DNA of 64,000 bases from Candidatus Micrarchaeia archaeon (lineage in GTDB: Archaea; Micrarchaeota; Micrarchaeia; CAILAH01): contig JAVZCB010000001.1 in the NCBI GenBank assembly GCA_038874595.1, positions 132,397-196,396 on the forward strand, given 5' to 3'. Made by a program: the position numbers and the translations under genes. Under the pieces are notes generated by a model. The model was not told where the DNA came from and made no database searches. It was given only the letters and a program-made list of their open reading frames with translations. How positions within the stretch are numbered: the stretch's first letter is position 1; each line of letters opens with the position of its first letter. Shown here in pieces: positions 1-64,000 of this stretch.

Positions 1-745
1 TCATAATATCAGGCCTGAAGAAAGGATAATCATTATTGCCACCATCCCAGATAATAACATCCGCTTCCTTTTCTGCGTTGCGCAATACCCTCTCATAATC
101 AATGCCTGCATACACTATGAAACCGTTGCGTATGTGCCTTTCATAATCCTCCCTTTCCTCAATAGTACAGCCGTGCGCATCAAGGTCGTTAAGCGATGAG
201 TACCTTTGCACAGCTTTCTTCTCAAGTTCACCATACGGCATAGGATGCCTTACAATTACTGTCCTGAATCCTTTTTTCCTGAGCCATTGGCTTACATATT
301 CGGTCATCGGGCTTTTGCCGGCACCAGTCCGAGTCGCACACACTGCAATAACTTTCTTTTGGCTTTTTAGCATTGTCGCGTTTGGGCCCAATAGTATGAA
401 AGATGCACCAGCTGCAAGCACACGCGATGCAATGTGCATCACAGCGTTATGGCTCAGGTCTGAATAAGAGAGGCACGCAAGGTCAACACTCTTCTCTCTT
501 ATTATTTTTTCTAGGTCACTCTCTTTGTATATTGGTATCCCGTGCGGGTACAATTTCCCTGCAAGTGACGAAGGATACATGTCAAGCTGGACTGGGAGCT
601 GATCGGCTAATGTGAACCCAACAACCTCATATCCTATCTTATCCCTGAAATACACATTGAAATTGTGGAAGTCCCTCCCGGCGGCACCTAATATGAGAAC
701 ACGCCTTCTTTTCAGCACGCGGTTAATGATTTGCATATGTGTCAT
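1..745 (-). CDS. COG2403-family P-loop protein (cyclic 2,3-diphosphoglycerate synthetase-like GTPase); C-terminus runs off the window edge
   Basis: Open minus-strand frame from ATG at 743-745 to position 1, absent from the ORF track because no stop lies inside the window. Translation MTHMQIINRVLKRRRVLILGAAGRDFHNF...VIAVCATRTGAGKSPMTEYV...DGGNND has a Rossmann-like N-terminus and a P-loop. Confidence 0.5.
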   Translation of the reverse strand, partial: MTHMQIINRVLKRRRVLILGAAGRDFHNFNVYFRDKIGYEVVGFTLADQLPVQLDMYPSSLAGKLYPHGIPIYKESDLEKIIREKSVDLACLSYSDLSHNAVMHIASRVLAAGASFILLGPNATMLKSQKKVIAVCATRTGAGKSPMTEYVSQWLRKKGFRTVIVRHPMPYGELEKKAVQRYSSLNDLDAHGCTIEEREDYERHIRNGFIVYAGIDYERVLRNAEKEADVIIWDGGNNDYPFFRPDIM

Positions 746-775
746 GCTTTTTAATTTTCCCCTAAAACTTATATT

Positions 776-2032
776 ATGTATGACTTAATGCGGCCGATAC
801 AGGATAACTTTTACATGTCTGAAGGCATAATCAGGTACTCGCTTATCAGGGGCCACGCAGTCCCTTCAATATCACCTTCAGTACACTATGCAAGTGGGCT
901 TTTTGAGGGGATGAGCATCATCGCACTGCGCAACGGCCCTCGGCTTAAATTAGGCTTATTCCATCCAGCACTTAACTTTGAGCGGCTTAGGCATAACTTG
1001 AAAGGGCTTGGTTATGATTGGGAGCTTTACAGTGATGAGCAGATAATAGAGAGCATATTTACAATATGTGCACTGAACAGCTGGAACAATGTGATTGAGC
1101 TTGAAGGTGCCAACACTGTTATAAGCAGTGGGGACAAAGAATACCAGCGGATTTATGTACGCCCTCTTGTATACTCAAACTACAATGGGATAGGGATCGT
1201 TGAGCCCAGAAATATTGAATTGATGCTTAACCTTGCACCTATGGGTGAGTATATACCTTGCTCAGACCCGGCGGGCACAACTGCCCTGCTATACCCGCAG
1301 CCGCGTTATTTGGCATTCCCGCAGTTCAAAGTATCAAGCAACTACCAGCTGTCAATTCATGCAAAAACGATGCTCACTGCATATAATAAAACAAATGACC
1401 TCAAATGCGAGGAGGTAGTGTTCCAGAATACAAAAGGCAATCTTACCGAGGGTACAGGTGAAAACTTAGTGCTTCTCAAAGATAATGAGCTCATTACTCC
1501 GCCTCCAAGTGAAGGTGCACTACCAGGTATAACTTATCGCATAGTATTCCTAATAGCAAACGAGTTAGGAACAAAGGCGCGGTTTGGAACTTTTAAGTAC
1601 AGTGATATAGAGTCTGCGGATGCGCTGTTTTTCACAGGCAATGCGGCCGGCATTGTCCCTATAAAGAGGATTGTGCGTGTTGATAGCAAGTACTCAACAC
1701 TTGATTATATGGATTGCAAGGAGGGCGGGAAAAATAATCTGATGTCCAAGCTTAAATCAGAGTACAACCGCGTTCTTCTTGGTGATACTGCCTATGGGAG
1801 CTTTTTCACTTATCTTGATGAGTGGCTTGATGAGAACAGGTTGGCAGAATTAAACGATCTAGGGTTAGAATTCAAGAGGCGGCTCACTGAAGAGAACCGT
1901 AGGTATGATGGCACAAACAGCAGCGTGCTTTCTTTTATGGAAATCACACCAAGAATTGCAGTTGAACGGAAATATTTTGATGACAAGAAATGGATGATTG
2001 AACGCCTTGGAATACGTAATTTTCTCAAATGA
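776..2032 (+). CDS. ilvE: class IV aminotransferase (branched-chain / D-amino-acid aminotransferase fold) with a ~100-aa C-terminal extension
   Basis: Motifs GLFEGM, RL..S, YVRPLVY, NYQLS, TEGTGENLVL, ITPPPSEGALPGITYR and FFTGNAAGIVPI match BCAT/DAAT fold-type IV. Start may be the internal MSEGII. Confidence 0.7.
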   Translation: MYDLMRPIQDNFYMSEGIIRYSLIRGHAVPSISPSVHYASGLFEGMSIIALRNGPRLKLGLFHPALNFERLRHNLKGLGYDWELYSDEQIIESIFTICALNSWNNVIELEGANTVISSGDKEYQRIYVRPLVYSNYNGIGIVEPRNIELMLNLAPMGEYIPCSDPAGTTALLYPQPRYLAFPQFKVSSNYQLSIHAKTMLTAYNKTNDLKCEEVVFQNTKGNLTEGTGENLVLLKDNELITPPPSEGALPGITYRIVFLIANELGTKARFGTFKYSDIESADALFFTGNAAGIVPIKRIVRVDSKYSTLDYMDCKEGGKNNLMSKLKSEYNRVLLGDTAYGSFFTYLDEWLDENRLAELNDLGLEFKRRLTEENRRYDGTNSSVLSFMEITPRIAVERKYFDDKKWMIERLGIRNFLK

Positions 2033-2078
2033 TGATTCTTCTTTTTATAGGTAATTATAGAGAAAATTATAGAAAAAA

Positions 2079-2294
2079 TGCGGCCGCCGGGATTTTCACA
2101 CAGCTTTCTTTGGAATGCCTAAGAAAGCTGGCAAAGAAGACTCAATTGTTTCTTTTTGCCAACTTTAATCATCCAAGGAAATGGCTGCTTTGAACCCGGA
2201 TCATAAGCTTTCTTTTTTCTGGCGCCGCTCTTTAGGCACCCCGAAAGAGCGGCTTGGAAGGCTCATGTCCTAACCAGGTTAGACTACGGCCGCA
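2079..2294. ncRNA. candidate structured ncRNA (~216 nt), identity unknown
   Basis: An 8-bp GC terminal helix (TGCGGCCG 2079-2086 with CGGCCGCA 2287-2294) encloses helix CCGGG/CCCGG and three hairpins. Two have perfect 10-bp stems (CAGCTTTCTT..AAGAAAGCTG at 2101-2130; GCCGCTCTTT..AAAGAGCGGC at 2224-2253); the third is an imperfect GGCAAAGAAG..TTCTTTTTGCC stem. AAGCTTTCTT at 2213-2222 can pair with 2121-2130 instead of 2101-2110. No ORF. Confidence 0.35.
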
Positions 2295-2364
2295 CGAGGA
2301 GTATTTAATTTCCAAAGTATTAAAAAACCAAACTTTATTCGCATGAATTCTGGAAATGAAGAGA

Positions 2365-2660
2365 TTAGAAGGAGAGAGGTGGGCGAAGCCCCCTTCCTCT
2401 CCTCTTATGGGGCTGCCCAGATTTCCACGCCTCTTCTCGTGCAGATTTTTTTATCCTGCAAAGAGAGGGCTTTGAACTGGGGTCTCCAACTTATCCGAAG
2501 AGATAAATCTCTTCAACCCATCCCAGAGGTTGAGAAGGGAGGGGCTCTGCCTCACCCATGAAGATCCACTTTGTTGTGGATACATCTCAACACCCCGAAG
2601 GGGTTGGGTTGAGAAGGGAGGGGCTCTGCCCCACCCTTCTCCCGAAGCTGGAAGCATACC
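2365..2660. repeat. GC-rich hairpin/direct-repeat region (possible second structured RNA)
   Basis: Two near-identical 30-bp direct repeats GGTTGAGAAGGGAGGGGCTCTGCC(T/C)CACCC at 2528-2557 and 2597-2626, and a related GAGAAGGAGAGAGGTGGGCGAAGCCCCCTTCCTCTCCTC hairpin at 2369-2412. Also hairpin CTCAAC-a-CCCC-GAAG-GGGG-ttgg-GTTGAG at 2568-2603. GC-rich relative to surroundings. Confidence 0.3.
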
Positions 2661-2715
2661 AGGCTAGCCCACAGCCCCATGCTTATTACTAGCTCACCAA
2701 TTTCCTCGCAACGTT

Positions 2716-4086
2716 TTAGAGGGATTGATGCGCACCATACATCTCAATATCCTTTTTTATATCCTTAGATTTAGCGATTATACTTTTTAAATAGTTTGAC
2801 CTTTTTGCAATCTCATCATAGATTTTATTTTCTCCTACACCATTTGCAAACGCAATCTCCTCGATTATGCGCGACTTTGCAGGTGTACGCACAACAGTAT
2901 CCTTTTTTGGGTCGTACAAGTACAAATGCCGTATCATTATGGAGCCACGGCTCTCAGCCAGCTCGCACACTTCAACGACTTTCCTAACCTCACGCACCTT
3001 CCCATCACCATTAAATTTAAGGAACCTTCTTTGAACAATCACTAAGTCAATCGCATTAAAATCAGAGGGCATAACTTCATTGTAACGCAAACGGGATACA
3101 AGCTCTTTTGCACTATGCGCGTGCATAGTTGCATAACAGCCGCGGGCCTGGCCAGCATTCATGCTTTCAATCATTGCAAGTATCTCTTCTTTAGAGCGCA
3201 CTTCACCTATGATCACTCTATCTGGCCGCATACGGAGACTATCCTCTATCAGGTCTTTCATCTCAATCCCGAGCTGTGGGTTGGTCTTCATTTTGACCTG
3301 ATGTTTATGCGGTATTACTATCTCAGGTGTTTCTTCAAGGAGTATTATACGCTCACTTGGCGGTACAAAGGAGAACAGCGCATTCAACGTGGTAGTTTTA
3401 CCCGCAGCTGTATTGCCGCAAATTATTACATTTTTATCATTCTGGAAAACTGTCCATAAGAATGCGAGCAGGTCATAATTGTATCCAGTTTTAATCAGCT
3501 CACGTATAGTCAGGGGCGTTTTCTTGAACTTCCTGATTGTAAGCTCAAGGTCAGACACAGGCTCTATGGTTGCGTGCAATCTTGAGCCATCCGGCAGCAC
3601 AGCATTAAGCCGTGGATTCTGCAATGTTATTCGCCTACCAATTGTCCTGGACATTTTATTGATTATATCGATAATTGCTTCCCGCTCGATGAACATTACA
3701 TTAGTATCAAGCCATCCCTTTTCACGGTGGAATACAAATATTGGATTATCAAGACCTACAACCGCGATCTCCTCAAGCTCTTCATCTTCAAGCAAGTATG
3801 TAATCGGTCCGAACGCATACGTTGCAAGGTACGCCGCATCGGTAAGGTATGTTATCTGGTCTTCATCAGCACGAATATTATTTCTCTGCAGGTTTTGAAT
3901 CAGAAGCTTGTTAACAATCTTTTTAGCTGCGGCACCATTCTCAATAACTTCATCTTTAACGGTATCGCTGAATTCCTTGCATACATTGTTTATTACATCT
4001 ATCTCTTCAAGGCTTAGCTTCTGGACCGGAATTTTATACTGCCCACCGTCAATTACTTTCCATCCAATCCAAGACATTACGTACAC
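2716..4086 (-). CDS. type II/IV secretion-system ATPase (FlaI/ArlI / VirB11 / TadA family)
   Basis: Walker A GNTAAGKTTTLNAL, Walker B/His-box region RVIIGEVRSKE...GCYATMHAHS, 456 aa, typical of archaeal FlaI-like ATPases. Confidence 0.8.
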   Translation of the reverse strand: MYVMSWIGWKVIDGGQYKIPVQKLSLEEIDVINNVCKEFSDTVKDEVIENGAAAKKIVNKLLIQNLQRNNIRADEDQITYLTDAAYLATYAFGPITYLLEDEELEEIAVVGLDNPIFVFHREKGWLDTNVMFIEREAIIDIINKMSRTIGRRITLQNPRLNAVLPDGSRLHATIEPVSDLELTIRKFKKTPLTIRELIKTGYNYDLLAFLWTVFQNDKNVIICGNTAAGKTTTLNALFSFVPPSERIILLEETPEIVIPHKHQVKMKTNPQLGIEMKDLIEDSLRMRPDRVIIGEVRSKEEILAMIESMNAGQARGCYATMHAHSAKELVSRLRYNEVMPSDFNAIDLVIVQRRFLKFNGDGKVREVRKVVEVCELAESRGSIMIRHLYLYDPKKDTVVRTPAKSRIIEEIAFANGVGENKIYDEIAKRSNYLKSIIAKSKDIKKDIEMYGAHQSL

Positions 4087-4091
4087 CTATG

Positions 4092-4871
4092 CTATTTTCC
4101 AAATCTTCGTTCCCTTTTTGAATATTCTTTAAGTATCTTCTCAAAATCTTCCTTTGAGAAATCTGGCCAATACTTATCAACAAAGAACAGCTCACTGTAA
4201 GCACTCTGTAGAGGAAGCAATCCTGAGAGCCGGTATTCACCGGAAGTACGGATAATCAGGTCAGGAGGCTGCAAATCGCCGGTCCACAGGCGTTTCATAA
4301 TCTCTTCCTCATTTATCTCAGTGATTATACCTTTTTTGTAGTCCTCTGCAACTTTATGTATACAATCAATAATCTCAGGCTTACCCCCATAATTCAGCAG
4401 GAAATTGACACGATACTCCCCATTTTTTGAGGATTCCTTCTCGGCCCTTTTTATATACTCTTGCAGACGCTGTGGCAAATCATCAATCATCCCATAGAAC
4501 TTTATACTCACTTTTGGGTACTTACTTTCGTTTCCAGCCTCTTTTTCTTTCTGTGCGCGCTGTAGTATCTCCATAAGCTTTGTTTCAAACAGGCGCATCA
4601 GGCCCTCGACCTCTTCATTTGTCCTGTTTTTATTTTCAGTTGAGAACCCCCAAAAAGTTGCTGTATGTATGTTATGCTCTTTGCACCATTTAAGCACTTC
4701 ACCAATTAATTCAATACCTGCCTCATGCCCTTTAATTACATCTAACCCACGTTGTTTAGCCCACCTGCGGTTGCCATCTGGGATGAAAGCAATATGATCC
4801 GGTGTTTTTACTTCAGTATTCCCAGTTTTGCCAACTGGTTGTGAGTGTGCAGTGGACGTAATATATATCAC
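4092..4871 (-). CDS. uppS: undecaprenyl-diphosphate synthase (cis-prenyltransferase)
   Basis: HIAFIPDGNRRWA, ATFWGFSTENKNR, RLSGLLPLQSAYSELFF are hallmark UppS motifs. Confidence 0.85.
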   Translation of the reverse strand: MIYITSTAHSQPVGKTGNTEVKTPDHIAFIPDGNRRWAKQRGLDVIKGHEAGIELIGEVLKWCKEHNIHTATFWGFSTENKNRTNEEVEGLMRLFETKLMEILQRAQKEKEAGNESKYPKVSIKFYGMIDDLPQRLQEYIKRAEKESSKNGEYRVNFLLNYGGKPEIIDCIHKVAEDYKKGIITEINEEEIMKRLWTGDLQPPDLIIRTSGEYRLSGLLPLQSAYSELFFVDKYWPDFSKEDFEKILKEYSKRERRFGK

Positions 4872-5039
4872 CCTCTCTTCTTAAACCAACATTCCAATTA
4901 TTACCAGCTGTTACTGGAAGATATATGTACTTTATACAGGTGTGCTTTTTTAACTCTTTGATTGCCCGAGATGCGGTATGATTTAAACGCTTGTTGCAAT
5001 AATATTACCATTTATGAACTGCAACCCTTGTATACCTAC

Positions 5040-5999
5040 CTATTTTTGTGAGATTGGTTCTCCTAATAATATTTCGCATCCTGCAGGCAGTGAGAGCTGT
5101 CCTGCACCAACCAGCTTTACATATCCTATAAGCGGTAACGTAAGCCATGAGCGCCCGAGCACCTGCGATGCGCTGGCGATCGAATTTGTCCGCCTTAAGT
5201 TCTTATCATAGGCTTGCACATCAAACATCGGGTTATTATCCCCTTTTATTAGATAATAGCTTTCCCCATCTACATTTATTTTTACGATTGCCCTGTGTAT
5301 TATATCACCAATCTCTGAAAACAGGTCCTCTTTTTTAGGCCTGTATACGATTATATCCCCTGTACGGTCGACTGCACTGAAATAATGCCCTGCAATTGTG
5401 ACCCCTTCGGTACACACAATCTCCCCTGGTTTCCCACTTACCTTTATGCTGCACAATGAGCATTTATATTGCAATACCTCCCCCTTTGCTTCCAGTCCTG
5501 TTTGTGGGTTTATTGTGCACGGCCTTACAGTTATGCCGTCATCTGAGCACTTGCCACATACATAATGCTCCTCACCGTTTTGTAGTATTTTATTGAACTG
5601 CTCTTTTGTTAATGATACTTCGTATGCTTTGATGGGTGCGTTCTGGAGCAGCACAACATCACCGCGCTGCAAAGTATTAAGCATACTGCAGGAGACAACG
5701 GCGTTAAAAGGTGAGGATGTCCCAAGCAGTATGGATGCTGCAAACAGGACAGAGAGTGCAACCGCGATTGCAATTACAATTTCCCTCAATTCGTGCATTA
5801 TTCCTTTTTCTCTTGCGCTCTCGATGCTTTCTGCAACTACCCCCAGTATGAAAAATATCGCAGCGGTTATTGCAAAAATATCAATACGCACAATTACAAA
5901 TATTACTACAAAAGCTATCGCGAGAATATAGAACCATTTGTTCTTATTTATTTTTTTTATGGGTGCTAAGTCTTCTTCCATTAAATAAACACCTATCAC
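5040..5999 (-). CDS. signal peptidase I (archaeal/eukaryotic S26B type) with N-terminal TM extension and a Cys4 insertion
   Basis: SCSMLNTLQRGDVVL (SxSM box), downstream IKGDNNP, and an inserted CGKC...CSLC module. Confidence 0.6.
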   Translation of the reverse strand: MIGVYLMEEDLAPIKKINKNKWFYILAIAFVVIFVIVRIDIFAITAAIFFILGVVAESIESAREKGIMHELREIVIAIAVALSVLFAASILLGTSSPFNAVVSCSMLNTLQRGDVVLLQNAPIKAYEVSLTKEQFNKILQNGEEHYVCGKCSDDGITVRPCTINPQTGLEAKGEVLQYKCSLCSIKVSGKPGEIVCTEGVTIAGHYFSAVDRTGDIIVYRPKKEDLFSEIGDIIHRAIVKINVDGESYYLIKGDNNPMFDVQAYDKNLRRTNSIASASQVLGRSWLTLPLIGYVKLVGAGQLSLPAGCEILLGEPISQK

Positions 6000-6524
6000 C
6001 TATTCATATTTGATATTTGTTGCATTTTTGATGCATCTTGCAAATATGTCCGCAACGCGCACCGGCTCATAGCCTATCTTACGCACAAGCCCGACCGCCT
6101 CACTATAAGTTATGCCCGAGTAAGAAATATAATACCTACCAATCTTGAAAATCTCCTTAAGAAGAGATAATTTGTGTGGAAATTTCCTGGCAAGCGTACT
6201 TTTCAGCGCAGTGCCACGAACTTTCCTGTCTGTGATGCATACAACACCGCAATTCAGCTCTTTACTAATTTTATCAATATCAACTACGTTAAGGCCGGCT
6301 AGCGTGATGCTATGCACAAAAACAACTTTGCCCTGGTTTCCATATTTCTTTTTGAGCAGCTTTATAATTTGGTCTGTGGAGTCATCCCCATCAACCGTGA
6401 CGCGTGTAACCAGTGCATCTTCAACCTTTCCATATCGCATCACAATAGCAACAAGCACAGTTTCTCTGTCACCGCGTCTGAACGGTGCATCATCAATCCC
6501 AATTATACGGATTCCCGTTTTCAT
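6000..6524 (-). CDS. DUF99 / UPF0215 family protein (endonuclease V-like fold)
   Basis: RIIGIDDAPF...VLVAIVMR...DGDDST pattern; overlaps neighbours by 4 bp (operon). Confidence 0.55.
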   Translation of the reverse strand: MKTGIRIIGIDDAPFRRGDRETVLVAIVMRYGKVEDALVTRVTVDGDDSTDQIIKLLKKKYGNQGKVVFVHSITLAGLNVVDIDKISKELNCGVVCITDRKVRGTALKSTLARKFPHKLSLLKEIFKIGRYYISYSGITYSEAVGLVRKIGYEPVRVADIFARCIKNATNIKYE

Positions 6525-6787
6525 TTTGAGAATGCACTTTTAATATCCTCCAATGTGCCGATAGCCTCTTTTAATGCTTCCTTTAATAATTTCCGCGCTT
6601 CACCCTTTTTGGTTTTTAGCACAAGCAATGGCGGGTCCCTGCTTGGATGGCCTATCACATAAGTCACAAATTCCACATCCTTATTCTCGCTTAGTATATC
6701 TTTAAGAATAGCAGGTATGCTATATTCCTCCCCAATGAATTGTACTTCTATATGGTTTTTTTCATCAACAATAAAATTTACTTTCAC
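6521..6787 (-). CDS. rpoL: DNA-directed RNA polymerase subunit L (Rpo11)
   Basis: 88 aa; IPAILKDILSENKDVEFVTYVIGHPSRDPPLLVLKT resembles the RpoL core. Sits next to csl4, as conserved in archaea. Confidence 0.5.
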   Translation of the reverse strand: MKVNFIVDEKNHIEVQFIGEEYSIPAILKDILSENKDVEFVTYVIGHPSRDPPLLVLKTKKGEARKLLKEALKEAIGTLEDIKSAFSK

Positions 6788-7353
6788 ACCATCACCTCAA
6801 TATACGAGGACGAAATTTTTCGTGTCTCCGTCCTGTTGCAGTTTGAGCAGAACAATTTATTATCCTTATTAAGCACCAGCGGCCTCCTGCAGTTTGAGCA
6901 GAACGCTTTCATCACGCCAAGGTCCTTGCCTTTCATTATAACATCTATACCTCCGCGCTCAACCTTTGATACCTCAACTTTGACAATATCACCTACACGG
7001 ACGGCCTCAGACATATTTTTTAAGAAGACACCAAAAGACTTGACACCTTCTATACGCATCATTGCAGAATCATTTGCCAGGTTTACCCTCTTGTCGTTAC
7101 CATCCTTTTCATAGTCAAACAACGTCATCATCGCATGGGTTTCTCCAACACTATCAATTATTGCGTAAATTTTCTGCCCAACCTTGACGTTGACCGCGGT
7201 GGCAAAGCTGGGTTTTATACTTATTGTTCTTGTTTTTTCGTCAACCAGTTTATCCCCGCATAGAGATGCGCGCACCAGCTCATTCTCTATATAAGTGCCA
7301 TCCCCAGCTGCAAACTCAATTTCTTCTCCAAGCACTTTGCCCGGTGTTTCCAT
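6784..7353 (-). CDS. csl4: exosome complex RNA-binding subunit Csl4
   Basis: N-terminal domain, S1-like core and C-terminal zinc ribbon CSNCRRP...CSNCNRTE. Confidence 0.75.
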   Translation of the reverse strand: METPGKVLGEEIEFAAGDGTYIENELVRASLCGDKLVDEKTRTISIKPSFATAVNVKVGQKIYAIIDSVGETHAMMTLFDYEKDGNDKRVNLANDSAMMRIEGVKSFGVFLKNMSEAVRVGDIVKVEVSKVERGGIDVIMKGKDLGVMKAFCSNCRRPLVLNKDNKLFCSNCNRTETRKISSSYIEVMV

Positions 7354-7405
7354 AGCTAGTTTAAACGTTATTAGGTTTAAATACTTTCTAAAACAATTTT
7401 AGCTG
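7354..7405. promoter_or_regulatory. divergent promoter region with two TATA-like boxes
   Basis: GTTTAAACG and GTTTAAATAC lie between the csl4 start (minus) and the 7406 ATG (plus), 20-30 bp from each start. Confidence 0.3.
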
Positions 7406-8623
7406 ATGCCTCGCAAAACCCTTATATTATGTATTGACAGGGATGCTGACCTTAAAGAGAAAATAGGCGTTGTTGGCCCAGTTGTCGGGCGGGCGCGCAA
7501 TATTGATGTGGCCAACCGCCTCCTCCTGGCTGACCCCGAGGAAGTTGACGGTAATACAATATTTGAAGCAGTAAAGCTGTTTGATTCAATGAAAGCAAAC
7601 GGTGAGGATGTAGAAGTGGCAACACTTACAGGTGACCCATCACGGGGTTATGTGGCAGACAGGGAGATTGCAGAACAACTTGATAAGGTGTTAACTGAGT
7701 TTCCTGCGGAGGCTTGTATTTTTGTCAGTGATGGCGCAGATGATGAGCAGATACTTCCAATCATAAATTCCAGGATGAAAGTTGACAGTTTACGGCAGGT
7801 TTCTATGAAGCAGTCAAAAGAACTTGAGAGGACATATTTTCTTATCTTAGACAAGTTGAAAGAGCCGTACTTTGCAAGAATGTTTATCGGCTTGCCAGCA
7901 CTTATACTTCTAGCACTTGTTGCAAGCTATTCACTCGGGTTTGAATGGAAGCCTGTTGCCGCACTTGTTGGTATTTACCTGCTTGCGAAGGGGTTTGGCA
8001 TAGAAGATAGGATAATCTACATGCTTTCCCATTTCAAGGTTAGTGCTGAGGAGGTCAGTACTATTGCCTATGTAATAGCAATGCCTTTGTTTGTGCTTGC
8101 ACTATGGCTATCCGCGGATGATTACATAAAGACGGCTGCATCTATGGATAATCTCAAGGCGATAGGTCACAGTGTGCGCTCACTTGTCATTTTTATTGTG
8201 CCACCAATGGTACTCATATATCTTGGAAAGCTTTATGATAATATCAGGGATGGTAACAGTCTTGGAACTTTACGTATGATGTTTTATGTTATTATGACAG
8301 GCATTACGTTGTATCTGGTATGGGTCTTTGCAGGATGGGTGATTGCCGAAGTGTATTTCAGTGAATTTGTTAATGCGCTCATTGCAAGCATCATACTTGG
8401 AGCTATTACGATGGAAACAGTACAATATCTAAAGAGAGACACTATAAAGGGTGTTGACCTGCTCGGCAAGGAGGTCTATTCATCATCCGGCAATTATCTT
8501 GGCAGGGTTGTATCTGTAAGTGATGAGGATAAGGATTTTGTATATATTAATCCCTGGAAGAAAAAGCAGGTATGTGATTATGATAAGATAAAGGATATTG
8601 ATACTAGGATTAATCTTATTTGA
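7406..8623 (+). CDS. archaeal membrane protein (DUF373-like): soluble N-domain plus multi-TM C-domain
   Basis: N-terminal LILCIDRDADL...FVSDGADDEQ, followed by ~6 hydrophobic helices. Confidence 0.4.
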   Translation: MPRKTLILCIDRDADLKEKIGVVGPVVGRARNIDVANRLLLADPEEVDGNTIFEAVKLFDSMKANGEDVEVATLTGDPSRGYVADREIAEQLDKVLTEFPAEACIFVSDGADDEQILPIINSRMKVDSLRQVSMKQSKELERTYFLILDKLKEPYFARMFIGLPALILLALVASYSLGFEWKPVAALVGIYLLAKGFGIEDRIIYMLSHFKVSAEEVSTIAYVIAMPLFVLALWLSADDYIKTAASMDNLKAIGHSVRSLVIFIVPPMVLIYLGKLYDNIRDGNSLGTLRMMFYVIMTGITLYLVWVFAGWVIAEVYFSEFVNALIASIILGAITMETVQYLKRDTIKGVDLLGKEVYSSSGNYLGRVVSVSDEDKDFVYINPWKKKQVCDYDKIKDIDTRINLI

Positions 8624-8635
8624 AAATAGAAGAAG

Positions 8636-9100
8636 GTGGATATATCAATGATACCTGAATCGCAATATATTGAATCGACGATTGTGGTCCGTGATATGCG
8701 TATGCCGCAAGAGGTAACGCTGACCAAAGCGTCTTTGATAAGATGGTTAGCCCTTGCGCTGGGCTTGATTAATCCCAACGAGTCACGCAAATCCTTAATA
8801 GATCTTGTTGAGGTTCTTCTCAATCACCAGCTTAGAACAAGGCAAGGTATGTCTGTTGATGATATTATGTCTGCGCTCAAATCTGCAGGGAAGGTGTGCA
8901 GTGAGAAAACTGTTAGGTATCACCTGCTGAGGATGGAGAGACGCGGTGTGGTGCGCAGGAAGAATAAGGAATATTCATTTATCATATCAGACCTGGATGA
9001 TGCAGGCATTGAGTCAATAGCAGATTCTTATGATTTGAGATATAAAAGTGCAATGGATAAGATAAGGATTGCACTTTCCAAGCTTAAAGGGATGTACTGA
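8636..9100 (+). CDS. winged-helix DNA-binding protein (putative regulator)
   Basis: C-terminal RYHLLRMERRGVVRRK wHTH-like segment; 1-nt overlap with the next gene. Confidence 0.35.
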   Translation: MDISMIPESQYIESTIVVRDMRMPQEVTLTKASLIRWLALALGLINPNESRKSLIDLVEVLLNHQLRTRQGMSVDDIMSALKSAGKVCSEKTVRYHLLRMERRGVVRRKNKEYSFIISDLDDAGIESIADSYDLRYKSAMDKIRIALSKLKGMY

Positions 9101-10032
9101 TGACCCGTGTTTTTGTAACTGGTGGTACCGGAAGGCTTGGTGCATATACTGTTCAGCTACTTCTCAGGAATGGGTATGAAGTTGTTGCATTGAGCCGGGA
9201 TAAGGAAGTTCCAGGATGCATTACAGTGAAAGGAAGCATGTTTGATTTTGATTATTCAAAGATTAAAGGGTGCACTCATGCAATCCATCTTGCAGGCACA
9301 ACCGATATGTCTTTGCCTCCTCAAACAATCTATTCGCTTAATGTTGAAGGGACAAAAAGCATTGTTGAGCGCTGCTCGCAAGCAGGCATTCCACATTTCA
9401 TATTTATAAGCTCAATCTCGGTTTATGGAAAGCTGGACAATAAGAATATAACCGAGCGCACGCCACTGCACCCTGATACGCCATATGCAAAGAGCAAGTT
9501 CCAAGGTGAGATGGTCGTTCATGGATATTCTGGTGATGTATGCATCTTGCGCCCTTCTATAATATACGGCCGCGGGTTTGATACCGGGTTTAGGACAGCT
9601 TATGATATGATAACTTCTGGCAGAATGCTTCTGGTTGGGGATGGTAACAACCACGTTCCTCTGGTTCATGCGAGGGATGTGGCAAATGCAATCCTGCTAG
9701 CAGTTGCAAGTGATGCACGTGGGATATACAATGTAAATGATGAGCGTGAGCTGACACAGAAACAGCTTGTTGATTATGTTGCTAAGCTTACTAACTCTTC
9801 AAGCGTGCGTACCAGTGTACCTAGGTTTGCGGTGGGACCGCTTCTTGCAATTTATAATGTCTTGCGCTCGCTAAAAGCCAAACCACCAATTCCTTCTGAA
9901 TTTATTGATATGCTTGCTACGGACAGGGTCATAAAAACAGGGAAAATACAGGAAGAGCTTGGGTTTAATAATTCGTGCACAGTTGAGGAGGGTGTAAGAG
10001 AGTTTGTTGAATACCTCTCAACTAAACAATAA
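9100..10032 (+). CDS. NAD-dependent epimerase/dehydratase (SDR family)
   Basis: VFVTGGTGRLG Rossmann motif; YAKSK catalytic YxxxK. Confidence 0.75.
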   Translation: MTRVFVTGGTGRLGAYTVQLLLRNGYEVVALSRDKEVPGCITVKGSMFDFDYSKIKGCTHAIHLAGTTDMSLPPQTIYSLNVEGTKSIVERCSQAGIPHFIFISSISVYGKLDNKNITERTPLHPDTPYAKSKFQGEMVVHGYSGDVCILRPSIIYGRGFDTGFRTAYDMITSGRMLLVGDGNNHVPLVHARDVANAILLAVASDARGIYNVNDERELTQKQLVDYVAKLTNSSSVRTSVPRFAVGPLLAIYNVLRSLKAKPPIPSEFIDMLATDRVIKTGKIQEELGFNNSCTVEEGVREFVEYLSTKQ

Positions 10033-10034
10033 AA

Positions 10035-10985
10035 TCATAAGTCCCTAGCTGCTTTTTTGAGTGTTGACCAAAACTCTTTTTCTGCCTCTTTCCATTCATT
10101 TTCAATATCTGGGCGGAGTTTTGTGCGTGACAGTATTGTGTTGTGGAACAGTTCAAGCCCGCCAATTCTTCTTTCTAGGCCGAACGTTCCTGAAACCGAA
10201 GTTGCACGCGGAATTATATGTATTTTAAACATGTCCTTATCATATTCCGAAATCATCCAGTTTACCCCAATCCCTGAGGTTACCCGGGTATTAAGAAGGA
10301 ACTCTATGTTGTTTAGATTGTCTGTAGAAATACCATATAACCAGGCAACCCTTTCAAGATTATGATAGCCATACCCATACTGCACAACTTGCTCGTACAT
10401 TCTGCTTTGCACTAAACGGAAGAAGCCATCAAACAGCTGTGGGATAATGCTTCTAATATAATCGTACAAATCATTCCTGTGAATCTTACGCGTAACCGCA
10501 GTATCATACCCGTTGCAGAGTGTCAAATGCCCGCTTTCAACAAGAATAGGCACCGATAACGGGTCAGCTATCAGGTTTTCAGCAGATTTAAGCTCAAGAT
10601 ATTTTGACTCTTCCACCTTTGAACAAAGAAGATGGATGTGTAAGTGCCGTATCGTTTGCCCGGCAACAATCCCAAAATTGCCAAGTGCGGTTGCACCGGG
10701 GAAGTGTTGTAGTATTTTGCCGATAGCTGTGAACATACTATCAAACTGGTTCTTTGATATATTATGGAGTGTAAGCAGATGCTCTTTTGGTGTGATAATA
10801 CAATGTTGTGGTATATAGGGATACTTTGCCTTAAGTATCCTCCAGTTTGAGCTGCTTTCAACCAAAGGTTCCTCAGCAAGCGTACAAAATCTGCAATTTG
10901 ATATACCCTTGGTCTTCATCTCTCTTGATGTGAATGAAGGTGTTTTTTCGTCCCATCTAGGTGCCTTGATTTCATAGACGACCAT
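10035..10985 (-). CDS. HIT-superfamily nucleotidyltransferase, GalT branch (GalT / Ap4A phosphorylase-like)
   Basis: N-terminal CRFC zinc motif and histidine-triad-like TIRHLHIHLL; ~316 aa with a two-half architecture. Confidence 0.45.
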   Translation of the reverse strand: MVVYEIKAPRWDEKTPSFTSREMKTKGISNCRFCTLAEEPLVESSSNWRILKAKYPYIPQHCIITPKEHLLTLHNISKNQFDSMFTAIGKILQHFPGATALGNFGIVAGQTIRHLHIHLLCSKVEESKYLELKSAENLIADPLSVPILVESGHLTLCNGYDTAVTRKIHRNDLYDYIRSIIPQLFDGFFRLVQSRMYEQVVQYGYGYHNLERVAWLYGISTDNLNNIEFLLNTRVTSGIGVNWMISEYDKDMFKIHIIPRATSVSGTFGLERRIGGLELFHNTILSRTKLRPDIENEWKEAEKEFWSTLKKAARDL

Positions 10986-11095
10986 ACAGCGATATTATGA
11001 AAAATTATGGATTAAAAACATTTTGGTTTTTTGTGAAGCAAAAATGCGGGCGGCTGCGCCAAATAAAGCAGAATGGCCAAAAATAAAATGGGTAA

Positions 11096-11554
11096 TGGAC
11101 CTGCGCGGAATTGAACCGCGGATCTCTCGCGAAAGGGGGCATGTTTTCTTCAGCATTTTTGGCTGAAGATAAATTACCTTTCCCCACCAATCCCATATTT
11201 TAATGGAGTTGGGTCTTATGGGGCGTCTTTGGGCTTGCCAATGACGCGTCATTTTCCCGAAGGGAAAATGCACGGAGGGGGACACCTCCCCCTCACATTC
11301 CCAATACCTCAAAACCTCCTTAGAGGGGGAGTTGGGTCTTATGGGAGAGGGGGACACCTCCCCCTCACATTCCCAATACCTCAAAACCTCCTTAGAAGGG
11401 GAGTTGGGTCTTATGGGAGAGGGGGACACCTCCCCCTCACATTCCCAATACCTCAAAACCTCCTTAGAAGGGGAGTTGGGTCTTATGGGAGAGGGGGACA
11501 CCTCCCCCTCACCCATATGTGAGGCGAGCGTCTTAACCACTCGACTACAGGTCC
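11096..11554 (-). tRNA. tRNA-Val(CAC) interrupted by a 386-nt intervening sequence (11132-11517) at the canonical 37/38 position
   Basis: 5' exon (reverse complement of 11518-11554) GGACCTG-TA-GTCG-AGTGGTTA-AGAC-G-CTCGC-CTCACA. 3' exon (reverse complement of 11096-11131) C-GCGAG-AGATC-CGCGG-TTCAATT-CCGCG-CAGGTCC-A. Acceptor stem is perfect 7 bp; anticodon stem is CTCGC/GCGAG; T-loop is TTCAATT; U33 and A37 are in place; discriminator is A73. T-rich terminator follows the 3' end and a TATA-like TTTAATATT sits ~26-35 nt upstream of the 5' end. Confidence 0.7.
11275..11510. repeat. 72-bp tandem repeat, 3 full copies plus a partial fourth, inside the tRNA intervening sequence
   Basis: Units start at 11275, 11347, 11419 and 11491 with one substitution between copies. 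Each begins with the perfect palindrome GAGGGGG-ACACCT-CCCCCTC. A partial unit tail also occurs at 11205-11228. Confidence 0.9.
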
Positions 11555-11671
11555 ATTTGTATGGTTTTAAGGCGGCTTAATATTAAAATAATTCGCCGTT
11601 TCAGCATACCTGTGGCCACCTCAATAAGGATTAACAGCCTTCGCATAAGCAGAGATGAATTTGAAGGTATA

Positions 11672-12391
11672 ATGTCAAAGTATGGGATAACTCCAGTTTC
11701 ATGGTATAGTGGGGCGTACACTTCAGATTACGAAAATTTGAGTAAGACACTTGAGTACCAGCTTGGTTATTTTTATATCCAGTCACTTTCTTCAATGGTC
11801 CCACCACTCGTGCTTGACCCAAAACCTGGTGATGTCGTTCTTGACGTTGCAGCTGCCCCGGGCAGCAAATCAACGCAGTGCGCAATGCAAATGAACGATA
11901 AGGGAGTGGTTATTGCAAATGACGTGTCATATATGCGTTTGAAAAGCCTTGCAAGTCATATAAACCGGTTAGGGATAACTTGCATTGCAATGACCAATTT
12001 TGATGGCCGGAGGTTTCCTAAATTAGCATCGTTCAACAAAGTGCTATTAGATGCGCCGTGCAGTTCGATGGGCTCGCGCAGGTGCACAATCCAGCATTCA
12101 GATGGCAGGATAAAAAGCCTTGCGCATTTGCAGAAATCTCTGCTTTTGCGGGCATTTGACTTGCTTTCGCCTGAGGGCACACTTGTCTATTCAACATGCA
12201 CAACTACCATTGAAGAGAATGAGGGGGTTATTAATGCTCTCCTCGAAAAGAGGGATGATGTAGTTCTTGAAACACCCGTGCTGCCTTTCAGGCACGAAAA
12301 AGGCATTTCAGGCAATTCCGTAATAGATGAGAAGGTATGCAGGTTTACGCTTGATGAATCCTTTTTCATTGCAAAGCTGCGGAAGAGATGA
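11672..12391 (+). CDS. NOL1/NOP2/Sun-family RNA (cytosine-C5)-methyltransferase
   Basis: DVAAAPGSKSTQ (SAM motif I), LDAPCSSMG (motif IV PC), TLVYSTCT (motif VI TC). The ORF opens at 11561, but that would overlap the tRNA promoter, so the internal ATG at 11672 is preferred. Confidence 0.7.
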   Translation: MSKYGITPVSWYSGAYTSDYENLSKTLEYQLGYFYIQSLSSMVPPLVLDPKPGDVVLDVAAAPGSKSTQCAMQMNDKGVVIANDVSYMRLKSLASHINRLGITCIAMTNFDGRRFPKLASFNKVLLDAPCSSMGSRRCTIQHSDGRIKSLAHLQKSLLLRAFDLLSPEGTLVYSTCTTTIEENEGVINALLEKRDDVVLETPVLPFRHEKGISGNSVIDEKVCRFTLDESFFIAKLRKR

Positions 12392-12816
12392 TTATGGGCT
12401 CAAAATTCTCTGAATACATTAAATCGAGGTTCGGCATCATACTTAGCGATGAATTTGTAATAGAGGAGAGGACGAGCAAGGTTTACGTATATTCAAAATC
12501 TCTTGATCAATTAAGGTTAAGAAACATACACAGAAAAGGCATTCTTGCTGGCAAGCTCGATTCAATATACGGTGTCAAGCCATCACTGGATTTCGTGCTT
12601 GTGTTTGGGCATCTTGCACAGAAGAACAATATTACAATATCCGATGATGATGTGGTAAGGTTGTTTTCAGGTGAGAATATCGTGCTCAACTGCCAGCCAC
12701 AAAACTGCACAGATGGCCTTGTAATTCTCACATGCAGGAGAGGTATGGGTGTTGGTATTGCTTATAACAGGGGCGGTGTGCTGCAATCCCTTATCCCGAA
12801 AGACCGCCGGATATGA
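12388..12816 (+). CDS. hypothetical protein, possibly an RNA-binding (PUA-like) partner of the upstream methyltransferase
   Basis: 4-bp ATGA overlap with the methyltransferase; 142 aa; no catalytic motif. Confidence 0.3.
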   Translation: MIMGSKFSEYIKSRFGIILSDEFVIEERTSKVYVYSKSLDQLRLRNIHRKGILAGKLDSIYGVKPSLDFVLVFGHLAQKNNITISDDDVVRLFSGENIVLNCQPQNCTDGLVILTCRRGMGVGIAYNRGGVLQSLIPKDRRI

Positions 12817-12878
12817 CATAGGAGCATTTTTAATATTGCCTTATCATAGAATTAACAGTTGCAATTAAAGGTGTAACT

Positions 12879-13655
12879 ATGCGCATTGGAAAAGTTGAGC
12901 AATACCTGCTGGACAAGATAGAGGCAAAGAAGGCTATACTGTCAATTGTGATAGACCCTGTTGATTACCCATCACCTGATGCTGCAATAAAAACAGGCAT
13001 ATCCGCAGCTGAGGCTGGTGCCGACATAATTGCAATTGGCGGCTCGATAGGTGCACAGGGCGAGCTGTTAGATAACGTTACAAAAGAGATAAAGAGCCAC
13101 ATTTCAGTTCCAGTAATCTTGTTCCCGGGCAATGTTGGGACAATAACAAGGTATGCAGATGCAATCTATTTCCTTACACTTATTAACTCACGCAACCCGT
13201 ATTGGCTCGGCCAGGCGCAGATGTTAGGTGCACCGTTGCTCAGGCAGTTTAACATAGAATCTATCCCGACAGCATATATTGTGGTTGAGCCGGGCGGCAC
13301 GGTCGGTTGGGTAGGCGATGCAAAGCTTATCCCGAGAAACAAGCCTAAGATTGCAGCTGCACTTGCAATGACAGGTGAGCTTGCCGGTAATCATATGGTA
13401 TTTACCGATGCAGGGTCGGCAAGCGAGATGGGCCCGATACCGATAGAGATGGTTAGGTATGTGCGCAAAGCAACCACACTGCCGTATATGGTCGCTGGTG
13501 GGATAAGAAAGTTTGAGGAAGCGCGTGAAATAATCAGGGCAGGTGCAGATATGGTACAGATAGGGACCGCAGTTGAGAATGCAAGCGATATTAAGTACAG
13601 GGTTGAGACGTTCAAGAAGGCGGTAGATGATGCAATCAAGAGCAGGGTTGTGTAG
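12879..13655 (+). CDS. pcrB: geranylgeranylglyceryl phosphate synthase (PcrB/GGGPS family)
   Basis: ADIIAIGGS, PVILFPGN, FTDAGSASEMGPIP, AGGIRK are TIM-barrel PcrB motifs. Confidence 0.8.
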   Translation: MRIGKVEQYLLDKIEAKKAILSIVIDPVDYPSPDAAIKTGISAAEAGADIIAIGGSIGAQGELLDNVTKEIKSHISVPVILFPGNVGTITRYADAIYFLTLINSRNPYWLGQAQMLGAPLLRQFNIESIPTAYIVVEPGGTVGWVGDAKLIPRNKPKIAAALAMTGELAGNHMVFTDAGSASEMGPIPIEMVRYVRKATTLPYMVAGGIRKFEEAREIIRAGADMVQIGTAVENASDIKYRVETFKKAVDDAIKSRVV

Positions 13656-13657
13656 GC

Positions 13658-14059
13658 ATGTATGAATTTTCAATTACAACCTCCAGTAAGATAGGAATAG
13701 TGGACATAACAGAAGAGGTTATGCGCGCCGTTACAGGGGCAAAAGTTGATGAAGGTATATGTGTGGTTTACGTACCGCATGCAACCGCTGGTGTAATCAT
13801 TAATGAGTACGAGCCTAATCTTAAGCAGGATCTTCTGGATATGCTTCAAAGCATTATCCGGGAAGACTCGAAATACAAGCACAACACGATTGATGATAAT
13901 GCATCCGCACACCTGCGAAGCGCGCTTACTGGTTCATCCGTTGTTTTGCCAATTTCAGGGCATAAGCTTATGCTCGGTACTTGGCAGAGGATACTACTTT
14001 GCGAATTTGACGGTCCGCGACGAAGAACAGTTTATGTCAGTGTAATTAAGTCAAGTTAA
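13658..14059 (+). CDS. YjbQ/UPF0047-family protein
   Basis: VYVPHATAGVIINEYEPNLKQDL and NASAHLRSAL signature; 133 aa. Confidence 0.65.
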   Translation: MYEFSITTSSKIGIVDITEEVMRAVTGAKVDEGICVVYVPHATAGVIINEYEPNLKQDLLDMLQSIIREDSKYKHNTIDDNASAHLRSALTGSSVVLPISGHKLMLGTWQRILLCEFDGPRRRTVYVSVIKSS

Positions 14060-14090
14060 CATTATACAATACATAATTCTTGTTTTAGTA

Positions 14091-15695
14091 ATGTTTAAAA
14101 TAAAATCAAGGCCAAACTTTGATGTTATGGCTGATGATGCTTACACAAGAGCGCTCGATGAGATTCTTGATGTGCTTTCTTCAGGTACGAGCACAGATAT
14201 TGAGAGGCTAAAGCGTACTGTGTGCGATAAGAACAGGTTTTCAGCGTTCATACGGAATTCGGCACTTGTCAAGCGGGCAAAGGAGCGCGGCCTTTATCAT
14301 TTGATATCGCAGCTGCGCAAGAGGCCTATGCGAAGCATAAGTGGCATTGTTAACATTGCAATAATGACGATAAGCAACTGCCCGCATGGCAGGTGTACTT
14401 ATTGCCCAAAAGGTGAAGGTGCCCCAAATTCTTATACGGGTTTTGAGCCAGCTACAATGCGCGGTATCCAGAATAAGTTTGATGCATACGAGCAGGTAAA
14501 ATCCCGCATAACACAACTAAGTGAGATTGGCCATCCGACTGATAAATGCGAGGTTATCATACAGGGGGGGACATTTCTGGCGCAGCCCAGGGAGTACCAG
14601 GAAAGTTTTATGCTTGGCATGTACAATGCGCTGAACGGGTACAAATCAGATACTCTTGCGCAGGCGATAACGCTAAACGAGAAAGCGCCGCACAGGTGCA
14701 TAGGATTAACAATTGAGACGCGCCCCGATTGGTGTTTCCAGCAGCATGTTGATGCAATGTTATCTTTCGGTGCAACGCGTGTGGAGATAGGTGTGCAGAC
14801 GCTTAAGCGCGATGTACTTGAAAAAACTAACCGCGGGCATACGCTTGAGGATGTATGGAAAGCCACACAAGTTGCAAAGGATTCTTTTTTCAAGGTATGC
14901 TATCATATGATGCCTGGGCTGTATGCTACACCCGACGAGGATGTTGGGATGTTCAGGGAGCTTTTTGATAACCCGTACTACCGGCCAGATATGCTTAAGA
15001 TATACCCATTTTTGGTTATGCGTGGCACAGAGATTTATGAAGAGTGGCTGCAGGGCAAGATAACTCCGTATACAACTGAAGAGGCTGCAGATGTAATTGT
15101 TAGGGCATATGCTCACATACCCTATTATGTAAGGGTGATGCGTGTACAGCGCGATATACCTGCTTACTTGATTGAGAGCGGTGTAAAAAAAAGCAACCTG
15201 CGCCAGCTTGTTGAGAATAAGCTGGCTGAAAAAAGAATAACAACAGGTGAGATAAGGTACCGGGAGATAGGTCACAATCTGCTTAAGGGCAATGTCAATT
15301 ATGAAATGCTCGAGCCGGAACTCATTGTAAGGAAGTATGATGCGTCAGATGGCGAGGAGTATTTCATTAGCTTTGAAGACAAGAGGACATCAATCCTGTT
15401 TGGTTTTGTTAGGTTAAGAGTGCCATCATCACCGCACAGGAAAGAGATAACACAGCGCTCTGCCGGCATACGTGAGCTTCACGTATACGGTGAACAGCTA
15501 CCATTAAGGCACAGGAGTGATGCGTCACCACAGCATAGGGGGTTTGGTAAAAGCCTGATGGCGGAAGCTGAGCGCATTTCTAAAGAAGAGCTTGATATGA
15601 ACAAGCTGCTTGTTATAAGTGGTGTTGGTGTAAGAGATTACTATAGGAAACTTGGCTACACACTTGATGGGCCATACATGTCAAAAATGCTTTAG
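14091..15695 (+). CDS. elp3: Elp3-type tRNA uridine(34) modification enzyme (radical SAM plus GNAT acetyltransferase)
   Basis: Radical-SAM cluster CPHGRCTYCP; C-terminal GNAT region HRGFGKSLMAEAE; ~534 aa, typical of archaeal Elp3. Confidence 0.85.
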   Translation: MFKIKSRPNFDVMADDAYTRALDEILDVLSSGTSTDIERLKRTVCDKNRFSAFIRNSALVKRAKERGLYHLISQLRKRPMRSISGIVNIAIMTISNCPHGRCTYCPKGEGAPNSYTGFEPATMRGIQNKFDAYEQVKSRITQLSEIGHPTDKCEVIIQGGTFLAQPREYQESFMLGMYNALNGYKSDTLAQAITLNEKAPHRCIGLTIETRPDWCFQQHVDAMLSFGATRVEIGVQTLKRDVLEKTNRGHTLEDVWKATQVAKDSFFKVCYHMMPGLYATPDEDVGMFRELFDNPYYRPDMLKIYPFLVMRGTEIYEEWLQGKITPYTTEEAADVIVRAYAHIPYYVRVMRVQRDIPAYLIESGVKKSNLRQLVENKLAEKRITTGEIRYREIGHNLLKGNVNYEMLEPELIVRKYDASDGEEYFISFEDKRTSILFGFVRLRVPSSPHRKEITQRSAGIRELHVYGEQLPLRHRSDASPQHRGFGKSLMAEAERISKEELDMNKLLVISGVGVRDYYRKLGYTLDGPYMSKML

Positions 15696-15715
15696 AGCGG
15701 CATGTTATCATGCGT

Positions 15716-16381
15716 TTAGTTTTGGGCTGAAAAGACAGTTGATACATTTTTTGCGATTGCGTTGATGCTTTCGATTTTCAGTATTTTTCCTTGTGCATGA
15801 TGTATAACTATTCCTGTGAGATATCCAGGCCTACCACCAATGCCTTCCAGGCAAAACCCAAGTTTATTGCTCAGTGCGACCCACAGTGGTGCTATTGTAA
15901 AATCATGAGTAACAGCAATTATGCTTTTTTCAACCAGGTATTTTTGCAGGACTTCATCGGCATAATCTGATGGAGAGTTGTATTTGAAAAGGTTGAATTT
16001 GCTATATCTCTTGAACAGAGTTTCTGTTTGCATAAAGAACATCGAGAAGAAGTCACTATTCATACATAGATGGTTCCATTCATCAACGTTCTTAACAAAA
16101 CCAGCACAGAGCGTATCCGGCTCCTTAAGCTCACTTATCAGCGGCACCCTTTTTATAGGTGAATACCCTAATGAGATTAGCATAGCTGTTTCGCGACACC
16201 TCTTTCTCCTGCTTGTGTGTATCTCTTGTATATCCTCTGAGAATCTCCCTTTAAGGAATCTGCCAGCCTTGAATGCATTTATCTTTCCTTCGATTGTAAG
16301 GCCGCCTTCAGAAAAATCACTTGGTACGGATATATGCCGCCTGTTTGCATGTCTAATAAATATTGTCTTGTGTATTTGCAT
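15716..16381 (-). CDS. histidine phosphatase superfamily protein (phosphoglycerate mutase-like)
   Basis: N-terminal IFIRHANR (RHG-like) and a later IAVTHD His. Confidence 0.45.
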   Translation of the reverse strand: MQIHKTIFIRHANRRHISVPSDFSEGGLTIEGKINAFKAGRFLKGRFSEDIQEIHTSRRKRCRETAMLISLGYSPIKRVPLISELKEPDTLCAGFVKNVDEWNHLCMNSDFFSMFFMQTETLFKRYSKFNLFKYNSPSDYADEVLQKYLVEKSIIAVTHDFTIAPLWVALSNKLGFCLEGIGGRPGYLTGIVIHHAQGKILKIESINAIAKNVSTVFSAQN

Positions 16382-16446
16382 AGGGGAAATTTTGGAGTTG
16401 ATGAGTTAATAAACATTTAGGTTTTAGGTATGCTTTTATTATTCCA

Positions 16447-18153
16447 TTGCATTATATTCTTATGCGCATATTCAACAATCTTGTCTTTGCAAGCGTGTTC
16501 ACGCTTGTACTGTTATTCTCAATGGTTGGGTTTTTTGTTATTCTGGCCTTTTTTCTTACGGGGGCATTGAGCCTAATATTTGCAATAGCATTTATCATCC
16601 TGTTCAACTTCATCCTGTTTTTCATCTCACCGATATTAATGGACTTAATGCTGAGATTTCTCTATAAATCCGAAGAAGTCAAGCTTGATGCTTTTATTAG
16701 CAGGATTGGTAGGCCAGCAGAAGTTATACATAGGGTGATGGCCGAGAAAAAGTACATTAACATACGCAACGTTTACATAATTAACGATAATACACCAACC
16801 GCATTCACTTACGGTTCTCTCCCATCGGAAGCACGCCTTGCAGTATCGCGTGGGCTTCTTGAAATGCTAAATGAAGACGAGATTGAGATTGTGCTCGCGC
16901 ACGAGCTGGGCCACATCGCGAACCTTGATTTTATAATAATGACGATTGCGCAAACTATTGTAGAAATATTCTATGTAATATATACTTCATTGCTTAAAAG
17001 CGCAAAGTCAGGCGCACAGAGCAGTAGAGGTAGTAAGAAGGGAGGAGGTATATTATTCATACTTCTGTTTGCAATACTTGCGTACTCTTTTTATGTTATA
17101 TCCCGTTACGTAGTTCTTTACCTGAGCAGGGTACGCGAGTATTATGCCGACGAATTTGCAGTAAAGCACACAAGAAAGCCAAAATCGCTTGCAATGGCAC
17201 TCATTAAGATTGCATACGGCCTTGGCATTGCACCGCCAGAGCAATGGAACAAGTTTAAGGGTCTGGAGGCACTTTGCATCTCATCACCAACAAGCTTTGT
17301 AATAAAACCTTCCAACAACCCGGATGATTTCATTAAATATACGGATTTTGATTTCAAATCCCCATGGGCTTCCCTTGTAGAGCTCGATGCAACGCATCCG
17401 CTAATTGGGAAACGCGTTAAAAGGATATATGAGGTTGGGATAGAGATGGGGCTTATTGACAGGTTGCCTAAGGATATTGCAAATGTAAAAGAGCACGTTG
17501 TAAAAGCAAACCCCGCTGTAATAGGGTTGTATATTCTTGCAATGCCGTTGTTTATAGTGTGTGCATATATTCTATCATTTATAATCGGGCTGGTAGGCGT
17601 TTTTGCAGCTGGTGCTGTCGGGGCTGGCATTGCACTGATGATCTTGGCGGGAGCGGTAGGAATTTCAATTATTGCAAAGGGCATCCTGCAATTTTTGCGT
17701 TATGCAGATAGGAATGAGCATCAGCTCGAAGAGCTTCTAATGGATGAGACGGCATCACCTGTGCAGGGCAAGGCACTTAGCATAGAAGGCACAGCACTTG
17801 GTAGGGGCGAGGCAGGGTTCCTGCTTTCAACAGACCTATATGTCCGCACGAAGGAAAACGTGTTTTTGCTTGTAAAGACGGGATTCGCAATCCCAATTCT
17901 TAATTTTGTGATTGGCATACTCCGTATATTCAGGATGGAAAAACTTCTTGGGCAGGATGTCCGTATTAAGGGATGGTTTTTCAGGGGTAACGGCTACTGG
18001 ATAGACGGAGATAAGATAGAATTCAAAATAGGCGACAAGTGGGAAAACCTAATGGGGATAGGGGCAATAATTAATGGTCTTCTATACTTAGTCACCGGTG
18101 GGTTTGTTATGGTTCTTGCACTATTTGCACCACTTTTGCTGCTTGTGCTTTAA
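16447..18153 (+). CDS. htpX: M48/HtpX-family zinc metalloprotease with a long membrane C-terminal extension
   Basis: NAFTYGS...VLAHELGHI (HExxH), EYYADEF. 568 aa is far longer than canonical HtpX. Confidence 0.7.
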   Translation: MHYILMRIFNNLVFASVFTLVLLFSMVGFFVILAFFLTGALSLIFAIAFIILFNFILFFISPILMDLMLRFLYKSEEVKLDAFISRIGRPAEVIHRVMAEKKYINIRNVYIINDNTPTAFTYGSLPSEARLAVSRGLLEMLNEDEIEIVLAHELGHIANLDFIIMTIAQTIVEIFYVIYTSLLKSAKSGAQSSRGSKKGGGILFILLFAILAYSFYVISRYVVLYLSRVREYYADEFAVKHTRKPKSLAMALIKIAYGLGIAPPEQWNKFKGLEALCISSPTSFVIKPSNNPDDFIKYTDFDFKSPWASLVELDATHPLIGKRVKRIYEVGIEMGLIDRLPKDIANVKEHVVKANPAVIGLYILAMPLFIVCAYILSFIIGLVGVFAAGAVGAGIALMILAGAVGISIIAKGILQFLRYADRNEHQLEELLMDETASPVQGKALSIEGTALGRGEAGFLLSTDLYVRTKENVFLLVKTGFAIPILNFVIGILRIFRMEKLLGQDVRIKGWFFRGNGYWIDGDKIEFKIGDKWENLMGIGAIINGLLYLVTGGFVMVLALFAPLLLLVL

Positions 18154-18209
18154 TTATTTTTTTGTATTCTTTTTGGATTTGTGTGATAGCTTATTAATCC
18201 TGTTGTAGA

Positions 18210-18887
18210 ATGATATTTATGGCCTATAAGTTATCTGCATCCTCTTTGTATCTATTCGAGGAATGTCCTCGTTGCTTCTGGCTTAAGCTTAACAAGAAAA
18301 TATCGCGGCCTGAGGTTGCATTCCCATCACTTCCCGCAGGTATGGACCACATATTAAAGGAGCATTTTGACAGCTATACGCTGCTCGGTGAGCTGCCCCC
18401 AGAGCTAAATGGTAAGGTTGCAGATTGTAAGCTGTTTGATGATGTTAAGGCGCTCAGGTCTATGAGGGCACCTAATGGGTCGCTGAAATGGGAGGATGAA
18501 GACGGTAATGTTTTATGTGGTGCGATTGATTGCCTTCTCGTAAAGGGGGATAGGGTTATCATTCTTGATTACAAGACGCGCGGGTATGCTATCAAGGAAG
18601 ACACGCATAAACATTACAATAACCAGATGGACATTTATGCGTTCCTTCTCCAGCAAGCTGGTTATAATATTGAAGATTATGCTTTCCTTTTGTTCTATTT
18701 CCCAAAACAAGTTAATCGTAACGGAGACTTTGTGTTTGATTCAAGACTTGTTAGGATAAATGTAAGCCCTGAGCGTGCAAGGAAATTATTCAGGAGAGGA
18801 GTAGAAGTTCTTAAGGGCCCAATGCCGGCACCATCACCAGATTGTGGGTTTTGCAGGTGGGCTGAAAAATTGAGCGTTCTCTATTGA
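18210..18887 (+). CDS. Cas4-like PD-(D/E)xK nuclease (DUF83), standalone
   Basis: N-terminal CPRC, core IDCLLVKGDRVIILDYKT (D...D/E-x-K) and C-terminal CGFCRW, consistent with the Cas4/RecB Fe-S nuclease pattern. No cas neighbours. Confidence 0.5.
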   Translation: MIFMAYKLSASSLYLFEECPRCFWLKLNKKISRPEVAFPSLPAGMDHILKEHFDSYTLLGELPPELNGKVADCKLFDDVKALRSMRAPNGSLKWEDEDGNVLCGAIDCLLVKGDRVIILDYKTRGYAIKEDTHKHYNNQMDIYAFLLQQAGYNIEDYAFLLFYFPKQVNRNGDFVFDSRLVRINVSPERARKLFRRGVEVLKGPMPAPSPDCGFCRWAEKLSVLY

Positions 18888-18934
18888 AAAATCCCAGGTA
18901 GCGTTTTATTTAAGATATTTCTGTGTAAATATAC

Positions 18935-19501
18935 ATGAGGGAAAAGGAGCTGATTATGATGGATATGTTCAAACCAAAACCAATGCCACGTGTGCAGGAT
19001 GCGAAATCACAGGCTGAGGAAAAGATATACACCAAAATCATAGGTGATGATGACGATGATGGCGGTGCGGCTGTTGCAGCTGCAGAAGACGTGCAGAAGC
19101 TGCCACAAAAGCCATCCTCAGGGGTTGTCAAGATTGAGCTTGCAAAAGTATTTTTCAAGTGTGGCCAGGAAGTTTCAGGAAGGGTCTCTGTAAAGATGAA
19201 CAAACCACTCAACGCAGAATCGCTGGTTGTTGCAGTGTGGGGGCAGAAAGCAGTTAATGTCCCTCCTTCACTGAGGAACCAAGGTGAGACAGGTGCAAGA
19301 CAGATTTTTGTGAGCCAGCGCTCGCGAGAGTTATCAGGCCCAAAGGTATTTGATGGTGAGCACGTGTTTGAATTTAAATTACCGATTGTTGCACCCATGC
19401 CCGACATTGCAGCAAACTATAGGTGGTATGTGGGCGCATCGCTTCTTGCACCACAGGAAGAAATCACCGATATGATTGAGATCAAAGTTGCAGATTACTA
19501 A
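18935..19501 (+). CDS. hypothetical protein (possibly arrestin/Spo0M-like beta-sandwich)
   Basis: Poly-D/A linker then VVKIELAKVFFKCGQEVSGRVSVKMNKP...FEFKLP pattern. Confidence 0.25.
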   Translation: MREKELIMMDMFKPKPMPRVQDAKSQAEEKIYTKIIGDDDDDGGAAVAAAEDVQKLPQKPSSGVVKIELAKVFFKCGQEVSGRVSVKMNKPLNAESLVVAVWGQKAVNVPPSLRNQGETGARQIFVSQRSRELSGPKVFDGEHVFEFKLPIVAPMPDIAANYRWYVGASLLAPQEEITDMIEIKVADY

Positions 19502-19581
19502 CTTATTTTGCCTTTTGTTCTTAATTTGTGGCCATACTCAGAAATATAAATATAATTCCTAATTATTTTAGCAGTGATAGT

Positions 19582-19794
19582 ATGTTTGGTTTGGAAGTAA
19601 ATGAAGGCACTATTGACCGAGCAGTACGTATCATTGTAGGGGTACTGGCTGCGGCGGTAGCATTTTTTAGGATGGTAATGCCTCCTCTTGACTTGCTATT
19701 GTATGTTATTGCAGTGGTATTGATTATAACAGGGATTACAGGCTTCTGCGGCCTTTACAGGCTATTGGGAATAAACACTCTAAGCAAGAAGTAA
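19582..19794 (+). CDS. DUF2892-family small membrane protein
   Basis: NEGTIDRAVRIIVG matches the NxxDRxxRxxxG signature; two TM helices; ~70 aa from the internal ATG. Confidence 0.5.
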   Translation: MFGLEVNEGTIDRAVRIIVGVLAAAVAFFRMVMPPLDLLLYVIAVVLIITGITGFCGLYRLLGINTLSKK

Positions 19795-19922
19795 CAATTC
19801 TTATAATGTTACAGTTTGTATTGGATGAACACAGAGACTAATCGAATTTTGTATTCTTCAATAAAACTGCAGTAATACATCCAATCAAAAATTTTTTATT
19901 TGTAATCTACCAGAATTGCGTC

Positions 19923-20633
19923 GTGCGCGTTACTGGCATAATTCCAATAGAAACCACAAGGCACATGCATAAGAGTAATCTGGCAAGGTTGCTTCCGCTA
20001 ACTGATATAATAGAAGCGCAGCACGCTGCCTGCGATTTTGTATCCGGATGGCAGATGCCTGCACACTTAAAGATATATTATAGGTGCTCACACGAGCTTG
20101 CAATGGGCAAGAAAAGTGTTGCATACTATAACTATATTGGCAACAAGCCGAGCAGGCGTAGGATAGTGGTGTTTATTGACAAGATGGTGCGGCGCCTTTA
20201 CAGGACGAAATCAAAAGAGCCGTATAAAGTCTACCTTGGCGGAGTGCTTGTGCATGAGTTTTGCCATGTAAGGGATTACAGTAACAGGTTCCCAATAGTA
20301 TTTAAGCAATACCAGCCTTTACAAAATGAAGAAGACAAAATGCTTACTTACATATATGACTTTATATGTGAAGCACATGCGGAAGAGCAGTGCACCTCTT
20401 TCATTCAAAAATATTCCCCAACATACAAGCCGTTGAGCATATTTAAGCTGTACCGTGAGCTGCTCACAGAGTTTAAGTCACCTATGTATATATACCGCAA
20501 GATTACTCGGTTGATTAATGTTTGTCGTTTAATACTCGGTGATGGATGGTTTTACAAGGTGGCTTTAAATCCACCTGATTTTGATGATTTGTCACATCCT
20601 GAGGAATATGCAGAATGGCTTGGTGGGATTTAA
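19923..20633 (+). CDS. hypothetical protein with an HExxH motif (possible SprT/WLM-like metalloprotease)
   Basis: GGVLVHEFCHV is a zincin-type motif; no other recognised domain. Confidence 0.3.
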   Translation: MRVTGIIPIETTRHMHKSNLARLLPLTDIIEAQHAACDFVSGWQMPAHLKIYYRCSHELAMGKKSVAYYNYIGNKPSRRRIVVFIDKMVRRLYRTKSKEPYKVYLGGVLVHEFCHVRDYSNRFPIVFKQYQPLQNEEDKMLTYIYDFICEAHAEEQCTSFIQKYSPTYKPLSIFKLYRELLTEFKSPMYIYRKITRLINVCRLILGDGWFYKVALNPPDFDDLSHPEEYAEWLGGI

Positions 20634-20658
20634 AATAATTTATGTATATATACCGTAA

Positions 20659-21783
20659 ATGGATTTTCTTGACGGGATACCAATAGATATGCTGCTTTCG
20701 ATACTGCCAGCTGTTGTGCTTTTCCTTTATGGTATAGAGCATTTCAGCAAAGAGATTCTAAAAGCATCAGGTGATTTCTTTCGATCAACAGTTCATAAGC
20801 TCACAAAAACTCCTGTTAGAGGCCTGGTTTCAGGAATGATTGTCTGCTCAATCATACAATCAAGTACAGCTACCACACTCATTGCAGTAGGCCTTGTAAA
20901 TGCAGGGCTCATCTCATTTTCACAGAGCTTGGGTGTGATATTTGGCGCAAACATAGGAACTGCGGTAACGGCACAGCTCATTGCACTTAAGCTTACTGCT
21001 TTTGCTCCTGTGTTCATTGTTATTGGCTTCATAGTGGATATTATAGGAGGAAAATACAAGTTTATCGGCAAGCCGCTGTTTTATTTCGGCCTTGTATTCT
21101 TCTCTCTCACTCTTTTATCCGGCTCGGTAGAGGTGCTTAAGGATAATCCACAGGTACTTAGTTTGTTTTCGCACTTCACAAACCCATTATGGGGAGTTTT
21201 TGTTGGCTTTATTGTAACAAACCTGTTCCAGTCAAGCTCGGTAACTACTGGCATTGTGGTCATTTTTGCACAGGGCGGCCTGATTGGATTTAGTGATGCG
21301 CTCCTGCTCATACTTGGCGCTAACATTGGCACAACTGTGACAACACTACTAGCGTCAACAAGGATGGACCTTGCAGCGAGGAGGGCAGCGGCAGCACATT
21401 TCCTGTTTAATGTGCTAGGTGTAATACTGATACTCCCATTCCTTCCACAATTCAGTGCGTTTGTAGAGTCGCTGGGTGGTGATGAAGGCCAAATGGTTGC
21501 AAATGCACATATGCTGTTCAACGTATCTGCAGCGCTTTTGTTCTTGCTTGCACTCGGCCCATTCGAGATACTTGTGAAACGGCTCGTGCCGGGAGAGCAA
21601 AAAGAGATCGTGCTCGCTCCAAAATACCTAAATGGCGAAGTACCAAAGGATAATACCGAAGCGTTTAAGCTGGTTGAAAAAGAGATACATCATATGATGG
21701 ACGTGTCGCGTGATATGTACGATGAGGTTATACATTCCATACAGGCAAGAAAGGATTGCCGCAGCCGTGTTGATAAGCTTTAG
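20659..21783 (+). CDS. Na+/phosphate cotransporter family protein (NptA type, PF02690 repeats)
   Basis: Duplicated GANIGTAVT / GANIGTTVT motifs in a multi-TM protein; ends at TAG 21781-21783. Confidence 0.75.
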   Translation: MDFLDGIPIDMLLSILPAVVLFLYGIEHFSKEILKASGDFFRSTVHKLTKTPVRGLVSGMIVCSIIQSSTATTLIAVGLVNAGLISFSQSLGVIFGANIGTAVTAQLIALKLTAFAPVFIVIGFIVDIIGGKYKFIGKPLFYFGLVFFSLTLLSGSVEVLKDNPQVLSLFSHFTNPLWGVFVGFIVTNLFQSSSVTTGIVVIFAQGGLIGFSDALLLILGANIGTTVTTLLASTRMDLAARRAAAAHFLFNVLGVILILPFLPQFSAFVESLGGDEGQMVANAHMLFNVSAALLFLLALGPFEILVKRLVPGEQKEIVLAPKYLNGEVPKDNTEAFKLVEKEIHHMMDVSRDMYDEVIHSIQARKDCRSRVDKL

Positions 21784-21795
21784 GCATATACCGAT

Positions 21796-22257
21796 TTGCT
21801 TGATGACCAAATTAGCATGGCACTGCTTAAAATCTCACAGCGTGAACTTACTAAAAAGGAGGTGGAGCATATAGTGCTACTCACGCGCATATCCAACCAA
21901 GTTGAGCAGTTTGCGGATTCGATAAAAATAATCAGCAATCTTTATTCAAACCTTCGCGACCGGGGTGTTTATCTTTCAGATGAATCAATGGCGGCATTTC
22001 TTAGCTGTTCAGTTATGGTACGGGAGAACCTTGAGCTGCTGCTTGAGAGCGAACTCAATAAGATGGATGATAAAACGGTTTCAAGGATGCGACAGAACGA
22101 TGATAAGCTGCGCGCAGAGATTAACAGTGCATACAAAGAGCATCTCAAACGTATTCAAATGAAATCCTCAAACTATGGGAGCCTATTTATTGAGATGCTT
22201 TCCACGCTTGACAATGCCAACGATCGCCTGAGAACTATACGTAAGATGTTGCAGTAA
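21796..22257 (+). CDS. PhoU-like domain protein, probably the C-terminal part of the preceding transporter
   Basis: Same reading frame as 20659-21783, 12 nt after its TAG. The ORF track starts it at TTG; the first ATG is at 21817. PhoU-like helical repeats are present. Confidence 0.45.
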   Translation: MLDDQISMALLKISQRELTKKEVEHIVLLTRISNQVEQFADSIKIISNLYSNLRDRGVYLSDESMAAFLSCSVMVRENLELLLESELNKMDDKTVSRMRQNDDKLRAEINSAYKEHLKRIQMKSSNYGSLFIEMLSTLDNANDRLRTIRKMLQ

Positions 22258-22354
22258 TCAGGTATCTATAAATCAAAGGATGTTACGCATATGCCAATAT
22301 AAGTATGCTTATTATTTTTTATATTCCATATTTGGTTCTGGCAAGGTGCTGCTT

Positions 22355-23323
22355 ATGATACAGGAGCGTGGTTTATTTGGCCTTAATATGACCATATTGG
22401 TTACGTCAGTGTTGGTGTTTGGTGTAATCGCAGGTATACTTGGCGTGATATTGCTTTATGCTGGTGTTACAGGGGAAGGTGCAATACTGCTTTGGCTTAT
22501 TATATCGTTCCTTATGATATTCTTGCAGTGGTATTTTGGACCCGCGCTTATACGCTTTGTGACCGGTGCCCGAGAGGTTAAGCCTGAGGAGGCACCTAAG
22601 CTGCACGCTATGCTTGACCGGCTGAGTAGTGAAGCCGGCATCCCAAAGCCGAAACTCTATGTAGTTAACAACCGCACACCCAATGCATTTGCATTCGGTA
22701 GGACACAGGGCAGCTCAGGCATTGCCGTGCACACTGGTCTTCTTGAAGTGCTTAATGAGGATGAAGTGGAAGCTGTGCTGGCACACGAGGTTGGCCATAT
22801 CAAGCACCGTGACGTGCTGGTGATGACAGTTGCAAGCTCGCTTCCTGTGATGTTATATTACGCAGTGCTCATATTTGGAGGTGGTAATGACCGCGAGCGC
22901 GGGCTCGGTAGCATAATGCTTACGTTTATAGGAGCAATAATTGCACAGCTCATAGGTCAGCTGATGGTGATGTGGCTGTCAAGAAGGCGTGAGTATTATG
23001 CAGATGCATTTGCAGCGTATGCCACCCGTAAGCCGGAACTGCTTATGAGCGCACTTGCGAAAATCACTTACAAGGCAGGCCCGGAGCCTGCAGCGTCTGG
23101 CTTATCTTCACTTTATATTGCAGACCCGTCACCCCCAGAGAAGGAAAAAGTGGCTGAAATTGCCCGTGCGCTGGGTACAGGCAATCCTGCGCTTATTGAA
23201 AGTGCAATACAGAATGAGGTGCAAAAAGCTGGTGTTTTTGAGATATTCATGACACATCCGCTTACTGCAAAGAGACTCGCTGCACTCTGGGAGATTAAAA
23301 AAGAGAATGAATTTGCAGCATAA
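22355..23323 (+). CDS. htpX: M48/HtpX-family zinc metalloprotease (second paralog)
   Basis: NAFAFGR...VLAHEVGHIKHRD, EYYADAF. Start moved to MIQERG (22355) because a TATA-like run sits at ~22312-22324. Confidence 0.75.
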   Translation: MIQERGLFGLNMTILVTSVLVFGVIAGILGVILLYAGVTGEGAILLWLIISFLMIFLQWYFGPALIRFVTGAREVKPEEAPKLHAMLDRLSSEAGIPKPKLYVVNNRTPNAFAFGRTQGSSGIAVHTGLLEVLNEDEVEAVLAHEVGHIKHRDVLVMTVASSLPVMLYYAVLIFGGGNDRERGLGSIMLTFIGAIIAQLIGQLMVMWLSRRREYYADAFAAYATRKPELLMSALAKITYKAGPEPAASGLSSLYIADPSPPEKEKVAEIARALGTGNPALIESAIQNEVQKAGVFEIFMTHPLTAKRLAALWEIKKENEFAA

Positions 23324-23377
23324 GAGCTTATGTATGATATGAAAGCTGTAATAAATATAGGTACCTGGCTAGTATGA

Positions 23378-24691
23378 GTGGTGTATATGGTTAAAAAGCA
23401 GGAACTTAAGCGTGAACTGGGCCTGTTCCAAGTTACAATGGCAGGTGTTGGATATATTTTAGGTGCAGGTATTTACGTGCTAATTGGTTTAGCTGCGGGC
23501 TATGCAGGTAATGCAACGTGGATTTCTTTCTTGTTAGGTTCTTTTGCAGCAATATTTACAGGACTTTCATATGCGGAATTGAGCTCTATGATGCCACGCA
23601 ACGCCAGTGAGTTCCTTTATGGAAAGCGCTCACTGGGTGAACTGTTCGGGTTTTTTGGGGCGTTTATGATGATGTTTTCAGCCATACTTGCATCAACGTC
23701 AGTGGCGCTTGGGTTTGCAAAGTATTTTTCATCGATGTTTGGTACGGACTCTATCGTACTGATTGCAGCAGGCATTATCATTTTGCTTACATACATTAAC
23801 TGGAAGAGCATAAAGGGCAGCTCAAACCTTAACATATTGTGTACTTTTGCAGAACTCGGAGGTCTGCTCATAATAATTGCGCTTGCATTGTTATATGGCA
23901 GTTCAGTTGACTTATTTGAGATGCCGAACGGCTTTGGTGGTGTGTTTAAGGGTGCTGCATTGGTGTTCTTTGCATACCTCGGGTTTGAAGGGCTGGTTAA
24001 GTTGGCAGAAGAGACAAAAGAGCCACATAAAACAATTCCACAGGCGCTTGTTCTCTCAATAATAATAACTTCGCTGGTATATATTGCAGTGGCAATTTCA
24101 GCAGTAAGTGTACTTGATTGGCATGAGCTTGCCGCATCAAAAGCACCATTGGCGGATGTTGCCTCAAAAGTTATGGGAAGTAATGCGTTTATACTTCTAA
24201 GCATAATTGCACTGTTTTCAACAGCCAACACTGTATTGATGGGGCTCGTGACATCTTCTCGCGGGCTTTACGGCCTTGCAACAGAATTCAAAAAGATAGG
24301 TGTTTTTGCAAGAGTGGGCAATACGGGCACACCAACCAACGCAGTTGTTATTACTGCCATCGTTGCAATATTGTTTTTGCTTATAGGGAGCATTTCTATT
24401 GTAGCGGAGCTTACAAACTTTACAATATTCATGACTTTTATTATAGTAAACCTATCTGTAATATTCCTCCGGTTAAAGGAACCACGAGCCAAGAGGCCGT
24501 TTAAAGTGCCGCTTAGCATTGGGCGTGTGCCTATACTGCCCGTGCTTGGGATTCTTACAGTTATATTCCTAACACTTAATCTTGAACCGTATGTTATCAT
24601 AGGTGGGATAATTTTTAGCCTGCTTGTAGTGCCTCTTTATTATTTTATTAGGAATCACGGTGGCAGAACAAAAAATAGGAAAACTATTTAA
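23378..24691 (+). CDS. APC-superfamily amino acid permease
   Basis: GLFQVTMAGVGYILGAGIYVLIG N-terminal consensus; 12 TM helices. Confidence 0.8.
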   Translation: MVYMVKKQELKRELGLFQVTMAGVGYILGAGIYVLIGLAAGYAGNATWISFLLGSFAAIFTGLSYAELSSMMPRNASEFLYGKRSLGELFGFFGAFMMMFSAILASTSVALGFAKYFSSMFGTDSIVLIAAGIIILLTYINWKSIKGSSNLNILCTFAELGGLLIIIALALLYGSSVDLFEMPNGFGGVFKGAALVFFAYLGFEGLVKLAEETKEPHKTIPQALVLSIIITSLVYIAVAISAVSVLDWHELAASKAPLADVASKVMGSNAFILLSIIALFSTANTVLMGLVTSSRGLYGLATEFKKIGVFARVGNTGTPTNAVVITAIVAILFLLIGSISIVAELTNFTIFMTFIIVNLSVIFLRLKEPRAKRPFKVPLSIGRVPILPVLGILTVIFLTLNLEPYVIIGGIIFSLLVVPLYYFIRNHGGRTKNRKTI

Positions 24692-24714
24692 GATATACTT
24701 TTTCCAAAAAATCT

Positions 24715-25299
24715 ATGAAGTTAAGGTATAGATATCCATCGGATTTAACAGCAAAGAACTGTAATGAGTTAGCTACTAACAGAAAAGAGTACGTAAAAGC
24801 ACTGGCTTCAAGGTATTTCAGGCTCCAGCATGGGAAAAGCATACTTTTAAAAAAACAAAAAGAATACAATAACGATCAGCAGAATCAGGATATATTGACA
24901 TTGCAATTGTGGAAAAATCACAATAAGATCCGTAAGCAGGAAGCGATGTTGCTCGCTACAATTAAAAATAAATCAGACTTCTATTCTGCTTTGCAAGGTG
25001 TTTATGACGATTACAAAAATCACGAGGTAAAACTCAAGGAATCCCTATTGAAAAATCATATTATGTATGCGATCATAATGTTCCAGATATTTCTTAATGG
25101 TATAATTGTTTATTGTAAAGAGCTTTCAGCAAAAGTGGCAATTTTTATTGGGGGTGCGGGAGTTTTTACAATATTTGCAGGAATGAGCAGTTTTTTGGAT
25201 TCTCTGCATAAAAATAAGGATTATAAATTACTTGAAACAACCTATAACCGAACAATTGAAAAGTTTACAGAGATTTTTAAAGATAGAGGGTTTATATAG
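24715..25299 (+). CDS. hypothetical membrane protein
   Basis: AT-rich, N/K-rich, two C-terminal TM segments; no motif. Confidence 0.3.
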   Translation: MKLRYRYPSDLTAKNCNELATNRKEYVKALASRYFRLQHGKSILLKKQKEYNNDQQNQDILTLQLWKNHNKIRKQEAMLLATIKNKSDFYSALQGVYDDYKNHEVKLKESLLKNHIMYAIIMFQIFLNGIIVYCKELSAKVAIFIGGAGVFTIFAGMSSFLDSLHKNKDYKLLETTYNRTIEKFTEIFKDRGFI

Positions 25300-25555
25300 A
25301 GAAATAAATTAAGAAATTCTAATATTTTATTAGAATTGATAGAATCAAGCAATTTTTTAGATTTTCTAAAAAGATATGGGTTTTATGTTTTAAAACTGTT
25401 TTAATCTATACCAACTGTTGATTTTTTTGGTAAACACAATGGGATAAAATACTTTATTGATAAACCGATTTGGAAGCTATAAACTCCTTTTTAAAAAGTT
25501 GATTTACCATTATGATGTTTAATGAAAATTTTTGATAGTACAACCTTGCTTGCAG

Positions 25556-25728
25556 CCCAAACTGGACCAGAAACAATGAAAACAGCTGGTGAGAAGGGTT
25601 TTTGTTTACTGCATCAGTAACTGTGCCAGCATTGCTGAAAATGCTGTTTACTTAAGCAGTTTACGATTTTTTACTTACTAAAATTTACGACGGAGAAAAG
25701 AGTTTGCATCTTTGGTCCAGTTTTGGCC
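25556..25728. repeat. element bounded by a ~19-bp near-perfect inverted repeat
   Basis: GCCCAAACTGGACCAGAAA at 25556-25574 versus TCTTTGGTCCAGTTTTGGCC at 25709-25728, flanking ~135 bp of non-coding sequence. Confidence 0.3.
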
Positions 25729-25879
25729 TGTGTACTAGGGGTAAATGCAAAAATAGTTATAAAAAATATTTTTGAATATTATATTAGATTTTCTAATAGT
25801 TTTTTAGAAAACAATATTCAAAAATAATATTCAAAATAATTAAAAGATAGAAAACCCAAAGGGTGCTAAAACTTTTTCT

Positions 25880-26275
25880 CTATCTCTTTAAAGAGCCAAG
25901 TGCAAATTTAATAAACTCGCTTAATGTGCCACCACCATTATGGTTCCACACTTTTGCAAGCTCCTTGTACTCATCCACTTCTTTTTTGTATTCTGAAAGG
26001 TGCTTTTCATATTGCGCTCTCTCATGTACTCCGGGGACCCAATGATAAGGGCATGCGCGGGAGTTTAAGCTTTGAAACCCTTCCTTTGTGGGCGAGAATG
26101 GATAGGTGCGGCAGAGCATAGGCCTGCTCTGATAGATTGAACAGCCCTCTGAAAAATAAAACAGGCATATGCGGTTATTATGAAGCTCTTTTTCCATATA
26201 AGCGGGATAGGCAGGGCCAATCCGCTTGTTATAAAGCTCTTTCCACTTAAGCACGATTAAAGAGCTCCCCTTCAA
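25880..26275 (-). CDS. YkgJ/UPF0153-like Cys-cluster protein, C-terminal motif only; TTG start per ORF track
   Basis: CLFYFSEGCSIYQSRPMLCRTYPF matches the family's C-terminal half. The N-terminal CxxCxxCC half was not found in frame. Confidence 0.35.
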   Translation of the reverse strand: MKGSSLIVLKWKELYNKRIGPAYPAYMEKELHNNRICLFYFSEGCSIYQSRPMLCRTYPFSPTKEGFQSLNSRACPYHWVPGVHERAQYEKHLSEYKKEVDEYKELAKVWNHNGGGTLSEFIKFALGSLKR

Positions 26276-26525
26276 TAAGGACAGCTGGCTCTGGGCGTTC
26301 CCGGCCTTCCTGCTCTGGGATCACGTGCAAAAAGTCTTCAGGTTCTAATCCAGTGGCTTTCTTTATTCTAAGAATATCATATGGATTAACACAAACCTTT
26401 AATTGTGTGTAATACCTTCCACAATGAAATCATCAGGTCGTTTTAATTATATTGACGATTTCCATGGGGTTATATAATATATTCTAACATAATGTTAGAA
26501 TTTCTAAATCTTTTTGAATAGATGC

Positions 26526-28736
26526 TTATTCAATTCGCATCAATAATGAATTTGAAACAACAGATATTGAGCTAAAAACCATTGCTATTCCAGCAATTAC
26601 TGGATTAAGAAGAAATCCATTAATTGGGTAAAGAACACCCATGGCAACCGGAATACTTACTATATTGTAGAAAAATGCCCAGAACAGATTTTGTTTTATC
26701 TTCTCATAGACGTACTTGCTGAGCTGTACCGCCGTAACAAGATCTGTCAAATTGTTCTTTACAAGAACAACGTTACCACTTTCTATGGCAACATCTGTTC
26801 CAGCACCTATTGCAACCCCTATGTTCGCCTGAGCAAGTGCAGGCGCATCGTTTATGCCATCTCCAACAAATGCAACCTTTTTCCCTGAAGACTGTAATTC
26901 CCTTACCCTAGCAGCCTTCTCATGTGGGAGTACGTTTGAAAGCACCTCATCTATTCCAGCCTCTTTTGCAATTGCCTGTGCAACCTGCTTATTATCTCCT
27001 GTTATCATCATGGTTTTATATCCAAGAGAGTGAAGTTTTGCTATTGTCACACGTGAATCTTCCTTTATTGTATCTGCTATCGCAAGCAACCCTATAATCC
27101 TATTGTTGACTGCAACAAAAACAACCGTTTTACCTTGTAATTCAAGCTTACGATATATTGATTCATAAACAATTCCCTTAATCTTGTGCATGCTCATTAA
27201 AGCAATGTTCCCAATTAGTACCTTCTTTCCTGAAACAACTGCTGCAATCCCATACCCTTCAATAGCATTAAAGTGAGAGGACTTAAGGATACGAACTTTT
27301 GCGTCCTTTGCTTTATTAACAATTGCCTGAGCAAGAGGATGCTCTGAGTTTTTTTCTGCTGATGCTGCGATTATAAGCAGTTCTTTCTGAGAACCTATAA
27401 CTGGGATGATATCCGTAACAACTGCCTTCCCTTTAGTTATCGTACCTGTCTTATCCAGAATAATCGTGTCAACCTTGTGAAGGTTTTCAAGACTCTCAGC
27501 ATCTTTGAAAAGAATACCTTTATCAGCACCCTTACCAGTACCGAGTACAATGGCAGTTGGAGTGGCAAGACCCATAGCACACGGACACGCGATTATGATG
27601 GTTGCAACAAATGTGGAGAGCGCAAATGTTAGAGATTGACCTACAACAAAGTACCAATATATAAATGCAGTAAGTGCTAAAACTAGTACCATCCATACAA
27701 AATATCCAGAAACGATATCTGCAAGTTTCTGTACTGGTGCCTTACTGCTTTGTGCATTTTCAACAAGATGTATTATTTGAGCGAGCAAGGTCTCGCTTCC
27801 AACCTTACTAGCCTTAAACTTAAATGACCCAGTTTTGTTTGTAGTTGCACCTATTACAGTATCACCTTTCTTCTTATATACAGGGAGACTTTCACCAGTA
27901 ATCATGCTTTCATCAATACTGCTTGCACCCTCTAAAATAATACCATCGACGGGTATTTTTTCTCCTGGCCTGACAATGACTATATCTCCAACTTGCACAT
28001 CACTTACATTTACTTCAACTTCCTTACCTCTTCGTATGACCCTTGCCATCTTTGGTTGTAATCCGATCAACTTTTTTATTGCTTCAGAGGTCTTTCCCTT
28101 AACAACTGCCTCCATATACTTTCCGATCGTGATAAACGTGATAATAAGTGCAGATGTCTCATAGTACATACTACCTTGTATTATATTAAAACCAGTTAGT
28201 ATGCTATACAAATATCCTGTCCCTACTCCTAATAGAACAAGACTATCCATTCCGGGCATCATGCTCAAAAAGCTGTGCACACCTCTAATAAAAGTCTCTC
28301 GGTTTATATAAAGAACAATTGATGTAAGAATAAACTGTGCAAGTGGAGTACCAGATATTATCATCTCTGGATATGTGATAGCTACGGTTCCATGCAACAT
28401 CTCAGGCAAAGCAAGGAGTAATATAAGGAGTGTGAGTATTATAGAATGAATTGCTCGTTGTTTCATATTCTGCATTTCACGTTCACGGGCCCTTTTTTCA
28501 ATATCTTCAAGAACAGGTTGTGCCTCTTCCTTTATATTGGTCTTATAACCGAGACTCTCAATCGTACTAGATATTGTGCGTAAATCCGCTGGTGCATCAT
28601 ACTCCACTAATGCTGTGTTGTTTACAAAGCTTACATTTGCCGAAGCCACTCCGGCTATTTTCCTCAACTTGTTCTCTATGTTTACTGCACAACTCGTACA
28701 ATGCATACCACTTATGTATACTTTTAACTTTTTCAT
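26526..28736 (-). CDS. copA: copper-exporting P1B-type ATPase
   Basis: N-terminal HMA GMHCTSC, CPC motif in [27 protein letters not shown]. Confidence 0.9.
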
Positions 28737-28768
28737 AGAATCATCTCTAGTTATCTAGAATTACAATT

Positions 28769-29845
28769 CTAACTACGTATACTGCAAGCGCGAGCATCAC
28801 TATCGCAGCAATCTCCACCACTAGCACAACAACCACAACCTGCAACGGAAGAAATTTGTGTTGGAGTAGACACTTTCTCACTGATAACCTTTGCAGGATA
28901 TGTTTTAAATACTTCAATTCCAAGGATCTGGTCTTTGTTTGCTATTCTATCATCATATTCAATATAGAACTTATTTGGAGAATCAAAACGCACATTGAGT
29001 ATGCCTTCAAGCCTCTTTAATTCGCTTGTTATAAGTGGTGCATGACCAGGGCAGGGAATAGATACTTCCAAGTATATTGACCTAAATTGCTGTTTGGAAG
29101 TTAGTGAGGTTGGTGCTGAAACTCTACTCTGTGCATTGGCAAATGTTGCTGTTGTAATTGGCTGTTGCACAGCTTGGATATTTGCAAGTATTGGAAATAT
29201 AAATAAGAACATTAAGAGATTAACTCCTACTGTGGTACCATACATTATTGCAAGATATTTCCACTTCTTTTTTGCACCCACCCACGAAAGCAAACCATTC
29301 TTGTGCAGGTACAATACAGATGAAACTGTCGCAAACCCAACTGAGATTAACAACAAAACATAAAAGAAGTGCTGGTTGAGCAATAGAGACTTAAAAAGAG
29401 ATGTCAGAAATGTAACTCCAAGTATTGAACCTATTATAAATGCAATGCAACCAATGTGCGGAATAAGCCCATATGTTATACCTTCTAGCAAGGGTGTGTT
29501 TTTTTCATTTGAATCGAGGTTTGCTTGTGTTTCTATCTTATCCGCGCCAATAGTGTATCCAAGAGATACTACAGTCTTTTTTATCACATCTATGGTTATA
29601 TACTGTGGATCAAAAGTTACCGTTGCTTTTTCATCTAAAAGATCTACGTTCACTGCCTTCACTCCCTCAAGACCTCTAATGGTATACTCTATCCTATCCA
29701 CACAACTCTTACAACGCATACCTTTTATCGAAAAGGTTTCCGTTTGCATGTTTTCGCTCATGGTTACAAATAAGCTGAAACTGCAGTTAAATATTTGTAA
29801 CAGAAAAATGAAACTGCATATATATTTCACTGAAACTAGTTTCAT
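28769..29845 (-). CDS. heavy-metal-associated (HMA) domain membrane protein with a Cys-rich C-terminus
   Basis: HMA1 GMRCKSC, ~4 TM helices, a second ferredoxin-like segment with CPGH, C-terminal GCGCCASGGDCCDSD. Start may be the internal MSENMQ. Confidence 0.5.
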   Translation of the reverse strand: MKLVSVKYICSFIFLLQIFNCSFSLFVTMSENMQTETFSIKGMRCKSCVDRIEYTIRGLEGVKAVNVDLLDEKATVTFDPQYITIDVIKKTVVSLGYTIGADKIETQANLDSNEKNTPLLEGITYGLIPHIGCIAFIIGSILGVTFLTSLFKSLLLNQHFFYVLLLISVGFATVSSVLYLHKNGLLSWVGAKKKWKYLAIMYGTTVGVNLLMFLFIFPILANIQAVQQPITTATFANAQSRVSAPTSLTSKQQFRSIYLEVSIPCPGHAPLITSELKRLEGILNVRFDSPNKFYIEYDDRIANKDQILGIEVFKTYPAKVISEKVSTPTQISSVAGCGCCASGGDCCDSDARACSIRS

Positions 29846-29849
29846 AATC

Positions 29850-30323
29850 TTACTTTCGGAGGAGGATCATGTTTGTCATTCCGCGCCTTCTTCTTTCAAT
29901 GAGACCTTTCCCCTCTAGCTTATCAAGCAGACGGGAAATACGCACCTTGCCAAACCCTGTCTTATCAACCAGTTCGGATTGGTAAATTGCACCATTTGAT
30001 TTAATAATTAGTTTAATTATCTCCTTTTCTTCACCAGAAAGTCTTGAATATAAGTCTTCCTGCTTGTTTGGTGCCGCAACATTAAATTCAGCTTTCTTTT
30101 TATCACTGAAAAAAATAAGATACAATCCAATTAAAATTATCACTACCATTATACCTAAACCTATGTTGGTCTGGAATTCTATTGTATCCCACATAGGGCA
30201 TGTAGGTCCATGTGTACATGATTGATTTACTATATCAGTTAATGCTGTGTTAAAAGAATATACAATATAACCTATAAGTATTGATATGAACACTATTAGA
30301 TATCCGATTGTTCGATTATCCAT
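29850..30323 (-). CDS. membrane-embedded winged-helix transcription regulator (putative metal sensor)
   Basis: TM1, loop CTHGPTCPMW, TM2, then a cytoplasmic wHTH ending GKGLIERRRRG. First gene of the copper operon. Confidence 0.5.
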   Translation of the reverse strand: MDNRTIGYLIVFISILIGYIVYSFNTALTDIVNQSCTHGPTCPMWDTIEFQTNIGLGIMVVIILIGLYLIFFSDKKKAEFNVAAPNKQEDLYSRLSGEEKEIIKLIIKSNGAIYQSELVDKTGFGKVRISRLLDKLEGKGLIERRRRGMTNMILLRK

Positions 30324-30379
30324 TTTGATCAGTATTTTTAGCCTTTATATGTTTTTATTGTTTATTTAGATCCCTTACA

Positions 30380-30399
30380 GGTGTCAATGAGTTGACACC
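30380..30399. promoter_or_regulatory. perfect palindrome GGTGTCAA-tgag-TTGACACC upstream of the copper operon
   Basis: 8-bp arms with a 4-nt spacer, 57-76 bp upstream of the regulator ATG. A TATA-like CATATAAA (minus sense) lies at 30344-30351. Confidence 0.35.
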
Positions 30400-30565
30400 G
30401 GACAGAGACTCACCTCTATTGTGATTAGAAGGTTATCTAAATATTATTTTCCTTAAGAGATTTTTGAGTATTTATATCGAACAACACCTATATAATAAAA
30501 TTTTGATATGTTGTTTCACAATTAATAGTTCTTTCTGAAGATAGAAGTTCTTTGATGAGAACTCT

Positions 30566-31207
30566 CTAGTAAACTTTAGCATTTTTAGTAGTAAGTGTTT
30601 CATGCCATAATTGTAGTGGTCTTACCTTTGAAACTTCTCTTTTAATGTGTGAAAAACACTTCTTTTCTTCGGCATTGAGATGGCCGCGTGTAAGGGTTAC
30701 CTGCCCCTTTCCCCTTGCCTTATTAAACGAAAACGTAAATCCAAACCCTATAAAGAAATCTCTCAAAAGACCATATTTTTCCTTGTCATATGTTTTACTT
30801 ATGGGATTATACCCTACATCCTCCCCAAAAATTTCCTCAACAATAAAAGCAAAATTGAATTTGTGCAATACATCAAGCATTTCCCTCATAAAATATGCAC
30901 CTTCCTGTGTACTAAACAGCTCTGGCCGCATATTAAAGTTAGGGTTTGGCGGGGAGTGGAATCCACACTTGTCTGATTTTACCAGAAGAATCCCAGCCTG
31001 TTTGCTTTCCATTGCCTCATCCCAGATTTCAACACTGAGCATTCTCCTTTCTTTTTTTGTGATTTTCCCAGTGTAGCTAAAATCTTTTGCGATTACAAGA
31101 TAATTCCTGCCACGGACATCTATTTTTTTAGGATAGCCGTCTGCAGGAACAGCATCAAGGTACGCAAAGAATTCCTCATTGGTTACTTCGTCACTACAGC
31201 TTCCCAT
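30566..31207 (-). CDS. hypothetical protein
   Basis: 213 aa; glycine-rich segment FIGFGFTFSFNKARGKG near the C-terminus; no confident assignment. Confidence 0.3.
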   Translation of the reverse strand: MGSCSDEVTNEEFFAYLDAVPADGYPKKIDVRGRNYLVIAKDFSYTGKITKKERRMLSVEIWDEAMESKQAGILLVKSDKCGFHSPPNPNFNMRPELFSTQEGAYFMREMLDVLHKFNFAFIVEEIFGEDVGYNPISKTYDKEKYGLLRDFFIGFGFTFSFNKARGKGQVTLTRGHLNAEEKKCFSHIKREVSKVRPLQLWHETLTTKNAKVY

Positions 31208-31291
31208 GTATGAATATAGATGTAAAAACTATATAAAAACGCTGAATTCTTCTAAGTAGGCTTATATTATTTGAATAGCCTTTATATCAAT

Positions 31292-31633
31292 ATGCGCTGG
31301 GTTCTAAGGTCAAAAATACACAATGCAACTGTGACAGAATCTAATCTTAACTACATTGGAAGTATCACAATTGATAAGGCGCTTATTGAAAAGGCTGGTT
31401 TTATCCCTGGAGAAAAGGTGACCGTTGCAAGCACAACTACAGGAGCACGGCTTGAAACCTATATAATAGAAGGAAAAAAGAATTCCGGTGTAATTGCAAT
31501 GAACGGCCCTGCAGCACATATAATAAAAGCAGGGGAACACGTCGTGATTATGGCGTTTGAGCTCGCTTCAAAGAAAATCAAGCCAAAAGTTATACTAGTT
31601 GATGAGCACAACCGTTTTTTGAGACAACTGTAA
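31292..31633 (+). CDS. panD: aspartate 1-decarboxylase, pyruvoyl-dependent (bacterial PanD type)
   Basis: LRSKIHNATVTESNLNYIGSITID (Gly-Ser self-cleavage site), ETYIIEG, NGPAAH. Start taken at MRWVL. Confidence 0.8.
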   Translation: MRWVLRSKIHNATVTESNLNYIGSITIDKALIEKAGFIPGEKVTVASTTTGARLETYIIEGKKNSGVIAMNGPAAHIIKAGEHVVIMAFELASKKIKPKVILVDEHNRFLRQL

Positions 31634-31643
31634 AAATGGCCTC

Positions 31644-32123
31644 TCATTTAAAGCCCACTAGCATGCTTCCCACACCAATGAACATAAGAAACAGTGCCAA
31701 TCCAGTACACACACCCTCATTAAAGGGTGATTCACTTTTGAATGCTGCCGCAGGCAATACATCATTAAGCTGTGCCTCACAATCGGCAATACACTTCTGG
31801 CGTTGTATGTTTGCATTTGACATTACATTATCAAGGCAGCACTTTTGTAATGAGTCCCAGCATACAGTTATACAAGTATCCCAGTTTGAGCTGTTGCACA
31901 TCTCCCTGCACGCATAGAAGTCTGAGGGGCATTTTTCTTTTGGGCTAACTACACTGTCAGGACATCGCATTGGTGATGTGTCTGCCACCCCCCAGTGTCC
32001 ATAATTTGCCTTTTGTGTTTCAATATAGTCGTAATATTCTGTTTGGCATTTTGCAGCACATTCATTAGCATAAGCTAAAGAGAATGAAACAACAACCAAC
32101 ATAAGAAAGAGCTGCCTTATCAC
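31644..32123 (-). CDS. secreted Cys-rich protein with a C-terminal TM anchor
   Basis: Signal peptide, 16 Cys, C-terminal hydrophobic segment GLALFLMFIGVGSMLVGF. Confidence 0.35.
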   Translation of the reverse strand: MIRQLFLMLVVVSFSLAYANECAAKCQTEYYDYIETQKANYGHWGVADTSPMRCPDSVVSPKEKCPSDFYACREMCNSSNWDTCITVCWDSLQKCCLDNVMSNANIQRQKCIADCEAQLNDVLPAAAFKSESPFNEGVCTGLALFLMFIGVGSMLVGFK

Positions 32124-32173
32124 GCTATAAAATTAGGTAGTAAAATTAATAACTATATATAAAACCAAACGGC

Positions 32174-32647
32174 TTATTCGTCCATTTTTTCTACAATTTT
32201 ACTTACCAATTCTTCTCTATCGCAATTTAGGCCGTATTTCTTAATTATCTCATCTGCTGCTCCGTAAAAAACGGATCCATTATGCAGCAAAAGATTGCGC
32301 TCTCCCTCTATATATCTCTGATGCAGCTTTTCCATTTCGGGAGTGATCTTAACATTAACCCCTACTAGATTGTTGTTTTTATCATAGCACATTATTGTTG
32401 CATAGTTGCCATCTTTGTTGCTAGTCAAAGATTGCTCTTTGGTGTTAGATAATGGATTTTCAGGATTGTTTTGGCACGCCGTTGTAACCATTAAAGACAT
32501 TAATGCAATAGCGGCACCAGTACGTGCTTTTCTTAGTATGCGTTTTACTATGCCTTCAGGAGCAGGTTTTTTTTGCATTATCACCTGCGAAAACGTATTT
32601 TTCTCTGGTTGGCCTTCATTATGCAAAGTGTTTTGTTTGTGATTCAT
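32174..32647 (-). CDS. hypothetical lipoprotein-like protein
   Basis: TM/signal segment ending TTAC (lipobox-like). Confidence 0.3.
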   Translation of the reverse strand: MNHKQNTLHNEGQPEKNTFSQVIMQKKPAPEGIVKRILRKARTGAAIALMSLMVTTACQNNPENPLSNTKEQSLTSNKDGNYATIMCYDKNNNLVGVNVKITPEMEKLHQRYIEGERNLLLHNGSVFYGAADEIIKKYGLNCDREELVSKIVEKMDE

Positions 32648-32702
32648 GAGGATATTTTATAAGAACACATATATATAATTTTCTTTTAAGCTGTTGTGAT
32701 TC

Positions 32703-33269
32703 TTGTGGTATAAAAAAGAAATCTTTATATATTACAAAAATAAGAATAAATACATGTCTGAGATGCAAAATCAATTGAAGCCCAAATATCTCAAGAAAAC
32801 TGTTGCGAGCGTGCAGGAATTCAAAAGAAAATTCCTTGAATTCGATAAGGATACTGCAAAAAAAGAGCTTGATAACATCAAAGAGATTTTTTATTATGAG
32901 AAAAAGGCAGCTGCAAGAAAGAGTGAACGGCTGTACAAAATAGAGAATATCTTAGAAACGATAGAAAAAAATTCATTTGAGAATTTTATATGTGCTTCAG
33001 TATGCCTTCTTGGCTATTATGGCTCTGCAGGATTTCTTGTTGGGTCGATTGTAAGTTATCTGAAGGGAGATGTTGATACTTTTAAGAATTTGTTTAAGAT
33101 AAGCGTTTTATTTGGTGGAGGGGCTACAGTTTTCTTAGGTGTATGCAGACTAATCGAGCAAGCCGCAAATTATTTAATAAGAAAGTGTACTGATAAAGAA
33201 TTGGAAATTTACGAGGAAATTCGCAGGACGGATAAAGAGATTCATAATATTGAGAAAGAAATCAAATAA
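32703..33269 (+). CDS. hypothetical membrane protein with coiled coil
   Basis: K/E-rich helices and two central TM segments. Confidence 0.3.
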   Translation: MWYKKEIFIYYKNKNKYMSEMQNQLKPKYLKKTVASVQEFKRKFLEFDKDTAKKELDNIKEIFYYEKKAAARKSERLYKIENILETIEKNSFENFICASVCLLGYYGSAGFLVGSIVSYLKGDVDTFKNLFKISVLFGGGATVFLGVCRLIEQAANYLIRKCTDKELEIYEEIRRTDKEIHNIEKEIK

Positions 33270-34082
33270 TTACATTATTTTTCGTATTTCTTCAATCCGC
33301 TTTTCAGCAGGCACTGATACCTTATAGAAATCCCAGAATATATCCTTTACAAATCGTATCCATATCGGGTCCTTTATTTCGTAATATATAGTTTTCTTAA
33401 GTGCTGCCGGCGTTTCAACAAGCCTTACCAACTTATCATCAACTATTGCGCCTCGGAGCGGCTGGTCAACGTGCCGTATATCTATTGCATCCATCCCAAA
33501 TTTTTTATTTAGCATAAGAAGCTGCTCAACCCGATTAAGGGACTTTGTATCTATCCGTCCAAGCATATGTATTGTTGTGCCTCTCTCAATCACATCAACA
33601 ATTGTTTTCATAACCTTTTTTCCTTTTTCGGTACTTTGTACCCACGAGAAATCTCCAGAGAATGAAAGGTATTCATTTTTGGCAAGTTGCAAGAGGTTAT
33701 TTATGTCTTCATGGCCTTTTTCTATAAATGTGGTCTCCTCAGCCTCCCAAAATGCCTTTTTCATTTTCTCATCAACATACTGATACAATTCGAACGGCGA
33801 AAAATCCGTTTTATTGTTAGCGTTCATAATTCTCTTATATAGAAATTTCATCAATTGGCCCTTGTTTTTTGCATCCGCAGTTATAAATACAATTTTTAGA
33901 CCTCCTCTTAAACCGTTTTTGAAGACATGTGTAGATATCGACCCATCTGTTTTACACAATTCATCAATGTATTTATCAGCCGTTTTCCATGAAACTTCTA
34001 ACGAGTTAGCGATTTCTATTATAGAATGCGGCCTTTGTGCCAGGAGTTGTTTTATTTTATCTATTTTATCCGGTGAGAGCAT
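33270..34082 (-). CDS. TrmB-like transcriptional regulator (N-terminal wHTH plus C-terminal sensor domain)
   Basis: N-terminal IIEIANSLEVSWKTADKYIDEL HTH; length and architecture fit TrmB. Confidence 0.4.
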   Translation of the reverse strand: MLSPDKIDKIKQLLAQRPHSIIEIANSLEVSWKTADKYIDELCKTDGSISTHVFKNGLRGGLKIVFITADAKNKGQLMKFLYKRIMNANNKTDFSPFELYQYVDEKMKKAFWEAEETTFIEKGHEDINNLLQLAKNEYLSFSGDFSWVQSTEKGKKVMKTIVDVIERGTTIHMLGRIDTKSLNRVEQLLMLNKKFGMDAIDIRHVDQPLRGAIVDDKLVRLVETPAALKKTIYYEIKDPIWIRFVKDIFWDFYKVSVPAEKRIEEIRKIM

Positions 34083-34147
34083 CAGTAAGACCTTTTAAAA
34101 TATGGCAGAGAATTTTAAAAACCAGCACATGATTTTGCAGTATCAAA

Positions 34148-34678
34148 ATGTTTTTAAGTATAATGACTACCAAAAAATTCGGTGAACCTATGAGTGAGAT
34201 TAAAAAGTATGTACAGGATCTAAGGTCTAAAAGTTTAAAGGACAGAGGAAGTGCCCTTGATTGGATAAACAAACATGCTAAACTAGTAGATTGTACTGTT
34301 GCGATTCCAGCGCTTATTGAATGCCTAAAAGATGACCATTTAAGTATACGCCATATGGCAAGAAAGGTGCTGATAGAATTAGGAAAACCTACTTTACCAC
34401 ATCTACTTGAAGCAATGAAATGCAATAATCACCATGCCAAATTCCAAGGAGGTATCATCATCAAAGCGCTTGCTGAAAAAGGTATTGATTGTTCAGTAGC
34501 CGTTCCTACACTCAAAGAGGCGTTAAAAGACGAAAGCGAGTATGTGCAGCTTGCCGCCCAGCTTGCACTTAAGGAGATTTATGCAAAGCAGATGTGCGCA
34601 AGGCCGGAAAAAGATAAGAAGTTCCCAGAAAAGAATCCCCCAGAAAAAACACCTCATAAGGACAGATCAAAAGTATAA
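34148..34678 (+). CDS. HEAT-repeat protein
   Basis: Repeated ~30-aa units (IPALIECLKDDHLSIRHMARKVLIELG ... VPTLKEALKDESEYVQLAAQLAL). Confidence 0.5.
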   Translation: MFLSIMTTKKFGEPMSEIKKYVQDLRSKSLKDRGSALDWINKHAKLVDCTVAIPALIECLKDDHLSIRHMARKVLIELGKPTLPHLLEAMKCNNHHAKFQGGIIIKALAEKGIDCSVAVPTLKEALKDESEYVQLAAQLALKEIYAKQMCARPEKDKKFPEKNPPEKTPHKDRSKV

Positions 34679-34765
34679 CTGCCTTTTTTTCCTTTTTTGA
34701 AGTATACGAAAGTTTTAATATTGTTCCCTCTTTAAACTACCATTGACATATAGAGAGTGGTATAA

Positions 34766-35104
34766 ATGGTTAAATTTCATGTTCGTGGCGGTCCAAAGCT
34801 GAGAAAGGCTTATGTTAAAATTAAGAGGGCAAAGACTGCGCGGTATGCATGCCCCGCCTGCTCAAAGCAATCTGTAAAAAGGGTATCTGTTGGCATGTGG
34901 GAGTGCAGGTCTTGTGGTTCGCAGTTTGCTGGTGGTGCATATGAGTTTTCAACACCCACAGGTAGGCTCTCACAACGTCTCATATCCGATTTGCGTAAAG
35001 GTATCCTTGGAAAGGAGGCCCTTAAGATGATAGAAGCAGAGATTGAAAAAGCAGAGGTTGAGACAAACACATTGGCGGATGTGGCGCCAGCCGATAAAGA
35101 GTAG
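34766..35104 (+). CDS. rpl37ae: ribosomal protein eL43 (L37Ae) with a C-terminal extension
   Basis: RYACPACSKQSVKRVSVGMWECRSCGSQFAGGAYEFSTPTG zinc-ribbon core. Confidence 0.8.
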   Translation: MVKFHVRGGPKLRKAYVKIKRAKTARYACPACSKQSVKRVSVGMWECRSCGSQFAGGAYEFSTPTGRLSQRLISDLRKGILGKEALKMIEAEIEKAEVETNTLADVAPADKE

Positions 35105-35112
35105 GTGGTTTG

Positions 35113-35244
35113 ATGTACAAATGCGTTAACTGCAATAATTTAATAGAGAAGATGGACCCGAGTTATGTAAGGTGCCCTTTCTGTGCATCGCGCATAGTGT
35201 TCAAGGCGCGACCGCCCGTAGCAAAGGAGACAAAGACTGATTAG
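35113..35244 (+). CDS. rpoP: DNA-directed RNA polymerase subunit P (Rpo12)
   Basis: 43-aa ORF MYKCVNCNNLIEKMDPSYVRCPFCASRIVFKARPPVAKETKTD with a CxxC...CxxC zinc ribbon. Below the ORF-track cutoff. Conserved position after eL43. Confidence 0.7.
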   Translation: MYKCVNCNNLIEKMDPSYVRCPFCASRIVFKARPPVAKETKTD

Positions 35245-35703
35245 ATGGCCCTGGTAACCACAAGCCGTAAAGCCGGTCCTGTGACCCGGCGCCTTGCACG
35301 CGTCCTGTCTTCTGTTTTTAGGTGCATTTACATTAATCGTGGGAAGAGCAGTTTTAATGCTGTGCTCACGCATGCGGAATCGCTTGGGTGCAAGCGGGTA
35401 GTTTTCATATATGAGAAGCATGGCAACCCAAATGAGATAAGGGCAGTGCATATTGGCGGCAAAAGCACATACAAGGAGGTAGGAAGTTTCATTTTCAATC
35501 CTATACAGATTATACGACCGCGCCGTTTTTTCCCATACCTCTCATATGACCGTTATGCAGCTAACTTTGTGCATCTTTTTCTTGAGCGTGGCGAATTGAA
35601 TAAGATGCAGGGGAAAGATGTTGTTGAGGTAACTCTTGAAAAAGGCGTGCTGAGTATATCCGTTAATGGAATAGTGATTGTAGCATTACGAAAGGCAAAT
35701 TAA
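35245..35703 (+). CDS. Brix-domain ribosome biogenesis protein
   Basis: MALVTTSRK start, ~150 aa, conserved eL43-rpoP-Brix order. Confidence 0.65.
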   Translation: MALVTTSRKAGPVTRRLARVLSSVFRCIYINRGKSSFNAVLTHAESLGCKRVVFIYEKHGNPNEIRAVHIGGKSTYKEVGSFIFNPIQIIRPRRFFPYLSYDRYAANFVHLFLERGELNKMQGKDVVEVTLEKGVLSISVNGIVIVALRKAN

Positions 35704-35718
35704 TCGCAAAATCCTCAA

Positions 35719-36093
35719 TTATTTTCTAATTCTTGGGCCGAATGTGCGCATAATAGGTGTACGCACCGAACCTGGTTTTTGCAGCTTATTACTATTTTTT
35801 GTAAGCATCTCCAGGCTCATTTTAAGACCGCTGGCGTGCACCACATTATAAATCGCAATAAGCACCACACAAACAACAAAATAAATAGCCCTCAAATGCA
35901 TATCTTCCTCTACAACCATAAATGCCATAACAATAAGAATCAAAAAAATGATGAGAAGATGTATCATGCTCAGAGCTCTCCTACTCTTCTCTTGACTTTT
36001 CTCTTCATTCTTTTTCTTCTTTTCTTTAGCCATTTCCAGCGCATCCTGCCTTTTTTCTTCCATTTTCTCGGTATTGCTCCCAAGCATTAACAC
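35719..36093 (-). CDS. small membrane protein, hypothetical
   Basis: K/E-rich N-terminus plus two TM helices. Confidence 0.3.
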   Translation of the reverse strand: MLMLGSNTEKMEEKRQDALEMAKEKKKKNEEKSQEKSRRALSMIHLLIIFLILIVMAFMVVEEDMHLRAIYFVVCVVLIAIYNVVHASGLKMSLEMLTKNSNKLQKPGSVRTPIMRTFGPRIRK

Positions 36094-36135
36094 CTCATAA
36101 AGTATTTCCTTAAAGAAGTGAAGATTTATATGTGC

Positions 36136-36711
36136 TTACTCAAACTTTACTTTTACTGCACTCCTTTCGCCTTCCTCTGCACGGAAGAACTCCTCTTTCT
36201 CAAACTTGAATATCCCAGCAAAGATATTACCCGGGAACTGCATTATTGCGTTGTTATAATCGTATACGGAATCATTATAGAACTGCCTTGAGTAAGCAAT
36301 CTTGCCTTCAATATCGCTCAGCTCCGCCTGCAGATGCTTAAAGTTTTCGCTTGCTTTCAGCTCAGGATATGCCTCTGCAACTGCAAACAAGCTCTTCAAT
36401 GCAGCTGCCATCATATTATCAGCTTGTGCAGTCTCCTTTGGGGTTTTTGCACCAAGGATAGCTGCCCTTGCTTTTGCAACATTTTCAAACACTCCTTTCT
36501 CGTGTTTTGCGTACCCCTTCACAGTTTCCACAAGGTTAGGCACAAGGTCAGCTCTTTTCTTTAACTGGACATCAATCTGCGCCCAAGCAGTTTTTACCCT
36601 GTTTCTTTTTACTATAAACGAATTATATAGGAAGATACCTGCCGCAAGCACAACAAGCGCTCCAAGGACAAGAATTATGAGGCATCCACCTCCTAATAGT
36701 GCAATATCCAT
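36136..36711 (-). CDS. lemA: LemA-family protein
   Basis: N-terminal TM then [29 protein letters not shown]. Confidence 0.75.
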
Positions 36712-36785
36712 ACATCCCGCCTCGTTATTAAGTAATACACTATTTACTTATCTAGTTTTTTAAAGGTATATCTCTAATTCCTAAT

Positions 36786-37049
36786 ATGCAGGTTGGCAAA
36801 GAGGAGCTAAACGCAATTATCGCGGAATACATCTCTTCATACGGTGGAGAAATTGAGGCGCAGGTAGACAGCATCTCAAAAAGCCGTTTTACAGTCCATT
36901 TTTCAGGCAGGATATGCCGTGCGTGTGGTGTGGAGGACTTGTTTGATGGCTTGGCTTACGCGCTCAGATTGAGCGGGTTTCACATTCGTATGGAAAATTT
37001 TAAGGAAGAAAAAGGAGGGTATTCTGTAACATACATCTTGTATGATTGA
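36786..37049 (+). CDS. hypothetical small protein
   Basis: 87 aa, CRAC pair; no motif. Confidence 0.25.
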   Translation: MQVGKEELNAIIAEYISSYGGEIEAQVDSISKSRFTVHFSGRICRACGVEDLFDGLAYALRLSGFHIRMENFKEEKGGYSVTYILYD

Positions 37050-37093
37050 TTAGCAAAATGTAAAGTGCATCTTTTATGGTTAGCAAGTATCCA

Positions 37094-38518
37094 TTACTCG
37101 TAAAGTGCCTGCATCTTCCATCTGCCTTTTTTGATTGCAATCTCCGAAAGCTTTGCAGAATTTTTCTCGGCTTCTTGAATTTCTTTTAAAACGCGGCGCG
37201 GGCTCACATACCCCCACGTTTTAAGTGCTTGTGCAAGCTCTGGATGTGTTTTTGCATATTCTGGTGCAGGTATCCCTTTCATTACGGCATCTACTGCTTG
37301 CCTCATTGACATTGCACCTTTTCTGGTGCCCCCAGGGTGCCCGTGTACACCAGCACCTGCCTGCAGATTTGTATCTTTCCCATGGAGCGCCACCACAGCA
37401 TCAACCATAGCAGCATTCAAGCCCCCAGATGCGATGCTTAGCATTGGGTTAATACGAGGGACGAATTCCATCGCAAGCGAACCTAAATACATCTTCTCCT
37501 CAATTCTAAACTGGTCGGCAATTTCGTGCAACCGCTTTATCATAAGGGGTGAGCCCTCCATTTTACCGACACCCGTTCCTATGTGCAGCTGGTCAATTCC
37601 AAGCAGCCTGTAAAACTTTTCATACACCTGGAAATTAATACCGTAATTGCCTCTGTTTGCAGCAGCGTATCCAGCACGGTGCCCGTGTGTTGCAAACCCA
37701 TATTTCTTTGTTAGTTCAAGAATATCCTGCAGTGCACTCATTCCCATAACATATACATCCAGCATTACAAGCACGTTTCTCTGCAAGCCCATATCCTTAA
37801 GATAGTCAATACGCTCAACCATTCGCGAGTACCTGTCAGTGACATTACAGGAGTACAAATGGTTCTGGTTCGTCTCATTGCCAGCCTTCTCAATTGATCT
37901 AACAGTCTCGTGCAGCCTGTCTTTCCACTTGCAGAAATCCTGGTCTACAAGGTTCTCATCATCTTTTACTAAGTCTATCCCGCCAGCATATGCTTCGTAT
38001 GCAACACGTGCCCATTCTTTTGCAGTTAATCCCACCTTCGGCTTCACAATGGTTCCTATATGAGGTCTTCTGCTTTTTAATGTCCCAGCAAGCTTTCTTA
38101 TGCCATCCAGGCCGTGGATAGGCCCTGTAAATTGCCTTTGGAACTCTATGGGAAAGGATACATCAAATATGTACAACTCCTCAAGCTCTTTAAGGCCAAA
38201 AATGTTACCAAAAACAGATGCCATAAACTGCATTATGTTCTTTTTATCAAAATGCTCAAGTGGGTATGCAATTTTAATAAATCCGCTCTTTTTGTCAACC
38301 TTACCAATCCAAAATACACGTGCACGGTAGTGCTTCCACACGAAATCATTCATTGTCTTAAGCTTGGTCCAGGAACCCACACTGCTTTCTGCCGCGATTG
38401 CCTCGGCAATTTTTTCAATGCTTACCTTGCCCTTTGCCCACATCAGAACAATGAAATCATTATCTTTGTCAGGGACATACTTGTAATCTATATAATCATA
38501 CCCCCCATATGCCATCAC
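37094..38518 (-). CDS. rbcL: ribulose-1,5-bisphosphate carboxylase large subunit, form III
   Basis: GIDLVKDDENL, GTIVKPKVGLTAKE (carbamylated-Lys region), HGHRAGYAA. 474 aa with a ~30-aa C-terminal tail. Candidate TATA (ATAAATA on plus) at 38551-38557. Confidence 0.9.
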   Translation of the reverse strand: MMAYGGYDYIDYKYVPDKDNDFIVLMWAKGKVSIEKIAEAIAAESSVGSWTKLKTMNDFVWKHYRARVFWIGKVDKKSGFIKIAYPLEHFDKKNIMQFMASVFGNIFGLKELEELYIFDVSFPIEFQRQFTGPIHGLDGIRKLAGTLKSRRPHIGTIVKPKVGLTAKEWARVAYEAYAGGIDLVKDDENLVDQDFCKWKDRLHETVRSIEKAGNETNQNHLYSCNVTDRYSRMVERIDYLKDMGLQRNVLVMLDVYVMGMSALQDILELTKKYGFATHGHRAGYAAANRGNYGINFQVYEKFYRLLGIDQLHIGTGVGKMEGSPLMIKRLHEIADQFRIEEKMYLGSLAMEFVPRINPMLSIASGGLNAAMVDAVVALHGKDTNLQAGAGVHGHPGGTRKGAMSMRQAVDAVMKGIPAPEYAKTHPELAQALKTWGYVSPRRVLKEIQEAEKNSAKLSEIAIKKGRWKMQALYE

Positions 38519-38581
38519 AACACCCTGCTTCTAATCGATAAGAAAGCATAAATATGTATTGCCTTATAGCCCATTACCAGC

Positions 38582-38740
38582 TTAGCCAAATCCAAGGCCT
38601 TTTCCATATTTGCCTTTCAGGCAATTTATGCATACCCCTCCCTGTTGGTGGTGCATACACACGATTGCACCACACAGCCGGCACGTTATACACTTTGCGC
38701 ACGGCTTCCCGCAAATTGCACATATCCCATTAACTTCCAT
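38582..38740 (-). CDS. small Cys-rich protein (52 aa, 9 Cys), unannotated small ORF
   Basis: MEVNGICAICGKPCAKCITCRLCGAIVCMHHQQGGVCINCLKGKYGKGLGFG. Lies 9 bp after the ATPase stop and 63 bp before rbcL, on the same strand. Confidence 0.3.
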   Translation of the reverse strand: MEVNGICAICGKPCAKCITCRLCGAIVCMHHQQGGVCINCLKGKYGKGLGFG

Positions 38741-38749
38741 ATAATCACT

Positions 38750-39832
38750 TTATTCTTTTGTGAACAGCAGCCGCCACTTCTTAGTCAGGACATACTTGTG
38801 CGGCCTGTCCAGCGTCTTTGTGCACACCGGGTTGCGTAATCCTTTCCTGAACATCATATCAACATCTGTTTGGAGCATAAGCCTGCCAAGCTCCTTGGTA
38901 AGGCTGCCATATGAGATGCCAAGCTCTTTCTCAAGCTCCTGTGCAGTTTTAGGCTTTAGCAATGCCTTTATTATCATCTGCTGGTTGTCAGATAAGTTTC
39001 TGTATACCCAATCAATATCCTCGTCACCGTGCTCTGCAACAGGTTTCCCCGTGAGCAGGATCTCAAGGTCTGCTTTACCAAGCTCACGGTCGTACTTTTC
39101 ATCAACATAATACATGGCAGCATTTTGGCAGTTGATGAGGACTTCGCGCGGTATGTTCCCGGAAATTTTTGCAATATAGTCAAGTGCCTCATCTGCAAAT
39201 GGATATGTGCCACTTCCACCCACTGATTCGATTCGCTCACGCACCATATTTTTAAGGTCTTCCCTTAACGGGAGCGGGAATGGTATCTCACGCGAAACCC
39301 GGCCTTCCCTGAAAGAGCCCTTATAAATTTCATATGCTGAGAGTGGCTCAATACTGGTTGACACAATCGAAGAATGCGTCCTATCTTTTATTGTTGCAAG
39401 CAGGCTAGCCACATCTTCGCTTTTAAGCAGTCCCGCTTCATCTATCAGAAGAACAAGCGTTTTTTTGCCTATGATGGAGTTGATTTTATCGGTTATCCCT
39501 TTATTGCTTCCAACAAGCAGCTCTGAAATCCTCCAAAAGAAACCGCCTTCAGCTGCAAGCCTTTGTTTCAGGACCGTGAGAAACTCATCTTTACTTGTGA
39601 TTTCCCTAAAGTCAAAAAACACAGTTGCATATTTGCTTTTAGAGAGTGTGGCATCCAGGTAGTAAAGCAGGGAAGTTTTTCCAATGCCAGCTATGCCATA
39701 CGTGCTAACAACCGCGTTGGATTCAACATGTTTGCTCACTTCAGCTGCAAGCCGCTCAAAAACAAAAAAATCTGCACTAGGCCGGTAATCGAACGGATTC
39801 GCCCTCCAGCCTAGTGTGTGGTACCATGGCAT
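38750..39832 (-). CDS. archaeal P-loop ATPase (Arch_ATPase-like) with C-terminal winged helix
   Basis: Walker A GIAGIGKTSLL, Walker B LVLLIDEAG, C-terminal wHTH-like segment. Confidence 0.55.
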   Translation of the reverse strand: MPWYHTLGWRANPFDYRPSADFFVFERLAAEVSKHVESNAVVSTYGIAGIGKTSLLYYLDATLSKSKYATVFFDFREITSKDEFLTVLKQRLAAEGGFFWRISELLVGSNKGITDKINSIIGKKTLVLLIDEAGLLKSEDVASLLATIKDRTHSSIVSTSIEPLSAYEIYKGSFREGRVSREIPFPLPLREDLKNMVRERIESVGGSGTYPFADEALDYIAKISGNIPREVLINCQNAAMYYVDEKYDRELGKADLEILLTGKPVAEHGDEDIDWVYRNLSDNQQMIIKALLKPKTAQELEKELGISYGSLTKELGRLMLQTDVDMMFRKGLRNPVCTKTLDRPHKYVLTKKWRLLFTKE

Positions 39833-39847
39833 ATAAATTAACCTGCT

Positions 39848-40003
39848 AAGGCATCAGAACATCGAAGGTAACGTTGCCAACCCCCGCTTGACAACGTGTT
39901 TTCTAACGTTTATTATTACATCGTTGCCCCTTCCTTTCATTACGACCTCGACATTTTCAGGAACCTTCTTGAGAAGGTCTACATACCTCATGTTTATGCC
40001 CAT
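39848..40003 (-). CDS. small ORF (52 aa), hypothetical
   Basis: MGINMRYVDLLKKVPENVEVVMKGRGNDVIINVRKTRCQAGVGNVTFDVLMP. Below the ORF-track cutoff; immediately upstream of the ATPase on the same strand. Confidence 0.2.
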
Positions 40004-40210
40004 AGGAGCACCTCTTGTTCGGCAAATATATGTGCGCCATTATTTATAAACTTATGCCTGATTTGCCGAACTCAATTGTCGTAATACATCTGAGCCAATA
40101 ACCCTTTACCTTATAGGAACAAACGGAAACCTACCACCAAAACGGCAATATTTATTTGAAAACCAATTACTATTGAATTGGAGCATTGCCTGCGGTAGCG
40201 GGTAACAGGA

Positions 40211-40489
40211 GTGGTGGCTATGATAGAGGATGAGCTTATCCATTGGTGGAAAGATGATGCAGGGGAGCAGCACAGGACAATATTGCGCCTTGAGAGTGAG
40301 GAGCCACAAATCGCCAGTAATTTTCCACGTGATGGGAAAGTTGTTGTGCGCCTGATAAATACGGTGAGCTCACAGGCGATTAAGCTCAGCCCGGAAGAAG
40401 CGCTTAGGGTTAGCACACAGATGATGAGTATTGCAAAGGAGCTATTGAATCAAAAAAGGGACCTTTGGAAACGCATTGATGATGCATAA
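40211..40489 (+). CDS. hypothetical protein
   Basis: 92 aa; no motif. Confidence 0.25.
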   Translation: MVAMIEDELIHWWKDDAGEQHRTILRLESEEPQIASNFPRDGKVVVRLINTVSSQAIKLSPEEALRVSTQMMSIAKELLNQKRDLWKRIDDA

Positions 40490-40561
40490 GGGAACTCAAG
40501 TGCATTTTAGAGATAGCAAAACACTCCCTGCTTTTAATTATTCTTTGCTAAAAATATAAAC

Positions 40562-43168
40562 ATGCATTTAGATAAGATGCAGAGCGGGCTTACAACAGCT
40601 CAAGCGAAAGAGCTACTTAGCAAATACGGCCCGAATGAGCTTGTAAAGCCTGAAGAAAACAAAGACCTTAAGATTCTACTCAGGCAGATAACCCAGAACC
40701 CAATCATATACATTCTCTGCGCGGCTGCAGTCATATCTTATTTTTCTGAGGAGTTCATAAACACTTATATAATTCTCTTTGTTATTGCGTATGTAATCAT
40801 CCTTGGGTTTTATCAGGAACGGAAAGCTGATAAGGCGATGGCTGCCCTTAAGGCAATGATAAAACCTGAAACGAGGGTATTGCGTGATGGGAAAGTAACC
40901 ACTGTAGAAGTGAGGGAAATTGTGCCTGGTGATGTTCTTGTTTTGGAAATGGGCGATAACATTGGGGCAGATGCGCGCGTATTCAATTCCCTTGGGTTGA
41001 GGGTAGATGAGGCTGCGCTTACTGGTGAATCCGTACCAGTAAACAAATCTGATGGTGATATGATTTATGCAGGCACACAGGTTGTTTATGGCAAATGCTA
41101 TGCAGTTGTTGAGAGGACAGGTATGGCCACCCGTCTTGGTGAGATTGCCAAATTAATAGAGGCACACGAAGAAGAGACACCGCTTCAAGCTAAGATTAAC
41201 GTGCTCGTAAGGAAGTTTGCGCTGTTTACGCTTGCACTAATGGCCCTAATGTTTATCATCGGGCTTTTAACCCCAGGTACAAGCATTTCACATTTGCTTG
41301 TGCTTACGCTTGCGCTTGCGGTTGCCTCTGTCCCTGAAGGGCTTCCCCTGGTGCTTACAACTACATTGGCTCTTGGTATGAACTGGCTTGCAAAAAGAAA
41401 CGCTATTGTGAGGCGGCTTTCAGCCGTTGAGACACTCGGTTCCGTTACGGTGATATGCACAGATAAGACAGGGACAATGACAAAGAATGAGATGGTTGTG
41501 GAGAAGGTGTTTTTTGACGGCAAGCTGTATGATGTCAGCGGGTCCGGTTATGAGCCGGTTGGAAAAATTATGCTTAACGGAAAAAAAGTGACAAATAGCG
41601 CACTTAACCCCCTCAAGCCAATGATGCGTGCCGCAGTGCTCTGCAATAACAGCAATATAGAGAAAAAGGATGGCAAGTGGCGCGTTGTTGGTGACCCTAC
41701 TGAAGGTGCGCTGATTTCACTTGCTGCCAAGTGCGGAATTTTCAAGGCCGAGCTTGATAAAAAGTACCCAAAAATCAAGGAGAATTTCTTCACTTCTGAG
41801 CGTAAGATGATGAGCACAATGCATAAAGTGGATGGCAAAACTGTTGCTTATGTCAAAGGCGCACCAGAGGTGCTGTTATCAAAGAGTACACACATTGTGC
41901 GCAACGGTAAGGTCAGAAAGATCACAAGCACAGATATGTATGAGATAAGGAAAACGCTTGATGAATTTGGCAAAAGCTCACTGCGTGTCCTTGGGCTTGC
42001 ATACAAGGAAGTTAAGAGGGCAGAGCATTCCTGTGATATTGAGACCAATCTCATATTCTACGGGCTTGTTGGAATGGCTGACCCGCTCAGGGAAGGCGTT
42101 GTTGAATCGGTTGCTGCGTGCAAGGAGGGGGGAATACGTGTGATGATGATTACAGGTGATAACCCTGAAACTGCCCGCACAGTCGCTATAAAGGCAGGGA
42201 TTATTACACCTGAGTCCAGGGTTGTCACTGGCGCTGAGCTGGACAAGATGAGCGATGATGAGCTTGTGCAGGTCGTTCGCGAGGTTAATGTATATGCCAG
42301 AACATATCCAGAACACAAGCTGAAAATAGTTGAAGTGCTGCGTGCCGATAATAATATAGTTGCGATGACAGGAGATGGTGTTAACGATGCACCTGCGCTT
42401 AAGAAGGCAGATATAGGGGTAGCGATGGGGATAAAGGGCACGGATGTGTCAAAAGAGGCAAGTGATGTTGTGCTTACTGATGATAATTTTGTTACACTTG
42501 TTGAGGCTATAAGGGGCGGGCGCAGCATATTTGAAAATGTGCAGAAAACAACTGCCTTTATTGTTTCCAGGAATTACGCAATGGTTTTCCTTCTGCTTAT
42601 AGCAACAGTCCTGGTAGGTGTTGAGTATTCTCCACTTCTGGCGCTTCAGATTTTATTCATAAACCTGATCGATGAGGAGATTCCTGCGGTTGTGCTCTCG
42701 CTTGACCCGCCAAGAAAAGGAATAATGCAAGCAAAGCCAAGAAACCCTAAGGAAGGGCTATTGCCACCTCGCCTGCTCGTGCTCATGTTTAGCCTTGCAA
42801 TATTCACGGCATTCATAATATATGCGGTGTTTGCCTACTATGACCCGATAAACAACCTAGATATTGCGCGCACAACAGCGTTTGGGGCAGTTGTCCTTAC
42901 TGTTATATTCAATGCGGCTAGTTTCAAATCACTTCACGAGCCACTTTCGATAGGAGATATCTTATCAAGCAAACTTCTACTTCTATCACTTGTGTTTTCA
43001 CTGCTTGCAGCTGGGCTGATAGTATACACCCCAACTTTGCAAGGCCTTTTTAGTACGGTTGCATTGCCACTTGAAAACCTTGCGGTAATTCTCTTTGTAG
43101 GCATTGCAACAATGGTGTTTATGGAATGCGGGAAATTCATACTAAAAACAGGCACGCAATTAAATTAG
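40562..43168 (+). CDS. P2-type cation-transporting ATPase (Ca2+/cation pump family)
   Basis: CTDKTGTMT, KGAPE, MITGDN, TGDGVNDAPALKKADIG; 868 aa with ~10 TM helices. Confidence 0.85.
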   Translation: MHLDKMQSGLTTAQAKELLSKYGPNELVKPEENKDLKILLRQITQNPIIYILCAAAVISYFSEEFINTYIILFVIAYVIILGFYQERKADKAMAALKAMIKPETRVLRDGKVTTVEVREIVPGDVLVLEMGDNIGADARVFNSLGLRVDEAALTGESVPVNKSDGDMIYAGTQVVYGKCYAVVERTGMATRLGEIAKLIEAHEEETPLQAKINVLVRKFALFTLALMALMFIIGLLTPGTSISHLLVLTLALAVASVPEGLPLVLTTTLALGMNWLAKRNAIVRRLSAVETLGSVTVICTDKTGTMTKNEMVVEKVFFDGKLYDVSGSGYEPVGKIMLNGKKVTNSALNPLKPMMRAAVLCNNSNIEKKDGKWRVVGDPTEGALISLAAKCGIFKAELDKKYPKIKENFFTSERKMMSTMHKVDGKTVAYVKGAPEVLLSKSTHIVRNGKVRKITSTDMYEIRKTLDEFGKSSLRVLGLAYKEVKRAEHSCDIETNLIFYGLVGMADPLREGVVESVAACKEGGIRVMMITGDNPETARTVAIKAGIITPESRVVTGAELDKMSDDELVQVVREVNVYARTYPEHKLKIVEVLRADNNIVAMTGDGVNDAPALKKADIGVAMGIKGTDVSKEASDVVLTDDNFVTLVEAIRGGRSIFENVQKTTAFIVSRNYAMVFLLLIATVLVGVEYSPLLALQILFINLIDEEIPAVVLSLDPPRKGIMQAKPRNPKEGLLPPRLLVLMFSLAIFTAFIIYAVFAYYDPINNLDIARTTAFGAVVLTVIFNAASFKSLHEPLSIGDILSSKLLLLSLVFSLLAAGLIVYTPTLQGLFSTVALPLENLAVILFVGIATMVFMECGKFILKTGTQLN

Positions 43169-43222
43169 CTTAGTGCTTTTTTTACTTTTGAGAAGCCCTT
43201 ATCAATCTGAAGACCAAATCAG

Positions 43223-44794
43223 TTAGTGTTTTTTTATTAAGCCCGCTAGTCTTTTTAGCATCCAAATAATCCATAACCTAGCAGCACTCGTTTTCTGTTT
43301 CTGTCTTTTTCTGGCTGCCTTATCAAATGCAAATATAACCTCCGCCAAATTACGTCTATTTTTTTGTGGGTAGGCTGCCCTCAAATTACACTTGTTTTGA
43401 GAATTATGTGTGTTTCCTGCGTCATAACCACCCTTTTCTTTGTGCAGCCTACGGCTTGTCGAACTCTTACAGCCCAGTTCGGCAATTATTCTTTTTATGA
43501 GGTATAGCTGCGTTTTAGTTGCATCTGCACGGCCATGGCACATTAATTTACTTTTATTACTCCCGTGTTTGCCCGAAACAGCGTGCAACGATTCAGTTGT
43601 TAACCTCATCAAAACTCTTTCAAGAGGTTTTGGTAATGGGCGCGCACGCGCCTTTACTGCTGGGCTATTAATCTCTCTTTTTAGGATGATTGGCCCTTTT
43701 GTCGAACTATAAGATTGTTGTTCGGCAGGATATATTTCTCTTTGTTTTGCAAGCAAAGGTTTATTATGTGCTACAAACGAACGCTTACCAAGTATAGAAA
43801 TGCGATTGCTTATATCCAGAGCATATGTATTATTGGTCGTATCTCTTTTAGATTTTATAACGCGGATCGTGTTACAAGCAGTATCCTTATGTTCTACATT
43901 TGGGTGCTGCTGAGCTTCAACATAATTATTCATTAATGCAAAATCGCGGATTTTCTCGCTTGAGCTTGCATTATGCTCTTGCGGCCGTGCCTTATTCTCA
44001 ATCAAGCAAATCTGCGTTGTACTACCATCAACTTTAGGAGTTTGATTGCCCAAAGCCCTGATAACCAATAAGCCTTTTTGTGAAGTATTTTCAAGTGTGC
44101 CTGTTATGATTTCATTTCCACACATACTTTCCAGTTTGTTATTGGGCTTTGGTATCCTACAAGTAGTATCTTCCTTCAACAATCTTGGCAAGCCAGCGGT
44201 CCCACAGCATAAGCCAGCAAACACAAGGCCGCTACCTATACTGGCAGTACCATCAACTGGAAAATGCATTATCTCATGCGATGAAAATGTAATATTTAAG
44301 CAATCTCTCATAGACTTATCAAAAGGTGAGGTGCACGATGCACACAGCTGGTTGTCCTCAGTTTTCTTTGGTTTAAGCAGGTTTCCCAGGAGTAGCTTGA
44401 CTTTGAGCATGAGCGGTACTCTTATATCATCAAGAAAAGGGTCATACTGCATTCTCAGCTCAAATTCGCTTGTCACCGCAATGTTTTGAAACCCAAGAAA
44501 GAAAGGGCTTGAGCTTGCAGCAACGTACGGAAGCATATTGTTTATGTATCCCTGAATGCCCCCGTTTGTATCCTCACGTATTCTGATACGTTTACCTGAT
44601 ATGCTAGTTATCCACGTGCCAAACTCATTGCTTTTCAGAGTGACATCAAAATTCCTTGATATGAGGTCCAGGAGGTTTTCCCCGTACTTTGCATATAACG
44701 TATAATGCTCCGTAAATCCCAGTTTATCCCTGAGTAGCAGCTTTATTGGAATCCTTCTGCCCGTTTGTGGCTGTGATGCTAGTGAACTCTTCAT
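43223..44794 (-). CDS. large hypothetical protein with a basic, low-complexity C-terminal half
   Basis: 523-aa uninterrupted frame; N-terminal segment FGTWITSISGKRIRIREDTNGGIQGYINN is weakly DUF4430-like; the C-terminus is K/R/S/T-rich. Confidence 0.35.
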   Translation of the reverse strand: MKSSLASQPQTGRRIPIKLLLRDKLGFTEHYTLYAKYGENLLDLISRNFDVTLKSNEFGTWITSISGKRIRIREDTNGGIQGYINNMLPYVAASSSPFFLGFQNIAVTSEFELRMQYDPFLDDIRVPLMLKVKLLLGNLLKPKKTEDNQLCASCTSPFDKSMRDCLNITFSSHEIMHFPVDGTASIGSGLVFAGLCCGTAGLPRLLKEDTTCRIPKPNNKLESMCGNEIITGTLENTSQKGLLVIRALGNQTPKVDGSTTQICLIENKARPQEHNASSSEKIRDFALMNNYVEAQQHPNVEHKDTACNTIRVIKSKRDTTNNTYALDISNRISILGKRSFVAHNKPLLAKQREIYPAEQQSYSSTKGPIILKREINSPAVKARARPLPKPLERVLMRLTTESLHAVSGKHGSNKSKLMCHGRADATKTQLYLIKRIIAELGCKSSTSRRLHKEKGGYDAGNTHNSQNKCNLRAAYPQKNRRNLAEVIFAFDKAARKRQKQKTSAARLWIIWMLKRLAGLIKKH

Positions 44795-44848
44795 TTGCCC
44801 TATTCAGCAATTAAATTGTTATAAGCTTGCTTATAGTTATAATCAAGT

Positions 44849-45286
44849 ATGGATGAAGAGCGGTCCGCGGGAGCTGTTATTTTTTACAGGAATCCCCGGG
44901 ATGGTAATATAGAATACCTGCTGCTTCATTATGAGGAGGGGCACTGGGATTTTCCAAAAGGGCATATAGAAAAAGGTGAAAAGCCGCTTGATACAATGTT
45001 CCGTGAGGTCAAAGAAGAGACCGGCCTTGATGTTGAGCCAGTGTTTGGGTTTGTGGAAAAGATAGATTATGTTTTCAGGGCGCGCTATGATAATGGTAAC
45101 TTGAAACACAAAGTTGTCGAGTATTTTCTTGCCTCAGCACCAAAAAAGAAAGTTTCCCTGTCCAACGAGCATATTGATTATAAATGGTTACCTTATGAAC
45201 TGGCACTTAAACAACTTACACACGATAACTCGCGCAAGGTGCTTAGGGCCGCTGATACATTTTTAAGGTCTATTTACAACAAATAA
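44849..45286 (+). CDS. Nudix hydrolase
   Basis: Nudix box GHIEKGEKPLDTMFREVKEETGL. Confidence 0.8.
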   Translation: MDEERSAGAVIFYRNPRDGNIEYLLLHYEEGHWDFPKGHIEKGEKPLDTMFREVKEETGLDVEPVFGFVEKIDYVFRARYDNGNLKHKVVEYFLASAPKKKVSLSNEHIDYKWLPYELALKQLTHDNSRKVLRAADTFLRSIYNK

Positions 45287-45301
45287 GCACGGTGTTTTAT
45301 T

Positions 45302-45619
45302 ATGGTCGATGAGCTCAATTCACAGAGTTTTGATACTGCAATAAAAGATGGGAAATTTGTGCTTGTAGATTTTTGGGCACCCTGGTGTGGCCCATGCAGG
45401 GCAGTTGCACCGATAGTTGAAAAGATTGCAGAGATATATTCAGGCAAACTCAAAGTATACAAAGTGAATGTTGATGAGGCGCCAGAGCTCGCACAGCGTT
45501 TTGGCGTTATGGGTATACCATCTTTGATGCTGTTTAAAGATGGCCAGCTTAAAGATAAGATAGTAGGTGCAATGCCTCTTGAAGGCCTAAGGAAGTTCAT
45601 TGACAAGAATCTACAATAG
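45302..45619 (+). CDS. trxA: thioredoxin
   Basis: WAPWCGPCR active site; 105 aa. Confidence 0.85.
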   Translation: MVDELNSQSFDTAIKDGKFVLVDFWAPWCGPCRAVAPIVEKIAEIYSGKLKVYKVNVDEAPELAQRFGVMGIPSLMLFKDGQLKDKIVGAMPLEGLRKFIDKNLQ

Positions 45620-45666
45620 GGCGGATTTGAAAATGTTTATAAATATGTACAGTTCCTTTTACCCGC

Positions 45667-46251
45667 ATGGTTGAAAGTAACACCAAAAAGCCAGGATTGC
45701 TTGCAAAGCTGAAGAAGCTCTTTGCTAGGGATGATGCAAAAGAGGCCAGTGGCGCGGCAAGCGACCGCACCAAAACACTTAATCAAATGAAAGCAGATGC
45801 TGACACGCTTATACAGAAAAGACAAACCGATGTAGAAGAGGCATATAATACCGTGCCTTCCTCAATCAATAGTAAGGATTCCTGGGGTAGATCCTTCTCA
45901 GGCATTCATGAGATATATAGAAAGCACACCCCTTTTGGTATAGTTAAGACTAACGGCAGGGAGATTGAGATAGAGCATTTTGACTTGAGCCTGCTTGAAT
46001 TGATCAAGCAACATAAATTGATACCGCTGTTCGAAAACATAAATAATCATTCGATAATTGGGTATTACGAAATAAACATTGCAACTTTACGGGTCTCTAA
46101 TGCGCACAAATTTACAAAAGAGGGTAAGGAACACGCGTTTGGTATCCTGCGCGCAAGCATAAGCAAGAGCGCTTATGAAGGTAGAATGTCTGAAAAGGAC
46201 CTTCTCGAAATAGATACGCTCATGCTGAAGCTTGAAAAATACAAAAAATAG
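45667..46251 (+). CDS. hypothetical protein
   Basis: 194 aa; no motif. Confidence 0.3.
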   Translation: MVESNTKKPGLLAKLKKLFARDDAKEASGAASDRTKTLNQMKADADTLIQKRQTDVEEAYNTVPSSINSKDSWGRSFSGIHEIYRKHTPFGIVKTNGREIEIEHFDLSLLELIKQHKLIPLFENINNHSIIGYYEINIATLRVSNAHKFTKEGKEHAFGILRASISKSAYEGRMSEKDLLEIDTLMLKLEKYKK

Positions 46252-46263
46252 TTTTTTTATCTT

Positions 46264-46746
46264 TTATTGCTTATTTTCTGACAGCATAACGGCAATCTCC
46301 TTTAAAGGTCCTTCGCATTTTGACAGTAGGTATTTCTGGTCAATGTCATTGTTCTTAATATCTTTTATATCAAGGTCAGTAAATGCACATATCCCATCTG
46401 CACCCTCCAGGCCCTGTGCAAACATTTGATATTGTGGTGGGAGCTGTGAGGTATCAATACTAACCACTTTTAAGTAAACTATGCACTCATCATTTACCGA
46501 GCGCCCTCTTATTTCTGCATGTACCTGTGTCCCGTTAATTACAGTGTCAAACTGCGACGGCACACATTCACCAAAATTGTTATTCATACACTCTATTGAA
46601 TTGCACACCTCAAATTGTGCCGGGTTCTTTAATTGATACCTTTGATTTCCAAACCCGGCTTCCTGCCATCCATTGCCGCATATCCCACACATACCTACCA
46701 GAAGCAGTAAAGGAATTGCTATAATTGCCTTTTCCATATGATTCAA
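46264..46746 (-). CDS. secreted/lipoprotein-like hypothetical protein
   Basis: Signal peptide with CGICGN; Cys-containing mature part. Confidence 0.3.
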   Translation of the reverse strand: MNHMEKAIIAIPLLLLVGMCGICGNGWQEAGFGNQRYQLKNPAQFEVCNSIECMNNNFGECVPSQFDTVINGTQVHAEIRGRSVNDECIVYLKVVSIDTSQLPPQYQMFAQGLEGADGICAFTDLDIKDIKNNDIDQKYLLSKCEGPLKEIAVMLSENKQ

Positions 46747-46764
46747 TTTTACGTTAAAGCTTAA

Positions 46765-47436
46765 ATGCTTGCAGTTCTCAATAGCACCATGCTTGACACA
46801 GAAACAAAGGATGAAATAAGAAAACGGCTTTCTGCTATGCGGAATGAGGTTGAGATACTGTTTTTTCCCGGTCCCGATGAGAACTCAATACGCTTACACG
46901 AGCTATTAGCTGAACTTAGCGGTATCACACCAAAACTTAAAGTTGTATTTTATGATGAAACTGCACCCGAGACCGCCAGCTTTTCAATACAAAACGTCCC
47001 TGTGATGGTATTCCGCGGGCCGGGCATAAAAGGAGACGCAAGATTTTATGGGTTCCCAGGAGGCCTCGAATTTCCTATGTTTATAGAGTTTATAGCGCTT
47101 GCAGGAAGTACAGAACGCACAGGGCCGCTAACAGGCGTTATACCTCTTGTGAAGGATACGCTTCTTGTGGAATCACTTGTCTCCCCAACGTGTCACTTCT
47201 GCCCTACGGCAGCATATCTTACACTTAAGCTTGCAACGATGGGTGAGCATATCAAAGGGTATGTGTATGAGATACAAGAATTCCCGCACCTTGCACAGAA
47301 ATACCAGGTCCAGGCAGTTCCAAGGACTATAATAAATGAGGGAAAGCTGGATATACGCGGTGCACAGCCTGAGGATGTTCTCGCAATGCTCATTAAGAAG
47401 ATGCTTACAGGGCAGCTTAACACAAATAACAACTAA
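46765..47436 (+). CDS. glutaredoxin-like protein disulfide oxidoreductase (two thioredoxin-fold units; only the second keeps CxxC)
   Basis: SPTCHFCP active site in the second unit; the first unit has the fold spacing but no CxxC. Confidence 0.5.
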   Translation: MLAVLNSTMLDTETKDEIRKRLSAMRNEVEILFFPGPDENSIRLHELLAELSGITPKLKVVFYDETAPETASFSIQNVPVMVFRGPGIKGDARFYGFPGGLEFPMFIEFIALAGSTERTGPLTGVIPLVKDTLLVESLVSPTCHFCPTAAYLTLKLATMGEHIKGYVYEIQEFPHLAQKYQVQAVPRTIINEGKLDIRGAQPEDVLAMLIKKMLTGQLNTNNN

Positions 47437-47491
47437 AATGCAACTGCGCTGGATTCATTACATGTTCAACACCCAAATGTGTTATGTTTAG

Positions 47492-48382
47492 CTACTCCAG
47501 TTTAAGTATGTCATTTATTTGCTCAACACTTTTACAATGACTTATTTTTTCTCTGATATCTGCGGCACCGCCAAAACCTCTTATTATCTGCAGTGCCTTT
47601 TGCCGTATATCATTCACATTGCAAGTGCCAAGCTGATTGCATACTTCAATATACTCCCTAATAGTATCTAGGCAATCGCCTTTTTCGCGCGCCATTAAAT
47701 TCGAAAAGCATTTCGGATTGCCCATTGCGGCCCGCCCGATCATAAATGCATCACAGTATCCATCTTTAATTTTTTCTTCACCATCTTTCCTGCAAGTTAG
47801 GTCACCGTTCCCAACTAAAGGCACATCAACAGCATCTTTTACACATCGGATCTCCTCCCAATCAGCTTTTCCAGAGTACCCTTGCTTTGGTGTTCGCCCG
47901 TGCACAGTAATAAAATCAATACCCTCCTCAGCAATCGCTCTTGCAAACGCAATCGTTTCTTCGTGTGCCCCAGCAAGCCGCATCTTAATCGAAAGAACTT
48001 TAATCCCTGCACGCATTTGCCTTATAATATCAGCCACAGTATCCGGGGACTTAAGAAGCGCACTACCTGCACCTGGCTCACATACTCTATAAGACGGGCA
48101 ACCGCAGTTTAAATCAACCCATTTCAGCGAAGGAAATTTTTGTAATAACACATCCAGTGCAATTTTGAAATCGGCTGGGCGCGCCCCAAACAGCTGTATA
48201 CCATCATCAAACTCAGGGCTGTAATCAATCTTCTCCGCATAGCGAGGATTACGTGCGATAGCGGTCGCACTTACAAGAGGTACAACCACCAAATCAGCAC
48301 CGTACTTTTTGCAGAGTTTCCTAAAAGGTGCCGTTGTATACTCGCTCAACGGTGCAAGAATCGCCTTGTTTTTTATATTCAT
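47492..48382 (-). CDS. dus: tRNA-dihydrouridine synthase
   Basis: ILAPLSEYTTAPFR, DLNCGCP (catalytic Cys), HGRT. Start moved to MNIKNK, so the gene does not overlap mutL. Confidence 0.8.
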   Translation of the reverse strand: MNIKNKAILAPLSEYTTAPFRKLCKKYGADLVVVPLVSATAIARNPRYAEKIDYSPEFDDGIQLFGARPADFKIALDVLLQKFPSLKWVDLNCGCPSYRVCEPGAGSALLKSPDTVADIIRQMRAGIKVLSIKMRLAGAHEETIAFARAIAEEGIDFITVHGRTPKQGYSGKADWEEIRCVKDAVDVPLVGNGDLTCRKDGEEKIKDGYCDAFMIGRAAMGNPKCFSNLMAREKGDCLDTIREYIEVCNQLGTCNVNDIRQKALQIIRGFGGAADIREKISHCKSVEQINDILKLE

Positions 48383-48395
48383 TATGCACACCAAA

Positions 48396-50111
48396 TTACT
48401 CAGAACGCTTGAATTTTTTCTCAATGTCCCCCCAACTCATCCTTATGGTTGTTGGCCTCCCATGGGGGCAAGTATAAGGATTCCTGCATCTGGCAAGCGC
48501 TGCAAGAAGTGCGTTCATCTCAGGAATGGTAAGCTCATCACCTCCCTTGATAGCTTTCCTACACGCACGTGTGGCAATCCTGTGGTCAAGCGTCTCATCA
48601 ATCGTAACTGGCCCGTTAGCATTTTCCCTTAATTCATCTAGCACATCGCGGATAACTTCTGCATCAAAAGCTTTCCCAAAAAGTGCCGGAATAGATATCA
48701 GTGCATACTCGCTCCTTCCAGCCATCTCAACAAAAAACCCATACCTTTCAAGCAAATTTTTGTTTTGCTCTATTATTTTCTCATCATCGTGGCCAACCGT
48801 AAACAGGAAAGGCTTAAGCAACTTGTTCACAGCAACAGCATTCTCCTTGAGCTGCTGCGTAAACTTCTCATAAAAAACGCGCTCTTGAGCCGCGTGCTGG
48901 TCTATCAGCACTAAACCATCATTATCATACCCTATTATGTAGGTCTTGTTTAACTGCCCCAATGCACGAATGTATAAAAATTCTTCGCCTGGTTGTGTAA
49001 TGCTCTTTTTCTCCTCAGAGTGGCCTGATTTATGAGTGTTTGTAACTGTATCGGTTAATACGGTTTGTAATCCTTTTTCTGTGGCATATGCATGTGCCGG
49101 CCTGGACATCTTACCATCCGCGCTTGCTATTATTGTTTGGCTGCTGCCCTGAAGAGATTTTTGTATGGCATTGATAATCATATCCTCAATAAAATGCTCA
49201 TTCTTAAATTTGACCTCTTCTTTTGATGGGTGTATGTTTACATCAATCATCTCAGGAGAAAGCCTTATGTGAAGTATTGCAACAGGATATCTTCCAAGGA
49301 ATATCTTGTCTGAATACCCACGCTCAACTGCACTGGTGATTGTGCTGCTTTTCACGAGCCGCCCGTTTATGAATATTACCTGATACTCCCTCGTCTTTCT
49401 CGAGTATCCAATTTTAGATACGTATCCACTTATGCGTATATTTTCATTATGATGCTCAACCCGGATTACATTTTCTGCAGTTTCCTGGCCGAAAGCATGA
49501 AACACTTTCCCAAGCTCATCACACTGTGGCGATCGAAACACCTCAGTACCATCCTTGTATAGCGTGAATGCTATGTTTGGGCTGGCAAGTGAGTACTTTG
49601 TAACAAGTGACATAATCTTAGATGCCTCTGCCTCATCTGACTTAAGAAAGTTTAAGCGCACCGGAAACCTGCTGAACAGGTTCCGCACCTCAACAATAGT
49701 GCCCCTAACAATCGGTGATTCCTGGATTTTGGTTGGTATCCCATCATCACCAAATTCGGCTGCGTACCCAATATTAGCGCCATTTTTTATAGATTGCACC
49801 GAAAGCACACTCACAGCCGCAATGCTCGCAAGGGCCTCACCTCTAAACCCAAGAGTGCCTATCCTCTCAAGATCCTGGATGCTATGCACCTTGCTGGTTG
49901 TGAACCTCCTGCTGCATATTTCTAAGTCATTCCTATCCATCCCCTTGCCGTTATCAATTACCCTTACCAAACGTTTCCCGCCTTTCTCAATATATACTTT
50001 AATATCATCTGCGCCGGCATCTATACTATTTTCAATAAGTTCTTTTACCACTGAGTATGGAGATGTAATTACTTCACCTGCAGCTATTTTCTCGCGCAAC
50101 GCCTGCGGCAT
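48396..50111 (-). CDS. mutL: DNA mismatch repair protein MutL
   Basis: MPQALREKIAAGEVITSPYSVVKELIENSIDAGA, IDNGKGM, GFRGEALASI. Start set to align with the bacterial MutL N-terminus. Confidence 0.85.
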   Translation of the reverse strand: MPQALREKIAAGEVITSPYSVVKELIENSIDAGADDIKVYIEKGGKRLVRVIDNGKGMDRNDLEICSRRFTTSKVHSIQDLERIGTLGFRGEALASIAAVSVLSVQSIKNGANIGYAAEFGDDGIPTKIQESPIVRGTIVEVRNLFSRFPVRLNFLKSDEAEASKIMSLVTKYSLASPNIAFTLYKDGTEVFRSPQCDELGKVFHAFGQETAENVIRVEHHNENIRISGYVSKIGYSRKTREYQVIFINGRLVKSSTITSAVERGYSDKIFLGRYPVAILHIRLSPEMIDVNIHPSKEEVKFKNEHFIEDMIINAIQKSLQGSSQTIIASADGKMSRPAHAYATEKGLQTVLTDTVTNTHKSGHSEEKKSITQPGEEFLYIRALGQLNKTYIIGYDNDGLVLIDQHAAQERVFYEKFTQQLKENAVAVNKLLKPFLFTVGHDDEKIIEQNKNLLERYGFFVEMAGRSEYALISIPALFGKAFDAEVIRDVLDELRENANGPVTIDETLDHRIATRACRKAIKGGDELTIPEMNALLAALARCRNPYTCPHGRPTTIRMSWGDIEKKFKRSE

Positions 50112-50163
50112 CTCAATTATTTCACCCATATAGATAACACCTAATTTTTCAAACCTTGCTAGG

Positions 50164-52686
50164 CTACCAGCTTTCAATGCTGGTTTGCCGGTCCTCTCTC
50201 AGGCTCTTTTTGCCGTGTGCAAGCCTATGCAGTGTCTCTTTGTGCACGAAATCGTTCTGTTCCAAGCTTTTTGAGAGCTGTGCTGCCTTGTCAACAACTT
50301 CGCGTGGCAGGCCGGCAATCCTGGCTACGTGCACACCATAACTCTTATCAGTGCCGCCCTGCACAAGCTTATGCAGAAATACAACGGAATTCCCGCTTTC
50401 CTCAACTGAGACATTGTAGTTGTTTATGTATGGGTACTTTACAGAAAGCAGGTTAAGAAGATGATAATGTGTTGCAAACATCGTCTTGCATTTTATTTTT
50501 TCTGCTATATATTCAATGATTGCCCACGCGATAGCCATCCCGTCATAAGTAGATGTGCCCCTGCCGACCTCATCAAGAATAACCAAAGAGCGGCTTGTCG
50601 CATTGTTAAGTATGTTTGCGCATTCAACCATCTCTGCCATAAACGTAGACTGGCCACGGGTAATATCATCGCGTGCTCCAACACGCGTGAACACCCTGTC
50701 TATCAAAGGTATCTGTGCGCTTTCAGCAGGCACAAAACAACCTATGTGTGCCATTATAGAAATTAGCGCAACCTGTCGCATCACTGTTGATTTCCCAGCC
50801 ATATTTGGGCCGGTGATTACCATGATTAGGTTATCATTATCAAGCCTTGTATCGTTAGGCACAAAATTTATTGTAACCCTCTCAACCACTGGGTGCCTAC
50901 CGCCAATTATTACGAGCGCCCCATCTTCAATAATCGTAGGCCTTTTGTACCTGTTTTCATAAGATACCTTTGCAAAGCTCTGGTATATGTCAAGCTCTGC
51001 AATATATGAAGAAAGGGCGTACATCCTGCTTGTGTACCCACTAAGGTATTCTACAATCTTATCATAAATCTCCTGCTCAAGCTCCTTGATTCTCTCCTCT
51101 GCGTTGAGGACCATAACCTCCGCTTCTTTCAGCCTTGGGGAAATAAACCGCTCACTTGCAAGCTGTGTCTGCTTGCGTATGTATTCCTGAGGCACTTTAT
51201 CAGCCTGGCTTTTTGGGACTTCAATAAAATATCCTATTATCTTGTTGTATCTTATCTTCAGTGTTTTTATTCCTGTCCTCTCCCGCTCTTCCTCCTCGAG
51301 CTTCTCCAGCCATTGGTGTGAGTTTCCAATCATATCTCTTAACTGGTCCAGCTCATCAGAATATCCTTTCTTAATCACGCCACCTTCGCGTACGAGCTGT
51401 TTTGTGTTTTCATCTATCCCTATCCCTATCTGCTTTACCACATCATCAAGTGGCTCCGAAGCGATAAACTCATCAAAGAATTTCCCATGCATCTTATACT
51501 CAGCAAGCATCTGCTTCAGCTCGTTTGCCTTCTCGATTGACTGTTTAAGCATCAGCAACTCACGAGGTAGTACGCTTCTGTAATTAATGCGGGTTGCAAT
51601 CCTCTCTATATCACCTATGGATGAGAGTGTGCTTCTTATCTTTTCGAGATGTATCGGATTGAGCGTAAGCGCTTCAACATTATCAAGCCGTTCATCAATC
51701 CTCTTCTTATCCAGCAGCGGTGAAGAGAGCCAGCGCTTGAGCATACGCCCGCCCATCGGTGTCACAGTCCTGTCAAGCACGCTTAAAAGTGTGCCCTTTT
51801 CACTTCCATCGGCTTGGTTCACAAGCAGGTCAAGATTGCGCATTGTTGTAGCATCAATAACCATATTCTTAGAAGTGCTATAATACGAAATCTTGTGCAG
51901 CCTAGGTAGTGTAGACCCAGCAGCAGTGTATTCCATATATGAAAGCATTCCTGAAACTGCCCTCTTCGCATATGGGAACTCTTCTAACCCATAAGGCGCA
52001 AAAGATGCAGCACTGCCTGATTTGGATAAAACATACTCTCCGTTTTTCTCATCAAACTTGTACGCTTCAATCTCAGTCCTCTTAAACCCATACTCGCGCT
52101 CCAGCCTATCGAGCCAATCATATTCCTGCGTTGCGCCTTTTGGCAGTATAACTTCCGCTGGCCGGTACTTCTCAAACTCAGTATCAATACCATCTTTTGC
52201 AAGCTCAGTTGTGAACGCCTCACCTGTCGAGATATCACAGGCACACAGGCCTATCTTACCTCCATCTGAAAATATACTAAGAATATAGTTGTTTGCTTTC
52301 TCGTTCATCAGTGCAGGCTCAATCAGCGTCCCGGGGGTTATTACCCTTACGACACCCCTCTTTACCAATCCTTTGGCCTTGCGTGGGTCTTCAAGCTGCT
52401 CAGCTATAACTACCTTGTGCCCTTTTCCCATAAGCTTTTTCAAGTACTGCTCAAGTGCGTGGTAAGGTATGCCCGCAAGCGGCGCCTTCGCATCATTCTT
52501 CCCGCGTGATGTGAGGACTATCTGCAGGTCGCGCGATACTATTTTTGCATCCTCATAGAACGTCTCGTAAAAATCACCCATCCTGAATAAAACTAAGCAA
52601 TCAGGATACTTCTTTTTTATCTCCCAATACTGTGCCATTGCAGGAGTAATCCTCCCTGTAACGCTTTCCCCCACCATCGCTTCCAT
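50164..52686 (-). CDS. mutS: DNA mismatch repair protein MutS
   Basis: FRMGDFYETFYEDA, GPNMAGKSTVMRQVALI, STFMAEM, DEVGRGTSTYDG. TATA-like TTAAAAATAA ~15 nt upstream of the ATG. Confidence 0.9.
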   Translation of the reverse strand: MEAMVGESVTGRITPAMAQYWEIKKKYPDCLVLFRMGDFYETFYEDAKIVSRDLQIVLTSRGKNDAKAPLAGIPYHALEQYLKKLMGKGHKVVIAEQLEDPRKAKGLVKRGVVRVITPGTLIEPALMNEKANNYILSIFSDGGKIGLCACDISTGEAFTTELAKDGIDTEFEKYRPAEVILPKGATQEYDWLDRLEREYGFKRTEIEAYKFDEKNGEYVLSKSGSAASFAPYGLEEFPYAKRAVSGMLSYMEYTAAGSTLPRLHKISYYSTSKNMVIDATTMRNLDLLVNQADGSEKGTLLSVLDRTVTPMGGRMLKRWLSSPLLDKKRIDERLDNVEALTLNPIHLEKIRSTLSSIGDIERIATRINYRSVLPRELLMLKQSIEKANELKQMLAEYKMHGKFFDEFIASEPLDDVVKQIGIGIDENTKQLVREGGVIKKGYSDELDQLRDMIGNSHQWLEKLEEEERERTGIKTLKIRYNKIIGYFIEVPKSQADKVPQEYIRKQTQLASERFISPRLKEAEVMVLNAEERIKELEQEIYDKIVEYLSGYTSRMYALSSYIAELDIYQSFAKVSYENRYKRPTIIEDGALVIIGGRHPVVERVTINFVPNDTRLDNDNLIMVITGPNMAGKSTVMRQVALISIMAHIGCFVPAESAQIPLIDRVFTRVGARDDITRGQSTFMAEMVECANILNNATSRSLVILDEVGRGTSTYDGMAIAWAIIEYIAEKIKCKTMFATHYHLLNLLSVKYPYINNYNVSVEESGNSVVFLHKLVQGGTDKSYGVHVARIAGLPREVVDKAAQLSKSLEQNDFVHKETLHRLAHGKKSLREDRQTSIESW

Positions 52687-52721
52687 TAGGAATTGATTAT
52701 TTTTAATGGTTTACCTGCTGC

Positions 52722-53063
52722 CTAACGTTCCCCGCTATTTTTAACAAGGTTTGAAACGGTTATCCAGTCATCAATTATAGTCTTTGCATTACCTAGGCAC
52801 TCCTCCATCATCAATTCGCTCTCCAGCCCGTACTTAAGCTCTCCTGCAAGAACAATCCCTAGTGATGCAGCATCCTCCTGCCTGCATATCTTCTCAAGCT
52901 CTTCTATTTTTGGAGCAAGCCGTGGAAATTCTGCCTTTGCCTTTGTAACCGCCTCCGTCAACTCCTTATCGTATTTCCCACCTGCAAGCTTTTCGGTGCA
53001 GGTCCTTAGAAAAGTCACCTGTATCCGTACTTCCTCAGGGTCTGGTTTTTTGCTTTTTGTCAT
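52722..53063 (-). CDS. hypothetical protein
   Basis: 113 aa, helical; 35 bp upstream of mutS. Confidence 0.3.
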   Translation of the reverse strand: MTKSKKPDPEEVRIQVTFLRTCTEKLAGGKYDKELTEAVTKAKAEFPRLAPKIEELEKICRQEDAASLGIVLAGELKYGLESELMMEECLGNAKTIIDDWITVSNLVKNSGER

Positions 53064-53074
53064 AATATCACCTT

Positions 53075-54973
53075 CTAATAACTCATAAAATAATGTAACA
53101 TCGCAATGGAATCACGGGCCCACGGCGAAATATCGGCACCTTCCATATGAAGCCTTGCAATTGTACGATTGATATCTTTAACGCGCGGTAGAATCTGCTT
53201 AATCGTGTCTTCATTTACACCCATCCTGGAAAGCATCTTTGTAGTTACTATGTCATCAATTTCATCTGCGGTGCCCACAAAAAACCTAAGCTTTACTTTT
53301 GTATTGCCTACAATTGCTTTTATCTCTAGCCCGTTTATCCTTGAGAGATTCTTTGCGACATCATCTGATTCAATGGAATATGTTAGTGCTGCCTTTTGGG
53401 ATATTGCCTTTGCCTCTTCCTTGGTTATTTTACCGCTGGATACGAGCGCATCAAACGCGGCAGCTGTCATGCTATCTGCATTTATATGACCAAACTGGTT
53501 AGCTGTGCTCGGCCCGATTAAGTTCAGGTTAGCCTGATGCACTGCTTTGTTGTTTGATTCAGTTATCTTCTTTAGCGCATTTTGCATTTTTGGGTCCTCA
53601 AATTCGTATAAAACCTTTATTTGCAACCCAGTTGTCCTCTCAGGTGGTGATTTTTTCATCAGCTTAACTTTGCGCAGCCCATCAACAAAATTGTACACAA
53701 TCTTCTTTTCTGAATCTGACAACGATTTAAGCGAATGCTGAATCTCAGCATCATTAATCAGCTCGCTTAAGCTAAACGGAACTTCCTTGCCAGCACTCTT
53801 GTACATAACCTTGCCTTCCCTAATAACAATATCTGTTGAGAGTATTGATGCTTTGGCACATTTTTCCTCAAACCCAAGCGAGCTTTTAATCCCATATCTC
53901 TTAAAAACCTCTTTTGCTGACTCCTTAAGCGCACCTTGTATTTCTTTCTCAAGCCCTTTTCGGCCGAGTATAACTACCTCATCACCCTTCTCAGTAATCC
54001 TGACTACATATAAGCCTTTATTACTGAGCTTTTTCATTGCCTCAAAATAAACCAGAAGCCCAAGATCACCGGCTTTTGTGTCTATACCGTTAAGCAACCA
54101 CGTACCGCTCTTGTCAAGCACGTATACACATCCATCCTTAGCAATCTCTTCAATGTTCGCGTATTTTTTAACCAGCATATCAAGCGAGCCATCAACCTTT
54201 TCCAGTGACTTAAAAATGCTTTCTGTATGATATGGAATCGATTTACGGGCGACCTCTAGCTTATCGGTCACTTCCGCAGGGATTTGTTTCACAAAATCAT
54301 CTGCCCGCCTAATTACCTCTTCTGTTGATTTTAGCCCAAACAGCTTTTCGACTGCGCGGCCCTTATTCAACTTTTTGATTAATTTTATTGAGGCGGCACC
54401 GCCGGGAATAAGCATGAGCGCACCTACAATATATAGGTTTATGCGCGCAAGTGATGCATTCTCGCCTTCCTTAACTGCCTTATCATAATCAAGCATTGCA
54501 GTGGTAACAGCCACCGGCCCACCGACTACCGGGACTGATTCTGCAGCTGTTCTCATAGCTTCTTTTTTGAGCATTGCCCACGGTGAATTTTTCAAATAGT
54601 CATCAAGAAATTTTTTTGTCTTAAGATTCAGCTCATACGCTTGTTTTGACCTGTTGAGCGCAAAATCCTTAATCTCATATGCGGACAGTGCTAAACTAGA
54701 TTCGTTAAGCTCCTTTATCAAGTGGTCAACCTGCTTAATCACAGACTTGCAGTTTTCTTCTGCAGCAATTAATTGTATATGCTGCGGGGACTCCTTTCTC
54801 AGCTCTTGTGTAGTTTTCAAGTAATACTCAGCCGATTTCTTAATTGATGTGAGGTATTTGAGCGCATTCAGGTATGCCTGCACTTTCTCTATCTGGGCAA
54901 ACATCTGCATCTGCTCTTCTTGAGTTAGGATGTTTCCAGATGGCTGTTGCTGTAGCATCTCTTTGGTAGGCAT
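53075..54973 (-). CDS. large hypothetical protein (coiled-coil N-terminus, one TM, large C-terminal domain)
   Basis: 632 aa from MPTKEMLQQQ; single hydrophobic segment INLYIVGALMLIPGGAASI; no recognisable catalytic motif. Confidence 0.4.
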   Translation of the reverse strand: MPTKEMLQQQPSGNILTQEEQMQMFAQIEKVQAYLNALKYLTSIKKSAEYYLKTTQELRKESPQHIQLIAAEENCKSVIKQVDHLIKELNESSLALSAYEIKDFALNRSKQAYELNLKTKKFLDDYLKNSPWAMLKKEAMRTAAESVPVVGGPVAVTTAMLDYDKAVKEGENASLARINLYIVGALMLIPGGAASIKLIKKLNKGRAVEKLFGLKSTEEVIRRADDFVKQIPAEVTDKLEVARKSIPYHTESIFKSLEKVDGSLDMLVKKYANIEEIAKDGCVYVLDKSGTWLLNGIDTKAGDLGLLVYFEAMKKLSNKGLYVVRITEKGDEVVILGRKGLEKEIQGALKESAKEVFKRYGIKSSLGFEEKCAKASILSTDIVIREGKVMYKSAGKEVPFSLSELINDAEIQHSLKSLSDSEKKIVYNFVDGLRKVKLMKKSPPERTTGLQIKVLYEFEDPKMQNALKKITESNNKAVHQANLNLIGPSTANQFGHINADSMTAAAFDALVSSGKITKEEAKAISQKAALTYSIESDDVAKNLSRINGLEIKAIVGNTKVKLRFFVGTADEIDDIVTTKMLSRMGVNEDTIKQILPRVKDINRTIARLHMEGADISPWARDSIAMLHYFMSY

Positions 54974-55024
54974 AATATGACTATTGAGCTCTATGCTTAA
55001 ATAGTTTTCCGGCAAGGTAATCTT

Positions 55025-55717
55025 ATGCCTTCGTTTTGTGTTTATGCAAATATGCAAAAAGACTGGGCTGTTGAAATGGTAATGGATATATCACAGCTGC
55101 TCATGAAAAATGGATATTCATATACAAAAGACCGCCCGGATTTCACGATTGTAATTGGGGGTGATGGGACACTGTACCATTACCTCAGCGAGCTCAAAGG
55201 CAAGGTCCTGCTTATCGGCTCTGAAACAACTTACCGCTCACAGCTAAACAACAAAAACTGGAAATCACGCATAATCAGGCTGTTAAGGCGTGGCAAATCA
55301 GTAAGATTGCCTTTGCTTGATGTTCGGTCTGAGGGTGTAATAATCGGTAGGGCGATGAATGATGTGGTGTTTCATACCAACGACCATAACATCGTAAAAA
55401 TAAAGTACATCATTGATAAGAAAGTGGTTGAATTTTGCGGTGATGGTCTTATCATCGCAACTCCTTTTGGCTCGTCTGCCTATTCATATTCTGCCGGTGG
55501 GAAAAAACTACCTCTTTCTTCATCATCACTTTCAATAACTCCAATTTGCCCATACCTGAAACGCGTCAAACCTAAAGTTTCAAATACAAATGAAATAGAT
55601 GTTGTTGCACCATCAAACGCATCGCTTCTTTTGGATGGAAAGCTTGCAAGGGTCTCCTGCCAGGGAAGCATCTTCACAATAACAAAATCAAGCAGGCATG
55701 TTGAGTTCCTGCAGTAA
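55025..55717 (+). CDS. nadK: NAD kinase
   Basis: DFTIVIGGDGTLY (GGDG), NDV, ATPFGSSAYSYSAGG. TATA-like GCTTAAATAG at 54994-55003. Confidence 0.8.
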   Translation: MPSFCVYANMQKDWAVEMVMDISQLLMKNGYSYTKDRPDFTIVIGGDGTLYHYLSELKGKVLLIGSETTYRSQLNNKNWKSRIIRLLRRGKSVRLPLLDVRSEGVIIGRAMNDVVFHTNDHNIVKIKYIIDKKVVEFCGDGLIIATPFGSSAYSYSAGGKKLPLSSSSLSITPICPYLKRVKPKVSNTNEIDVVAPSNASLLLDGKLARVSCQGSIFTITKSSRHVEFLQ

Positions 55718-55727
55718 GCCTGAGCCT

Positions 55728-56405
55728 TTATTTCTTCAGGGAGTCGTTGAACATCTTGATTTCCCTTTGAACCTCAACATTTATCAGCCAGAGCTGCTCC
55801 TGGGATATGGTTTCTATAAGGTACAACCCGTGGGTTGTAATCGCCTGTCCAGGTTTAGGCACTATATTATCAAAAGGAAGTGGGGTAAGTGTTTCCTTTG
55901 TTATGACCTGCACTATCTTGTTATCGGAAAACGCAAACGTGGTTATGTTGGCAAAAATGTTATAATTCCCACTTGATATAACCGTCCCGCACCTTACTGT
56001 ACAGCTGTTCAAGCGTGTTATGAAATGTGTTCTTGCAGCATCGTTTTTTGTGTTGCATGCCATTGTCCCATCTGTTATCAATATATCCATAAGATGTGTC
56101 ATGGGCCTGCCGTTCTCTTCATATGGGTAAATTCCAAGAAAATATGCATTTATGACACGAGAGTCAAAAGTATCCAGGTTTCTCTGCATGGCAATCTTCG
56201 CACAGCGTTTCCCAAGATAAGGCAAGGATATAAGGAATTCGCGGGCTTTCTCAGTATTTTCAAAAAGAAGCCTGTAACTGTCAATGTCAAGCTTTGGCCC
56301 GCATAATTTAAGCTGGTTGGGCGGGAATGCATACCTTAATGCACGATGGATGCCTGTTACGCCTGCTTTTTCAGTTAACATGCATATATTCCGAGAATTT
56401 AACAA
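55728..56405 (-). CDS. hypothetical protein
   Basis: 225 aa; no motif. Confidence 0.3.
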   Translation of the reverse strand: MLNSRNICMLTEKAGVTGIHRALRYAFPPNQLKLCGPKLDIDSYRLLFENTEKAREFLISLPYLGKRCAKIAMQRNLDTFDSRVINAYFLGIYPYEENGRPMTHLMDILITDGTMACNTKNDAARTHFITRLNSCTVRCGTVISSGNYNIFANITTFAFSDNKIVQVITKETLTPLPFDNIVPKPGQAITTHGLYLIETISQEQLWLINVEVQREIKMFNDSLKK

Positions 56406-56495
56406 TATAAAACTAAAAGTTATGGCAGTTTTTCAGACGTGGTTATATTCTGATGGCCAGAAGGGTATAAAAATAAGTTTATGCCCTAAGTATTT

Positions 56496-57830
56496 ATGGC
56501 ACGCGCAACCATTAAGGTTAAAGAGTGCCTGAGAAGCGTAAGAGATAAGTTTAACTCCATGTTTGACATTAGACCGCCTTCCTTACAGTTAGCGTTTGCC
56601 ATGGCGGGCGGGACGGCGTTTGCATCCAAAAGTCCACTTATAGAGCAAATCGCCGTGCCATCTTCACCTGATGATTATATTTCAAAATTCGATACGGGCC
56701 CCTTCCCTGAAAAGGGTACTCCTGCGCGTGGGCTTGCTGAGTGGGAATCATTGCATATACTTTATCCAAAGGAAATTAATGATACAAATAAGGGATGGAA
56801 GAGATTCATAGAAATGAAAGATGCCCAAAAAGAAGTTAAAAGGATGCTTGAAGCGCCAGGTGCATGCCATGAGTACCTTGCATATGAAGCTGCAAAGCTG
56901 TCATGCGAGAAGAGCGCCATTAGGTATACATTGCATATAATGGTAGGTGCACTTGCAGAAGATTATGTTTTTATGCCTGGTGAGACACTTGATGACCTGT
57001 TCGTAAAGAAGCCAATTAAAAAATACAAAAACATAGAGGAATATGCAAACGCACTTGTGCCTTTAAACGAGAGGGACCCGGAAGTGCCGAGCATGCTCAA
57101 AAGCATGTTCTGGCTGGTTGCAAAAATATGGAAGAAAATTGCCGGAGGCAATATCCAGGATGATGTGATAAACAGGCCGTACATGGCACATTTCTATGAT
57201 AATTCTCGTGAAGAAGGGGACCGTGGCCTCAATGTTCAGAATGGCGAGATTAAATTCCAGAGTGCGCTTGACAGGCTAAAAGCATACTGGAAGCTTGCAA
57301 CTATATACTACCAGAATGGTGATAAGAGCAAGGCATACGTGGCGCTTGGGCATATGGTCCATTTAATATCAGATTTGCACGTGCCTGCACACGTTCACAA
57401 TGACATCCACGGCCCAACACGATTCCTTGGCAAGCTGGATTCTTTTGAGCAATGGTTAAAGAGAAGTGATTATCCTCATATCCAGCGCGGCGAGAAAGAC
57501 ATGAACATTAAAATTTGGAGCAGCGCTTCCCTTACCCCACCTTCACCGGATACTTCTTGGACACCTGATAACATCAACGAAAAACTAGATCATTTTGTAA
57601 ACAGCATCGTTAATGTAACAAGGCAATATAAAAGCGTAGATGTTGAGGGCGATGCGCCCGGGCAGAAAGTCCTATCCAAGAAAGGGCTTACTGATGATGA
57701 GTGCTACTACCAAGCTGAGCACCTGATACCACTGGCGATACAGAATTCATCTCAGTTAATAGTGAACTTCATCAATTACCAGAAAGCACTTGAATTGAAA
57801 AATATGACGGTATCCGCCTCCATCTGTTAA
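56496..57830 (+). CDS. zinc-dependent phospholipase C family protein
   Basis: GHMVHLISDLHVPAHVHND matches the Zn-binding signature of the Zn-PLC / S1-P1 nuclease-like fold. Confidence 0.45.
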   Translation: MARATIKVKECLRSVRDKFNSMFDIRPPSLQLAFAMAGGTAFASKSPLIEQIAVPSSPDDYISKFDTGPFPEKGTPARGLAEWESLHILYPKEINDTNKGWKRFIEMKDAQKEVKRMLEAPGACHEYLAYEAAKLSCEKSAIRYTLHIMVGALAEDYVFMPGETLDDLFVKKPIKKYKNIEEYANALVPLNERDPEVPSMLKSMFWLVAKIWKKIAGGNIQDDVINRPYMAHFYDNSREEGDRGLNVQNGEIKFQSALDRLKAYWKLATIYYQNGDKSKAYVALGHMVHLISDLHVPAHVHNDIHGPTRFLGKLDSFEQWLKRSDYPHIQRGEKDMNIKIWSSASLTPPSPDTSWTPDNINEKLDHFVNSIVNVTRQYKSVDVEGDAPGQKVLSKKGLTDDECYYQAEHLIPLAIQNSSQLIVNFINYQKALELKNMTVSASIC

Positions 57831-57894
57831 CTGGAGCTTATATTATTTTGTGGCAATCATTACATATTTTATCTAATAGGCAAAAGGTGCAAAT

Positions 57895-59433
57895 GTGCAA
57901 AACAAACTATCACAGCTGAATGCGCTTTTCCTTGCGGTATTACTACTTATTGCAGGGTGTGCGATATCTATAAGTATTCTTGACCTGTTCGTGCTGCCTG
58001 CTTTGGTGCCAGCAGAAAGCGCAACTGCAAGGCTGGCAGATATACCTCACGGAATTAATGCATCAATCGATTCGCCACAAGAGCTGTATGTGCCTGAGGA
58101 TTCGCCGTTTGAAATTGCAATTACGCTAAGCACACCTGAAATCAAAGATGGCGAAACTGTGGTTGTGTATATTGTTGCTAACGATAGCATACGCGATGTG
58201 CACGAATGTGTGCCATCTGACGAGGAAGTAACTTTTGTCGGGAAAACACAAATACACTGTAATGTGAGCATTGCACACGCATACATAGTGCGTGAGCAGG
58301 TAATCTTGTACCCTGTGCTTGAGCATTACCTAACCGGCCCGATTGCGCGTGCCGACCCGATAGTGCTGGCGATTGATTGGGATGAGTATGATTCACTGCT
58401 GTGGGGATACTCAATAATGATGCTTTTTGCCTCAATCATCGCGCTTGCGTTTATGGCAGCTGTGCTCATAATCGTGCTTTATGTTGCGGCTGGCGCGAAG
58501 CACATTGAGGAATACAAAGAAGAATACAGCCTCTCAACCCTCCTCCTTCCGTTCAAGAATGCCAAAAGCTGGACCGAAATGTACCAGGCGCTTATCTCAT
58601 CACCATGGTTCTGGATTACAGAGGTTGCAGGTATCGCAGTTCTTCTCTTTTACATTATGTTTGCATCAAACTCGCTCGTATCGTTCTCGGCGTTTTTTGC
58701 GTTTATGCTGAGCGGTTTTCTTGCGTTCATAACACCTTTCCTGTGGACTGCTGTTATGTGGCTTGCAGATTACAAGGAGCGTGAGCCTCTCAGGATTATT
58801 GTATCGCTGTTCCTGTGGGGCGGCCTTGCAGGCCTGATGTCAATAGGCCTGAACTCACTGTTAGGCAATATATTCATTGCAATTGGGGTAGGGTTTCTCT
58901 CTGCGATGATCATTGCACCGCTTGTAGAGGAGTTTTTCAAGGGTATGGGCATCGCAGTGTTCTCGTTGCATCATGAACTCAACAATATGGTCGATGGCCT
59001 CGTATATGGTTTTATAATAGGGATGGGGTTTGCTTTTGTTGAGGATTGGCTGTATCTATTAAACAATCCAATGGGTGGCAATCCAGCAATGTGGTTTGCA
59101 GTGTTCATATTGCGCTCGATAGTATTCTCTGCAACACATGGTGTGTTCACATCCCTCACAGGAGCTATAATAGGTTACCTTAAAGAGAAGGAGTTTGCGT
59201 TCCCGACACTCGGCCTGCTGTTTGCACCGTTGCCTGCGATGGCCCTGCACGCCATACACAATTCAATGGAATTCTGGTCATTGTTCGGTGGACTTGGGCA
59301 GGTTGCATACTGTTGCATCCTCCTCCCACTGTTTGATTATGGTGGCTTGGCTTTTGTAATGATTCTTCTCATCATTGGAGTGTATCTAATGCAGCCATTA
59401 AAACAAAAGGGCAAGAAAGCACTTGGAACCTAA
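57895..59433 (+). CDS. PrsW-family intramembrane metalloprotease with an N-terminal extracellular domain
   Basis: C-terminal multi-TM domain with EEFFKG, FAFVED and HGVFT motifs (EExxK, FxxxE, H). Confidence 0.55.
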   Translation: MQNKLSQLNALFLAVLLLIAGCAISISILDLFVLPALVPAESATARLADIPHGINASIDSPQELYVPEDSPFEIAITLSTPEIKDGETVVVYIVANDSIRDVHECVPSDEEVTFVGKTQIHCNVSIAHAYIVREQVILYPVLEHYLTGPIARADPIVLAIDWDEYDSLLWGYSIMMLFASIIALAFMAAVLIIVLYVAAGAKHIEEYKEEYSLSTLLLPFKNAKSWTEMYQALISSPWFWITEVAGIAVLLFYIMFASNSLVSFSAFFAFMLSGFLAFITPFLWTAVMWLADYKEREPLRIIVSLFLWGGLAGLMSIGLNSLLGNIFIAIGVGFLSAMIIAPLVEEFFKGMGIAVFSLHHELNNMVDGLVYGFIIGMGFAFVEDWLYLLNNPMGGNPAMWFAVFILRSIVFSATHGVFTSLTGAIIGYLKEKEFAFPTLGLLFAPLPAMALHAIHNSMEFWSLFGGLGQVAYCCILLPLFDYGGLAFVMILLIIGVYLMQPLKQKGKKALGT

Positions 59434-59555
59434 TCAAACACGGCAGCCAGCTGGCCAGGCACGTATGCTTTTATTACCATATCACCAGGAGGGCAAAATG
59501 CAATTGCGTTGGCCAGTATGGTAATGTTTTTATTACTGGCAACTTATAATTTGGC

Positions 59556-61226
59556 ATGGCCAATACGGAATCATCCTCACTTATGCAGACGATGCTGAGG
59601 AGAAGGGCTAGGAAAAAGGCCTATAACCCAAACCAGCTGTCGCTTGACTTGTTCGGTGAAAAAAAGCCCAAATGTGAGGAGGATATCAATTGTATACTCG
59701 ACTCAAAACTGGCCGCTTATGACTTCTCTCTTCTCAAGCCGCATCAGTATGAATACAGGACATACCAGAAAAAAGCACTCTTGTTTGCACTTGAGAATAA
59801 GAGCGCAATAATACAACTAGGAACCGGTACCGGAAAAACCGATATTGAGTTCCTACTTGCTGCTGAGTCGCTCAAGCGTGGGAAAGTGATGCTTGTCGCT
59901 GATACGCATATCCTGTGCAAGCAGCATTATGATGCTGCAATAGGCCCGTGCGGCTTTAATTTAAGCAAAGATGAGATTGCGTTTGCGGTCGGTGAGAACC
60001 GCCAGAAACGGAAGGACCCTGAGTTTTACAGGAAGGCCAGGCTTGTTATTGGCACGCCAGAGGCGATAATGCAGGATATTATAAGAGACCGCCTTTATAT
60101 TCAGGATTTTGCATTAATTATCCTTGATGAAGTCCATCATACGCTTGGTGCCGATGATTACATGCACATAGTCAATCTTGCAATTGGGTTTGGCGTGCCG
60201 CGTGTCGGGTTTTCAGCCTCCCCGGCAGAGAACAAGGAGCGTCTTCTTGCACTCATGGATAATATGCAGGTAAAGCATATTTTTTCAGGAGACCAAAAAG
60301 AGATAGAAAGGTATGTTGGTTACGCGCCGCATATTAAATTATGGGTACCTCTTGAAGAAAAAAGAAAGGAAGCTTTACGTGTATACGGTGAACTCATAAA
60401 AGAACTTATGGATAAGATGCTCCATTATGCGAATTATGCAGGGATGGACATACTGCTAAAGCATTACAGACATCTAACGTATGAGTTTAGGATACCCAGA
60501 ACAAAAGAACTTAATAGCGGGATGCACATAATTAACCAGTACAGGGACAGGTTCACATCTTATGATGACCAATCTGAGGCATATTACCTTACCTGCTCTT
60601 ACCATGCGGCAGTCTACAAGGCATGCTATCATTACACTACACTTGAGCGTATAGGGACTGAAGAATTTTTTGAGTATCATAAGAAACTCTCTATGGACCA
60701 GACAAAGGCAGCTGCCTTACTGCGGGAATCCGATAAGTACCAGAAATGCCTTAGCATAGCAGCATCGTTGGAAGACCATCCTAAGCTCACATACATATAC
60801 AACCTATTGGCAGAGCATAATGAGCAGGCAATAATTTTCGTTGAAACAAAATCGCACGCGTTACGCCTTGCAGCCAAGCTTAGCAAAAGCACTTTCCCGG
60901 CAGTTGCGTTGCTCGGCAAGTCAGAGATGAGTGAGAAAAAACAACTTCGTATTAGAAGGGATTTTGAAGAGGGAAAGTTTCAAGTGCTTGTTGCAACAAG
61001 CGTTGCAAACGAGGGGCTGCACATGCCGGCAATAAAACTGTGCATAAACTACTCTGCACCATATTCGCACATTGCAATGCAACAGCGGATTGGTAGGGTA
61101 CGCGGGGCGCAGGGTAAGATTTACACACTTATAGGGCAGGATACAAGCGATGTAATACTTTACCACGTATCACAAGCACGCAAAAAATCACTTAAAAAGA
61201 TATATAATGACTGGGCGGAGCATTAG
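59556..61226 (+). CDS. superfamily-2 DEAD/DEAH-box helicase (Hef/FANCM-like core; no nuclease domain)
   Basis: GTGTGKT (motif I), ILDEVHH (motif II), VATSVANEGLHM, QQRIGRVRG (motif VI). Confidence 0.65.
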   Translation: MANTESSSLMQTMLRRRARKKAYNPNQLSLDLFGEKKPKCEEDINCILDSKLAAYDFSLLKPHQYEYRTYQKKALLFALENKSAIIQLGTGTGKTDIEFLLAAESLKRGKVMLVADTHILCKQHYDAAIGPCGFNLSKDEIAFAVGENRQKRKDPEFYRKARLVIGTPEAIMQDIIRDRLYIQDFALIILDEVHHTLGADDYMHIVNLAIGFGVPRVGFSASPAENKERLLALMDNMQVKHIFSGDQKEIERYVGYAPHIKLWVPLEEKRKEALRVYGELIKELMDKMLHYANYAGMDILLKHYRHLTYEFRIPRTKELNSGMHIINQYRDRFTSYDDQSEAYYLTCSYHAAVYKACYHYTTLERIGTEEFFEYHKKLSMDQTKAAALLRESDKYQKCLSIAASLEDHPKLTYIYNLLAEHNEQAIIFVETKSHALRLAAKLSKSTFPAVALLGKSEMSEKKQLRIRRDFEEGKFQVLVATSVANEGLHMPAIKLCINYSAPYSHIAMQQRIGRVRGAQGKIYTLIGQDTSDVILYHVSQARKKSLKKIYNDWAEH

Positions 61227-61359
61227 CAAGTTCCGGAAGCATTGGAAACCTGCTCGTGCATGTTTTTTATATTGCATTCGATACATTCAATATTATGTTT
61301 GCAACAAAAATAAAGAAGCCGTATTGGCTTTAGGCATAACAATAAAAAAGAGCAGTTAT

Positions 61360-61512
61360 TTATTCTTCTTCCGCAAACTTTTTTATTGCATCAAAGTTTT
61401 CAACTATAAGCCTGGCCTTTCTTTTCCCAAAACTAAAGGGAAACTTATCGGCCTCAGATGCTTTAAGAACTATCAACTTGTTCCCATTGTATTCAGTGTA
61501 CTCAACTGCCAT
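61360..61512 (-). CDS. small ORF (50 aa), hypothetical
   Basis: MAVEYTEYNGNKLIVLKASEADKFPFSFGKRKARLIVENFDAIKKFAEEE. Below the ORF-track cutoff; same strand as lonB; balanced composition. Confidence 0.25.
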   Translation of the reverse strand: MAVEYTEYNGNKLIVLKASEADKFPFSFGKRKARLIVENFDAIKKFAEEE

Positions 61513-61655
61513 TCATTACACCCCCTTATCCTTTATAGGTTTCTTCTATTATTATGTATGTAATGTTATATAAGCTTAACTATTAATAATATGATACATA
61601 CCATACTCTGCGCTAGATAGCACTAGTACAATAAAAGACGTTTCCAGCAGATAAA

Positions 61656-63572
61656 TCATAACATCTTTAACAGCTTTCTTTTCTTTGCTGAATCGTGCAG
61701 TGCATACTCTAGCACTTCCTTGAATGTTTTTACTGGGATTATACGCACTTTCTTAAGCTGGTCTTTGCTAAGTACTACATCGTCCTTATTACTGAACGGG
61801 ATAATTACCGCTTCCATACCAGTTTCAATCGCGGCCTCTATTTTTGGGCTTACACCACCAACGGGCAGGACTTCACCGCGCACGCTCAGCGACCCTGTCA
61901 TTGCAATATTCTGTTTAATCGGAATTTCCTCAAGCGCCGAGAATACCGCAGTTGCTATGCTTATGCTGGCACTGTCACCTTCAACACCTTCGTAAGTCTG
62001 CAAAAACTGGATGTGTATATCCTTGTTTGTAACATCCGCACCAAGATGCCTCTTTATTATTGCAGATACGTTCTCAACCGCCTCTTTTGCAATCTCACCA
62101 AGCTTGCCTGTAGCAATAATCCTATTCTCCTGCTTTGAGCTGGCAGGGGTAATCTGCGCCTCTATGGGTAGCACGATACCTGAACTCCCTTCACCAATAA
62201 CAGCAAGGCCGTTCACTTTTCCGATTGCAACTCCTTTGTTTGCAAATACATCATACTCCTTCTTGAAATCGATAATTTTTGAAGCAATCTGCTGCTCAAG
62301 CGGTGATGCAACACTTCTGGCCTGCTGAACGTGCTTTGCCTCAACAACCTTTGCGCCTTGCTCAACTGCAATATCCCCCGCAGCACGAATCAGACCGCCC
62401 AGGTCACGCATCCTTAATGTAAGCTTGCCTTTCCTTCCCGCCATCCTCTTTGCAGAGTTTATTATCTCTTCAACGGCACCGTTTGAAAAGTGCGGTATCT
62501 TTCCATCTTTTTTGACTTCCTGTGCAATAAACTGGACAAACTTCTTCCTGTTCTCAGGAGTGTCATCAATTGTATCCTCCATGTACACCTCATACCCATA
62601 TCCCTTTATCCGTGAGCGGAGTGCCGGGTGTATCTTTGTAACATCCTGGAGATTACCAGCAGCAACAAGCAGGAAATCGCAAGGGACGGGATCGGTGCGA
62701 ACAAGCGCGCCCGAGCTCGTCTCGCTCTGGCCCGTTATCGGAAATTTCTTGTTCTGCATTGCAGAAAGCAGGTCCTGCTGTGATTTCTGCCCAAGCAGTG
62801 CAACTTCATCGATGAACAAAACACCCTTATGTGCCTTATGTATTGCTCCTGCCTCAACACGCAGGTGTGCCGGCGTACCAAGCCCGCCGCTCTGCAGGGG
62901 GTCGTGCTTAACATCACCAAACAATGCACCTGCCTTTGACCCTGTAGCCTCATGGAACGGTGCAGTTTCCCTGAAACTGTTATCAACAATCAGTTTTGGC
63001 TCAGAGGGTGCATACATCTGCCCCATCCTCTTGCTGAGCTGCGAAACAAACAGCCACGCAGCAAGCAGGATAAACGCACCGAGCGTGCCAGCAGCAATCA
63101 AGTTTGTTGAGCCAGGCATAGCATTCTGGTAGATTATGGCTGCGATAACAGAGATTGCAATTATAATCAGCAGAACCTTAACAATTGAAAATGAGCCGCT
63201 TTCACTTGTAGCCATCTCCTTCCTATGGCTCTCTATTATGCGCCTTCCCTTACCGGGAAGTTTCCTCTTTAACTCATCGGGTGAATCATATGTTTTTACA
63301 ACGCGCACTTTCGGATTGTTCTCATCATGCTTGTTTGGGTAAATCAGCACATCTTCAAGCTCTTCTGCAGGCAGCATCTCAGACATTGCCTGTGCTAGCA
63401 TGCTCTTTCCAGTACCGGGCTGCCCTACAAGCAGGACGTGCCGTTTCTGCCTTGCAGCCTTGCGTATAATATCAACCGCCTTATCCTGGCCGATAACCTG
63501 TTCAATAAGCTTCTCTGGGACCTTAATCTCACTAGTATCTTTGTTCACGTATTTCAACAGAAACCACCGCAC
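61656..63572 (-). CDS. lonB: archaeal membrane-bound Lon protease (LonB)
   Basis: AAA+ [10 protein letters not shown], two inserted TM helices, protease domain with catalytic Ser in [15 protein letters not shown] and Lys. Confidence 0.9.
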
Positions 63573-63624
63573 ATAATTTCAGCGTGCAATTGTTTTTATC
63601 TGCATCTGCACCAAGCGTATATTA

Positions 63625-63634
63625 GGTTTAAAAA
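63625..63634 (+). promoter_or_regulatory. TATA box (GTTTAAAAAC) of the tfb gene
   Basis: AT-rich box ~27-36 bp upstream of the ATG at 63661, suggesting a leaderless transcript. Confidence 0.4.
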
Positions 63635-63660
63635 CTTTACGATTATTGTTTATGCATATG

Positions 63661-64000
63661 GCTAGAAAAAGCAAGCCCGCAAAGGCTATGAAAAGCAATG
63701 ATGATGATAAACAACAAACTATTTCTTCCAATGTAGGTGCAATCGTGTGCCCGAACTGTGGTAGCCGGCGCATAGTTAGAGATTATGAGCGAGGGGAACT
63801 CGTGTGTGCTGACTGCGGCCTTGTGATTGCAGAGCACCTCATTGATATGGGTGCTGAATGGCGTGCATACAGCTCTGATGAGCTTAAAGCCAAAGCGCGC
63901 GGCGGCGCACCTATAAAATACATACGGCCGGATAAGGGGCTTACAACTGAGATTGACCTCTATAACAGGGATATCCGCGGCCTTAAAATTTCCGGTAAAA
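63661..64000 (+). CDS. tfb: transcription initiation factor IIB (TFB), N-terminal part; runs off the window edge
   Basis: Zinc ribbon CPNCGSRRIVRDYERGELVCADCG, then EWRAYS and B-linker. Confidence 0.85.

Follow-up and report, generated by a model that had tools for sequence, protein, structure and literature searches.

The window, the 64,000-nucleotide stretch of DNA that was analyzed, carries on its minus strand a tRNA-Val(CAC) gene whose halves are separated by an intervening sequence between A37 and C38. Its host is a Candidatus Micrarchaeia (DPANN) archaeon, since the source names of the neighboring proteins are Micrarchaeia or Micrarchaeota. The 5' exon comprises the 5' strand of the acceptor stem, the D arm, the 5' strand of the anticodon stem (CUCGC), and the loop sequence CUCACA. 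The 3' exon is made up of C38, the 3' strand of the anticodon stem (GCGAG), the variable loop, the T arm, and the 3' strand of the acceptor stem; its last base is A73, and no CCA tail is encoded in it. The gene and its flanks, all on the minus strand, are laid out as follows.

11575..11595, minus strand: TATA-like AT-rich element CGAATTATTTTAATATTAAGC, a putative promoter, about 21 to 41 nt upstream of the tRNA
11554..11518, minus strand: 5' exon, tRNA-Val(CAC) positions 1 to 37, sequence GGACCTGTAGTCGAGTGGTTAAGACGCTCGCCTCACA
11132..11517, minus strand: whole intervening sequence, 386 nt, at the canonical 37/38 position
11131..11096, minus strand: 3' exon, positions 38 to 73, sequence (C38)GCGAGAGATCCGCGGTTCAATTCCGCGCAGGTCCA
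11079..11088, minus strand: two T-runs (TTTTATTTTT), a putative archaeal oligo-T terminator, 8 nt downstream of A73

The TATA-like element overlaps the first codons of a divergent Nop2-like gene, and a near-identical match to it lies upstream of the tRNA in two of the loci compared, L003 and L016. An earlier note on this DNA had reported two minus-strand halves 386 nt apart, a break at 37/38, and complementary stems, and all of these sequence facts were confirmed, as was the lack of a target duplication; the ends of the intron likewise have no terminal inverted repeats. Each half is present once in the 64-kb window with up to six mismatches allowed, and the motif GGTTCRANTCC also occurs there once. 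The note was right to count each exon half once as far as whole halves go, but it overlooked three short pseudo-exon relics, UGUGAG, inside the intron. ARAGORN, which the note had named as a check, and Rfam both missed the tRNA-Val gene in the unspliced window and returned no match; joined, the halves form a clean 73-nt tRNA with a valid cloverleaf, which ARAGORN calls as tRNA-Val(cac).

Both halves were found again at syntenic loci in at least six other Micrarchaeia lineages, far beyond chance expectation. The 5' exon shows zero or one base difference in L001, L003, L004, L005, L006, L013, L015, L016, and L011, and the conservation of the exons at syntenic loci spans Nop2 identities of 55 to 99%. 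All 20 stem pairs are kept in every sequence (120 of 120 stem cells paired among six distinct sequences). Changes on both sides were seen at six stem pairs, which none of 500 shuffles matched, and compensatory changes between the 5' and 3' exons occur at pairs 3-70, 6-67, 7-66, and 27-43. On sequence grounds we take the tRNA-Val(CAC) gene to be functional and under selection, because its exons are near-identical in relatives and compensatory changes reach across the intron.

The comparative set is small, with five loci from a genome scan and one from a metagenome scan of public collections, and the intron at the relatives' tRNA-Val locus is absent, 16 nt, or 99 to 227 nt long. The tRNA-Val of L018 has no intron, and that of L011 has a 16-nt intron ending in the ancestral junction UGGG-AA|C-GCGAG (the bar marks the cut). 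A canonical arrangement with a single bulge-helix-bulge (BHB) motif is found at the same site in L011, L004, L005, and L016. Intron content differs between loci whose neighboring protein is identical, namely L004 versus L005, and L007 versus L008 and L009. Internally duplicated stretches, each present twice, measure 35 nt in L003 and 21 nt in L016, and L003 also has an att-like 54-nt duplication at the 3' end of the tRNA. The intron interior turns over very fast, and the splice-junction motifs are kept. In the lineage of L007, L008, L009, and L014 only the 5' half was found, and ARAGORN with its intron mode gave no match on L007 and L014. A tRNA-Gly interrupted by two introns is also present in L007.

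The interior of the intron in the window contains the following segments, again on the minus strand.

11275..11512, minus strand: tandem array found by repeat analysis, 72-nt unit, 3.3 copies, 99% identity, 238 nt
11436..11450, minus strand: pseudo 3' junction 1, UAU-UGGG-AA|U-GUGAG, a relic of an ancestral intron end and exon start
11364..11378, minus strand: pseudo 3' junction 2, UAU-UGGG-AA|U-GUGAG, found by motif search
11292..11306, minus strand: pseudo 3' junction 3, UAU-UGGG-AA|U-GUGAG, found by motif search
11223..11274, minus strand: species-specific segment, 52 nt, also in L001, with two hairpins (CAUUUUCCC-UUCG-GGGAAAAUG and GCGUC..GACGC)
11180..11222, minus strand: older, diverged copy of the 3' part of the unit (CCCAUAAGACCCAACUCC...UAUGGGAUUGGUGGGGAA), from comparison of the repeat family

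The repeat unit opens with a G5/C5 hairpin (GAGGGGGA-GGUG-UCCCCCUC), followed by CCCAUAAGACCCAACUCC, a small stem-loop, and UAUUGGGAAUGU. One substitution sets one unit apart from the others, and the copy number of 3.3 is that of a single assembly. In the three pseudo junctions, which are short mutated copies inside the intron, the exon start CGCGAG has become UGUGAG. Unit 1 together with UGUGAG aligns end to end with the L005 intron together with CGCGAG, with 69 of 79 aligned positions identical and a score of 68, compared with -22 ± 9 for shuffles. Read from this alignment, the repeat unit is a full ancestral intron. In 8.8 kb of flanking sequence the L001 strain is 99.7 to 99.9% identical to the window; what it lacks is exactly 216 nt, the array copies. 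Strain comparison marks the triplication of this intron-sized unit as recent and polymorphic between strains.

A motif search found no single BHB, strict or relaxed, that joins the true sites A37|U and U|C38, because positions 32 to 35 (CUCA) oppose CCCU at the 3' end of the intron. Taken as one intron, the 386-nt sequence offers no BHB that holds both splice sites in its bulges. Read as two nested introns, each component has its own BHB with correctly placed cuts, the outer one being relaxed and not strict. The earlier note had missed the impossibility of a single BHB, along with the 72-nt tandem repeat of 238 nt and the UGUGAG copies. The components of the nested reading are listed below.

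11132..11179, minus strand: proposed inner intron, 48 nt, AGGUAAUUUAUCUUCAGCCAAAAAUGCUGAAGAAAACAUGCCCCCUUU, with cuts at 375|376 and 423|424 in pre-tRNA numbering
11131..11185, minus strand: inner BHB motif, formed by the true 3' site and an internal site (GGGG-AA|A...CCCU-UU|C)
11180..11517, minus strand: proposed outer intron, 338 nt, starting at the true 5' splice site and ending ...GGUGGGGAA

The inner intron, 48 nt long, runs up to the true 3' splice site and contains a hairpin, CUUCAGC-CAAAAAU-GCUGAAG. In the inner BHB, which adjoins the anticodon stem, the central helix H pairs GGGG (11185..11182) with CCCU (11137..11134), the closing helix h' pairs GGUA (11178..11175) with UGCC (11141..11138), and the bulges are AAA on the 5' side (11181..11179) and UUC on the 3' side (11133..11131). 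H measures 4 bp throughout, and h' measures 4 bp in the window and L001, at least 5 bp in L013, and 10 bp in L003. The h' sequences are unrelated across the window, L013, and L003, yet RGGG-AA|A and CCCU-UN|C are kept. The observed inner h' was attained by none of 2000 shuffles for L003, by 11/2000 for L001, and by 45/2000 for L013. The G- and C-runs permit several other pairings, for example a BHB between AGGG-GG|A-GGUGU of each module and the true 3' site, and therefore the window's own figure is only 55/2000. Measured against the cloverleaf-constrained optimum, the inner BHB lies at 0.0 (L001), 0.5, 0.8, and 1.2 kcal/mol, the last being the window; the bona fide canonical BHBs of L004, L005, and L011 lie at 0.0 kcal/mol. 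L006 and L015 have the end CCCU-UA|C, but no convincing inner BHB was found in them by strict and relaxed definitions, the pairing being limited to AGGG/CCCU without a flanking h'. A further candidate recognition element, a helix between RAGGGG near the 5' end of the intron and CCCCUU at its 3' end ("helix K"), was rejected, as it would place the cut sites opposite each other and not 4 bp apart, and it amounts to pairing of a G-run with a C-run without true covariation.

When the inner intron is taken out, UGGG-GAA|C-GCGAG is recreated, and this can pair with CUCA at positions 32 to 35. The outer BHB that results is relaxed, with h of 5 bp, H of 4 bp, and a 4-nt 3' bulge, GAA|C, in the window, L001, and L013; the two bulges measure 3 and 4 nt in the window, and L003 has one mismatch in H. 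The G-run that serves the inner and then the outer central helix is provided by the diverged copy at 11180..11222. After removal of the inner intron, the outer BHB lies 0.5 to 3.4 kcal/mol above the optimum, the window having the value of 3.4. An unbiased recursive search returned one path of at most two steps, inner then outer, in the window, L001, and L013, and a one-step path in the canonical alleles. Folding of the junctions, another check named in the earlier note, accordingly yielded no BHB linking both true sites but did yield the inner BHB and, once the inner intron was removed, the outer one. The note's suggestion of a very large BHB-spliced intron is sound as to kind, a 37/38 archaeal tRNA intron with BHB motifs, but not as to anatomy, which appears to be that of two nested parts of 48 and 338 nt.

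We consider it reasonably probable that the locus is a composite 37/38 intron in which two nested BHB-type introns, 48 nt (inner) and 338 nt (outer, enlarged by tandem copies), interrupt a functional tRNA-Val(CAC). The structural basis of this model was computed, and from it we infer the splicing itself. The tRNA-Val gene would be transcribed as a single precursor, and the splicing endonuclease would cut the inner BHB first (GGGG/CCCU, the AA|A and UU|C bulges, and GGUA/UGCC), taking out 48 nt. An RtcB-type ligase would then join ...UGGGGAA to C38-GCGAG and restore the ancestral 3' junction. CUCA would then pair with UGGG, and a relaxed BHB, its 3' bulge 4 nt long, would take up A37|U in one bulge and A|C38 in the other; a second round of cleavage and ligation would remove the 338-nt outer intron to give the mature 73-nt tRNA. 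Strict and relaxed BHB motifs alike are cut in vitro by the epsilon2 endonuclease of Ca. Micrarchaeum acidiphilum (ARMAN-2), and bulges of 1 to 4 nt have been described for broad-specificity endonucleases (PMC3239211; PMC12397907). The length of the intron would stem from three extra 72-nt tandem copies in the outer intron, each derived from what had been a complete canonical intron (about 76 nt) and the first six bases of the exon. These copies probably arose at the DNA level, through duplication and unequal exchange between the 20-nt G5/C5 hairpins, and they would be cargo, unneeded for splicing.

A broad-specificity endonuclease might also cut the 3' site through the local helix-bulge-helix alone (anticodon stem, UU|C, CCCU-GGGG) and the 5' site independently, by a relaxed BHL or mature-domain mode, with direct ligation of the exons and no ...GGGGAA-C38 intermediate. 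Such single-step removal of one giant intron we regard as unlikely. It fits the observation that conservation is strongest in the 3' half of the inner motif, which reads CCCU-UN|C-GCGAG in the window, L001, L013, L003, and L006/L015, the last of which lack an inner 5' site with h', and the ARMAN-2 enzyme cleaves relaxed hBH/BHL substrates (PMC3239211). However, the unspliced 5' site has no acceptable bulge-helix context, its score being reached by 859/2000 shuffles for L001, 268/2000 for L013, and 403/2000 for L003, and a proper context arises once the inner intron is removed. A single step also leaves unexplained the conserved internal RGGG-AA|A, a 3-nt bulge exactly 4 bp from the 3' bulge, and a closing helix h' whose sequence is wholly different in three lineages. 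That the length is partly an artefact of a mis-assembled array or copy number, with a true intron of about 170 nt as in L001, seems to us quite improbable. L001 does without the extra copies, the short-read contigs L002 and L061 end inside the array, and three 72-nt copies are longer than a typical read. Against this, the copies are not identical, analogous duplications exist in L003 and L016, and L061, an independent contig with the window's exact Nop2 allele, runs from the first hairpin into the unit-type sequence UCCCAUAA, where L001 has CGUGC; at least one full unit is therefore real. Somewhat less probable again is a decaying tRNA pseudogene in whose anticodon loop repeats accumulate freely, with GUG read by another tRNA-Val. 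The very fast turnover of intron content and the lone 5' half in the L007/L008/L009/L014 lineage would suit decay, and tRNA-CNN genes are dispensable in some archaeal clades (PMC6000648). Decay does not account for two halves that are near-invariant where the neighboring protein is just 55 to 77% identical, for the complete pairing of the stem cells with double changes that bridge the intron at 3-70, 6-67, and 7-66, for junction motifs that are conserved while the interior is not, or for an intact upstream TATA-like element and downstream T-run.

A mobile or selfish element in the anticodon loop, whether a MITE or IS remnant, an integrated element, a group I intron, or a homing intron, is very improbable. 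The differences in intron content between strains with an identical neighboring protein (L004/L005; L007/L008, L009) and the att-like duplication at L003 could be read that way, and intron transposition has been proposed for Thermoproteales (PMC4090602). However, the intron ends show neither the terminal inverted repeats nor the target duplication of a transposable, MITE, or integrated element, and tandem duplication and deletion of resident sequence explains the variation. No conserved ORF was found in the intron among the relatives compared. The 72-nt repeat, equal to 24 codons, and the 181-aa ORF at 10995..11540 on the minus strand were rejected as coding sequence: the frame is not kept among relatives, every frame is interrupted by stops in L004, L006, and L016, and the ORF shares sequence with both tRNA halves. 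In the window Rfam, group I and II introns included, gave no match at the gathering threshold, the covariance models detected no group I or II ribozyme core, and at E up to 5 the region 10950..11700 returned sub-threshold noise only. Intron modules were found nowhere else in about 165 kb of the window and related sequence. Viral contigs gave 37 matches to a 15-mer, all without module context and attributable to chance, and none to a tRNA half. The least probable of these alternatives is a split gene with separately transcribed halves joined in trans as in Nanoarchaeum. A TAATTTAT motif about 45 nt upstream of the 3' half and the L007-lineage 5' half without an adjacent 3' half speak for it, but the TATA-like TAATTTAT is not conserved in L003, L013, and L006, and it was rejected as an internal promoter for the 3' half as it occurs in the window only. 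By sequence, the locus does not match the Nanoarchaeum type: no conserved internal promoter-like element was found, the halves are always adjacent and co-oriented in nine lineages (the window and eight relatives), and on inspection the leader/trailer duplex is just 7 bp, with no long complementarity. The earlier note's other option, that a new kind of element lives in the intron, is not supported, for want of a conserved ORF, an Rfam family, terminal repeats, a target duplication, further copies in the roughly 165 kb covered, and real viral matches; the locus is an unusual variant of the known BHB mechanism.

Within the composite, nested reading, the pseudo junctions call for separate comment. 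With the true 5' site, pseudo junction 1 forms H of 4 bp, h of 5 bp, and h' of 3 bp, and the pseudo-junction hBHBh' motifs are perfect on paper, with 5/2000 shuffles matching. As active or decoy splice sites they were nevertheless rejected, at a cost of 9 to 28 kcal/mol in full and nascent transcripts; they are read as relics, masked because AUGUGAGG pairs with the anticodon loop. Occasional use of these relic junctions may occur. It is conceivable, though in our view unlikely, that the locus records the multiplication of a BHB intron in place, in which a second intron came to lie at the 3' cleavage site of the resident one, tandem copying with six exon bases followed, and the relic junctions (UGGG-AA|U-GUGAG) are sometimes used, giving recursive splicing. 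If so, use of the relics would produce intron RNAs, possibly circular, of 76, 148, and 220 nt, and the released introns would be complementary to the anticodon loop (AUGUGAGG versus CCUCACAU), with possible regulatory or sponge-like activity. The locus would then offer the first description of a BHB tRNA intron that is both nested and recursively spliced, and a natural system for intron gain.

Canonical archaeal BHB introns, processed by EndA and RtcB, share with the window the 37/38 site, the normal exon cloverleaf, and cut sites in 3-nt bulges 4 bp apart. They differ in that the window needs two motifs, the 3' bulge of one enclosing the other. The long tRNA-Trp intron of Haloferax is about 105 nt, and a literature search found no figure for a documented upper limit on archaeal tRNA intron length. 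The 386 nt of the intron described here contrast with published examples of 13 and 25 nt (PMC3239211). The tRNA-Trp intron of Haloferax and other Euryarchaeota, which holds a box C/D guide RNA, is also unusually long, located at 37/38, and internally structured (PMC4090602). In contrast, inspection of the window intron found no RUGAUGA C box, Rfam gave no snoRNA or sRNA match, and the intron sequence is not kept between relatives, which makes an embedded functional RNA less likely.

ARMAN-2 belongs to the same class as the host and has a high tRNA intron load that includes relaxed motifs (Fujishima 2011, PMC3239211; PMC12397907), and its tRNA-Pro has two closely spaced introns at 53/54 and 59/60 (Fujishima 2011, PMC3239211). 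The published ARMAN-2 introns are short and at separate positions, whereas two introns would share one position in the window, the inner lying exactly at the outer's 3' cleavage site and the outer bearing tandem copies of itself. For Caldiarchaeum tRNA-Thr (Sugahara 2012, PMC3293823) and for Thermoproteales (cited in PMC4090602), the number and content of introns at one tRNA locus differ between close genomes over short evolutionary time, as at the window's locus. Those cases were ascribed to a recombinase-bearing integrating element or to transposition between tRNAs, whereas the window points to duplication and deletion in place, with no associated recombinase or dispersed copies found in it and related sequence. 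Twintrons are self-splicing group II/III or group I ribozymes, whereas both introns proposed here would be spliced by proteins through BHB motifs, and neither chemistry nor recognition is related. Twintrons of Euglena plastids and fungal organelles nevertheless follow the same logic, in that the inner intron has to be taken out before the outer signals can assemble (compare PMC8393795).

Standard tRNA finders miss this gene, and Micrarchaeia genomes would be scored as having no tRNA-Val(CAC); some of the tRNAs "missing" from DPANN genomes may be hidden by BHB introns that are nested or very long. Under the nested reading, BHB splicing would be an ordered process in which one excision builds the substrate of the next. 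The relatives provide a datable series at one site, from no intron through a 16-nt canonical intron to long, nested, tandemly amplified forms, which bears on how archaeal tRNA introns arise and grow.

The tRNA-Val(CAC) gene lies in two halves separated by a gap of 386 nt, each half occurring once within the 64-kb window:

11554..11518, minus strand: 5' half, tRNA positions 1 to 37, GGACCTGTAGTCGAGTGGTTAAGACGCTCGCCTCACA
11131..11096, minus strand: 3' half, tRNA positions 38 to 73, CGCGAGAGATCCGCGGTTCAATTCCGCGCAGGTCCA

An earlier note had described two minus-strand halves of one tRNA at this spacing, each present once. Neither ARAGORN nor Rfam reported a tRNA in the unspliced window, but ARAGORN gave a normal tRNA-Val(cac) call once the halves were joined, and this call and the single copy of each half make the description accurate. 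Relatives were gathered by anchoring on the adjacent Nop2/RsmB-type methyltransferase (Nop2), and the conserved 5' half was also queried in one genome scan and one metagenome scan; the resulting set of tRNA-Val(CAC) loci is small. In the comparison of orthologous loci, which the earlier note had proposed, the exons were nearly invariant, and the intron was absent, 16 nt, or 99 to 227 nt long in the relatives.

Introns at position 37/38 in related tRNA-Val(CAC) loci
L001: same species, flanks 99.7-99.9% identical; 170 nt
L013: Nop2 identity 73%; 200 nt
L003 / L012: Nop2 identity 77%; 176 nt
L004 and L005: Nop2 identity 70%, protein identical in both; 175 nt and 99 nt, respectively
L016: L004-like; 227 nt
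L006 / L015: Nop2 identity 64%; 185 nt
L011: Nop2 identity 55%; 16 nt
L018: Nop2 identity 56%; no intron

In an alignment of six distinct spliced sequences, 120 of 120 stem cells were paired, and both-side changes were present at 6 stem pairs, including 3-70, 6-67, and 7-66, which bridge the intron, and 27-43 (equaled by 0 of 500 shuffles). This covariation across the intron indicated that the two halves evolve as one functional tRNA. Full stem pairing and compensatory changes strongly oppose a pseudogene, and imply that the long intervening sequences would be removed from these tRNAs. The finding is real, and the gene very probably functional.

In a canonical 37/38 intron, residues 32 to 35 pair with the four intron bases ahead of the last two. 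In the window these residues, CUCA, stand opposite CCCU, and no bulge-helix-bulge (BHB) motif, whether strict or relaxed, carries both true cut sites. One type of junction, ending URRG-AA|C-GCGAG (L011, L004, L005, and L016), forms the canonical motif as part of the cloverleaf-constrained minimum-energy fold (0.0 kcal/mol above). The other ends CCCU-UN|C-GCGAG (the window, L001, L013, L003, and L006/L015), and an unrestricted scan showed its true 3' site, in the window, L001, L013, and L003, to form a proper BHB together with an internal 5' site, RGGG-AA|A. The BHB check raised in the earlier note thus failed for a single motif across both true junctions and succeeded for an inner motif at the true 3' site.

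Proposed inner introns
Window and L001: GGGG-AA|A-GGUA...UGCC-CCCU-UU|C; 48 nt
L013: GGGG-AA|A-GAU..CUGCC...GGCAG..AUC-CCCU-UU|C; 129 nt
L003: AGGG-AA|A-AUGCAUCCGC...GCGGAUGCAU-CCCU-UG|C; 52 nt

The central helix and bulges of the inner BHB are conserved, and the closing helix, h', has a wholly different sequence in each lineage. When introns were shuffled with their last six bases fixed, the observed h' was matched in 0 of 2,000 shuffles for L003, 11 for L001, 45 for L013, and 55 for the window. With only the cloverleaf stems constrained, the L001 fold recovered the inner BHB unaided, and the motif lay 0.5, 0.8, and 1.2 kcal/mol above the constrained optimum in L013, L003, and the window, respectively.

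Deletion of the inner intron joins ...UGGGGAA to C38-GCGAG, recreating the junction of L011, UGGG-AA|C-GCGAG. The outer BHB of the window, L001, and L013 comprises the 5-bp anticodon stem, a 4-bp CUCA/UGGG helix, a 3-nt 5' bulge (CA|U), and a 4-nt 3' bulge (GAA|C), at 3.4, 1.7, and 0.5 kcal/mol above the constrained optimum, respectively. The motif is relaxed, and in L003 it has one central-helix mismatch. A recursive search tested whether the mature tRNA can be reached in at most two excisions, each of a BHB intron whose 4-bp helix is perfect and whose flanking helix spans 4 bp or more. L011, L005, L004, and L016 had a one-step route. The window, L001, and L013 each had exactly one route, in which the inner intron goes before the outer; none was found for L003, owing to the mismatch, or for L006.

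The inner helix uses a G-run that overlaps the UGGG needed by the outer one, so the two motifs cannot form together and must act one after the other; we infer that the inner BHB would be cut first, that the outer BHB would then be assembled, and that the outer intron would be removed last. The locus is best read as a composite at one position, with one BHB intron nested in another. The G- and C-runs allow other pairings, and the L006/L015 lineage does not fit this reading. The earlier note had offered a very large BHB-spliced intron or a new kind of element; the BHB kind stands, with two nested motifs in place of a single intron. As for a new element, we found no Rfam family in the intron (group I and II introns and small RNAs included), no conserved open reading frame across it, no conserved internal promoter-like element, and no genuine viral matches. 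Nor were copies of its modules found outside the intron in ∼165 kb of window and related sequence, or terminal inverted repeats at the intron ends, where the absence of a target duplication, noted earlier, was also borne out. The intron does not represent a categorically new element. The searchable literature, coverage of which was partial, yielded no account of nested BHB introns in tRNA genes, or of tRNA introns amplified in tandem.

Within the intervening sequence, a stretch of 238 nt (11275..11512), overlooked in the earlier note, is a tandem repeat with 3.3 copies of a 72-nt unit that are 99% identical. An end-to-end alignment pairs the window intron's first 76 nt plus the following UGUGAG with the whole 99-nt canonical intron of L005 plus its exon start, CGCGAG (69 of 79 aligned positions identical; score 68 versus -22 ± 9 for shuffles). 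By this alignment, each unit is a copy of a complete ancestral intron plus the mutated first six exon bases, and a GAG microhomology marks the fusion of each copy to the G5/C5 hairpin at the head of the next unit. L001, with 11 substitutions in 8.85 kb of flanks, lacks three units, exactly 216 nt. An independent short-read contig with the window's exact methyltransferase allele (L061) runs on beyond the first hairpin as unit sequence before it breaks; the short-read contig L002 breaks within the hairpin itself. The absence of the three units from L001 and the continuation of L061 into a unit show that the array is real and polymorphic, its exact copy number resting on one assembly. L003 and L016 have similar internal duplications, with 35 nt and 21 nt, respectively, each present twice, and module content differs between L004 and L005 and among L007, L008, and L009, despite identical neighboring proteins. 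On the best reading, the outer intron owes its size to a recent tandem triplication, variable between strains, of a copy of an ancestral intron.

Each unit boundary retains a pseudo-junction, UAU-UGGG-AA|U-GUGAG, that can pair with the true 5' site as a perfect hBHBh' motif (H 4, h 5, h' 3); 5 of 2,000 shuffles did as well. Enforcing this BHB cost 9 to 11 kcal/mol in the full transcript under minimal constraints, and 18 to 28 kcal/mol in full and nascent transcripts with h' enforced too, because AUGUGAGG, a perfect 8-nt complement of CCUCACAU (anticodon loop and first intron base), forms with it a continuous helix across the 5' site. It occurs once per repeat unit:

11436-11443, minus strand: AUGUGAGG
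11364-11371, minus strand: AUGUGAGG
11292-11299, minus strand: AUGUGAGG

This pairing dominates the predicted folding of the nascent transcript, and may mask relic splice sites or bind mature tRNA-Val. Given the folding cost, we take the pseudo-junctions to be masked relics, which show where the units came from. They may be used occasionally; the 5' site would then be kept in the product, and processing to mature tRNA could still follow. The intron-less gene of the more distant L018 (1387-1459, plus strand) has GUGAA as its anticodon-stem 3' strand, with a G30-U40 wobble, resembling GUGAG in these relics.

The neighboring genes are archaeal, encoding GGGP synthase, Elp3, DUF373, a HIT protein, and the methyltransferase, which starts 7 nt from the tRNA on the opposite strand. 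The closest homologs of the methyltransferase come from Candidatus Micrarchaeia/Micrarchaeota metagenome-assembled genomes, and genome-scan matches are named likewise. The host class is the DPANN class that includes ARMAN-2. This archaeon has 56% of its tRNA genes disrupted, and its splicing endonuclease, a three-unit (epsilon2) enzyme, cuts strict as well as relaxed BHB motifs in vitro (PMC3239211; PMC12397907).

Several further observations concern the relatives. The lineage of L007, L008, L009, and L014 (Nop2 62% identical) carries a perfect tRNA-Val(CAC) 5' half (L007, 2902-2938, minus strand) followed by G5/C5-hairpin modules, AAGCCAACC-hairpin-GGUUUCCUUGGGA, that differ among three assemblies sharing an identical neighboring protein; two contigs of this lineage end inside the module region. 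No 3' half was found before the next genes, in the ∼290 nt downstream on the minus strand of L007 and at the ends of L008, L009, and L014, and the lone half may be either a pseudogene or part of a split tRNA gene. ARAGORN, intron mode included, reported no tRNA in the L007 locus; a tRNA-Gly(UCC) at ∼2451-2613 (minus strand) was read by eye, with two introns, ∼47 nt beside the anticodon and ∼29 nt in the T-loop. In L003, a perfect 54-nt direct repeat (3603-3656 and 3679-3732, spaced 76 nt), made of the last 16 nt of tRNA-Val and 38 nt downstream, resembles either the att-site scar left by an element that integrated and was later excised, or a local duplication.

In the window, the methyltransferase gene (11561-12391, plus strand) is followed by a separate, overlapping 142-amino-acid open reading frame (12388-12816, plus strand). 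The L001 ortholog of the latter has a weak Methyltranf_PUA match, so a PUA-like domain seems to be encoded as its own gene, an arrangement kept in all relatives. An inferred TATA-like element of the tRNA overlaps the methyltransferase gene at its first codons, on the opposite strand. The G+C content at 24001-34000 is 0.34 to 0.38, versus 0.41 to 0.47 in the rest of the window, and this stretch may be a horizontally acquired island.

Follow-up and report, generated by a model that had tools for sequence, protein, structure and literature searches.

Archaeal tRNA introns usually measure about 11 to about 120 nt, and the tRNA-Trp intron of Haloferax volcanii (about 105 nt) encodes a box C/D guide RNA. 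For ARMAN-2 (Candidatus Micrarchaeum acidiphilum) it was reported that the epsilon2 endonuclease EndA cleaves strict as well as relaxed bulge-helix-bulge (BHB) motifs, the assays being done on introns of 13 and 25 nt only (PMC3239211, PMC12397907). Furthermore, similar intron sequences in different tRNA genes of Thermoproteales are referred to as 'intron transposition' in PMC4033280, where Fujishima et al. 2010 is cited for them. No description of long or repeat-containing tRNA introns in DPANN archaea was found in the literature searched.

The window analyzed here, a stretch of 64,000 nucleotides from a Micrarchaeia archaeon, carries at 11096-11554 on the minus strand a tRNA-Val(CAC) gene with an unusually long intron. 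The intervening sequence at 11132-11517 had been assigned to a tRNA gene in the original prediction, and ARAGORN with introns allowed agrees, reporting a 386-nt intron in tRNA-Val(CAC) at c[11095,11555] and 75 nt after its removal. A U/C ambiguity at position 38 puts these boundaries one base off; 11132-11517 corresponds to the canonical cut at 37/38 with C38, which is set by the BHB motif in relatives in which this motif is strict. The gene is made up as follows.

11579-11588, minus strand: TATA-like box TTTTAATATT, a putative archaeal promoter read from the sequence, 25-34 nt upstream of tRNA nucleotide 1.
11518-11554, minus strand: exon 1 of tRNA-Val(CAC), nucleotides 1-37, anticodon CAC at 11521-11519 (ARAGORN with introns, manual cloverleaf).
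11132-11517, minus strand: intron of tRNA-Val(CAC), 386 nt, at the canonical position 37/38 (ARAGORN with introns, relatives with strict BHB).
11096-11131, minus strand: exon 2 of tRNA-Val(CAC), nucleotides 38-73, CCA not encoded (the sole intact T-arm in the window).
11079-11088, minus strand: T-run downstream of tRNA-Val, TTTTATTTTT in the RNA sense, a putative terminator likewise read from the sequence.

When joined, the exons form a canonical cloverleaf. Genes for a HIT-family protein, an RsmB/NOL1-NOP2-Sun methyltransferase and GGGP synthase lie nearby, and the gene order RsmB - tRNA-Val(CAC) - (HIT) is kept in relatives, which was used to collect orthologues. These neighbours, along with the NCBI names of the closest proteins, assign the window to Candidatus Micrarchaeia. 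The sequence of exon 1 is the same in the window and in the relatives L011 and L016, and the tRNA-Val exons altogether are identical or almost so among species whose neighbouring proteins share 53-77% identity. A compensatory change in the acceptor stem (U6-A67 to C6-G67) occurs among the orthologues, and comparable TATA-like boxes are also found upstream of tRNA-Val(CAC) in L011 and L013. Judged by this conservation, the tRNA-Val(CAC) gene that the intron interrupts in this Micrarchaeia (DPANN) archaeon is best taken as functional. Neither default ARAGORN nor Rfam gave an RNA gene across the 64-kb window, and its three tRNA genes (Val, Pro and Gly) were all missed by standard tRNA finders and Rfam because their introns are long or multiple. 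DPANN genomes may thus look tRNA-poor for technical reasons, as such introns hide tRNA genes.

Much of the Val intron consists of a tandem array, which together with the remaining parts of the intron gives the following picture.

11275-11512, minus strand: tandem array of a 72-nt unit, 3.3 copies, at 11275-11346, 11347-11418 and 11419-11490 with a partial copy at 11491-11512 (Tandem Repeats Finder, TRF; repeat-family search).
11491-11510, minus strand: GC palindrome GAGGGGG-AGGUGU-CCCCCUC, the first copy in the RNA sense; further copies on the same strand at 11419-11438, 11347-11366 and 11275-11294 (motif search, covariance model R1).
11241-11268, minus strand: palindrome AUGACGCGUCAU plus the UUCG-loop hairpin UUUUCCC-UUC-GGGAAAA, in the non-repeated part (sequence, folding).
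11177-11228, minus strand: degenerate copy of the unit, CCCAUAAGACCCAACUCC...UAUGGGAUUGGUGGGG, in the non-repeated part (exact 18-mer, alignment by eye).
11132-11172, minus strand: 3'-terminal part of the intron with the hairpin UCUUCAGC/GCUGAAGA, then CCCCCUUU directly before exon 2; 3' junction without central helix (inverted-repeat search, constrained folds).

TRF found this single strong array, with period 72, 3.3 copies and 99% matches. The 20-mer GAGGGGGACACCTCCCCCTC occurs four times, at 11275, 11347, 11419 and 11491 (0 expected by chance), and at no other site in the 64 kb, even with up to 3 mismatches allowed; thus the three full copies and one partial copy, each with its palindrome, are present as had been described. 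Between copy 1 of the array and copies 2 and 3 there is a difference of one base. The 18-mer GGAGTTGGGTCTTATGGG is found once per unit and additionally at 11205-11222, in agreement with the remnant of a unit placed near 11205-11228, where R1 also gives a weak match. The 12-bp palindrome ATGACGCGTCAT at 11241-11252 and the hairpin TTTTCCC-GAA-GGGAAAA at 11252-11268 of the forward strand read exactly as claimed, and both elements are unaltered in L001 and L002, two contigs that are introduced below. An additional hairpin lies at 11144-11172. Together with the flanking UAUGGG/CCCAUA the palindrome gives a hairpin that begins at the 5' splice site, in place of the BHB helix h'; the first of these hairpins folds at -26.3 kcal/mol (z -4.2). 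Folding of the intron and of the modules described below likewise confirmed that the sequence is rich in stable hairpins.

Several identities of the intron were considered and rejected. Coding is one of them: the open reading frames of 181, 97 and 82 aa that had been dismissed as artefacts do exist, the homologous Val introns, that of the window included, measure 16, 99, 170, 175, 176, 185, 227 and 386 nt, so that their lengths do not keep to multiples of three, neither frame nor peptide is conserved in them, and a look-up of the artefactual 181-aa frame gave no record. A CRISPR array was also correctly denied, as the 52-nt stretches separating the palindromes, which would be the spacers, are identical to each other and cas families are absent nearby. 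Group I introns, further self-splicing introns and known ribozymes were likewise without a credible Rfam match, both at the gathering threshold and at permissive E-values. A box C/D or H/ACA guide RNA had no Rfam snoRNA or sRNA match and no box pairs by eye, and the intron hairpins are almost fully paired, leaving no pocket; a K-turn was rejected as the pyrimidine arm is without the required G.A pairs. The intron is not a rolling-circle multimer of itself either, since the 72-nt unit is shorter than the intron, and the repeat junction of tRNA-Gly is unlike a circle junction.

A close comparison is possible with L001, a contig of GCA_038891275.1 that shares 99.77% identity with the window along 21 kb. 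The Val intron of L001 measures 170 nt, that is precisely 3x72 = 216 bp fewer, with the breakpoint inside the palindrome, so that 3.3 copies of the unit in the window stand against 0.3 in L001. The original prediction had suggested looking for copy-number variation between strains, and this is what the 216-bp difference represents. The indels in the shared 21 kb are of 1 bp, 7 bp, 216, 158 and 43 bp, and all three of those above 7 bp sit in tRNA introns, namely in Val, Pro and Gly. The tRNA-Pro(CGG) intron has 3.4 copies of a 79-nt unit in L001 vs 1.4 in the window, and the tRNA-Gly(UCC) intron 1.9 copies of a 43-nt unit vs 1; for the more distant L011 the count in tRNA-Gly(UCC) is 2.9 copies of a 42-nt unit peculiar to it. 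Similarly, L014 and L015 have identical RsmB proteins and Val introns of 175 vs 99 nt, 76 nt apart. Head-to-tail copies whose number is polymorphic between near-identical genomes constitute a variable-number tandem repeat, and the array is dispensable.

It is exceedingly improbable that the tandem array is an assembly artefact, even though short-read assemblies break or collapse at this place; six short-read contigs are broken or mis-joined in these introns (L002, L012, L018, L019, L027 and the chimeric L017). An assembly loop is unlikely since the copies differ by one substitution. The array-less 31-mer junction is not derivable from the array allele, and similar arrays occur in other introns and in other assemblies. 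Furthermore, the independent Logan contig L027, which encodes exactly the RsmB protein of the window, runs from exon 1 into the first palindrome and on into the unit, where it ends, whereas the Logan contig L002 has the array-less junction of L001. Both alleles are therefore real. L002 begins at the 31-mer that distinguishes the alleles, which may mark a branch of the assembly graph, and both alleles may have been present in the sample. For assembly in general, tRNA introns are here the main large structural differences between near-identical strains, and they break short-read assemblies.

The same strain comparison bears on the suggestion that the sequence works as a structured RNA or as a scaffold to which proteins bind. 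The excised intron could be a stable circle serving as a sponge for proteins or ribosomes, a decoy for the endonuclease or a determinant of intron-dependent tRNA modification, with the number of units tuning the dose. The hairpins are indeed very stable and conserved in shape, a long intron is retained in tRNA-Val across the clade, a gene for an m5C-type RNA methyltransferase adjoins tRNA-Val in every case, and tRNA introns of archaea and metazoans can persist after excision as stable circles. However, the entire array is gone from the 99.77%-identical strain, and thus a scaffold function is left unsupported; intron length and content vary widely in close relatives, and no Rfam family, C/D boxes or K-turn signature were found. 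The Shine-Dalgarno-like motif pointed out earlier is present as UAAGGAGGU in the RNA sense of the unit, but its significance did not hold, as it is absent both from the homologous tRNA-Pro modules and from those of other species. Overall, we consider a function of the excised intron quite unlikely.

Processing of the intron was assessed with a scan for the strict motif, in which a 4-bp central helix H ends 2 nt before each cut and has helix h on its outer and helix h' on its inner side. For the strict hBHBh' form, H lies between nucleotides 32-35 and intron nucleotides -6 to -3, with two 3-nt bulges. The real Val junction is strict (H 4/4, h=5) in L022, L013, L014 and L015, where CUCA is paired to either UGGG or UGAG and AA^C comes next (the caret marks the cut); the tRNA-Pro junction of the window is also strict. 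By this definition the real Val junction in the window, L001, L011 and L016 has 0/4 pairs in H (CUCA vs CCCU). The 3' intron ends read CCCUU(U/G/A)^C in these four and UCCUUU^C in L012. In constrained folds of this helix-less class the 3' cut lies 2 nt after an intron-internal G/C helix, and nucleotides 32-37 are single-stranded beside the first hairpin. Close to the 5' end of the intron lies a purine tract whose 5' part can pair with CUCA and whose 3' part can pair with the CCCCCU tail. When a relaxed motif (hBH/BHL/HBh') was looked for, this purine 'splint' allowed both cuts to sit 2 nt 3' of a short helix, a result that the base composition makes easy to reach by chance. Such a tract would give a three-way junction with each cut still 2 nt 3' of a short helix; because such pairing is so easily found, we offer this model as a hypothesis only. 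Nested introns and two-step splicing, as ways to a canonical BHB for the real junction, were also tried by hand and failed in every register tried.

The lack of a strict BHB at the real 3' junction would be expected if tRNA-Val were a pseudogene in decay, or if an inserted repeat had disrupted the gene, and splicing had ceased. In addition, tRNA-Val(UAC) could in principle read GUG. This is nevertheless very unlikely, as the exons are perfectly conserved despite unalignable introns and flanking proteins of 53-77% identity, the acceptor-stem change is compensatory, the promoter-like and terminator-like signals are retained, and the helix-less junction type CC(C/U)UUN^C is kept in four lineages. 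Within the helix-less class the exons are identical while the flanking proteins are 64-77% identical; the gene is therefore probably functional and the junction somehow processed. Since the epsilon2 enzyme cuts motifs without one regular bulge, excision of the helix-less junction appears plausible. The Pfam scan of the window gave no gene for EndA, RtcB, a reverse transcriptase, an integrase or Cas. For enzymology, a conserved junction type without central BHB helix poses a testable substrate question for the broad-specificity epsilon2 endonuclease.

A second set of splice-site elements was found by the BHB scan inside the units.

11436-11450, minus strand: pseudo-3' splice junction UAUUGGGAA^UGUGAG within the unit; the same element at 11364-11378 and 11292-11306.

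In combination with the real exon 1 the pseudo-junction forms a strict hBHBh' (H=4, h=5, h'=3), a motif that was reached in 22 of 20000 dinucleotide shuffles of the unit. The predicted cuts fall at 11442/11441, 11370/11369 and 11298/11297 and would take out 76, 148 or 220 nt. The pseudo-junction matches the real junction UGGGAA^CGCGAG of L022 and resembles that of L013-L015, UAUGAGAA^CGCGAG. A diverged version of the ancestral 3' junction, along with six exon 2 bases, is thus contained in the unit. Comparable elements are seen in the Pro units, with UUCGGGG^UGUUGAGA vs UUCGGAUA^AGUUGGAGA at the real Pro junction, and the Gly units of L011 start with AGCUU like exon 2. Taken with its flanks, the palindrome imitates an anticodon stem that bears both half-sites.

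The modules are not restricted to tRNA-Val. R1, a covariance model of the hairpin module run with filters off, matched only the Val intron and 2525-2640 in the 64 kb, the latter within a second gene.

2408-2678, minus strand: tRNA-Pro(CGG) with a 149-nt intron at 37/38 (2492-2640) and a 47-nt T-loop intron (R1 model, BHB scan).

It is the additional T-loop intron that made ARAGORN miss this gene. Its 149-nt intron holds 1.4 copies of the 79-nt module, which is homologous to the Val unit. Among relatives, R1 matched the Val and Pro introns of L001, L011, L013, L014 and L015, while L016 gave a weak match only (E 0.67); in the window, L001 and L011 both genes are matched, so that their introns belong to a shared family. 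Val introns of 176 nt (L011), 227 nt (L013, with an extra 52-nt duplication), 175 nt (L014), 99 nt (L015) and 185 nt (L016) were found, and the more distant L022 has a plain 16-nt intron, AGAAUUCUGCUGGGAA. In L012, L018 and L019 the Val introns are partial, the contigs ending within them, and in L021 and L023-L026 there is no adjacent tRNA-Val.

Directly at the 5' cut, every long intron of this set begins with a hairpin whose shape is always the same. It consists of a lower stem of 6-7 bp (UAUGGG/CCCAUA or AGAAGGG/CCCUUCU), a single mismatch, an upper G-rich/C-rich stem of 5-8 bp and a loop of 3-5 nt, and is followed by (C/AG)ACCCAAC, the start of a second hairpin. Seven sequence variants give this same shape, with z from -2.5 to -4.8. 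In the model-guided alignment of the modules 79% of cells pair and 7 of the 13 pairs show changes on both sides, which is moderate support since purine and pyrimidine arms pair even when slid. The two module types have different places in different species: the UAUGGG...CCCAUA-AGACCCAAC type starts the Pro intron in L011 and the Val intron in the window, and the AGAAGGG...CCCUUCU-CAACCCA type is found in the Val intron of L011 and the Pro intron of the window. Both types stand side by side in tandem in L013 and L014. That related modules occur in the Val as well as the Pro intron of one genome, and again in those of related species, argues for an exchange of sequence between introns of different tRNA genes. 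Long, repeat-filled tRNA introns are thus common in this lineage, and the window intron is most likely a member of a modular family specific to it.

Outside tRNA introns, R1 found no module in the 64 kb and about 100 kb of related loci. The 20-mer GAGGGGGACACCTCCCCCTC is absent from archaeal GTDB representatives, with only 8 unrelated bacterial matches, and the first metagenome pattern search gave no match. A MITE-like or otherwise dispersed repeat was rejected on these grounds, i.e. the confinement of the modules to tRNA introns within the 64 kb and the absence of the 20-mer from those representatives. A viral origin was rejected as well; viral contigs gave one chance match.

Two side observations concern the repeats of these genomes. 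L013 has tandem repeats outside tRNA introns, so that introns are not the sole repeat-prone sites. In L017 the 5' half of Val is fused to the 3' half of Pro via module repeats, either by misassembly or by true recombination.

The distribution of the modules invites the view that they are a selfish mobile intron element whose units are excisable mini-introns that spread inside a tRNA gene and from one such gene to another. One conceivable route is reverse splicing at BHB sites, after which reverse transcription and recombination would fix the new copy; the array would then be a record of self-insertions. Homologous modules in the introns of two tRNA genes, with types swapped between species, fit such an element, as do the start of each array at the 5' splice site, the copy of the 3' junction in every Val, Pro and Gly unit and the strict BHB formed by the Val units with exon 1. 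The intron families shared among tRNA genes in Thermoproteales (PMC4033280) provide a precedent. However, DNA recombination between palindromes accounts exactly for the array-less allele. A retro-copy of partly spliced RNA would read CUCACA-UGUGAGG, but CUCACA-UAUGGG-UGAGG is seen. Reverse transcriptase or integrase genes are missing within the 64 kb, the modules were found neither beyond tRNA introns nor in viral contigs, and the swap can be mimicked by differential loss from an ancestor with both types, as in L013 and L014. Although it is compatible with the main explanation given below, we regard a selfish element as rather unlikely.

It is likewise doubtful that an undescribed kind of Micrarchaeia tRNA intron is involved, in which the array would duplicate itself, each repeat would be a mini-intron recognisable by the endonuclease, several small and possibly circular RNAs would be released stepwise, modules would be mobile between tRNA genes, and in one sublineage a 'splinted' three-way junction would replace the central BHB helix. 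If true, the 'splinted' junction would widen the known substrate range of archaeal splicing endonucleases.

The explanation we favour, and consider likely, is a tolerated, copy-number-variable expansion of a spliced-out tRNA-Val intron from duplicated splice-site hairpins. The ancestor would have had a short BHB intron, still 16 nt long in L022. In the simplest history this intron, initially short, would have grown by repeated tandem duplication across its 3' junction; helix h', which is the hairpin beside the 5' cut, would thereby have combined with the 3' junction and the opening bases of exon 2 into a two-hairpin module of ~72 nt. The 20-27-bp direct repeats that bear the palindrome would let copy number shift in the DNA itself, through slippage or unequal recombination, and recombination between the first and the last palindrome would have produced the array-less allele. 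The whole intron would be transcribed in the pre-tRNA, removed presumably by a broad-specificity epsilon2-type endonuclease such as that of Micrarchaeum, and ligated by RtcB. We propose that copy-number changes are tolerated because the entire intron is transcribed with the pre-tRNA and excised, and that the array, being spliced out, would need no function of its own.

Some observations count against parts of this expansion model. The shape of the module hairpin survives sequence change and the units retain a strict BHB half-site, either of which could reflect selection on internal modules rather than neutrality. The central BHB helix is absent at the real junction, and splicing by the known route is assumed. 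The tandem repeats of L013 outside tRNA introns and the lack of endonuclease and ligase genes in the window count here as well.

The series of 16, 99, 175, 227 and 386 nt would represent an archaeal tRNA intron growing by duplication of its own splice-site elements, and the distribution of the modules suggests that introns of different tRNA genes exchange modules.

When compared with known systems, the intron shares with canonical archaeal BHB introns (EndA, RtcB) the site at 37/38 and the removal from the anticodon loop, and its relatives in L022, L013, L014 and L015 are textbook BHB introns with a 4-bp central helix CUCA/UGRG, 3-nt bulges and a 5-bp anticodon stem. The intron of the window differs from the canonical type in its length of 386 nt, its tandem modules and a real junction without central helix. 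In common with the long intron at 37/38 of the Haloferax volcanii tRNA-Trp it is of unusual length, but C/D boxes, guide complementarity and an Rfam match were not found here. The relaxed BHB/BHL introns of ARMAN-2 come from the same class of organisms; those tested measure 13 and 25 nt and are without repeats, whereas the type in the window has 0/4 central pairs and an insert of 170-386 nt (PMC3239211, PMC12397907). The intron families of Thermoproteales (PMC4033280) are alike in that a single genome has similar introns in several of its tRNA species, which in the window are Val and Pro; in our case the module is tandemly amplified in one intron and strain-variable, and the lineage is DPANN. 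Finally, minisatellites or VNTRs resemble the array in its head-to-tail 72-nt units, its variable copy number and breakpoints within the repeat. A generic minisatellite scattered over many unrelated intergenic sites, which the original prediction had named as the outcome speaking against it, was not seen in the 64 kb and about 100 kb of related loci: what recurs is a related module rather than the unit itself, and it does so in the intron of another tRNA gene alone. Unlike minisatellites, the repeats described here are confined to tRNA introns, and their unit is made of splice-site elements.

Besides the tRNA-Val(CAC) gene, whose intron is filled with a 72-nt tandem repeat (the Val unit), two further intron-containing tRNA genes were examined in the window:

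2079-2293, minus strand: tRNA-Gly(UCC) gene, interrupted twice, by a 45-nt intron at the canonical position 37/38 and a 94-nt intron in the T-loop
2408-2678, minus strand: tRNA-Pro(CGG) gene, interrupted by the two introns listed next
2492-2640, minus strand: tRNA-Pro(CGG) intron 1, 149 nt, at position 37/38
minus strand: tRNA-Pro(CGG) intron 2, 47 nt, in the T-loop

The tRNA-Pro(CGG) gene was not detected by ARAGORN and Rfam, and the tRNA-Gly(UCC) gene was likewise missed by standard tools. Within the 37/38 intron of tRNA-Pro(CGG), a homologue of the Val unit forms a 79-nt module. The window has 1.4 copies of this module as compared to 3.4 copies in the 99.8%-identical contig L001 of a second assembly. 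The 37/38 intron of tRNA-Gly(UCC) corresponds to a 43-nt unit present in 1.9 copies in L001, and at the locus of a relative (L011, 12233-12353) this intron consists of 2.9 copies of a 42-nt unit. The genes for MutL and MutS are encoded in the window together with a RuBisCO large-subunit homologue (37094-38518 and 48396-52686). Thus, the instability of the repeats does not result from an obvious lack of MutS/MutL.

On one contig of a relative (L017, GCA_049699455.1), the minus strand reads from about position 3358 from a tRNA-Val 5' half through G5/C5 hairpin modules into a 3' half of the tRNA-Pro(CGG) type. This fusion is either a misassembly via the repeats common to both introns or a real recombinant. 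In the sister assemblies (L018, L019) the modules are arranged differently, and the contigs terminate within the intron. Furthermore, at L011 (2440-2590) the final 15 nt of tRNA-Val and about 38 nt downstream (TTCCGCGCAGGTCCATATAAGTTTTCCTGCGCGTTTTTGCTTCGCAAAAAACCA) are present twice, about 83 bp apart. The arrangement recalls the att-like duplication of a tRNA 3' end, but the two copies do not flank any element.

Tandem duplications were also observed outside tRNA introns at the relative's locus L013 (1168-1423, 129 nt x 2; 10225-10352, 68 nt x 1.9). Thus, tandem repeats in this group are not exclusive to introns. The exact 20-mer palindrome that opens each Val unit, GAGGGGGACACCTCCCCCTC, occurs in three contigs of one Zixibacteria MAG (L005, L008, L009) and in two contigs of one uncultured bacterium MAG (L003, L007), often close to contig ends; both genomes probably carry it as an unrelated repeat. 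Elsewhere in the window, the region 24000-34000 has a GC content of 0.34-0.40 as compared to about 0.43 in the remainder. Its gene products include a heavy-metal P-type ATPase, a protein with an HMA domain and a MarR-like regulator, and several others have no Pfam match. The region may be an acquired island.

In the window (11561-12816) and at all orthologous loci, tRNA-Val(CAC) is adjoined by genes for an RsmB/NOL1-NOP2-Sun (Trm4-like m5C) methyltransferase and a PUA-domain protein, which are divergent from the tRNA gene in most loci and located on the same strand in L016. In yeast, some m5C modifications are intron-dependent, and one might speculate about a connection between the adjacent m5C methyltransferase and the retention of the tRNA-Val intron.
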